Source: an uncultured archaeon | Lineage (GTDB): Archaea > Asgardarchaeota > Thorarchaeia > Thorarchaeales > Thorarchaeaceae | Length of the DNA stretch: 28,379 bases | Assembly: GCA_964458565.1 (NCBI GenBank) | Contig: CAYWJO010000044.1 | Coordinates: forward strand, 1-28,379 | Direction of reading: 5' to 3' | Shown: positions 1 to 28,379 of the stretch, one piece after another | How the letters are laid out: every line of letters begins with the position of its first letter | How positions within the stretch are numbered: position 1 is the stretch's first letter | Translations under genes and position numbers: made by a program | Notes under the pieces: generated by a model | Seen by the model: the letters and a program-made list of their open reading frames with translations, nothing else | What the model was told of the DNA's origin: nothing | The model's database searches: none

Positions 1-83
1 GGGATGGTGATGTGAGCGATCCCTCTGACCCCAGCCAGGCAACCACTGATGTCGAACCTGTGGATGACTCCTTCGACGGGACG
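1..83 (+). repeat. FN3/DDSFDGT repeat copy R1 (partial)
   Basis: 42-83 matches 1964-2005 at 40/42 nt (accactgatgtcgaRcctgtggatgactccttcgacggRacg). Confidence 0.95.
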
Positions 84-764
84 GATGAGGGTTTTATTGA
101 ATCACTTGATAACAGCACCATTGATTCCACACTAAATCAAGTAGAATCAGAAACAGAATGTTATTGGACGGGTCCATGGCCAGAGCTTAATTATAAAAGA
201 GTAGCTACAGATAATGATGATGTAAGTTTTCATTTTAAGAGAGACTTAGTTGGAACAGTAACAGTCTGCAGTGTTTCCCAGGAACCAACTATTGAACCAA
301 ATGATGACTACCTTGATGAAGTTTTGGTGGAATTTATCATAATAGATTTTATAACTAGTTCTTTCTTTTTCTTTATGAGCCGGGCATTAGATATTTTTGA
401 ATATGGTGGATATGTAAATCTCTATGCCCTTGGAGCATCATTTGTTTTTTGGGTTACAGCAGTTGTATATGCTATGTGTGTTATAACTATGGTTACAGTG
501 ATTAATGAATGGAGTTGGGAGTGGGCTGCAGCAATGTTCGTGGTTTTGGGCATTGAATGCTTAATAGCTGCATTCGGAGGTATCATCACTAGTTTATTCA
601 ACTTGACCTTAGGAACGATACTAGGAAATCTTCTAGCAAATGTTGCAATGAACGAGTTAATCGAGGCAATCACAGGATTGTGGCTGAAGAAACTTTATTT
701 TGTTCTTGCAGCGGGTATGTTTTTTACCTGTGCTTGGCAATGCCTTAATGGAGGAATAACCTAA
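3..764 (+). CDS. Cassette 1: end of FN3 domain + variable hydrophobic C-terminal domain (putative polymorphic toxin tip); 5'-partial
   Basis: The frame is open from base 3 (DGDVSDPSDPSQATTDVEPVDDSFDGT), matching the FN3 ends of the later cassettes, so the GTG at 12 is probably not a true start. Then YWTGPWP and several hydrophobic helices. Function is inferred from architecture. Confidence 0.75.
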   Translation, partial: DGDVSDPSDPSQATTDVEPVDDSFDGTDEGFIESLDNSTIDSTLNQVESETECYWTGPWPELNYKRVATDNDDVSFHFKRDLVGTVTVCSVSQEPTIEPNDDYLDEVLVEFIIIDFITSSFFFFMSRALDIFEYGGYVNLYALGASFVFWVTAVVYAMCVITMVTVINEWSWEWAAAMFVVLGIECLIAAFGGIITSLFNLTLGTILGNLLANVAMNELIEAITGLWLKKLYFVLAAGMFFTCAWQCLNGGIT

Positions 765-765
765 A

Positions 766-1146
766 TTGATAGAATTTTTTATCAATGTTTCAGTTTTTAT
801 TCTAGCTTTGATACCCATATATTTCATAGGGATGGGAGTGGTATTAATCCCTATTATCCTTGCACGATTTAACCTAGAAAAGGTACTTGCCTATTGGCAA
901 AGACGATATTTGGTTTTGCTTATTGATATGATCAGTCTTGTAGTAAGTAGCGTATTTGCATTTTTTTTATGGGCTACTACAATGTATAGAAATCTGATAG
1001 CTTCATTGGGCATAACAATGCCAGGTATCGAAATAATTCTCACAGCTGTGTATATTTTCGGATATATTATCTTCCTAAAAGGACATCAAAGATATAGGTC
1101 GAAAGTTATATCTACTGCTAAGCAGCAGAATTCAGACATTGTGTAA
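766..1146 (+). CDS. Small 3-TM membrane protein, putative cognate immunity/partner of cassette 1
   Basis: 126 aa, three hydrophobic segments. TTG start 1 nt after the upstream stop, with GGAGGA at 750-755 inside the upstream gene (translational coupling). Confidence 0.7.
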   Translation: MIEFFINVSVFILALIPIYFIGMGVVLIPIILARFNLEKVLAYWQRRYLVLLIDMISLVVSSVFAFFLWATTMYRNLIASLGITMPGIEIILTAVYIFGYIIFLKGHQRYRSKVISTAKQQNSDIV

Positions 1147-1278
1147 TAGGGAAAGATGTAGCTTGAATATTATAATAAATTTAGGACAAAATGAGCAGTG
1201 TATCAATATTTGGAGCAGCCGCAATCTTTGCTGGATTAGCACCATTTCATATCTTTAGTTAAATAAGGTGATGAAGCA

Positions 1279-1692
1279 ATGAAGAGAGAATCATCAAACC
1301 TGAATGGATTCATATCAGCGAATAAATACGTGATAGTACTTCTAATGATAGGAATTATATTACTGTTGTATAATCTTGTTGTTGGAGATTTGAGATTCAC
1401 GATCTTTACTCTCGGATATGTGCTATTAGCCTTGTTTATACTCTTAATGTCTCGTGATACTACAAAAGAGACTCATGGAATGGCTTATGTTGCACTACTC
1501 AATGATCAATTAAGAAAGTCTCATGATCCACCGAACCTCCTGAGAGAAACAATTAGGAGATTTCTAAAGAATGAGAAACCACCACGAGAGGTAGTGATAA
1601 AGATATTACGTCAATTCTCGAATTATTCTGATGAGGTAGGAATAGAGGCCCAAAGACTTCTCTCTGAAGTTACGTCTACAAATTATCCGTAA
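1279..1692 (+). CDS. 2-TM protein with C-terminal QFxxxSDEVGxxA motif (paralog of 5420-5842), putative orphan immunity/accessory protein
   Basis: GGTGA RBS at 1267-1271; two N-terminal TM helices; ends ILRQFSNYSDEVGIEAQRLL. Confidence 0.75.
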   Translation: MKRESSNLNGFISANKYVIVLLMIGIILLLYNLVVGDLRFTIFTLGYVLLALFILLMSRDTTKETHGMAYVALLNDQLRKSHDPPNLLRETIRRFLKNEKPPREVVIKILRQFSNYSDEVGIEAQRLLSEVTSTNYP

Positions 1693-1768
1693 GACGGAGA
1701 GGAGTAGGACCTAGGAATAGTTCAGGAATAACCGGTGAATAGTTACTTTCATCACTACCATATGTGGT

Positions 1769-2752
1769 ATGTGGACTGGGAACGATGAGCCAGACATGGA
1801 CCACTACTGCATCTACCGGGATGGTATCAAGGTGGGCGAGGTTGACCATCCCACGACAAGCTTTATCGACAGTGGGCTGGAGCCTGAGACCGAGTATACG
1901 TATACAATGACAGCTGTGGACGACGAGGGTAACGAGGGAGATTTCTCAGACCCTGACTCTACCACCACTGATGTCGAGCCTGTGGATGACTCCTTCGACG
2001 GAACGATGTGGGCATCATCAACAGACGAAGCATTATCATTTATTCAAGATTTGCTTATCAGTTCGATGGACCATCTTGATGCGTATTGGACTGGCTGGTG
2101 GCCAGTATGTCACATTGTTATTTCCTGGAATCCATTCGTTAATGTGGAGCTATCTCTACATCTTACCCTAGATTTACTTCTCAACATCGATATTGGGTTG
2201 GATGGATGTGTGTCTTTAATCGTTCCCTTCCTAACATACATTGGCATTGATGAATCTGAGATGTTCTCGGAAACACGTGCAGCGATCTATAGGCTTAGAG
2301 GATTCCATGATGTTATGAACCCATGGGAAATATCTGATTGGGCTGCCATAGCAGCCATGGTGGCAGGTATGGCTGCAGGTACTCCAATAGGTTCTGTAGC
2401 GTATGGAATAGCACTCGTTGCGTGGTGGGTCAGCCTTGCAGGGGCTATAATCAATGATTACATAGGAATGATCAATGGAGATCTAGAACGATTTGATGTC
2501 GGTTTGCAGTGTGTCCAAAAGGGATTTCAATATGCTATTCAAGGTGGCGCAGGTCTTGCAGCAGGAATTGGGATGAACATGGCATATAATGAAAAGGTGT
2601 TAAATAAAGAAGCTGGGAAGCTTATCGATGACAATCCTGCAAGGGAAATAATAGATAATGAGGTTCCAAAGAACGTAATATCTGGAATCCTTAATCTCCT
2701 TACTGGGTTCGTTGTTGTTATTGTCGGAGTACTTATTTGGAATGGTCTATAA
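1769..2752 (+). CDS. Cassette 2: truncated FN3 + variable Gly/Ala-rich hydrophobic C-terminal domain (putative orphan toxin tip)
   Basis: FN3 consensus W..HYCIYRDG..TSFIDSGLEPETEYTYTMTAVDDEGNEG, then DDSFDGT, YWTGWWP and hydrophobic Gly/Ala-rich helices. No signal peptide or clear RBS; the ATG aligns with an ACG (Thr) codon in copy R3. Confidence 0.75.
   Translation: MWTGNDEPDMDHYCIYRDGIKVGEVDHPTTSFIDSGLEPETEYTYTMTAVDDEGNEGDFSDPDSTTTDVEPVDDSFDGTMWASSTDEALSFIQDLLISSMDHLDAYWTGWWPVCHIVISWNPFVNVELSLHLTLDLLLNIDIGLDGCVSLIVPFLTYIGIDESEMFSETRAAIYRLRGFHDVMNPWEISDWAAIAAMVAGMAAGTPIGSVAYGIALVAWWVSLAGAIINDYIGMINGDLERFDVGLQCVQKGFQYAIQGGAGLAAGIGMNMAYNEKVLNKEAGKLIDDNPAREIIDNEVPKNVISGILNLLTGFVVVIVGVLIWNGL
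1771..2005 (+). repeat. FN3/DDSFDGT repeat copy R2
   Basis: 1771-1836 matches 3956-4021 at 63/66 nt; 3' end matches R1. Confidence 0.95.
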
Positions 2753-2766
2753 GGAGCAATGAAAGT

Positions 2767-3114
2767 ATGTCGATTAGTACCACAGACCCGATAGCTGAGA
2801 TGATTGTTTGGGTGAATCTAATTGTCAATCTAGCTTTCGCCTTAATTCTGTTTCTGCGATTGAAGAAAGTAAGGAGTCTCATGTCTTGGACATTTCAATC
2901 CTATCGAAATGGAATAGCTCTCGTAGTTTTATGGAGTAGTATGTTCTTGTCTTTACTATTAATAGCAATAGGTCAAGGTCAAATTAGCCTTCTCCCAGAA
3001 ATACTGATTCGACTTCCATTTGCATGGTTCCCCTTGGTTCCTGTGATTCTCTTGGTATGGACAAAGAAAATGAAGACACTCGATGAGACCAATGAGGTAG
3101 ATAATATTCATTGA
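2767..3114 (+). CDS. Small 3-TM membrane protein, putative cognate immunity/partner of cassette 2
   Basis: Three hydrophobic segments. AAGGAG at 2751-2756 favours ATG 2767 over the ORF-track start 2737. Confidence 0.7.
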   Translation: MSISTTDPIAEMIVWVNLIVNLAFALILFLRLKKVRSLMSWTFQSYRNGIALVVLWSSMFLSLLLIAIGQGQISLLPEILIRLPFAWFPLVPVILLVWTKKMKTLDETNEVDNIH

Positions 3115-3150
3115 ACTTAGCATATACAATTATACCGAGGCTTGAAACTA

Positions 3151-3318
3151 ATGCAACTAGATATACCCGTATTGCAGAGCATCCTTGCGGCAATTTGGGG
3201 TGTTGCGATTATACTACCTCTTCTATTCCTGATGCTACCAGAAGCAGATAAAAAATGGTCTAGTGTATATGAGACCTGTTTCTCATCGAATCTGCGATCA
3301 ATCATGACTGGATTCTAG
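3151..3318 (+). pseudogene. 55-aa single-TM ORF, probable fragment of a membrane (immunity-like) gene
   Basis: Hand translation MQLDIPVLQSILAAIWGVAIILPLLFLMLPEADKKWSSVYETCFSSNLRSIMTGF; same strand as the array; no clear RBS. Confidence 0.35.
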
Positions 3319-3551
3319 GTATTGAAACCTTCGTTGAAGTTTTGGGAGGTCCAAAAAGCATCTATGGAATATTTACAGGAGGATGGAGTACTTTAATAGG
3401 ATATGGAATTGCAGAATGGAATAATATCCAACAAGCTCTAAGTAGATGTATTTTTGGGACAATATTTGTTGCAGCTTGGGCTGTTGTTGTATTGATGATG
3501 GCATCCCTTTTCTTCTGCTACTATGTAACAGGGGCTCCTATCAATTTTTAA
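3273..3551 (+). pseudogene. Remnant C-terminal part of a variable tip domain lacking its FN3 segment
   Basis: Open frame from 3273 (ORF track starts at TTG 3342). LGIETFVEVLGG resembles LGIECLIAAFGG of cassette 1. Ends in a hydrophobic helix directly before a 3-TM gene. Confidence 0.55.
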
Positions 3552-3571
3552 GTTGAGGTCTGATATGTGAA

Positions 3572-3919
3572 TTGATGGAAATATTCATTCTTGGTATAAG
3601 CTTTGGATTTCTAGTGATTTTTGTCTTAATACGGTGGCTTCTCGTTGAATCATTGGCAGTAATGGAAGACAAAGGTCTAGGAGGAAACAAGTATGTAAAT
3701 CGATGGTCCGAGGTTATAAATAACCAACAAAGTATTCTTGGGATTGGTACTACACTACCATTTGCCATTTTAGTGGTGATAACGCTTCTTCAAGCATGGA
3801 TATTGTTCATCTCGGCTGTGGAAAATGAAGTATTATTTATTCTGATTCTATCCATTTTGAGCTTTATGTGCATCATGGCTATTACTTCAGTTCAATACTC
3901 ATACAAGAAGAAATCATGA
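3572..3919 (+). CDS. Small 3-TM membrane protein, putative immunity partner of the 3273-3551 remnant
   Basis: 115 aa, three hydrophobic segments, basic C-terminus; GAGGT upstream. Confidence 0.7.
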   Translation: MMEIFILGISFGFLVIFVLIRWLLVESLAVMEDKGLGGNKYVNRWSEVINNQQSILGIGTTLPFAILVVITLLQAWILFISAVENEVLFILILSILSFMCIMAITSVQYSYKKKS

Positions 3920-3938
3920 TTGGTTATTTCATCAATAA

Positions 3939-4928
3939 GACAATGTTACTATCACGTGGACTGGGAACGAAGAGCCAGACATGGACCACTACTGTATCTA
4001 CCGGGATGGGATCAAGGTGGGTGACGTGGACGAGTCCCAGACGACCTTCACAGACAGCGGCCTGGAACCAGAGACCACGTACAGCTACCGGGTCTCGGCA
4101 GTGGACGACGAGGGCAACGAGGGACCACAGTCGGACGCTGATGACGCCACCACTGACCCTGAGCCTGTGGAGCTGATGGATTGTGATGGGACTGTTGAAG
4201 GATTAGCAGCTGAAGCAACGAGGAAATATGAAACAACGATAGACCAACGAATGATCGAAGCTATACAAGCAATGTCAACGTACTGGACTGGTTGGTGGCC
4301 ACTCCTTCATTTCATCTGTGATAAGACAGCTGATCAGGATGCAAATATAGCCTTTCACTTAACTATTGATTTAATAGGTTGTGTTTCAGCAGAATCGTTC
4401 AACTTATCCTTCCTAGGTGTGGAAGATCTGTCCATTTCTGAGAGCAATGATGTGATTGATGATATCTCGAGTAATGCTCGCTCTCTTTGGGATGCATCAA
4501 TGGAATTATTGAAGAATATTGTTTCAACTGCTTGGTTAATAGCTGAGCTACTTGCGCTCTTTCAGATACCTTCAACTGAATCTATCTTTTGGTTCACACT
4601 TGGAATTGCGATTGGAGCATATTTCTGTTATCTTGCGCTGCTTATTCTACATACTCGTGCATTTAATTTAGATCCGTGGACGAAAGCAATCACATTTTTC
4701 TTTGCAGCTCTACTTCTTGGGGGTGGAGTAGTAAAGAACTTATGGAAAGCAACAAGCCTTGGTCAAGGTAGTATATCTAGATTCTTCCAGAGTAAATATA
4801 TTTCTCATCCAAAATTAAAGAAGGTAGGATTTCAAGGACGTACTCATGTAGGATTGATGCTTGGACAACTAACTTGCTTAATTACCACAATAATAATAGC
4901 TACATTATTCTATCTAGGTGTTCTTTAA
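3939..4928 (+). CDS. Cassette 3: truncated FN3 + variable 4-helix hydrophobic C-terminal domain (putative orphan toxin tip)
   Basis: FN3 homology starts before the first ATG (3981): after TAA 3936-3938 the frame reads DNVTITWTGNEEPDMDHYCIYRDG. Then MDCDGT, YWTGWWP and four hydrophobic helices. Confidence 0.75.
   Translation, partial: DNVTITWTGNEEPDMDHYCIYRDGIKVGDVDESQTTFTDSGLEPETTYSYRVSAVDDEGNEGPQSDADDATTDPEPVELMDCDGTVEGLAAEATRKYETTIDQRMIEAIQAMSTYWTGWWPLLHFICDKTADQDANIAFHLTIDLIGCVSAESFNLSFLGVEDLSISESNDVIDDISSNARSLWDASMELLKNIVSTAWLIAELLALFQIPSTESIFWFTLGIAIGAYFCYLALLILHTRAFNLDPWTKAITFFFAALLLGGGVVKNLWKATSLGQGSISRFFQSKYISHPKLKKVGFQGRTHVGLMLGQLTCLITTIIIATLFYLGVL
3942..4202 (+). repeat. FN3 repeat copy R3
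   Basis: 5' part matches R2 (63/66). 4110-4153 is identical to 6100-6143 (44 nt). 4185-4202 matches 6175-6192 at 17/18. Confidence 0.95.
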
Positions 4929-4944
4929 GTGTAATGAAAAATCA

Positions 4945-5361
4945 ATGGAGATGAATGACATGACTGACGATGAACGTATTTTGTTAATTTGGATGTTGTT
5001 TTTTGATGCTATATACGCGATTGCAGTATATTTCTACTTTGTAAAAGGGAACTTTCTCCGAGTTCGTCTATCACGAGGTGCCTTAATTGAAAATTCTACA
5101 TTGGGTTATTCATTGGCAAAGCTTAGTATAGATTCAAAAATGCATTACAGAGTCTTGAGTATGTTCGGATTCTCTTCACCAGTTCTACTCTTCTGGGTTT
5201 TGAGTTATATGTTCATTCCTATTATGTTTCTTGATATATTTAGAGAAAGCCTTTTGTTTTTAGTAGGCTCTATTCTTCTTGGATTTTGTTTTACACTAGA
5301 AATTAGTGATAAAGAGGATGTTTTGGTAGAAGATTATGATGATCCCATAAATAATATTTGA
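4945..5361 (+). CDS. Small 3-TM membrane protein, putative cognate immunity/partner of cassette 3
   Basis: Three hydrophobic segments, acidic tail. Start is ambiguous among ATG 4945/4951/4960 (GGAG at 4947-4950 favours 4960). Confidence 0.7.
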   Translation: MEMNDMTDDERILLIWMLFFDAIYAIAVYFYFVKGNFLRVRLSRGALIENSTLGYSLAKLSIDSKMHYRVLSMFGFSSPVLLFWVLSYMFIPIMFLDIFRESLLFLVGSILLGFCFTLEISDKEDVLVEDYDDPINNI

Positions 5362-5419
5362 ATAGGACTGGCATTTGAATTGAATAGCATTGACAATAGC
5401 AATAAAAGCGGTAGTTAAA

Positions 5420-5842
5420 ATGACGGAGAAAAAAGAATCCAATGAAATGAATGAAACATTGAATATGGGGATAGCATTAAAGGTGAAAGTGATATGGCGT
5501 TGGACATTGCGAATCTGGTTGATTCTTTTTATTCCAGTGGGCATATTGATGACAGTAGTTGGATTCGACAATTTCACCATCTCCGCATACATTATGGTCT
5601 CCTTTTTCTTGTTCATTACATATCCATCAATAAAGGAAGAATCTGACATATCAGGTAGGGAAGCAAGGATGTTAGAGATCTTTGTGTCAAGGTCTGAAAA
5701 TCCCTCCGCTTCATTCGAAGAGTATATTATAAAATTACGGAATTCAGGCCGAATTGGAAACAATGAACTTCAGGAGTTACTGATACAATTCACCTCCCGA
5801 AGTGATGAAGTAGGAGCAAAAGCAAGAGAAATGATTGGATGA
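5420..5842 (+). CDS. 2-TM protein with C-terminal QFxxxSDEVGxxA motif (paralog of 1279-1692)
   Basis: Two TM helices, ends LLIQFTSRSDEVGAKAREMIG. ATG 5420 preferred over TTG 5390. Confidence 0.75.
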   Translation: MTEKKESNEMNETLNMGIALKVKVIWRWTLRIWLILFIPVGILMTVVGFDNFTISAYIMVSFFLFITYPSIKEESDISGREARMLEIFVSRSENPSASFEEYIIKLRNSGRIGNNELQELLIQFTSRSDEVGAKAREMIG

Positions 5843-5925
5843 TGTAGAAGCTGCATTATTACAGCCTAGATAGGATTATTCAATTTGGAGAGAAGGTAGC
5901 TTCGTTTTGGTGGTTAGAACACTTC

Positions 5926-6213
5926 CACGAGGAGGTCGAGCTGAGCTGGGACGCCAGCGGTGCTGGTGACCTCCACCACTACAACGTGTTTAGGGACGGG
6001 ATGAAGGTGGCGGAGGTGGATGAGCCCACCACAACCTTCACAGACACCGGGCTGGAGCCCGAGACCACCTACTCCTACACGGTGTCAGCGGTGGACGAGG
6101 AGGGCAACGAGGGACCACAGTCGGACGCTGATGACGCCACCACGGAACAGGAGCCTCCCCCTGATGACTCCTTCGATGGGACTGCTGAAGGAATAGTCGA
6201 AACTAGTATCTAA
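5926..6213 (+). pseudogene. Terminal FN3 stub (repeat copy R4) without a C-terminal tip
   Basis: Frame reads HEEVELSWDASGAGDLHHYNVFRDGMKV...GLEPETTYSYTVSAVDEEGNEG...DDSFDGTAEGIVETSI*. FN3 homology starts upstream of the called GTG 5986, and the frame stops 9 codons after DGT. Confidence 0.85.
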
Positions 6214-6370
6214 AAGATTCGTAAGAAGCGCCTAAAGATTGTTTACTGTTGCATAGAGTGATTCAATTTAATGGAGTTTAGATTACGTCATTCGGAGCGA
6301 GTCACCTCAAGAAACACTTATTCGGTAATAGTCCTTCAAAAGGATGCCAATGACTTGAAGGAGCGAAATA

Positions 6371-7123
6371 ATGTCAGGTAAGATAATCAGTATCCATTCA
6401 TTCCGAGGAGGTACTGGAAAATCAAACATATCCGCTAATCTTGCAGCTCTAGCTGCACTAGATGGAAAACGAGTCGCGGTCATGGATACAGATATCGCTT
6501 CTCCCGGAATTCACGTTATTTTTGGGATGGGTCGTGAGAAAATGAAGTACACTCTCAATGATTATCTAAGAGGAGAGTGTGACATCACAGATACGTGTGT
6601 GGATATGACCGAACGCCTTGGAATAAAACAAGGGAAATTGTTCCTTATCCCTTCATCAATGAGTGCAACTGACATTACAAGAATACTTCGAGAAGGGTAC
6701 GAAGTAAGCGACTTGAGAAATGGGTTTAGCGAAGTAATCGAAGCAAGAGACCTCGACTATCTGATCATCGACACTCATCCAGGACTTGATAGAGAGACAC
6801 TACTCTCCATGGCAACAGCAGATTTTCTCTTCGTCGTAGCAAGAATTGATGAACAGGATCTTCTTGGAACTGCAGCTACATTGAGTGTTGCAAAGAAATT
6901 ACAAGTTCCAGATATTCGCATTATAATCAACAAAAAACCAAGTATCTATGAAGACGATGCAATCAGAGCAGAAGTTGAAAGGAAATTCAAAACAAAAGTT
7001 GCCACTATTATTCCTCTTGTGCCCATCCTGATTGAGGTCGGCAGCCGATATGTTGTGATTCTCAAACATCCTGACAATGAGTTCACAAAAAAAATCCAAG
7101 ATATTTACAATGTCATAAAATGA
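6371..7123 (+). CDS. MinD/ParA-family ATPase
   Basis: Deviant Walker A SFRGGTGKS, VMDTD, LIIDTHPG; AAGGAG RBS. Confidence 0.92.
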   Translation: MSGKIISIHSFRGGTGKSNISANLAALAALDGKRVAVMDTDIASPGIHVIFGMGREKMKYTLNDYLRGECDITDTCVDMTERLGIKQGKLFLIPSSMSATDITRILREGYEVSDLRNGFSEVIEARDLDYLIIDTHPGLDRETLLSMATADFLFVVARIDEQDLLGTAATLSVAKKLQVPDIRIIINKKPSIYEDDAIRAEVERKFKTKVATIIPLVPILIEVGSRYVVILKHPDNEFTKKIQDIYNVIK

Positions 7124-7128
7124 TAATT

Positions 7129-7242
7129 TCAATCAAACAGCAATGGAACATAGACGATAGATAATGAAAGTAGAATCAGGACTAGACTGATCAGGAGAAT
7201 GAGTGGTAAGATAATCAGGTCTGGCTCTTCTTCATACTCCAT
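7129..7242 (-). CDS. 37-aa single-pass membrane microprotein (not in ORF track)
   Basis: Hand translation MEYEEEPDLIILPLILLISLVLILLSLSIVYVPLLFD*. GTGATAAGG immediately upstream; stop lies 5 nt from the MinD stop. Confidence 0.6.
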   Translation of the reverse strand: MEYEEEPDLIILPLILLISLVLILLSLSIVYVPLLFD

Positions 7243-7343
7243 CCTTATCACGAACAATATAGATTGAAACCATATCAGTCTCTCGCAAAATGCACATCTC
7301 GATAGCTCTTTATAGAGTTCAGGAACCTTTTTTTTAGGTTTGA

Positions 7344-7793
7344 GTGATGGAAATACAAGTTAGAATAGCGACTGCGACCGACAGAGCAGCATTAGAACAG
7401 TTCTATTCTAGAGAGGGACTTGATTTTCATTCCCTTTCAACAGGTAATTCTATTGTTCCTGCGAGAACTAGTCGTGAAACGATGTATGTTATTGCGGCTA
7501 CCACGAATATGATTGTTGCAGCACTGAAGTTTGATGTTGCTAATGATCCTAATTTAGGTAATATCGGATATATCCAACACTTTGAGATTGAAGACGATCT
7601 TGAACATACAGATATTGGTTTACAGATGCTTGATAGAGCCATAGAGATTGCAGATGATAAGAATCTTAGCGCTCTTGATGCTGTTGTTAGTGAGAAGAGA
7701 GCAGATGTAATCAAATTATATCTAGATTCAGAATTTCGCGAACTACGAAAAGAAATCTATCTTCGAAGAAATTTCAGACCAAGTCCTTTTTGA
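7344..7793 (+). CDS. GNAT-family N-acetyltransferase
   Basis: VRIAT..D N-terminus, GYIQHFEIEDDLEHTDIGLQML (degenerate motif A), VIKLYLDSEF (motif B); 149 aa. Confidence 0.8.
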   Translation: MMEIQVRIATATDRAALEQFYSREGLDFHSLSTGNSIVPARTSRETMYVIAATTNMIVAALKFDVANDPNLGNIGYIQHFEIEDDLEHTDIGLQMLDRAIEIADDKNLSALDAVVSEKRADVIKLYLDSEFRELRKEIYLRRNFRPSPF

Positions 7794-7805
7794 TAAATGT
7801 CGTCA

Positions 7806-9623
7806 TTACACGATATCATTTAGTCCCAGCAATTCTAAAGTTTCCGTTGTGGGAAGGCCATCTTGTATACTCCATCCCCTCAATTCATAGTACCTGTCAA
7901 GACACAACTCAAAATCATCTTTGTTTATGAAAGATGTCATTCCTTTTCTTGGTCCGGAAGGTTCAGGTATCCACATTCGTTCCGGAAGAATGTCCGATTC
8001 TCTTGATATTCCCTCGCGATGATTGAACATCCGTCCAAGTGTCACCACTCTTCTGCCAAACAACTTTGCATCCTCCTCATCATAGTGTAAACCAGTTGCA
8101 GCATTCAAGAGCTGTATTTTTGTCTCATGAGAGAGTGGAAGATGGTATGTGAAATGACAGACAACAAGTGAGTCGGTCAACACCTTCTGGTCTCTTGCAT
8201 TCACCATAGAATCCACTAAATCAACTGCCGACTCATCTGGAGGATCAGTTGTAGATGGCCAGCCGCGAAGATGGCTCCCACCAACGTTCGCCGTCGCATA
8301 TGAAAGAGCTAAACCACGCCTCCCTCTAGGATCCCAGGCGGGTAATTCAAGGCCTTTGAAATGTACTGCAAAGTCTTTACTATTGTGACCTATCTTTTCT
8401 GCAGCTATTCGAACACCTTCAGATAGTATAGCACCAATTCCTTCACGATAAGCAATCATCTTCAAGAGTTTCAATGCAGCTTCTCCATCTCCGAAATTTA
8501 AGGAGAATCCAATTATATCATCTGTTAGAATGCCTTGTTTGTATGCATCCATTGCAAACCCAAGGACCGACCCACCACTTATTGTATCAAGTCCAAGTCT
8601 ATCAGCAAGATAGTTCAATTGGAGAAGATGAGTTAGATTGGATATCCCCAGATTTCCCCCCATCAGGCCTATAGTTTCATATTCGATACAGGACTCAATC
8701 ATTTGATCTGTATTATCTGGATCCGTTGTTTCGTAAGCATGAGTACAACGCATGACACAATTTGGACATGAGTTATGCGCACCTGCATAAATCTCACTCA
8801 TTTCCTCAGGTATGATTTCGGAGTAGTTATCGAAATATCCAGTTTCATAATTTCTGGTTGGAAATTGACCCATTTCGTTTGAGAGCTCAACCAAAAATGG
8901 AGAGCCAAATCTTTTGAAATCAGTATTTTCCTTTTGATTCCAACCCTTTGTTAAATCAGCATTGATTTTTCGTATGGTGTCAACATCAGCGCCAAAGATT
9001 TTCTTGGAACCTTTGACAACAATAGCTTTCAAGTTCTTGGAGCCCATCACAGCACCAGCGCCACCACGTCCAGTCTGATGAGCTATCTCACAACATCCGG
9101 TAGCAATGCGAACTAGGTTTTCACCAGCAGGACCAATTGTATATACTGAAGATTTCGGATGGCGCTTGTATAGTCTTTCAGTTGTTTCATGAACTCCTTG
9201 ACCCCAGATTCCCTCAGCTGATTCAATCTTTACATTTTGATCTTGAATGTGAATATAAACAGGATTGGCAGACACACCTTTTATGCAAACAGCATCATAG
9301 CCAGATTTCTTGATCTCTTGGCCAAGCGAACCGCCACTATGAGAATCAAGAATCAATCCTGTGAGAGGGGATTTGGTTACGAGAGTCCATCTACCAACAT
9401 TGGGTGCTGGTAAACCCTGTAATGGACCAGTGAGAAAGAATAGAATGTTTGTCGCTCCAAGAGGATCAATACCAGCTTCAAGATGCTTGTAGAGAAGATA
9501 AGTTCCTAAACCCTTACCTCCAATGAATTTCTCATACACTTCATCAGAGAGAGATTCTATTTGTGTTGCTCTTGTTGTCAAATCAATCCATAAAATTTGC
9601 TTGTTCCAGCACTCATGGGTCAA
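7806..9623 (-). CDS. aor: Aldehyde:ferredoxin oxidoreductase family (tungstopterin, 4Fe-4S)
   Basis: IGGKGLG, TKSPLTG, IGPAGEN, GRGGAGAVMGSKNLKAI, CPNCVMRC, EYET, GLDTIS, KGLELPAWDPR, VCHF, YYELRGW. GGTGA upstream of the TTG start. Confidence 0.95.
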   Translation of the reverse strand: MTHECWNKQILWIDLTTRATQIESLSDEVYEKFIGGKGLGTYLLYKHLEAGIDPLGATNILFFLTGPLQGLPAPNVGRWTLVTKSPLTGLILDSHSGGSLGQEIKKSGYDAVCIKGVSANPVYIHIQDQNVKIESAEGIWGQGVHETTERLYKRHPKSSVYTIGPAGENLVRIATGCCEIAHQTGRGGAGAVMGSKNLKAIVVKGSKKIFGADVDTIRKINADLTKGWNQKENTDFKRFGSPFLVELSNEMGQFPTRNYETGYFDNYSEIIPEEMSEIYAGAHNSCPNCVMRCTHAYETTDPDNTDQMIESCIEYETIGLMGGNLGISNLTHLLQLNYLADRLGLDTISGGSVLGFAMDAYKQGILTDDIIGFSLNFGDGEAALKLLKMIAYREGIGAILSEGVRIAAEKIGHNSKDFAVHFKGLELPAWDPRGRRGLALSYATANVGGSHLRGWPSTTDPPDESAVDLVDSMVNARDQKVLTDSLVVCHFTYHLPLSHETKIQLLNAATGLHYDEEDAKLFGRRVVTLGRMFNHREGISRESDILPERMWIPEPSGPRKGMTSFINKDDFELCLDRYYELRGWSIQDGLPTTETLELLGLNDIV

Positions 9624-9649
9624 GATATATCACCAAAAACGCAAGTTAG

Positions 9650-9802
9650 TTACTCAATCTCAATTTTGCTAATAGCTTTGAGGTCCTCAGCACCTTTAAG
9701 CTTCTTAAGAATCGCTAGTAGCACATCCTCAAGCAAAGACCTGACAAACTCATTCACAGCTATTACCTCTCCATGCACAATAAGTTCCATTTTGTCTGAC
9801 AT
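9650..9802 (-). CDS. 50-aa protein resembling the C-terminal domain of MobB-type proteins (not in ORF track)
   Basis: Hand translation MSDKMELIVHGEVIAVNEFVRSLLEDVLLAILKKLKGAEDLKAISKIEIE*. AAGTGA upstream; co-oriented with aor, 26 nt ahead of it. Family resemblance is from recall, not a search. Confidence 0.75.
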   Translation of the reverse strand: MSDKMELIVHGEVIAVNEFVRSLLEDVLLAILKKLKGAEDLKAISKIEIE

Positions 9803-9970
9803 AAACAATCACTTCACGAGTTAAGAAAAGGGATTATCATTAATTAGTGCTTGTTTTTCGGATAATTAGTGAATTCTTAATAAGATGGGCGCACTCCGAT
9901 ACGCTTTTATCTTCCTCCAATTGGTACCGATGCTTGAAGACCGACTACCATCAGAAGGTGTGGATTTCCA

Positions 9971-11926
9971 TTGATGGATGAAGCTAAAATTGTTGATACA
10001 TCGGGCTCCGCGGAAGGGTGGAGTTCAGAGCCACTGAATAAGAAGTCTAGTTTTGGAGCAATAGTTGGAATTATTGCAGCTGCATGGGGATTAGTCTTTG
10101 GAATGGGTAATTCACTTGTACCAATTCCTGGTATTGAACGAAGTGCATTGCATGAGGTGGGTTACTTCCTTCCATCCGCAATTTTCTTAGGATTAATTGC
10201 TTTTTCACTCGTCTTACAAATTCCCGGAATTCGCAATCTTAAAACAATGCTCCAAACAGGCATACCAAATGTAATCTATGGTCCTATTATCTTAGGAATA
10301 ATAAGTGCAGGATTTCTCATATATGGAGGATTAACCTTTACTCTTCCTGGACAGATTGGACCATGGACTGTTGATCTAATGACATTTGGATCAATCTTCA
10401 CTGTTTTATGGCAGATGGTTTCGTTCGTATACGCTGATGCACTCAAGACTTGGCATGGCTTAATTGCTGGAATGTGTAATGGTCTTTTCATTCCATTGTT
10501 AGCTGTGGGCGAAGTAATTAATCCAGTACTTGTCTATGCGGCTTATGCAGTTCTTATTGTGGGGCAACTCTTCACATTCCTATTTTGGAAGTCCCCGGAA
10601 AATCATGTCCGTAATTTTGCGAGGTCAACTGACATTGCCAAATTTGGATTTGGTATAATCGGAGTCCTGACATTCGTTATAGGTTCATTCGCAATTTTTA
10701 TAGGACCACTAACCTTAGACAGCGGCGTATTGGTCTGGAATCCTTGGGGAATAATGATATCGAATTCCCTCTTCCTAACAAATCCAGCATTAGTTTACGC
10801 ATTCTGTGCAATGCTTGTACTCTGGATATTTTCTATACCTCGACTTGGCGCTAAGGAATTGAAAATCGCTCATGTTAGAAATAACATCATCTCTTCTGGT
10901 ACGAAATACTTTTTGGCTACATTTGCTGCTCTTGCAGTATATATTGCAGGACAAGCTGGTAGCGAAGTTGCTGCCGCTGCATTGACATTTAACCTCTTGA
11001 TCTCGATGGTTCCTTGCGCAGTCATTATTCTGATAGGCTCTATGTATATCAGCAAATCAGATATTCTAACCGGACTACCATTGCTCTGGGTCGGTGTTGC
11101 TATGCTAATCCATCCATTCACCCTTGCGTGGATGGTCATTATACCTTGGATTGCGGTTCTAATAACTCAGGTATTCATACTTATCGAATCAAAAATAAGA
11201 GGCTTTCTGAGCTTCTCACAGGGCGTTGTAGTACTTGTCCTCATGCTGATAACTTCAGCAGTCTTTGTACTATTCCTCCTCGGAGGCTTTGGTAATGGAC
11301 CTGCAGCTCTTTGGCCAACCAATAAATGGTTCAACATATCTCTATTTGCAGGCGTTCCTATTGCAGTTCAAGCATCTACAGTACTTGCTCTACCAACAAT
11401 ATTCTTAGTAGTCAGAAACATGTCCATTGCTGGATATGCACACTTGCGAGGCTATTCCGGTGGGCCGATTGTAGGAATGAGCTTCATTTTTGCCATAATG
11501 ATACCTCTTATTGCAGGGAGTGATACAGTGACTCACCAAGCGAATATTGGTGCTGCTGTTCTTCTCGCACTCTATACAATTAGCTTTATTCTCGTCCTTT
11601 CCTTTAATTTGAATCTCGCGGGAGATTTAGAAGAGGCAGGACATGATTTTGAGGGTTCGTTCATCCGCATGACAACGATTGCAGGGATGATTGTTGGAAC
11701 CTTGGTAATGTTTGTTGTCTTGGGTACATTTGCTCAATTCACCACATTACCCACAGACATTGCGACTGTTATCACACTATTAGTGACCTTTGTTGTTGGT
11801 CTTGAGATACTACTTGACATAGGTTGGCTGTTCGCTGCATTCCGCTTGGGAGTATTCAAGCAGGGATTCAAGTTCTTAAAAATGGAAGAAGCTGTTGCTT
11901 CAGCACCCATTATATCCTATGACTAG
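9971..11926 (+). CDS. Large polytopic membrane protein (~18 TM) of unknown function
   Basis: 651 aa, almost continuous hydrophobic helices; AAGGTG upstream; no family motif recognised. Confidence 0.85.
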   Translation: MMDEAKIVDTSGSAEGWSSEPLNKKSSFGAIVGIIAAAWGLVFGMGNSLVPIPGIERSALHEVGYFLPSAIFLGLIAFSLVLQIPGIRNLKTMLQTGIPNVIYGPIILGIISAGFLIYGGLTFTLPGQIGPWTVDLMTFGSIFTVLWQMVSFVYADALKTWHGLIAGMCNGLFIPLLAVGEVINPVLVYAAYAVLIVGQLFTFLFWKSPENHVRNFARSTDIAKFGFGIIGVLTFVIGSFAIFIGPLTLDSGVLVWNPWGIMISNSLFLTNPALVYAFCAMLVLWIFSIPRLGAKELKIAHVRNNIISSGTKYFLATFAALAVYIAGQAGSEVAAAALTFNLLISMVPCAVIILIGSMYISKSDILTGLPLLWVGVAMLIHPFTLAWMVIIPWIAVLITQVFILIESKIRGFLSFSQGVVVLVLMLITSAVFVLFLLGGFGNGPAALWPTNKWFNISLFAGVPIAVQASTVLALPTIFLVVRNMSIAGYAHLRGYSGGPIVGMSFIFAIMIPLIAGSDTVTHQANIGAAVLLALYTISFILVLSFNLNLAGDLEEAGHDFEGSFIRMTTIAGMIVGTLVMFVVLGTFAQFTTLPTDIATVITLLVTFVVGLEILLDIGWLFAAFRLGVFKQGFKFLKMEEAVASAPIISYD

Positions 11927-11937
11927 GAGTTGATTCC

Positions 11938-12687
11938 GTGGCTCCTCAGGTCGAAGGTGAAATACACCGACCTGATGGAGCCACTACTGCATTTTTATTA
12001 ATTCATGGTTTTGCAGCTAATACAGATCAAATGAAGAGCTTGGTAGAATTTCTCGCAGTTCACAAAATCGCATCGTTTTCAGTAAAATTACCTGGTCATG
12101 GTGGCACTCCAGAAGAATTGTCAAAAGTGAACCGAACGGATTGGTATAACTGTGTAAAGGACGCACTGAATCTTGTTAAGTCATGGAATGTTGAAAGAAT
12201 ATTTGTTGCGGGTTTATCAATGGGTGGAGCATTAAGTCTTAGATTATCAGCTGATTCCGAGGGTATTGATGGGCTCGTTGTTTTATCTCCAGCTGTATAT
12301 CAAAGAGGATTGATTCAAAAGTTCATTCCTCTATTAAAAATCATAATGCCTTATCGTGATGTTAATCTCTCTTATATTTCGGAAATGTATGATATTCCCT
12401 ATTCAAGAGTAAATAGAGAGCCTTTGTCAGCACTACAGGAAGTAATAGGCGTTATGAAGGATGTGCAAAAAATCTTACAGAATGTTACTTTGCCCACACT
12501 GGTAATTCAATCAGGAGCAGACAAGACAATTGATCCCGGAAATGGTCAGTATGTCTATGATAGGATCGGATCTGTAGATAAAGAGATTCATATCATTGCG
12601 GATGCAGAGCACGTGATTACATGTCATTCAAAACGTAAAGAGGCTTATGCACTAATTCAACAATTCATAACTCGTCTAAATACCTAG
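11938..12687 (+). CDS. Alpha/beta-hydrolase, carboxylesterase/monoacylglycerol-lipase-like
   Basis: LIHGF, LPGHG, nucleophile elbow GLSMGG, GADKTI (Asp), AEHVI (His); AGGAG RBS. Confidence 0.92.
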   Translation: MAPQVEGEIHRPDGATTAFLLIHGFAANTDQMKSLVEFLAVHKIASFSVKLPGHGGTPEELSKVNRTDWYNCVKDALNLVKSWNVERIFVAGLSMGGALSLRLSADSEGIDGLVVLSPAVYQRGLIQKFIPLLKIIMPYRDVNLSYISEMYDIPYSRVNREPLSALQEVIGVMKDVQKILQNVTLPTLVIQSGADKTIDPGNGQYVYDRIGSVDKEIHIIADAEHVITCHSKRKEAYALIQQFITRLNT

Positions 12688-12689
12688 CA

Positions 12690-13385
12690 TTATGGATTTG
12701 AGGATATTATTGCTGCTATTAAATCAGGGAAGTCTGTAATGATTCCATCTACTCTGGATGATATGACTTTCAATGCAGTTTCAGTATCATTAATAGTCCA
12801 TGGATAAACAGCAAGTTTGGACTCATGTGCTGTATTAACTAGATTAGTTGAAACTAACTCATAATGAGGATTAATTGCATTCGCATTGATTGATGATGCA
12901 TACTCAACAATATCAGGGATAGCTGTATCATAGAGCAATGCACAGCGAGATTCACTGGAGGATTTTTTTATCTCAAATAATGCTTCATGAATGAATGATG
13001 AGAATATTATCTGATCCATCATACATTTCTTCTGAACAAGGGAAACCAGACTCGACTCTATACCAATCGCTTTGACTTCAATGTTTACCATGATTTTCCC
13101 TTTACAAAAATCCAATACTTCCTCCAATAGGGGAATATATTCCCCTTCACCCGCGTCTAACTTGCGAATCTCATTATAAGTTAAATCACTGACAATCCCA
13201 GATCCATTCGTTGTACGATCTACTGAATAATCATGAATGCAAATAATCTGGCCATCTACAGTTTCATGCACATCAAGTTCTATCATATCTGCTTTCAAAT
13301 CAATAGCTCTCTGAAATGCTAACATTGTATTTTCGGGTGCTAGAGTTGATGCCCCTCGATGAGCAATGATTAGTACTTTCCTCAT
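12690..13385 (-). CDS. Glycerophosphodiester phosphodiesterase
   Basis: IIAHRGAS..APENT, IELDVH, IHD..VDRTT, NIEVK, WTIND, GIITDFP. Confidence 0.95.
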   Translation of the reverse strand: MRKVLIIAHRGASTLAPENTMLAFQRAIDLKADMIELDVHETVDGQIICIHDYSVDRTTNGSGIVSDLTYNEIRKLDAGEGEYIPLLEEVLDFCKGKIMVNIEVKAIGIESSLVSLVQKKCMMDQIIFSSFIHEALFEIKKSSSESRCALLYDTAIPDIVEYASSINANAINPHYELVSTNLVNTAHESKLAVYPWTINDTETALKVISSRVDGIITDFPDLIAAIISSNP

Positions 13386-13408
13386 ATGCAACCCATCAAT
13401 CGGTCATA

Positions 13409-13723
13409 TCAATCATCAGCCCTTGCGAGACCCGTCCCGCCACATCTTGGACATGTTTCAGAACCTTCTCCCTCAACACCTTTAATGACTCCATTTCCAT
13501 TGCAGTAGTAACAGTCTCTTGATGAAATTTCTAATGAAGCATCTATATCCTTCACCAAAGCACTTCCGACTGCAATTAAAACACAAGCCAGAAATAAAAC
13601 GAATAATGAAAATAGATACAGGGATTCAAGTGGTAAAAGGACGAATAAACCAATAATGAAGGATACAGCGCCAACAATAATAGATACAAGTCCTTTATGA
13701 TTTCGCTTCATGTTACAATACAT
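13409..13723 (-). CDS. 2-TM membrane protein with C-terminal DnaJ-type Cys-rich zinc finger
   Basis: Two TM helices, then CYYCNGNG and CPRCGGTG (two CxxCxGxG motifs). Confidence 0.85.
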   Translation of the reverse strand: MYCNMKRNHKGLVSIIVGAVSFIIGLFVLLPLESLYLFSLFVLFLACVLIAVGSALVKDIDASLEISSRDCYYCNGNGVIKGVEGEGSETCPRCGGTGLARADD

Positions 13724-13903
13724 CCAGAGAGATGTTTCAATGCCAGATATTGTCCGCTAAATAGATTATGGCATGAATTTTTTTTGTATGATGTAGATGA
13801 CCCTAAGAGATAATAGCAAAATAGTAAGATGAAAGGTAAGTATTGTGTCGAAAGGAGTGTGTAAACAATTTCAAGAACAGACCTATTTGCTAGGTATTCC
13901 CAA

Positions 13904-14779
13904 ATGTACCAAAAAGATAGAGCTAGAGAAATAGTACCCGAAGGTCCGTTTGTTAGGCAATTTGTAGACCTACCTCATCAAGATCTCGATATTGGTGTTT
14001 TCTTTAAATCAAAAGGGACTAAGAACCCAGTCCAAGTGTATCTAGGAAATGAGATTCCATTAGATGTTGGGAAAAAGGAAGGTTTTCTTGAAACAGATTA
14101 TAGCACCTATTTGAGCCGCACTATATTGAAGAAATTCAAGGATATTGATTATCTAAGAATTGTTATTGGTGCTGGTACTAGATTGAAACACTCCCGAGAT
14201 CGAATTGATTTTCTGAAAAAAGGACAAAGGATAATTGATGTCCTTCTTCGCAAAGCGAAGAATATTACGCATTTGGGGAATTTCTCAGCATTCCAATATG
14301 ATAAGCGCGTTCACACTCTTGAAGAGTACTTATCAAAATCAATTGGTTTAGATGACATTGGGGTTGAGGCTGCATCAATACCATTCAATATGGCTAATCC
14401 CAAGTATATACTGCTAACAGGAAATGAAGTGATAATTACTGGGAATGAGTCTAAAATTAGACATAATGTATTCCATTTCGTAGGTGGAATTGGATATGTC
14501 TTTGACAAAAAGGAAGGTGCGTTAAGCGAAGAGCGATTATTCAAGTCTACAATAGATCTTAGCAGTGTAGGTATCAGCGAAGCATATATTGAGAACGCAA
14601 TCTCTAGAGTGACAGATGATTTTCAAAGCAATTTGCACTCCATCATATTTTCTGATATTTGGAAGAAGAGCGATGCACAACCAGTCGGAGTAAATATCGA
14701 TGACAATATGCTCTTTAGACCAGCTGTAGGTAGTGAAATCTGGACAGGAGTATTTGAGGTGTATCTTACACCACAATAA
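13904..14779 (+). CDS. Hypothetical soluble protein
   Basis: 291-aa ORF filling the gap before the GGR gene; no motif recognised. Confidence 0.75.
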   Translation: MYQKDRAREIVPEGPFVRQFVDLPHQDLDIGVFFKSKGTKNPVQVYLGNEIPLDVGKKEGFLETDYSTYLSRTILKKFKDIDYLRIVIGAGTRLKHSRDRIDFLKKGQRIIDVLLRKAKNITHLGNFSAFQYDKRVHTLEEYLSKSIGLDDIGVEAASIPFNMANPKYILLTGNEVIITGNESKIRHNVFHFVGGIGYVFDKKEGALSEERLFKSTIDLSSVGISEAYIENAISRVTDDFQSNLHSIIFSDIWKKSDAQPVGVNIDDNMLFRPAVGSEIWTGVFEVYLTPQ

Positions 14780-14818
14780 CAACCGACAAGATGAATAACA
14801 CCATCTTGTGACTATGTT

Positions 14819-16027
14819 GTGTTTGCCATGAGATGTGATGTAGCTATTGTAGGAGCAGGACCAGGTGGATCAACAAGTGCAAGGTATTTAGCCAAAGCAG
14901 GATATCATGTAATTTTGATAGACAAGGACATCTTTCCTAGAGACAAACCTTGTGGAGGCGGTTTCTCTTACTCGATATTAAACAGGTTTCCCTACTTGAA
15001 AAAGAGAGAAAGAGAGTTCATTGATGGAATTTCAAGAGTGGGAGTTATTCACTCACCAAATAGGAAAATTACATTGAAGGGCGAAGTTGATATGGCTGTC
15101 GCCCTTCGAATAAGGTTTGATAATTCACTTCTTGAAGAAGCCTTGGAGCTGGGTGTTACTCCATGTTTAGGAACAAGAGTAAAGTCAGTGAGTGTAAGTG
15201 AAAATAATATTTCATTAATGACATCAGATGGATCCGAGATAATCGCTAGGTCATTAATTGGTGCTGATGGTGTAAACTCTCTCATTGCGCGTGAAGCAAA
15301 ATTACATCAAAATTGGAAATCAAAGGAAATAACGGTATGTCGAGTCGTTGAGATACCAGCACCAACGCAGTATATTCTTGAAACTTATGGCGTTGAGAAA
15401 GAATATCATTTCTTTGCAAATTTTGACGGAAAACCAGGCTATGGTTGGATTTTTCCAAAAGCTGAAACAATCAATGTCGGATTAGGTATTGTTGGACCGC
15501 ATTCAGCAGGTTTACCCAAAAAATTTGATTCATTCATTAGGTATTTGAAACACGTAAAGAAAATACCTGATAATTCCGATCTCTCAGGGGTAAGAGGTGC
15601 TCTGGTTCCAACTGCAGGAACAATTGATAAGACATTCGCACTCAGATTGTTGCTAGTCGGAGACTCTGCTGGAATGGTGTCGCCCATAACTGGAGGGGGG
15701 ATAGATTACGCCATGCGTGCTGGACGTATTGCAGCGATGGTTTTAACAAAATGTATGGAGAAAGACACTCTCGATGAGAAGTCACTTTCGGTTTACCAGA
15801 AATTATGGTACGATGATTTTGGGCATGAGATTAAACCACAAAAACTAGCTCAGAGAATTCTTACTAGTCCTTTGACTGATACATTCTTCGAAATTGGAAA
15901 AAGGGATTCATCTATTCAAAAAATGGTAACTGATGCTATGTCAGAAACAATTGATACAAGACCACAAGTTTTCAAGATGATTGCTAGGACTTTACTTGTC
16001 TGCCTTAAAGGTGCCTTTCACCTCTAA
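14819..16027 (+). CDS. Geranylgeranyl reductase-family FAD oxidoreductase
   Basis: VGAGPGG, PRDKPCGGG, IGADG, GYGWIFPK, VGDSAG..SPITGGGI. Start may be ATG 14828. Confidence 0.93.
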   Translation: MFAMRCDVAIVGAGPGGSTSARYLAKAGYHVILIDKDIFPRDKPCGGGFSYSILNRFPYLKKREREFIDGISRVGVIHSPNRKITLKGEVDMAVALRIRFDNSLLEEALELGVTPCLGTRVKSVSVSENNISLMTSDGSEIIARSLIGADGVNSLIAREAKLHQNWKSKEITVCRVVEIPAPTQYILETYGVEKEYHFFANFDGKPGYGWIFPKAETINVGLGIVGPHSAGLPKKFDSFIRYLKHVKKIPDNSDLSGVRGALVPTAGTIDKTFALRLLLVGDSAGMVSPITGGGIDYAMRAGRIAAMVLTKCMEKDTLDEKSLSVYQKLWYDDFGHEIKPQKLAQRILTSPLTDTFFEIGKRDSSIQKMVTDAMSETIDTRPQVFKMIARTLLVCLKGAFHL

Positions 16028-16107
16028 AGAAGAAACAATATCGGAAACAATAAATGGAATACCGAGATTTTGTTATGTATTCGGGCTAACACTAGAGGAG
16101 AATAAGT

Positions 16108-17778
16108 ATGGAAAGACCATGGATAAAGAACTACGTTGGAGGAACTCCAGCGGATATAGAAATACCAGATGGACCTCTTTGGAATCTATTCGATAAAGCA
16201 GTTGAGGAATTTCCTGATAATACTGCAATTTACTATCAGGGAACTACGACTTCATATCGAGAACTTGGTGAACTTGTGAATAGAGCTGCAAATGGCTTTA
16301 GAAAATTAGGAGTTGAGAAAGGTGATGTAGTTGCGATAATGCTACCCAATGTTCCGCAATTCATCATTGCATATTATGGTGCACTAAAATGTGGTGCAAC
16401 AGTGACTCCTATAAATCCATTAAGTATGCCAAAAGAACTTAGAATTTACCTTCAGGACACAGGTGCGAAAGTTATTGTCACATTCAACTTTTTCTATAAG
16501 ATTGTAGAAGCAATTCGGAAGGAAACAAATCTTGAGAAAGTAATAGTAGCTGCTGGATGGGACACACTCAGTAAGATGAAACAGATTCTTGCACCTAAGT
16601 TAGTATACAGAAAGGAAATGAAAGAAGTTCCTCCTCTGAGAGAGGGTGATATACTTTGGAATGATTTCATTGCAGACACAGTCCCTGAACCACCATCTGG
16701 TGTGCAGATCGATCCATCAAAGGACATCGCAGTATACCAGTTTACTGGTGGCACAACAGGAATTCCTAAAGCAGCAATGCTGACGCACGACAATCTCAAA
16801 GCAAACTGCGCACAGTGTGGAGCATGGATGGATTGGATGGCTGAGCGAGGCAAGGAAGTTTTTGTAGGTGCATTACCATTACAGCACATCTTCGGACAAA
16901 CAGTTACAATGAATCTAGCAATATCGTGGGGATCAGGAATAATATGCATCGTCAATCCCAGAGATATTGAAGGATTGTTGAAAGAGATTGATACACTCAA
17001 ACCAACAATGTTTCCAATTGTAGCCACGATGGCAATTGGTATCTATTCTCATCCAAGTGTTGTAAAGTATGATATAACGTCACTCAAGTTATCTATAGCA
17101 GGTGCAATGGCATTACCACCTGAAGTTACAAGAAAATTTGAAGCAGCGACTAATTCTATAATCATTGAAGGATACGGACTCTCAGAAGCAAGTCCTGTAA
17201 CCCATGCGAATCCATTAGATAAGGACAAGAGGAAAATTGGATCAATTGGCCTACCGTTTCCAAGTACATATAGCAAAATAGTATCTCTGGAAGACAAAAC
17301 AAAAGATCTACCAGTTGGAGAAATAGGTGAGCTTGCAGTCAAAGGACCCCAGATTATGCAGGGATATCATAATAGACCAGATGAAACAGCCGATGTTTTA
17401 ACAAAAGATGGATGGCTAATAACTGGAGATATCGCAAAAATGGATGAAGAGGGTTGGACCTACATTGTGGACAGAAAGAAGGATCTCATCAATGCTAGTG
17501 GGTACAAGGTTTGGCCAAATGAAGTCGAAGAGATTCTTTTTGAACATCCAAAGGTCAGGGAGGCTGCCGTAATCGGCATTCCTGATGAAACCAGAGGCGA
17601 AACCGTCAAGGCGTTCATTGTTCTAGAAGAAGGTCAGACATCTACTCGTGATGAAATTCGCGATTTCTGTAAGGAAAAGATGGCAGTCTATAAGGTACCA
17701 ACTCATGTAGAATTCGTCGATACTCTTCCGAAGACAATGGTTGGTAAGGTTCTCAGAAGAGAGCTAAGAGAACAATAA
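16108..17778 (+). CDS. fadD: Long-chain fatty acid--CoA ligase (AMP-binding family)
   Basis: FTGGTTGIPK, EGYGLSE, GWLITGD, VDRKKD, GKVLRRELR; GAGGAG RBS. Confidence 0.93.
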   Translation: MERPWIKNYVGGTPADIEIPDGPLWNLFDKAVEEFPDNTAIYYQGTTTSYRELGELVNRAANGFRKLGVEKGDVVAIMLPNVPQFIIAYYGALKCGATVTPINPLSMPKELRIYLQDTGAKVIVTFNFFYKIVEAIRKETNLEKVIVAAGWDTLSKMKQILAPKLVYRKEMKEVPPLREGDILWNDFIADTVPEPPSGVQIDPSKDIAVYQFTGGTTGIPKAAMLTHDNLKANCAQCGAWMDWMAERGKEVFVGALPLQHIFGQTVTMNLAISWGSGIICIVNPRDIEGLLKEIDTLKPTMFPIVATMAIGIYSHPSVVKYDITSLKLSIAGAMALPPEVTRKFEAATNSIIIEGYGLSEASPVTHANPLDKDKRKIGSIGLPFPSTYSKIVSLEDKTKDLPVGEIGELAVKGPQIMQGYHNRPDETADVLTKDGWLITGDIAKMDEEGWTYIVDRKKDLINASGYKVWPNEVEEILFEHPKVREAAVIGIPDETRGETVKAFIVLEEGQTSTRDEIRDFCKEKMAVYKVPTHVEFVDTLPKTMVGKVLRRELREQ

Positions 17779-17797
17779 GATTAGTCAAGACAGGCTT

Positions 17798-17832
17798 GTG
17801 CCGGATGGCTCCGGCACCCTCAATCTTTTTTT
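17798..17832 (+). terminator. GC-rich hairpin plus T-tract between convergent genes
   Basis: GTGCCGGA-tggc-TCCGGCAC (17798-17817, perfect 8-bp stem), followed by a T run at 17826-17832. Confidence 0.65.
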
Positions 17833-18379
17833 ATTCTAACTCTACATTTTCTAGAAGAGAATGTATCTCAGGTCGTCCTAGCATTTTACGTCGCGTTTCA
17901 GATAGATTGTTGATAACACAGGAGATCCCTACTACTGTTGCATCCAACTTCTCTACTACTTTCTTTACAGCAAAAACAGTGGTACCCTGAATCAACCAAT
18001 CGTCCACAACAGCTACTCTATCCCCTGCATCAATCGATTCCGATACAAGTGCAAGCTGTTCATCTGCAAATTTACTTGAAGGAAGCCATTCAACAGGTCG
18101 GCTATACCCTTCAGGCAAATATGCAATTGAACGAACAGGAACACAGCCACACCCAAGATAATATGCCATTGCACTTCCTAGGGCTAATCCTCGTTGCTCA
18201 ATACCAATGACCTTGTTAGGTCGAACCTCAACCAGTGGTTTTGCAAGAGTCACAACAGCCTCATGAAAGACAGAGGGATCTTCAATGAGACGGCTAATAT
18301 CACAGACTGCTTTTCCAGGCTCAGGCCAGTCCTTAATGACATCAATATAGTCCTTAAAATTCACTTTTGTCATTGGCAT
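17831..18379 (-). CDS. Adenine phosphoribosyltransferase-like type I PRTase (divergent)
   Basis: DWPEPG, GIEQRG, PRPP-binding GDRVAVVDDWLIQGTT. Start is ambiguous (18385/18379/18373). Confidence 0.85.
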   Translation of the reverse strand: MPMTKVNFKDYIDVIKDWPEPGKAVCDISRLIEDPSVFHEAVVTLAKPLVEVRPNKVIGIEQRGLALGSAMAYYLGCGCVPVRSIAYLPEGYSRPVEWLPSSKFADEQLALVSESIDAGDRVAVVDDWLIQGTTVFAVKKVVEKLDATVVGISCVINNLSETRRKMLGRPEIHSLLENVELE

Positions 18380-18509
18380 AACCAAGTAGAAATAAATCCA
18401 AGCTAGAGATAATTCTTTCTGTAGGAGTCATGACTTCATAGACGAAACAGTTATCACATCAAGTCAATGAAAAGCATTTGTATCGACAGGATGGAGTTGG
18501 TCAATCTAG

Positions 18510-20051
18510 GTGATAGTTCCAGGTACTACAGTCGGAGTGACGCTCATTCCAGGATTCGTGGAAATTCGCGATAAAGGCATCGTTAAGAAAAGAATTCCGA
18601 TTAAAAAGAAATCATTTGATGAAGTTCTATCTGAGGTTGAACTTTATTTTTCTGGACGAGGACGACGTCTTGCTCCTTACATACTCAAGGACATCCTAAT
18701 TAAAATTGGACTTCCACGGGTCAAAGTCATAATAGAGAGGGAGAGTGATGTTGAGCTCAAAGATAAACGAAAAAGTAGAGTCAAGCCTGAACCAACGAAA
18801 CCGAAGGTCGAAGAGAAACCAAAGGAGATAGAATCAATCTCAGAGAGTCAGGATGATACTGTAAAAGAAACCCCTGTCATAGAAAACAAACCAATTGAAA
18901 CACAACCAGAAGAATCAGGTACAATTACCATGGAAGATTTCGATGACATTCAAGAAGCACTGCTTCAAGTGGATAAGTTGAGTGATTCATTCATGAGTTC
19001 AAAACCTGCTGATATTGTGTCAGCTTCTTCAAAACCAGAGATAAAGATTAAGATAGAAGGAATCGAAGAGGTTCGAGCTACTACTAAGACAACAGCGACT
19101 AGACCAAAACACACTGAAGAAATAGATGATACGATTGAATTCGAAACAGTTGATTTGAAAGAGGACAGCATTATTGAGATTGTTGAAAAAGATGTCCCTC
19201 AGGACGAAGTGGAGGATACCATAGTTGAGGAGCCTATGGTTTCTGATGTTTCTACTACTCAGGAAGAAGAACCATCAATTGAAATTGATGAAGAAGCAAT
19301 CGAGATTACAGAAAGAGATGGAGAAATAACTGCTACAAAGGAGATTTCTCTTGAAGAAGAGCATGATATCAAAGAAGAGATTCATGAAGAAGGACTGGAA
19401 ACAAAACTAAAAGAATCGACTGCAGCTCCTTATGGGTCTCAAGTTATGGCGACTGCTAGTAGACATATGGTAAAACCACTTGTTCAAGCAAAGGCATTGG
19501 TGCTCGGTGAGGAAGGAGTAGGAAAATCAAGTCTTATTGAAAATGCAGGTTTGGAAGCTTTGGAAACAGATGAGGGTTTTAGCACTTATAGAAATGCAAG
19601 AACATTTGAATTAACCGGACATAGAGTCAAGCTGATAGCATGGTCGTTTGAAGAGGCAGTAAGAGCAAAGATATCTCGAACTGACTACTATGCTAATGCT
19701 GATGTAATAATCATAGTTTATGCTACCTGTGACAGATGGAGTTTTGAAAGTATTGCGTTCTGGTTGAAAGAGGTACAGCTAACGAATGAGGTCCTACCAC
19801 CCGTAGTTCTTGTTGGAAATAAAAAAGATTTACGTGTAGGTGAGATAGATGATGATTCCGGTGATGAACCAGTGGATACTCAAGAGGGATTCACAGTCGC
19901 AGAATATCTCGCAAAGAATCTGGGACTAGAGGATAGCATGCATCCTATTGCTTTCCTTGAAACATCTTGTCTAACTCATGAAGGTGTGGAAGACGTGTTT
20001 GTAACTGCATCTGAACTTTTCGTAGAACACAGTTCCAAATTAGACAAATAA
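18510..20051 (+). CDS. Ras-superfamily small GTPase domain at the C-terminus of a protein with a basic N-terminal domain and long acidic linker
   Basis: LVLGEEGVGKSS (G1), YYANADVIIIVY, SFESIAFW, VLVGNKKD (G4), FLETSC (G5), GVEDVF. Confidence 0.9.
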   Translation: MIVPGTTVGVTLIPGFVEIRDKGIVKKRIPIKKKSFDEVLSEVELYFSGRGRRLAPYILKDILIKIGLPRVKVIIERESDVELKDKRKSRVKPEPTKPKVEEKPKEIESISESQDDTVKETPVIENKPIETQPEESGTITMEDFDDIQEALLQVDKLSDSFMSSKPADIVSASSKPEIKIKIEGIEEVRATTKTTATRPKHTEEIDDTIEFETVDLKEDSIIEIVEKDVPQDEVEDTIVEEPMVSDVSTTQEEEPSIEIDEEAIEITERDGEITATKEISLEEEHDIKEEIHEEGLETKLKESTAAPYGSQVMATASRHMVKPLVQAKALVLGEEGVGKSSLIENAGLEALETDEGFSTYRNARTFELTGHRVKLIAWSFEEAVRAKISRTDYYANADVIIIVYATCDRWSFESIAFWLKEVQLTNEVLPPVVLVGNKKDLRVGEIDDDSGDEPVDTQEGFTVAEYLAKNLGLEDSMHPIAFLETSCLTHEGVEDVFVTASELFVEHSSKLDK

Positions 20052-20140
20052 AGAAATACTCCAAACAGTAAAATACTCGAATTTCACATTAGATATTGCC
20101 CTATTTGATGTGTTATTGAACTCTCTTATTGGTGATGAAT

Positions 20141-20446
20141 ATGCCCGACCAATGTGAAAGCTGTGGCAAAGTAATTGATCCTATTTTTACACCAAAGAAT
20201 CTAGAGCAGAGTTTCAAGAATGATGAGCGTAAGAAGATTGGCATTTGTTCAGAATGCTTTGAGAAAAGATACAAGGTCGCTACAAAGAAGCGAAGTGGAT
20301 ACGGTGGGACAATCTATGAGATAGAAGAGCGATCTTCTCCTAGATTTGGGATTGGAAGTCAGAAAATGACATGTCTCAAGTGTTCGTGGGTTGCTTGGAC
20401 TGAAGAAGGACTACGAGCACATATTCGGAAAAGACATCCTGATTAA
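20141..20446 (+). CDS. Small double zinc-finger protein (C4 + C2H2)
   Basis: CESC...CSEC and CLKC-x12-HIRKRH. GGTGA at 20131-20135 favours ATG 20141. Confidence 0.85.
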   Translation: MPDQCESCGKVIDPIFTPKNLEQSFKNDERKKIGICSECFEKRYKVATKKRSGYGGTIYEIEERSSPRFGIGSQKMTCLKCSWVAWTEEGLRAHIRKRHPD

Positions 20447-21102
20447 TATGACACAAGTGGATTATCAGATTTCGTTTTAACTATTTCATGACCTTTTATT
20501 GTCAGATTCTCAACTCTTTTCACAGCACTCTCAAGCATACCCATTCTGTAGGTAGAAGTTCTTGGTCCAACCCCAATCAGCCAACTAAGTGATGTTAGAT
20601 CAAGTGTTTCATGACTATCAAAGTATAGTTCTAAATCGTTAGAGATAGCGTTGGTCCTATCAAACATTGATACAGTCAAACCTAGACTGGGAGCAAGGAA
20701 CCCAATAATCACCCATATCAGAATAAGAGGATCCTCACTGAAGTATTTGAAGAAGAATGCAAATGCAGACAACAGGGGTAAAACTAGGGACATCAATACC
20801 AGTAGCAAAGACACATGTTGTGCTACATCGTCACTTCCTAAGCCAGCGACACCGATTACATCCTGATCTGGTGGAAAGAGATACACAAGAATGGATCCTG
20901 AGGCTATACCAACAACGAAGGCAGATGCAACAATCAAAAGTGAATAGCTCAGAGGATCATCAGTCCAGATAGTTGGGAAACTAATGATTGACTGAAACAG
21001 GAATGCAAGTCCAATAGTTATGGCACCTACAGCAAATCCCCTCCAACTAAAGAATTCATACTTCATTTCATATATTAGCTCAGTCATCTGAAGAAGCACC
21101 AC
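20443..21102 (-). CDS. Hypothetical 4-TM membrane protein with soluble C-terminal region
   Basis: Four hydrophobic segments, then about 70 polar residues; its stop overlaps the Zn-finger stop. Confidence 0.8.
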   Translation of the reverse strand: MVLLQMTELIYEMKYEFFSWRGFAVGAITIGLAFLFQSIISFPTIWTDDPLSYSLLIVASAFVVGIASGSILVYLFPPDQDVIGVAGLGSDDVAQHVSLLLVLMSLVLPLLSAFAFFFKYFSEDPLILIWVIIGFLAPSLGLTVSMFDRTNAISNDLELYFDSHETLDLTSLSWLIGVGPRTSTYRMGMLESAVKRVENLTIKGHEIVKTKSDNPLVSY

Positions 21103-21243
21103 ACTATTCTATGGTGAAAGAATACATACACCGAAATAAACCTTCGTCTTTTTACTCTCTATTCATATCAAAGAGTAGTTGACCATCCATTGTACGACAT
21201 TTGAACTTGGGAAGAGGTTAAAAGCCTTCATTCTTCCTAAAAA

Positions 21244-21960
21244 TTGTGGGGTGTTCGTGTGGTCGATGAACCCATAGTGTCGCTAAAGAAAGTATCCAAG
21301 ATTTATACCATGGGCGATATCATTGTTCCTGCACTTCGAGGAGTGGATTTGGAAATTCAAAAAGGGTCTACAATTGGTATCATGGGCCCGTCAGGATCTG
21401 GTAAAACCACTCTACTCAATTTGATCGGAGCACTTGATAGACCCTCAGAAGGATCTGTGCTCGTGGGTGGTCTTGATATCACAAACATGAATGAGAAAGA
21501 ATTGACTCTGGTTAGGCGTGAACGCATCAGCTTCGTATTTCAGTTCTTCAATCTTTTGCCAGTATTAACAGCGTATGAGAATGTAGAACTTCCACTTCTG
21601 ATAGCAAATGTTCCGGAAGAAGAAAGAAGACAACGAGTAGAACACCTCCTAGGTCTTGTTGGACTGACAGATAGAGCGGACCATCGACCAGATGAACTGT
21701 CTGGTGGAGAATCACAAAGAGTTGCTATTGCACGTGCACTTGCTAAACCAAGAAGCTCTGCAGAGTCCATTGTAGTTCTAGCGGATGAACCAACTGGAGA
21801 TCTGGACACACAGACAGGTGAGGAGATTATGGAAGTCTTGCTTGAGCTGACACATAAGGAAGGTGGAACGCTTATTGTTGTGACGCATGACCCAGATGTT
21901 GGTGCTAAGATGGATAGAGTCTATAACATGAGAGACGGTCAAATTGAGAGCGTGACATAG
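21244..21960 (+). CDS. ABC transporter ATP-binding protein, LolD/MacB family
   Basis: GPSGSGKT, FVFQFFNL, LSGGESQRVAIARAL, LADEPTG, VTHD. True start may be GTG 21259. Confidence 0.95.
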   Translation: MWGVRVVDEPIVSLKKVSKIYTMGDIIVPALRGVDLEIQKGSTIGIMGPSGSGKTTLLNLIGALDRPSEGSVLVGGLDITNMNEKELTLVRRERISFVFQFFNLLPVLTAYENVELPLLIANVPEEERRQRVEHLLGLVGLTDRADHRPDELSGGESQRVAIARALAKPRSSAESIVVLADEPTGDLDTQTGEEIMEVLLELTHKEGGTLIVVTHDPDVGAKMDRVYNMRDGQIESVT

Positions 21961-21972
21961 GGGAGAGAAGTA

Positions 21973-24732
21973 ATGGCGGCAGTGCCTGTTGGATATGAAG
22001 CATTTCAGAGCAAGAGAAGAAAAGCCGTTACACTTGCTTGTTTTGTGTTAGCCGCAGCCATGGTTATGGGAATCACTGTCTTCGTAGATTCTTACTCGGT
22101 CCATGAATGGGATAACCTCGTGGATGTGGGTGATGCGGCGATAGCGGTCCGATCAGATAGATACAATGACATTGTAAATATAGCTGATACTGTCGCTGGC
22201 TTGCCAGAGATAACTAAGAGTAGTACTCTATTGACCACTACCGGAGTAATAACAAGAGAACTAAACATCACTACTTGGAGTGACGAGGGAGATGTTTTTG
22301 TTCTTGGAGATACATTTCTTGAGAATTTTCCAAACTACTTCTACATTGAAGGATCTTTACCCTCAAATGGTGAAGAGATTGTGATTTCAGAGAACCTCAT
22401 TGATTGGTATCAGGTTGGAATTGGGGACTATGTCAATTATTCTACATCAAGGAGCAGTGAGAGAATCCTTGTTAAAATAGTAGGCACTTTTACTAGGGAG
22501 CTTGGAGCAGACACCGAGCATTATTATGATTCATACTACTGGAGCATTGCTATAATTCCGGAAGAACTAGTAAACACACAGAACCGAGAACTTCAGATCA
22601 TTGCTGATATTGATAGAACTACAATATCACCATTTGACTCCCAGAGTTCACTTTCATATCTACAAGGTATTGATGAAAAGATTCGAAGGTTTGACCCGAA
22701 TTACAATCCACAAGAGGGCGTTTATAATTCCAAATACAGAGTATACAATTATTTGGTAGATGGAGTTTTAACCTACATAATGTGGCAGAGTGGGATTAGA
22801 TATTCTCAACTAACAAGATCAGGGGGCATTATACTTCTTGTTCTTCTTGTTGCTATGTTGTCAATCAGATATAACGTTCAGGATAGAAGATTCGAACGGA
22901 CAATGTTACAAGCGAGAGGAGCAACCAAAGCCCAACTAAATAAGAGCGTCACAAGGGAAGTTCTTCTACTCGCGTTTCTATCAACACTTCTTGGTATCGG
23001 TATTGGAGTATTAACTAGCAGAGTGGCCATGGCAACTGAGGGATTCCTCAATCTTAATTTCACAAAATTATTCACTGAACCTCTCCTTATTTCGATAGAG
23101 TCTCTGCTTATCTCATTAATTGTGGGTATTGTTTTGCCATTTGGAGCATGGATTGGTTATAGAAATGTAGAATCCACCAGAGAATCTGCAGAGGGGACTG
23201 GAAGGATAGCATCCATAGCGAAGGGTATGCGAATACTGAGATGGGACTTCTTGGTCATTATACTCGCAACACTGTTATTATATGGTTTATTAAGTCTAGG
23301 CGTCGTCGCTCAATTTATTCCGTTTCTGTCATTAATTATTGCTGCATTACCATTAGTAATCTTCGTAGGTATAGCTAGCCTCTCAATCAAGGCATTAAGG
23401 AAGGGAAGTTATTTTATTTCCAAATTATTCGAAGGACTCATTGGCAAATTGTCAGCATCAATAGGAATTCGGAGAATTGGAAAAGAAGCATCCTCAGCGG
23501 GAGTTGTTGCCGCTGTAATAGTACTCGCTGTGAGCTTAGCTTGGGCAAATGCTGTAGTTGATGTATCTCTACCTGAAACACAATTACGTCATGGAAGATT
23601 TGGAATTGGAGGGGACATTTCATTTGCACTTGAAAGGTCTGAACGCGATTTATGGGATGCACTTGAGGAAAACTTGTCAGCACAGTCAGGTGTGGTTGAT
23701 ACAACCATTGTCAATGTTGTAGATTTACAGGTCTCACAATATTCATCAATTCCATTCATGGCTATAGACCCAGAGTATCTCAATATCGGGTATGATTATC
23801 TTGGAGAGCGCTATAGTAATTCGAGCTTCTCATCAATGTTTAATGAGCTCCTCGACCATCCAGATTATGCGATTGTAACAAGCGATATCGCTCAGATTTT
23901 CGACCTGAGTGTAGGAAGCGTACTTCAAGCATTTATTGAAACAGGAATAGGTCCAATTGTCATCCCATTTAGAGTCGCAGGAATTGTTGAAGGTCTTACT
24001 GATTTTGCCCTCCTTCCTAATCAATATGGATACTGGGGATACAGTCAGATCGGCTCATACCGTGTTATGGTCGATTACAATTATGTGAGTAGCTTCATCA
24101 ATACAACCTGGGTAAGTAGCAGCTTTCTCTGTGCATCGACATACAGAAGCACAAATGGAACCGTTATTATTGAAGATTTGATGGAATCCGGTGCAGGTTT
24201 AGCAGTTGATGGAATAAGATACACTTCGACAAGAACAATTGTTGATACATACATTAGATCCGTAGCATACCAGATGGATCGTTCAGTAGACACCATGACA
24301 TTGGTTGTCTTAGTTGGTACGATATTTGGAGCTTTTTCAATATACTCAACTGAAGGAATTCGTGCTAGGAGAAGAGAGATTGCGTTACTGCGTTCAAATG
24401 GAACAACAAACAGAACGATAATAGGAATTCAGATAGCGGAGATGACTGTTCTCACTCTTATCAGTTTTCTACTCCTTCTAATTTTCTCACCAATTCTGAT
24501 TTCCAATGTATTGGCTACGTCAAACTGGACATATTCTTATCGTGTCCAGATTTTTCCAGTCGATATTTTTACAGTTATTCCAATCATCACTTTGCTAAGT
24601 GTACTTCTTCTATTCTTTATTCTCTCCACTCTTTTCATAGTAGTCGCAGCATACTTGAGTGTTCGAATCAACCTTGCTGAGTCACTCAATTCATCATGGG
24701 CTGAATCAGGACCATTGGGAGGAGATATGTAA
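21973..24732 (+). CDS. FtsX/MacB-like ABC permease (duplicated architecture)
   Basis: TM + large extracellular domain + 3 TM, twice; RRFERTMLQARGAT and RRREIALLRSNG motifs. Confidence 0.9.
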   Translation: MAAVPVGYEAFQSKRRKAVTLACFVLAAAMVMGITVFVDSYSVHEWDNLVDVGDAAIAVRSDRYNDIVNIADTVAGLPEITKSSTLLTTTGVITRELNITTWSDEGDVFVLGDTFLENFPNYFYIEGSLPSNGEEIVISENLIDWYQVGIGDYVNYSTSRSSERILVKIVGTFTRELGADTEHYYDSYYWSIAIIPEELVNTQNRELQIIADIDRTTISPFDSQSSLSYLQGIDEKIRRFDPNYNPQEGVYNSKYRVYNYLVDGVLTYIMWQSGIRYSQLTRSGGIILLVLLVAMLSIRYNVQDRRFERTMLQARGATKAQLNKSVTREVLLLAFLSTLLGIGIGVLTSRVAMATEGFLNLNFTKLFTEPLLISIESLLISLIVGIVLPFGAWIGYRNVESTRESAEGTGRIASIAKGMRILRWDFLVIILATLLLYGLLSLGVVAQFIPFLSLIIAALPLVIFVGIASLSIKALRKGSYFISKLFEGLIGKLSASIGIRRIGKEASSAGVVAAVIVLAVSLAWANAVVDVSLPETQLRHGRFGIGGDISFALERSERDLWDALEENLSAQSGVVDTTIVNVVDLQVSQYSSIPFMAIDPEYLNIGYDYLGERYSNSSFSSMFNELLDHPDYAIVTSDIAQIFDLSVGSVLQAFIETGIGPIVIPFRVAGIVEGLTDFALLPNQYGYWGYSQIGSYRVMVDYNYVSSFINTTWVSSSFLCASTYRSTNGTVIIEDLMESGAGLAVDGIRYTSTRTIVDTYIRSVAYQMDRSVDTMTLVVLVGTIFGAFSIYSTEGIRARRREIALLRSNGTTNRTIIGIQIAEMTVLTLISFLLLLIFSPILISNVLATSNWTYSYRVQIFPVDIFTVIPIITLLSVLLLFFILSTLFIVVAAYLSVRINLAESLNSSWAESGPLGGDM

Positions 24733-27542
24733 TGTTCCTATGGTCCAGATTAGCATACAGAAAACCTGAAGTATTAGCGACATTGATTATCTTCTCCTTA
24801 GCCTCAGGAGTTGTAGGAGGAACCTTCTTCTTCATTGATTCAATTGGTCCAGAAGTCTTTCAGGATCTTACCCAGGATGTAGGGGTTCATATGGAGATTG
24901 CATTTACTGACAGTTTCTATAGACAAGACAATTTTACACTTGAAGAAGCAATAGAAATCGCAAACAATCAGACGTCAATAGATTTCACAGAGGCAGTCGT
25001 AAGAGTTGAAACTTATTCGTATCCCGACTATAATAGGCTGATTACTATTGGTGTAAACTCATCCTTCTTCCAGAAGTATGGTTCTGCGATTGAACTCATT
25101 CATGGAGATTACACAGAGCTTACTAACGAAACCTGCTTTATTTCTCAATATCTAGCCTCAATAAGGGAATACGAAATAGGAGACACCTATAATATATCAC
25201 TTGAATATTGGTATGAGGGAGAAACTGAATACGAATGGAGGGAGATTACACAACCGTATACTATCGTGGGGATATTCGATTCTGAGATGTATATGGAATA
25301 CGATTACAGAGATGATTATGAGTATAGTGCGTTATCTGTGATAACCACATGGGAAGGACTTGTTGATAGGTTCGAAGAAGTTGGTTTCAGTCAGTATGAT
25401 GGATTAGATCTGAGGATATGGGCACAATTTGATGCGGATATCCTTCTTGGAGGTGGAGTATCAGATATAGCGACTGAATTGGGTGATACTCAGAGAAGGA
25501 TAGAACAAAAGGGCTTGCCATATCTTGTTGTCTATCGATTTGATCTATACTATTCAATATATGACTACTCTGCTTGGTCAATTGGAATGCTTTCGGTGGC
25601 ATTGACTATATCGATTCCAGCCATCTTGATGGGTTTCATGCTGATTCAATACAATTCAAAACTTCAGGCTGATGAAGACAGGAGGGATGTTGGTACCGTT
25701 AAGACTCGCGGAGCTTCTGGGTTACAGGCATTTAGATGGATACTAGGTAACGCTCTCGTTATTGGAATCCTAGGAAGCCTTGGTGCACTGTTAGCGGGAT
25801 TTTTAACCAGTCTGGTCTCTGGAGGAGTCACGGGACTATTGGAGTATAACCTTCACCTATTACTCAATTTCCAAGTGATTCTTAGACCAAATGCAATATT
25901 GCTTGTGTTCACTTATTCATTTGGAATTGGCATGATAGTTTCGCTACCCCAAGCTATCAATGCATTCCTAATGACTCCTATTGAAGCACATACTAGTCTT
26001 GAAAGGGATATTCTGCTTGAGAAAGAGCAATTGGGAGGATACTATAAGGAGTTGGTAGGACTAGCGATTTCGATTTACTTCCTTCCTTATATCATGCTTA
26101 TCTTTGCATTCTCCTCATATATCAGCTACATATCATTATCAATTTTCACAATTGTTGCACCTCTCTTCGCAATCTTGATATTTTCTGTTACGAGATTATG
26201 TTCAAGACCCACATCTTCGATTAAGACGAAGATACTTACACGAATGAAGAGACCTTCACTTGTTGTTGGTACAAGATTACTTGGTAGAGTAGCAGGCTTG
26301 TACAAAAAGAGTGAAGCGATGGGTGTATTGTTCATTTCACTTGTATTTGCAGCTGGTACTCTATCATCAGTCGCGGCTACAAGTGGGACTGCGCATGTAG
26401 AAGATTTGTTATATTTCGAGAAGGGAGCTGACATAATAGTCCATGCAAATCCTGATTTACATAATGTAACACTTGACATGCTAGATAATATCACCAGAGT
26501 AGAGGGCGTGAGTGGAGTTTCCGCGATGTACACTGTAAGAGGCCGAGCCTCCTATATCTCGGAGAGGAGAACAGTAACATCTTGGGTACAAATAGTAGGT
26601 GTTCAACCAGATCAGTGGTTAGAAACCGCATTTTGGCTCCCCTACTTCACACTCCATGGAACTCCTGAAAATGCAGTCCAATCACTCTCTACTAGTAATT
26701 CAAATGTTCTCTCCAGTTTTCGACCACTTGTTACATATCAACCGGGTTTCTTAGGTCAACTTATTCCAATATTTTCTAATCAAATGATGCTGGGTATAGA
26801 TACATTCAATGATACAATTTGGAATAATTGCACTATTACTGATGTGGTTTCGAACTCTGACATGTCATATGGGCCTACATACATAGCTGGATATTCAAGA
26901 CAGAGTTCAACTGTTGTTGTCAATCTAGAATACATACATAACATTCTCAATACTACAGAGGTAGACTCCTTCTATGTTAAGATTACAGATGGAGCAAACG
27001 TGACCAAGTTAATTGAAGATATTGAAGCAGTTGCTCCGTTCAGTTTCAGTAACGTAGAATCACCTCTTCCCACAATTGATTCAGTCTTCTCATCACGTAT
27101 GGGACAGGCTCTGTTAGGAACATATTCGCTAAATATTCTCTACGCTCTCATCTACCTAAGTATAGGATTCTCCATTGTATCAGCGATAAAAGGACGAAAT
27201 CTACGAAAACAATATTCCATTCTACGAGCTTTGGGTAGTGGACGGCAATCCATCATAGTCCCTGTTCTCGTAGATGCATTAATCACAATCATATTAGCAG
27301 GAATCATCGGAATTATTCTTGGTGTTCTGCTTGCATACTTTCTCTCTGCAATTCCATTGTTCTTTATAGGAAATGTAACTACGCTCTTTTGGGCAGATCT
27401 ACCAGTTAGAATCATTACACCAACGCTGTTATTCATAGGCTTGGTAGGATTTACGATGTTCTTTGGTTTATTGTCCAGCTATGTTGTATCTCGACGAATT
27501 CTGAGTCGTAATATTGCAGAAGAAATCCAATATTCGGAGTGA
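24732..27542 (+). CDS. FtsX/MacB-like ABC permease (duplicated architecture)
   Basis: RRDVGTVKTRGAS and RKQYSILRALG motifs; TAATG stop/start overlap with the previous gene. Confidence 0.9.
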   Translation: MFLWSRLAYRKPEVLATLIIFSLASGVVGGTFFFIDSIGPEVFQDLTQDVGVHMEIAFTDSFYRQDNFTLEEAIEIANNQTSIDFTEAVVRVETYSYPDYNRLITIGVNSSFFQKYGSAIELIHGDYTELTNETCFISQYLASIREYEIGDTYNISLEYWYEGETEYEWREITQPYTIVGIFDSEMYMEYDYRDDYEYSALSVITTWEGLVDRFEEVGFSQYDGLDLRIWAQFDADILLGGGVSDIATELGDTQRRIEQKGLPYLVVYRFDLYYSIYDYSAWSIGMLSVALTISIPAILMGFMLIQYNSKLQADEDRRDVGTVKTRGASGLQAFRWILGNALVIGILGSLGALLAGFLTSLVSGGVTGLLEYNLHLLLNFQVILRPNAILLVFTYSFGIGMIVSLPQAINAFLMTPIEAHTSLERDILLEKEQLGGYYKELVGLAISIYFLPYIMLIFAFSSYISYISLSIFTIVAPLFAILIFSVTRLCSRPTSSIKTKILTRMKRPSLVVGTRLLGRVAGLYKKSEAMGVLFISLVFAAGTLSSVAATSGTAHVEDLLYFEKGADIIVHANPDLHNVTLDMLDNITRVEGVSGVSAMYTVRGRASYISERRTVTSWVQIVGVQPDQWLETAFWLPYFTLHGTPENAVQSLSTSNSNVLSSFRPLVTYQPGFLGQLIPIFSNQMMLGIDTFNDTIWNNCTITDVVSNSDMSYGPTYIAGYSRQSSTVVVNLEYIHNILNTTEVDSFYVKITDGANVTKLIEDIEAVAPFSFSNVESPLPTIDSVFSSRMGQALLGTYSLNILYALIYLSIGFSIVSAIKGRNLRKQYSILRALGSGRQSIIVPVLVDALITIILAGIIGIILGVLLAYFLSAIPLFFIGNVTTLFWADLPVRIITPTLLFIGLVGFTMFFGLLSSYVVSRRILSRNIAEEIQYSE

Positions 27543-27547
27543 TAATC

Positions 27548-28379
27548 ATGAATGAAGATATTGAACTTATATCAAGTCAATACAAAGTTGTTGTAAGAGA
27601 CCTCATGAAGGTTTACAAGCGAGGACTAAAAGAAGTCATAGCACTTCGAGGAATGGACTTCGAAGTTCATGAAGGTGAATTTCTATCCATTATAGGACCA
27701 TCAGGATCAGGTAAATCTACGCTATTGAAAATGCTAGGTGCGTTGGATAAACCAACTGCAGGAAGTATTCTTTTTGATGGTCGAAATCTTGCACTTCTAA
27801 ATGATCAACAATCTATGCATTACAGACGCAGATTGGTTGGATTCGTGTGGCAAACAGGGAATCTTGTTCCAGGACTCTCAGCACTTGAGAATGTAATTCT
27901 ACCAATGAAATTGGCTGGCATAAAGAAAAGAGATGCTATGAGTCGGGCAGTACCATTGCTCGAACTAGTAGGTCTCGGAAACCGGATGCGACATAAACCT
28001 CATCAGATGAGCGGCGGAGAGAATCAAAGAACAGCTATATGCGTTGCACTATCGAATTCCCCACAATTACTCCTTGCGGACGAGGTTACCGGAGAACTTG
28101 ACACCGAAACTGCTGAGCATGTCATGGATGTATTGAAACAAACAAATAGAGAGCTAAATACCACAGTCATTAATGTCACTCACAATCCTCGAGTTGCACA
28201 GTACGCTGATAGAGTTTTACGAATCAGAGATGGTCTCATTGAGGGACAGAAACATGTGTTGTATGGAGATATCAGTGAGATTGATGCAAAAGGTCGATTG
28301 GTCATACCTGAGTCAATACGAAGATTATCAGGCATTGGTAAACGAGTTGCGCTGAAGGTGACTAGTGAGGGAATCTTGG
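27548..28379 (+). CDS. ABC ATP-binding protein (LolD/MacB family) with C-terminal AbrB/MraZ-like domain; 3'-partial, not in ORF track
   Basis: Hand translation from ATG 27548: GPSGSGKS, FVWQTGNL, MSGGENQR, LADEVTG, VTHN, then SEIDAKGRLVIPESIRRLSGIGKRVALKVTSEGIL to the window end. Confidence 0.92.
   Translation, partial: MNEDIELISSQYKVVVRDLMKVYKRGLKEVIALRGMDFEVHEGEFLSIIGPSGSGKSTLLKMLGALDKPTAGSILFDGRNLALLNDQQSMHYRRRLVGFVWQTGNLVPGLSALENVILPMKLAGIKKRDAMSRAVPLLELVGLGNRMRHKPHQMSGGENQRTAICVALSNSPQLLLADEVTGELDTETAEHVMDVLKQTNRELNTTVINVTHNPRVAQYADRVLRIRDGLIEGQKHVLYGDISEIDAKGRLVIPESIRRLSGIGKRVALKVTSEGIL

Follow-up and report, generated by a model that had tools for sequence, protein, structure and literature searches.

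The window analysed here, a stretch of 28,379 nucleotides that begins at the start of contig CAYWJO010000044.1, appears to hold the right arm of a two-armed locus in an archaeon of the Asgard lineage Thorarchaeota. This arm is transcribed rightward and comprises three cassettes, each with a C-terminal tip and its partner gene, and a terminal handle stub, with the left arm, on contig C61 of the same genome, transcribed leftward. Every cassette opens with a copy of the FN3 domain that precedes the tip of a large parent protein. The cassettes may form a reservoir: by recombination in this FN3 handle, the constant part of the surface protein would acquire a new tip, and the cognate partner gene would come with it. 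The pair of tip and partner would set a cell-specific membrane activity between neighboring cells, most likely in the form of a membrane-damaging effector restrained by the partner, i.e., toxin and immunity. A cassette reservoir with such an activity between cells is the best explanation overall, and we place it somewhat above an even chance; that the locus is a cassette-exchange system is highly probable, and the predicted toxin and immunity function of the pairs falls a little short of even.

Almost nothing is known of fighting, neighbor recognition, or adhesion in Asgard archaea, and cell-cell contact is central to models of the origin of eukaryotes. The locus offers a concrete candidate in which a single surface protein has a defined point of exchange and every tip is matched to a partner. 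This genome adds that the reservoir may sit inverted and head-to-head with the parent, that natural strains vary in cassette content, and that handle identity follows the pre-tip domain of the genome's own parent.

Layout of the cassette array

The four DGT codons lie exactly where the preliminary description of this DNA placed them, at 75, 1997, 4185, and 6175 (spacings of 1922, 2188, and 1990 nt), and the frames that contain them (3-764, 1769-2752, 3981-4928, and 5986-6213) are all on the plus strand, in agreement with the single-strand layout given there. Three of the FN3 handles continue in frame into mutually divergent tips of 229, 251, and 247 aa (pairwise identity, 15 to 16%), hydropathy bears out the approximately four hydrophobic helices per tip, and a distinct gene with three TM segments follows each tip closely, starting at 766, 2767, and 4945, or 2, 15, and 17 nt past the tip stops. 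The features are as follows.

1..74, +, last part of the cassette 1 FN3 handle; ORF start at L031:2271, 298 nt before the contig start; complete ORF (353 aa) in contigs L031 and L045
75..764, +, tip 1: DGT, YWTGPWP neck, and about four hydrophobic helices (tip HMM, E 1e-42; hydropathy)
766..1146, +, partner 1, 126 aa, three TM segments (ORF call and hydropathy)
1279..1692, +, third gene of unit 1: two TM segments and an SDEVG-containing C-terminal tail, approximately 60 aa long (tail HMM, E 7e-29)
1771..1996, +, truncated FN3 handle of cassette 2 (81.7% identity to the second FN3 of the parent, FN3-2, over 219 nt; longest exact match, 45 nt)
1997..2752, +, tip 2 (tip HMM, E 1e-63)
2767..3114, +, partner 2, 115 aa, three TM segments (ORF call and hydropathy)
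3115..3571, +, two short TM ORFs of uncertain status (3142-3318 and 3342-3551); tip similarity not significant (E 0.12 to 0.21)
3572..3919, +, extra partner-like gene with three TM segments and no tip of its own (hydropathy; public contigs have a gene call of 114 aa here)
3956..4184, +, truncated FN3 handle of cassette 3, 5' boundary as in cassette 2 (85.7% identity to parent FN3-2 over 244 nt)
4185..4928, +, tip 3 (tip HMM, E 1e-68)
4945..5361, +, partner 3, 138 aa, three to four TM segments; partner family of tip3-type tips (hhalign probability 96%, E 2.5e-9)
5390..5842, +, third gene of unit 3: TM segments and SDEVG tail (tail HMM, E 6e-26)
5929..6213, +, terminal FN3 handle stub without strand A and without a tip; stop nine codons past DGT

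A second small membrane gene had been attributed to every unit. It is present in units 1 and 3, where the two copies (1279-1692 and 5390-5842) are homologous and share the SDEVG C-terminal tail, and absent from unit 2, which has the two short TM ORFs and the extra gene at 3572-3919 instead. Arrays of 9 or more genomes contain the SDEVG tail. By hydropathy, each partner has three hydrophobic segments and the third gene two; relatedness among partners 1, 2, and 3 is not detectable. An identical partner 2 protein stands behind tip 2 in 9 public contigs, and misassembly at the repeats is excluded by at least 10 independent public contigs with the same junctions (99.9 to 100% identity).

A full-length parent head-to-head with the array

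The preliminary description had postulated a large surface protein upstream of the window, in line with the array and ending in cassette 1 or an earlier tip. A search for such a full-length parent found it in the same genome, as a protein of 1,275 aa with a signal peptide, a pair of FN3 domains, and a tip domain of the kind seen in the cassettes (C61 12454-16290, minus strand); its predicted position did not hold, as the gene is not in line and does not end in cassette 1 but lies on the opposite strand, transcribed away from the array. Public metagenome contigs bridge the end of C61 to the start of the window across a gap of 113 nt: L031 matches C61:15231-17685 at 100% identity and window positions 1-4521 at 99.96%, and both sides of the join are confirmed by L045-L051. 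The window cassettes are inverted relative to the parent, because the latter lies approximately 2.3 kb upstream of the array on the opposite strand, head-to-head.

The parent gene is an intact ORF. From the N terminus, its product has a signal peptide, then a putative caspase-like domain and two beta-sandwich repeats of lectin-like type, followed by two FN3 domains (fn3, 55 bits) and the C-terminal tip, which consists of the conserved neck (DGT...YWTGWWP) and a variable bundle with about four membrane helices. The signal-peptide-like N terminus ends right before the conserved mature start A.TAWTAD, and orthologues share 49% identity over the first 840 residues. Downstream of the parent are its own small membrane partner gene and then one orphan tip with partner. 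As for the N-terminal domain, seven parents share an invariant SHGG His and AC.S Cys (HLF..C.S), and among the 50 best Foldseek matches almost all have a caspase fold, led by caspases, MALT1, metacaspase, and CHAT, but at E values of 3e-3 to 3e-2, TM scores of 0.3 to 0.4, and a model pLDDT of 59; there is no Pfam match for this domain. A caspase-like peptidase domain of clan CD is thus weakly suggested.

Mosaic, genome-specific FN3 handles

The internal FN3 copies were first described as lacking the first strand, and this is the case for cassettes 2 and 3 and stub 4. Of the cassette 1 handle, the window contains the last 24 codons only; in the bridging contigs, cassette 1 is a 353-aa ORF after a DUF6036 nucleotidyltransferase gene, and its FN3 is complete (36.2 bits, profile positions 2-83 of 84). 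With the Pfam cutoff for fn3 (PF00041) at 25 bits, the parent and cassette 1 score above it and cassettes 2 and 3 and the stub below, the internal copies giving partial matches of 19 to 24 bits (profile 28-80 or 42-78 of 84); strand A is therefore missing, and cassettes 2 and 3 also lack most of strand B. Homology of the cassette 2 handle to the parent begins at TGGACTGGG. At the nucleotide level, identity between handles and parent sets in sharply approximately 224 nt before DGT and is at background just after it, amounting to 70 to 86%, and no exact tract exceeds 45 nt.

The handles are mosaic. That of cassette 3 resembles the parent and cassette 2 in its 5' half and stub 4 in its 3' half, with a run of 24 agreeing variable sites shared with the stub (0 of 5,000 shuffles) and a 44-nt exact match. 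Further agreeing runs link cassettes 1 and 2 (15 variable sites, 0 of 5,000 shuffles) and the parent and cassette 2 (21 sites, P = 0.0014), and the parent shares a repeat of 51/53 nt with the C61 orphan. All six handle copies in this genome are FN3, while handles in other genomes correspond to the end of a lectin-like repeat (...LVDMRIHDINVV...). Handles have a median identity of 62% to others of the same genome and 33% to those of other genomes, compared with 22% in both cases for the tips. Whichever domain the genome's own parent has before its tip also serves as the handle, a link between the orphans and that parent. As was first described, the orphan cassettes have no signal peptide, and they start inside a beta-sandwich domain. 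Sequence comparison supports the view that the cassettes are orphan C-terminal modules, each with part of the conserved domain that lies before the tip.

Alternatively, the cassettes could be independently expressed membrane protein pairs using internal starts, their FN3 pieces being remnants of a duplication of the parent 3' end, without ongoing exchange. An ATG coincides with the homology boundary in cassette 2 (1769) and with the conserved Met in cassette 3 (3981), the start of cassette 1 overlaps the stop of the preceding gene (ATGA), and the inverted orientation relative to the parent would also fit. Yet the products would begin in a truncated beta-sandwich without a signal peptide, and role-less remnants should decay, whereas the handles are kept genome specific and mosaic. 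Nonsense and frameshifted tips exist, and the same tip types end full-length parents elsewhere, so that we consider independent pairs highly unlikely.

Tips recurring as orphans and on full-length parents

The tips share the motif YWTG[W/P]WP approximately 30 residues past DGT and are otherwise divergent, with identities of 15 to 25% versus 62% for handles within a genome. In contrast to the genome-specific handles, tip types are common to several genera. The variable part of tip 1 matches the resident tip of a full-length parent in another genome (P0137) with 30% identity (E 1e-12), and tip 3 has relatives in other genera (E 1e-13 to 3e-16) as well as at the ends of full-length proteins (P0086 and P0088). 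Tip1-type and tip3-type tips thus terminate full-length parents in other genomes, and, conversely, the resident tip type of this genome's parent is found as orphans elsewhere, i.e., tip types interchange between orphans and parents across genomes. Among the 150 best representatives with the tip domain, about 8 are long and about 140 are of orphan size. In our search, the domain was confined to the Thorarchaeota family (25 of 76 genomes, versus 0 of 225).

The tip domain has no match to a known family or solved fold in Pfam, NCBIfam, or solved structures, and no toxin or immunity family or solved fold was matched by tips, partners, or third genes. There is no Colicin Pfam match for the tips, and their best structural matches are generic helical bundles (Z of at most 9.1). 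An AF2 model of tip 2 (pLDDT 74) shows a helix, a four-stranded sheet, and long helices. The tips contain strongly hydrophobic helices, the last one above all.

Tips and partners covary: 9 of 10 cassette pairs with related partners are also related in their tips (0 of 5,000 permutations), counts that overstate independence because related genomes are included. An exception is tip 2 and its 47%-identical relative from another MAG, whose partners are not detectably similar (E 0.09).

This covariation and the same architecture would equally fit a nonlethal recognition of self and nonself, in which tip and small membrane partner are an identity pair read in the membrane after contact or membrane exchange, and cassettes would diversify identity, not weaponry. 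No toxin fold appears among the structural matches, the variable part is membrane embedded, and the ectodomain is lectin-like or a beta-sandwich, which fits adhesion or recognition. However, joint loss would be expected for identity pairs, and the partner-like gene without a tip (3572-3919) and the retention of partner 1 after the loss of tip 1 in one strain are a classic signature of selection for protection. We consider recognition somewhat unlikely. Against the preferred reading of a reservoir with membrane activity between cells, the tips could be polytopic anchors retained in the membrane of the producing cell, neither tips nor partners match a toxin or immunity family or fold, and no genes for a secretion system or other delivery machinery were found in the window.

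Strain variation and decay

Cassette content is variable among strains, as opposed to the invariance that would have spoken against the preliminary description: in one strain, tip 1 is deleted and partner 1 is kept with two amino acid changes. One public contig has a nonsense variant at 2427 in tip 2 with an intact partner, and frameshifted tips occur in arrays of another genome (G007). Upstream of the array, an FN3 relic (L031:1321-1467; E 3e-10 to the FN3 of cassette 1) is separated from cassette 1 by a toxin-antitoxin-like nucleotidyltransferase module.

Such traces could indicate that the right arm is debris, a functionless leftover of a second parent gene and array. The relic, the whole FN3 kept by cassette 1, the inserted DUF6036 module between them, the handle stub at the end of the array, and the nonsense variant of tip 2 are all compatible with a destroyed second locus. 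We nevertheless regard debris as extremely improbable, as three tips and all partners are intact ORFs here and identical in many samples, and conversion tracts are common to the array and the live parent.

Possible routes of exchange

Since the cassettes are inverted relative to the parent, a crossover between handles would invert DNA or act by gene conversion, not delete, and for the same reason the simple deletion swap of the Rhs type cannot act on the window cassettes. A swap could take the route of a reversible inversion between two handles (6.6 kb for cassette 2 and 8.8 kb for cassette 3) or of gene conversion. The parent body is joined to tip 1, 2, or 3 in no contig examined, with short contigs breaking at handles; we infer that exchange is ongoing and that the cassettes are silent.

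In the R64 pilV shufflon and the G segment of phage Mu (S/U with S'/U'), inverted alternative C-terminal ends are switched by a dedicated site-specific recombinase at short crossover sites; in Mu, the alternative tip moves with its own accessory gene, and in Borrelia vlsE, the silent cassettes are oppositely oriented. The locus resembles all three in its constant N-terminal body with alternative C-terminal ends inverted beside it, and the head-to-head join of parent and array provides the inverted alternative C-terminal segments of a shufflon. The only inverted repeats here, unlike in the shufflon and Mu, are the FN3 handles of approximately 220 nt and 70 to 86% identity. As to a site-specific shufflon of the R64 Rci or Mu Gin type, no recombinase or integrase domain was found in window ORFs of at least 110 aa or in L031, and the C61 left flank was read as ORFs. 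The inverted orientation, the lack of a recombinase gene in the window and L031, and the divergence of the handles from the parent also count against the preferred exchange reading.

More specifically, the membrane end may be switched, along with its cognate partner gene, through an inversion that is reversible and needs no recombinase, or through gene conversion, in either case between the inverted FN3-coding handles; we rate this as quite unlikely. If true, such switching would constitute a shufflon-like or vlsE-like generator of diversity serving cell-cell antagonism or identity. It would be made wholly of undescribed protein families and belong to the prokaryotes most closely related to eukaryotes.

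Comparison with known systems

By analogy, the layout matches bacterial toxin/antidote cassette loci of the CdiA, Rhs, and MafB type. CDI and Rhs systems carry orphan cdiA-CT/cdiI and rhs-CT/rhsI modules that recombine onto the main gene (Poole 2011, PMC3150448; Koskiniemi 2014, PMC3967940). Likewise, we find a large exported parent with a polymorphic C terminus and tandem orphan C-terminal fragments that retain a conserved upstream piece and have neither start nor export signals; a separate small gene follows each orphan. The present locus differs in its archaeal (Asgard) host, in having no T5SS, T6SS, or Rhs repeats, in that a putative membrane-helix bundle varies and the partners are proteins with three TM segments, in its handle (FN3 here and the end of a lectin-like repeat in relatives), and in the inversion of the array relative to the parent.

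Polymorphic toxin systems include Sec-exported members with caspase-like processing peptidases (Zhang 2012, PMC3482391). Classical systems of this kind are reported to be generally scarce in archaea, with most immunity families absent (PMC3482391). Shared with them are a Sec signal peptide and repeats or adhesion-type domains, as well as a C-terminal variable domain putatively diversified by recombination with standalone cassettes and an adjacent cognate gene; a caspase-like peptidase domain in the same protein may be a further parallel. However, none of their toxin or immunity families was matched here, and the putative caspase-like domain is N-terminal, not directly before the tip.

In the VARTIG modules of Thermococcales, a large secreted Ig-domain protein heads an array of codirected small genes, mostly for membrane proteins (Makarova 2021, PMC8416519). 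Similarly, ours is a hypervariable archaeal locus with a layout like that of polymorphic toxin systems and no recognizable toxin. Membership in VARTIG was rejected, as its C-terminal Ig domain of the arCOG07710 type is hypervariable, whereas here the Ig-like FN3 is constant and the membrane bundle varies; the protein families also differ, and the lineage is Thorarchaeota rather than Thermococcales.

Pore-forming colicins and membrane-depolarizing effectors of T7SS and T6SS have small polytopic immunity proteins. The tips are akin to these effectors in being helical, Gly/Ala-rich, putatively membrane-active C-terminal domains beside a protein with three to four TM segments, a resemblance to the colicin pore domain that would be functional only, no sequence or fold match having been found. 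In Proteus mirabilis, IdsD and IdsE form a cognate strain-specific pair delivered by T6SS, without orphan arrays, with the specificity regions in membrane segments. Despite the lack of homology to IdsD/IdsE, the variable regions of the paired proteins described here also lie in membrane segments.

An array of FN3 cassettes opens the contig

The window forms the beginning of contig C44 in a genome of 3.7 Mb and 93 contigs, and it opens with four FN3-coding segments (handles, each ending at a DGT motif), three of which continue into a variable membrane-helix C-terminal region (tip). The layout given in the preliminary description holds: the four DGT codons lie at exactly 75, 1997, 4185, and 6175 on the + strand, the three tips (229 to 251 aa) are mutually divergent, with a pairwise identity of just 15 to 16% and about four hydrophobic segments apiece, and a distinct 3-TM gene (partner) is found 2 to 17 nt downstream of each. 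Common to all three tips is the motif YWTG[W/P]WP, approximately 30 residues past DGT.

Features of the cassette array
3–764, + strand: cassette 1 frame, FN3 (partial in the window) in frame with tip 1
766–1146, + strand: partner 1, 3-TM gene after tip 1
1279–1692, + strand: third gene of unit 1, two TM segments and an SDEVG-type C-terminal tail of ~60 aa
1769–2752, + strand: cassette 2 frame, partial FN3 in frame with tip 2
2767–3114, + strand: partner 2, 3-TM gene after tip 2
3572–3919, + strand: extra 3-TM gene of unit 2, which also holds short TM ORFs (+)
3981–4928, + strand: cassette 3 frame, partial FN3 in frame with tip 3
4945–5361, + strand: partner 3, 3-TM gene after tip 3
5390–5842, + strand: third gene of unit 3, homologue of that of unit 1, two TM segments and an SDEVG-type tail
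5929–6213, + strand: stub 4, the fourth FN3, with a stop nine codons past DGT

The SDEVG-type tail, for which no known family was matched, is present in such arrays of at least nine genomes, carried either on the partner as a fusion or on a separate 2-TM gene. Its C-terminal motif, [RS][NSD]D[EA][VI]G, was seen within ~60 aa on array membrane proteins of contigs including L010, L011, L012, L020, L025, and L030. The stretch 3273–3551 was considered as a decayed tip, which was unsupported (BLAST E, 0.12; HMM E, 0.21). Among the housekeeping genes downstream of the array in the window, no recombinase was found.

The full-length protein lies head-to-head with the array

Only one full-length gene sharing this handle and tip was found in the genome, on another contig (C61, positions 12454–16290, minus strand). 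This parent of 1275 aa comprises, in order, a signal-peptide-like N-terminus, an N-domain, two lectin-like repeats, two fn3 domains, and a tip. The His of SHGG and the Cys of AC.S are invariant in the N-domain, and structure searches with its predicted model, which is weak, returned almost exclusively caspase-fold matches; a PDB sequence search with the N-terminal and lectin-like parts gave no match. The parent is followed on C61 by a small TM gene, an orphan tip, and a second small TM gene.

One JGI metagenome contig (L031) matches the final 2455 nt of C61 at 100% identity and window positions 1–4521 at 99.96%, spanning a gap of 113 nt, and both sides of the join are reproduced in contigs of other samples. 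The parent is thus placed head-to-head with the window array. An in-line parent upstream, ending in cassette 1, had been expected; the parent does adjoin the array, but on the opposite strand. Since orphans found elsewhere on one contig with their parent lie downstream of it and on the same strand, the inverted arm of the window is unusual. Between parent and array lie a spacer of ~670 nt, a 52-aa ORF with a DUF6036 nucleotidyltransferase gene, and cassette 1. As read on the bridging contig, cassette 1 is in full an ORF of 353 aa that includes a whole FN3 and lacks a signal peptide.

The end of C61 (17685) and window position 1 both fall within the FN3 of cassette 1, and the 113-nt stretch is read wholly or partly by three JGI contigs and one ENA contig. 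Upstream of the window, between the parent start and the DUF6036 gene, the spacer holds an FN3 relic (L031:1321–1467, +; 15/28 identical to the cassette 1 FN3, E 3e-10), a decayed remnant of another handle or of a second parent. The 52-aa ORF and the DUF6036 gene (L031:1569–2274, +; 30.8 bits, with a weak AbiEii-like match) are possibly a toxin-antitoxin-like module, and the cassette 1 start codon overlaps the stop codon of DUF6036 (ATGA).

Handles follow the parent while tips are shared across genera

Nucleotide identity to the parent rises sharply ~224 nt before DGT and is at background level directly after it, and the 5' homology boundary is identical in cassettes 2 and 3 (TGGACTGGG). Judged from their sequences, the handles are mosaics: by GENECONV-style shuffling of variable sites (5000 shuffles), we observe runs of 24 agreeing variable sites between cassette 3 and stub 4 (0/5000 shuffles), 15 between cassettes 1 and 2 (0/5000), and 21 between the parent and cassette 2 (p 0.0014). 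Exact tracts among handles reach up to 45 nt, and the 51/53-nt repeat between the parent and the orphan on C61 is confirmed. Elsewhere in Thorarchaeota, these tips follow the end of a lectin-like repeat and a linker, not FN3, and the parents of those genomes are likewise without FN3. In a comparison of 30 cassettes drawn from 11 genomes, handles have a median identity of 62% inside a genome versus 33% between genomes, and median tip identity is 22% within and between genomes alike; the handle thus tracks the genome's own parent, and tip types are old and cross generic boundaries. In other genomes, full-length proteins end in resident tips of types 1 and 3, and the resident tip type of this parent is found elsewhere as orphans.

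The locus is best supported as a system with a polymorphic C-terminus, of the same kind as the CdiA/Rhs orphan modules (PMC3150448, PMC3967940, PMC3482391), in which a constant surface protein would acquire tip and partner modules through an exchange point in the handle. One crossover with the C61 orphan would delete the resident tip, and one with a window cassette would invert 6.6 to 8.8 kb and swap the tips reciprocally; the alternative would be gene conversion, with a tip copied over. In another Thorarchaeota genome, a DGT-bearing handle on the minus strand overlaps a plus-strand cassette in its upstream part (L026, ~2227–2722; QMYR01000131.1), and these head-to-head handles may be an inversion scar.

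Tips turn over among strains and co-vary with their partners

Cassette content differs among strains, as anticipated, with tip 1 being lost in public contigs of the same population. In three samples (L034, L054, and L055; ~window 670–1800), tip 1 is gone save for its last ~32 codons and a different membrane gene stands in its place, with partner 1 and the third gene of unit 1 retained. The 16 differences from the window are grouped at 704–831 and followed by identity, a sequence pattern that marks a recombination breakpoint within the 3' end of tip 1. Exact-pattern scans of metagenome contigs gave no match for the L034 junction or for the start of tip 3, and exact-protein searches returned short contigs only, broken at handles. 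In a single public contig (L042; ~window 2168–3200), tip 2 carries a W-to-stop change at window position 2427 with partner 2 unchanged, and some tips in the arrays of another Thorarchaeota genome (G007) are frameshifted.

Of 10 pairs of related partners among 38 cassettes, nine are also related in their tips (expected, 0.56; 0/5000 permutations), a figure inflated by genome kinship. Partner 3 belongs to a partner family that follows tip 3-type tips in other genera (hhalign probability, 96%). As a counterexample, tip 2 and a tip 47% identical to it have partners without detectable similarity. Because partner-only genes exist and partners stay after tip loss, we favor, by inference, toxin and immunity roles for tip and partner; non-lethal recognition is a serious rival, and independent expression of the cassettes and evolutionary debris are less probable.

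Distribution and predicted fold of the tips

A tip profile search of 1.84 billion proteins yielded 192 representatives, and approximately eight of the best 150 are long proteins, the rest being of orphan size. By whole-genome profile search, the tip domain occurs in 25 of 76 other genomes of the family Thorarchaeaceae and in none of the 225 genomes taken from 29 other families of Asgardarchaeota. Pfam and NCBIfam match no part of the system except FN3. The tip 2 model (pLDDT, 74) predicts a helix, a four-stranded sheet bearing YWTGWWP, and four to five long helices. Searches with this model gave nothing specific in the PDB (Foldseek; best E, 0.18), a best Z of 9.1 in VIA-align wide, which is the noise range for helical bundles, and TM values of ≤0.33 in the ESM Atlas shape search; leads from a protein-language search were all below threshold. 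One of these leads, a PT-TG pre-toxin cluster (0.86), was not confirmed by Pfam. Full-text searches on Thorarchaeota/Asgard polymorphic toxins, with a coverage that does not extend to the 2019 archaeal survey (Makarova et al., mBio), found no published description.

Other genes in the window

A 651-aa ORF at 9971–11926 (+) has no Pfam match. The gene at 18510–20051 (+) encodes an Asgard-type eukaryote-like GTPase of 513 aa, in which a long N-terminal region without a Pfam match precedes a Ras/Roc small-GTPase domain at the C-terminus (Pfam Ras, 66.6 bits). Finally, 21244–28378 (+) encodes two FtsX/MacB-type permeases of very large size (919 and 936 aa), and an ABC ATPase gene lies before or after each of them.

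Follow-up and report, generated by a model that had tools for sequence, protein, structure and literature searches.

Patchwork FN3 handles as probable recombination arms of spare membrane-tip cassettes in a Thorarchaeaceae archaeon

The window analysed here is a 28,379-nucleotide stretch of DNA from a genome assembly of an uncultured Thorarchaeaceae archaeon. It begins with an array of start-less cassettes headed by the 3' parts of an FN3 domain (handles R1 to R4), whose content is a variable, predicted multi-helix membrane tip together with small membrane-protein genes (Table 1). Every tip is directly followed by small genes with 2-4 transmembrane (TM) segments. The orphan handles have staggered 5' ends and upstream flanks without mutual relationship, and a search for a conserved motif at these 5' junctions yielded nothing beyond a weak similarity of 22 nt in front of R2 and R3 (shuffle p about 0.05). 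The preliminary description of the repeats as FN3 was borne out in part: the orphan handles match only positions 28-80 of the 84 in Pfam fn3 at 19-24 bits, below the curated cut-off, while the complete copy in the full-length gene on contig C61 is a clear fn3 match (55 bits). No Pfam family matched any tip or the partner genes of cassette 1. Likewise, no Pfam family of recombinases, transposases, reverse transcriptases, integrases or invertases was found in the cassette genes or 10 neighbouring genes; a DGR, an integron and a shufflon were rejected for want of a reverse transcriptase or recombinase among these genes. The differences between handle copies are not confined to one base type.

Table 1 Handles, tips and partner genes of the cassette array in the window
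Feature	Coordinates	Strand	Remarks
R1 handle, 3' end only	1..83	+	the window's contig begins within R1
Tip 1, variable C-terminal module	84..764	+	YWTGPWP motif, about 3-4 hydrophobic helices
Cassette 1 partner genes	766..1692	+	
Cassette 1, first partner	766-1146	+	126 aa, about 3-4 TM
Cassette 1, second partner	1279-1692	+	137 aa, 2 TM and SDEVG tail
R2 handle	1772..2005	+	FN3 from strand-B Trp to DGT junction
Tip 2	2006..2752	+	YWTGWWP motif, hydrophobic helices
Cassette 2 partner region	2737..3919	+	
Partner 2a	2737-3114	+	
Short TM remnants, cassette 2	3142-3318 and 3342-3551	+	
3-TM gene, cassette 2	3572-3919	+	
R3 handle	3957..4193	+	unique last block ELMDCDGT
Tip 3	4194..4928	+	
Cassette 3 partner region	4918..5842	+	
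Partner 3a	4918-5361	+	
Partner 3b	5390-5842	+	2 TM and SDEVG-type tail
R4 handle	5929..6183	+	third 5' lineage, WDAS..HYNVFRDGMKVAE
Tip stub behind R4	6184..6213	+	nine codons, then stop; the array's dead end

The sole full-length gene that tblastn found in the assembly lies on the separate contig C61. It encodes 1275-1279 aa with a hydrophobic N-terminal segment that may be an export signal, and its body is about 50% conserved, in 18/24 same-family genomes. A Pfam search with this main gene returned only fn3 and weak matches, the ESM Atlas held no usable match to the gene body, and tblastn located a 24% identical paralogue on contig C24. Besides R1 to R4 in the window, a further start-less tip cassette carrying a piece of the conserved region is present on C61, headed by the orphan handle O61. 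The handle set of this genome thus comprises six copies, namely R1 to R4, O61 and the main-gene copy M2, to which an independent metagenome array, L030, adds four (Lm, LA, LB and LC). An exact-pattern scan of genome contigs for the conserved handle core gave one unrelated Curtobacterium match and nothing else; the same scan of metagenome contigs hit 17 loci, with L030 alone relevant, and a profile search with the 10-handle alignment was swamped by generic multi-FN3 proteins. The possibility that R1 is preceded by another full-length main gene was discarded for this locus because of the single full-length gene (plus the C24 paralogue) found by tblastn and because of P0124, a protein of JGI assemblies that is 100% identical to the R1 cassette and extends it by 100 residues upstream. 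P0124 shows R1 as an orphan that follows unrelated sequence and comprises an inter-FN3 linker and an entire FN3 of the L030 (Lm/LB) type, sharing 62/70 aa with LB.

The handles resemble each other piecewise. Recomputation exactly reproduced the matches in the preliminary description: R2 agrees with R3 in its 5' part (1771-1836 vs 3956-4021, 63/66) and with R1 in its 3' part (1964-2005 vs 42-83, 40/42), while R3 and R4 are identical further 3' (4110-4153 vs 6100-6143, 44/44). The alignments also display the unlike 5' peptides of R3 and R4 (WTGNEEPDMDHYCIY vs WDASGAGDLHHYNVF) and the turn of R4 to the GATGACTCCTTCGA type and then to GATGGGACTGYTGAAGGA. Per-block identity matrices indicated that the copies regroup from block to block. 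In the S1 block, M2, R2 and R3 are 90-94% identical (R2 94% to M2, R3 90-91% to the M2/R2 group), and Lm and LB are 85% identical. In S2, M2, R3, O61 and LA form a group at 87-97% (R3 87-95% to the others) with R2 as an outlier at 56-73% to all copies. S3 unites R3, R4 and O61 at 80-92%, and M2 with LA at 94%. In S4, R4 and O61 are 100% identical, with a 36-nt exact match between them, R1, R2 and LA are 90-93% identical (R2 93% to R1), and Lm and LC 93%. At the DGT motif, the similarity switches sharply: the handle blocks before it are 80-100% identical and the tips after it only 20-31%. This DGT junction is also present behind the lectin-type handles of relatives.

The earlier statement that no single tree fits these blocks was supported by formal testing as well as by the block-wise regrouping. 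Among R2, R3, R4 and M2, the informative sites are divided 10 (R2R4|R3M2) vs 12 (R2M2|R3R4) vs 1, and the conflicting sites fall in separate runs. A PHI-type permutation test gave a significant signal for these four copies at window 3 (p = 0.006-0.007) and window 5 (p = 0.03). Significance was lost at windows 6 (p = 0.10) and 8 (p = 0.73), and therefore the four-copy signal is short-range only. For the five-copy 3' part, p was 1e-4 to 2e-4 at all three windows, and for 6-10 pooled copies of this genome and L030, p was <= 2e-4. The four L030 copies alone gave no significance (p = 0.24-0.66, 11 informative sites). In G007, a relative from another genus, 12 lectin-type handles were significant in an 85-nt core (p = 0.0004-0.0016) and seven long handles were not (p about 0.2); we attribute the non-significance of both the L030 copies and the long handles to few informative sites.

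A GENECONV-like longest-run test further singled out R3-R4 (pairwise p = 1e-4 to 2e-4; 0.011-0.031 corrected over all pairs) and R2-M2 (global p = 0.011). In AU tests, the maximum-likelihood trees of three blocks were mutually rejected (p-AU 0.0005-0.049) and the concatenated handle tree was rejected by two of the three blocks, with block limits picked after the data had been seen and a small number of copies. In addition, synonymous differences jump between blocks of one pair, from 2/23 to 15/30 codons for R2-M2 (p = 0.0024) and from 9/20 to 1/15 for R3-R4 (p = 0.022), which, judging from the codons, protein constraint cannot explain. Together, these comparisons support the view that the patchwork is real and marks repeated recombination within the handle.

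The earlier suggestion that the handle is the exchange site is directly backed, only at the protein level, by comparison with proteins from other assemblies. P0001 matches the C61 main gene in 179/183 residues up to YRVSAVD in mid-handle and then continues with a different 3' handle and tip. Its tip is identical to the resident C61 tip at only 59/227 positions and copies none of the compared sequences; against Lm, P0001 agrees in 58/58 and then in 97/186 residues. P0002 keeps the upstream flank and junction of R2, but its handle resembles R3 in the middle and is of another kind at the 3' end, and its tip, also different, is of the L030-C type (205/248). Both proteins come from single short contigs (5087 and 2042 nt), either of which may be a metagenome chimera, with breakpoints placed at the protein level; read in this way, they support the view that one gene body or slot can be joined within the handle to different ends. 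Moreover, the NCBI record P0142 carries the handle lineage of R4 (66/82 aa) with an intact tip, the full-length Thorarchaeota protein P0126 ends in a tip 31% identical to Tip 1, and Tip 2, along its whole length, is a distant relative of the L030-B tip.

Some handle DNA crosses organisms. Handle blocks of L030 are 92-97% identical to those of this genome, the L030 orphan LA being of the M2/O61 type at this level, and exact blocks of 28-40 nt are common to different organisms. When the two main genes were compared by blastn, their neighbouring FN3#1 and linker showed no similarity. Since such blocks are shared with an organism whose FN3#1 is dissimilar at the DNA level, the comparison supports an origin of the mosaic partly by exchange between lineages and not solely by conversion inside the array.

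We consider it very likely that the handles are recombining arms of spare tip cassettes, subject to both conversion and inter-lineage crossover. The least credible alternative is that the handle never recombined and that duplication, uneven constraint and convergence along FN3 mimic blocks. FN3 strands are indeed partly conserved and partly variable, the shared motifs GNEG and DGT are probably constrained at the protein level, and the data set is small. This account is opposed by the synonymous jumps within one pair, by the spatial clustering of conflicting partitions and by the exact 28-40 nt blocks across organisms beside a domain without DNA similarity. It is also opposed by the orphan partial domains, which are unable to fold as FN3 and still keep blocks of 90-100% nucleotide identity beside tips of 20-31%. 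Hardly more probable, and very unlikely in our judgement, is an assembler that jumped at short common words from one similar repeat or co-occurring strain to another, leaving a patchwork that exists in no single cell. This would suit a metagenome-assembled genome with 5% contamination, a window contig (C44) that breaks inside R1, exact words of up to 45 nt common to handles, and the derivation of P0001 and P0002 from one short contig each. However, a path switch would exchange everything downstream rather than make short internal blocks between unique flanks, no exact word shared by handles exceeds 45 nt, far under read length, the P0001 tip has no source among the compared sequences, and the same block types recur on the L030 contig of another organism and in P0142. 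Assembly chimerism, named in the preliminary description as what could undo the mosaics, is further weakened because the R1 and R3 cassettes have identical protein counterparts in an independent JGI assembly. The former is encoded on three JGI/IMG contigs; the latter is matched by P0140 at 100% protein identity from VDESQ to the end. These matches cover the compared 3' block of R1 and the R4-like 3' block of R3, and leave out the 5' block of R3, R2 and R4; among the contigs listed, the longest is 14572 nt for each cassette.

An origin of the patchwork wholly elsewhere, with handles arriving already mosaic by horizontal transfer and no conversion or crossover among the copies of this genome, is somewhat less remote but still improbable. 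Handle lineages do cross organisms: R1 is of the Lm/LB type, LA of the M2/O61 type, and the R4 lineage occurs in P0142. Nevertheless, the neighbours R1-R2 and R3-R4 are alike in their 3' blocks despite 5' parts of different lineages, and the 5' block groups by genome, as local homogenisation predicts. Furthermore, R4 and O61, on separate contigs of one genome, share an identical last block, and P0001 and P0002 depart from this genome only downstream of points within the handle.

In the favoured model, R1 to R4 would serve as homology arms of spare start-less cassettes, each consisting of the 3' part of the last FN3 up to DGT, a variable multi-helix membrane tip and one or two membrane-protein genes, and belonging to the large surface protein whose full-length gene is found in the assembly only on C61. 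General homologous recombination would act on the handles by short-tract gene conversion between copies of the same genome and by crossover with incoming cassettes of other lineages. Crossover points would vary within the ~250-bp handle, making each copy a patchwork, and since homology ends at DGT, conversion tracts would stop there. Such events may leave a gene body or cassette slot as it was but furnish it with a new tip and partner. Host recombination is assumed because no dedicated recombinase family was found in the cassette genes and their 10 neighbours; this enzymology, like the relative weight of intragenomic conversion versus inter-lineage transfer, is something we infer. By analogy with bacterial polymorphic toxin loci, we favour a toxin/immunity or self-recognition membrane module as the putative role of the tip.

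Antigenic variation from silent partial copies operates in Neisseria pilE/pilS, Borrelia vlsE and Treponema tprK. The present locus, as known from sequence alone, would share with them one expressed gene, promoter-less partial copies and mosaics from short-tract, apparently non-reciprocal exchange. In those systems, however, it is the exposed variable region of the expressed gene that is mosaic. Here the constant arm is the mosaic part, tips move as wholes with partner genes, and inter-lineage exchange is evident. Bacteria are well known to exchange toxin or recognition modules at an arm that these have in common. Their polymorphic toxin systems include orphan cdiA-CT/cdiI and rhs-CT/rhsI modules (Zhang et al. 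2012, PMC3482391), and displacement arrays are reported for the V. cholerae T6SS (PMC5361080). Similar to such systems, the locus combines a large surface protein with a conserved body, a sharp fall of identity at a junction motif (DGT here), highly diverse C-terminal modules with small cognate-looking genes behind each, start-less cassettes further downstream that retain a conserved piece as recombination arm, and swapped-end alleles in related strains. It differs in its Asgard archaeal host, in an arm made of a partial FN3 (the end of a lectin-like domain in relatives), in predicted multi-helix membrane tips without a recognisable toxin domain, in small multi-TM partners without a known immunity family in Pfam, and in that no known delivery system was identified.

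For archaea, the cited literature describes only the VARTIG module and a small number of predicted toxin loci whose domains are of bacterial type (PMC8416519, PMC6393860). VARTIG, described in Thermococcales (Makarova et al. 2021, PMC8416519) with no counterparts reported outside them, is also a large archaeal Ig-fold surface protein followed by shorter genes aligning with its C-terminal region; its variability is ascribed to recombination, between species too, and its organisation likewise resembles polymorphic toxin systems. Hypervariability in VARTIG resides in the distal Ig domain itself, and no intra-locus recombination was detected in that module (PMC8416519). In contrast, the Ig-like FN3 here is the most conserved, homogenised arm, and the variable membrane module lies behind it.

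The handles also differ in base composition from their surroundings. Handle GC3 is 0.59-0.79, and 0.59-0.88 across the arm region, vs 0.34 genome-wide, with 0.3 in tips and 0.32-0.46 in neighbouring non-handle FN3, and in a decayed handle GC3 is back to 0.25-0.42. It is possible, though less likely than not, that an Asgard cassette exchanger without a recombinase has true recombination hot spots in these handles and that their extreme GC3 is a footprint of GC-biased gene conversion. A 2015 survey contained a single archaeal data set, which was uninformative (PMC4450053).

The formal tests of the mosaic and the alleles with swapped ends are the new elements. They provide statistical evidence of actual recombination in the arm of an Asgard system, and protein-level evidence from independent assemblies of tip exchange at that arm within a species-level population and between lineages. 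The handles document DNA exchange between uncultured Thorarchaeota lineages, and the idea of a cassette reservoir becomes testable. With their sharp limits, they also lend themselves to a natural test of whether archaeal GC content is driven by recombination; if the GC reading is true, they would display a clear local signature of GC-biased gene conversion in an archaeon of the lineage closest to eukaryotes.

The source metagenome-assembled genome (3.73 Mb in 93 contigs, 41% GC) carries four FN3-domain copies within window 1-6213, all on one strand and each reduced to its 3' two-thirds; a Pfam search matched positions 28-80 of the 84 of fn3 in these handles, R1-R4, and contig C44 starts within R1. 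Behind R1, R2 and R3 a ..D-G-T junction is followed by an unrelated C-terminal tip of ~230-250 aa with a YWTG(W/P)WP motif and ~3-4 hydrophobic helices, and then by one or two small genes encoding proteins with 2-4 TM segments. The nine tip codons of R4 are similar to the beginning of tip 3 (DGTVEGL..), and this stub, a dead-end remnant closing the array, directly precedes a ParA/MinD-like gene (6371-7123). The main gene on contig C61 encodes a pair of FN3 domains followed by a tip, with a partner gene and a start-less (orphan) cassette, O61, behind it; a homologue, P0126 (MBN2228201.1), carries the label Candidatus Thorarchaeota archaeon. The genome has six handles, since the main-gene handle M2 and the O61 handle add to the four in the window. 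A similar stretch of ~22 nt (consensus TGAWTRGTTAYTTTCATCAMTA) occurs at window 1736-1757, 14 nt before the R2 handle, and at 3917-3937, 19 nt before the R3 handle, two handles whose 5' ends are identical; it is weakly supported (shuffle p ~0.05), and R2 and R3 may derive from one truncated slot.

Handles and associated features, alignment blocks and GC3 values
Feature	Location	Strand	Details
R1 handle	window 1-83
R2 handle	window 1772-2005
R3 handle	window 3957-4193
R4 handle	window 5929-6183
R4 remnant tip	window 6184-6213		nine codons (AEGIVETSI), then stop
Only full-length main gene of assembly	C61 12454-16290	minus	1279 aa
Block S1	alignment columns 18-96		{M2,R2,R3} 90-94%; {Lm,LB} 85%; R4 ~60% to all
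Block S2	alignment columns 96-171		{M2,R3,O61,LA} 87-97%; R2 just 56-73% to every copy
Block S3	alignment columns 171-222		{R3,R4,O61} 80-92%; {M2,LA} 94%; {R1,LB,LC} 76-80%
Block S4	alignment columns 222-258		{R4,O61} 100%; {R1,R2,LA} 90-93%; {Lm,LC} 93%; R3 unique
Handles in window			GC3 0.59-0.79
Tips and partners			GC3 0.28-0.39
Long ORFs genome-wide			GC3 mean 0.345 (5th-95th percentile 0.29-0.42)
Non-handle FN3#1, same gene			GC3 0.32-0.46
L030 main gene			GC3 0.33-0.53 (FN3#1/linker), 0.70-0.87 (handle), 0.13-0.37 (tip)
G007 main gene			GC3 0.80-0.93 (last lectin domain), mostly 0.33-0.40 (tip)
G007 main-gene tip, exceptions			two 30-codon windows, GC3 0.57-0.67
LA decayed 5' part			GC3 0.25-0.42

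The preliminary description had regarded the repeats as mosaics of one another that no single tree fits, and the block identities it quoted (63/66, 40/42 and 44/44) were reproduced exactly. Among the four full-length copies, parsimony-informative sites supported R2R4|R3M2 (10), R2M2|R3R4 (12) and R2R3|R4M2 (1), with the two conflicting classes arranged in alternating runs. R2, R3, R4 and M2 were subjected to a PHI-type test, based on refined incompatibility and site permutation; p was 0.006-0.007, 0.03, 0.10 and 0.73 at PHI windows of 3, 5, 6 and 8, the rise with window size indicating a short-range signal. For five copies spanning the 3' part, p stayed at 1e-4 to 2e-4 across all three windows. 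In a GENECONV-like longest-run test, R3-R4 reached a pairwise p of 1e-4 to 2e-4 (0.011-0.031 after all-pairs correction); for R2-M2 the global p was 0.011.

A pattern scan of metagenome contigs yielded L030 (Ga0315553_10009185, 6868 nt), an independent FN3-handle array consisting of a main-gene end (handle Lm), three orphans (LA, LB and LC) and partner genes. When all ten handles were aligned by codon, the groupings by nucleotide identity shifted from block to block. Maximum-likelihood trees of three blocks rejected one another in AU tests (p 0.0005-0.049, values that are optimistic because the block limits were picked after inspection), and two of the three blocks rejected the concatenated tree. 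The PHI test, which is independent of the chosen block limits, gave p <= 2e-4 for pooled handle sets, the floor of 5000 permutations. These data indicate that no single tree fits the handles, as had been proposed. Codons for the same amino acid differed between R2 and M2 at 2/23 positions in S1 vs 15/30 in S2+S3 (Fisher p = 0.0024), between R3 and R4 at 9/20 in S2 vs 1/15 in S3 (p = 0.022), and between O61 and LA at 0/12 vs 4/10 between blocks (p = 0.029); since synonymous divergence jumps within pairs, protein constraint cannot account for the blocks.

Blocks are also common to different organisms. In S2, the identity of LA is 92-97% to M2/O61 but only 59-64% to its own locus mates; in S3 it is 94% to M2. 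In the visible part of R1, 30 nt match LC exactly, 28 nt match LB exactly, and the end is of the R2 type. As a control, FN3#1 and the linker directly upstream in the C61 and L030 main genes showed zero blastn similarity. Tips following near-identical handle blocks are 20-31% identical or unrelated, indicating that handle blocks move independently of tips and that homology ends at DGT.

Such mosaics could in principle be assembly chimeras, a reading that retains a small residual doubt in its favour as an independent copy is missing for R2, R4 and the 5' block of R3. Against it, two cassettes recur at 100% protein identity in JGI assemblies: P0124 (three contigs) matches the entire R1 cassette, and P0140 matches the R3 cassette from VDESQ to its end, covering the R4-like 3' block of R3 and not its R2-like 5' block (longest listed contig 14,572 nt for each). 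Exact words common to handles are all <=45 nt, and P0142 (NCBI) joins an R4-lineage handle (66/82) to an intact O61-family tip (129/236). The 100 further upstream residues of P0124 identify R1 as an orphan, a complete L030-type FN3 behind unrelated sequence, which rules out a second main gene upstream of R1. R1 has the longest handle, comprising the inter-FN3 linker and a complete FN3.

Direct support for exchange in the handle comes from swapped alleles recovered through protein searches of other assemblies. P0001 (ENA, 470 aa) equals the C61 main gene at 179/183 residues over a stretch that begins where the lectin-like domain ends, takes in FN3#1 and reaches YRVSAVD in FN3#2; thereafter it has a different 3' handle and a tip only 59/227 identical to the resident one. 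P0002 (JGI, 337 aa) occupies the slot of R2, because it retains the ten residues upstream of that handle (VTFITTICGM); the middle of its handle resembles R3 and the 3' end LC, and its tip is 205/248 identical to the LC tip and 49/221 to that of R2. The expected joining of one 5' block to different tips was thus found, at the protein level and on a single short contig each. Compared with the L030 main tip (L030:5604-6341), the first part of the P0001 tip is identical at 58/58 residues and the remainder at 97/186. The identical stretch runs through the YWTGWWP sub-domain to ..PMEGK, and the membrane part lies behind it; this is a second breakpoint, inside the P0001 tip, so recombination may take place past the conserved tip sub-domain as well.

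GC3 rises to 0.59-0.93 in the handle and drops to ~0.3 within a few codons of DGT, a jump seen in three organisms and both handle types (window R1-R4, L030:6342-6590, L048:3535-4200). Either GC-biased gene conversion or selection acting on the arm would fit this pattern, which is a candidate signature of such a process. In a published survey, the archaeal data set was uninformative (PMC4450053).

The main-gene family is present in 18/24 genomes of the same family, and most carriers are devoid of the FN3 pair, their handle being the end of the last lectin-like domain. In G007, from a different genus, 12 handles gave PHI p = 0.0004-0.0016 in an 85-nt core, and a longer seven-copy set was not significant. 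At least 11 orphan cassettes of G007 lie away from the main gene, on L047 (G007:C39:1-13000) and L046 (G007:C110:74500-86823); their handles are lectin-type, also mosaic and GC-rich (0.49-0.61; 0.57-0.61 in all but one). The DGT junction is common to FN3-type and lectin-type handles, in the form (E)PV(D)xx(Y/F)DGT (P0126, P0128; window 57-83), and R1-family tips are found behind both; the junction therefore appears to predate the insertion of the FN3 pair.

Recombinase, transposase and reverse transcriptase families were absent from the cassette genes and ten neighbouring genes, the latter including aldehyde:ferredoxin oxidoreductase, hydrolases, geranylgeranyl-reductase-like and acyl-CoA-synthetase-like proteins, a Ras-like GTPase and an FtsX-type permease. 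With no dedicated enzyme family at the locus, we infer ordinary homologous recombination. It would act partly through short conversion tracts between copies within one genome, which fits the 3' blocks shared by R1-R2 and R3-R4 despite different 5' lineages and the grouping of S1 by genome, and partly through crossover with incoming cassettes, in keeping with the blocks common to different organisms. The nearest archaeal description is VARTIG of Thermococcales, whose variable part, unlike here, is an Ig domain (PMC8416519). Bacterial polymorphic toxin/immunity loci have the same layout as the handle cassettes, and by analogy the tips may have a comparable role. Handles on both sides of each array cassette would allow its replacement by double crossover, with which P0002 is consistent.
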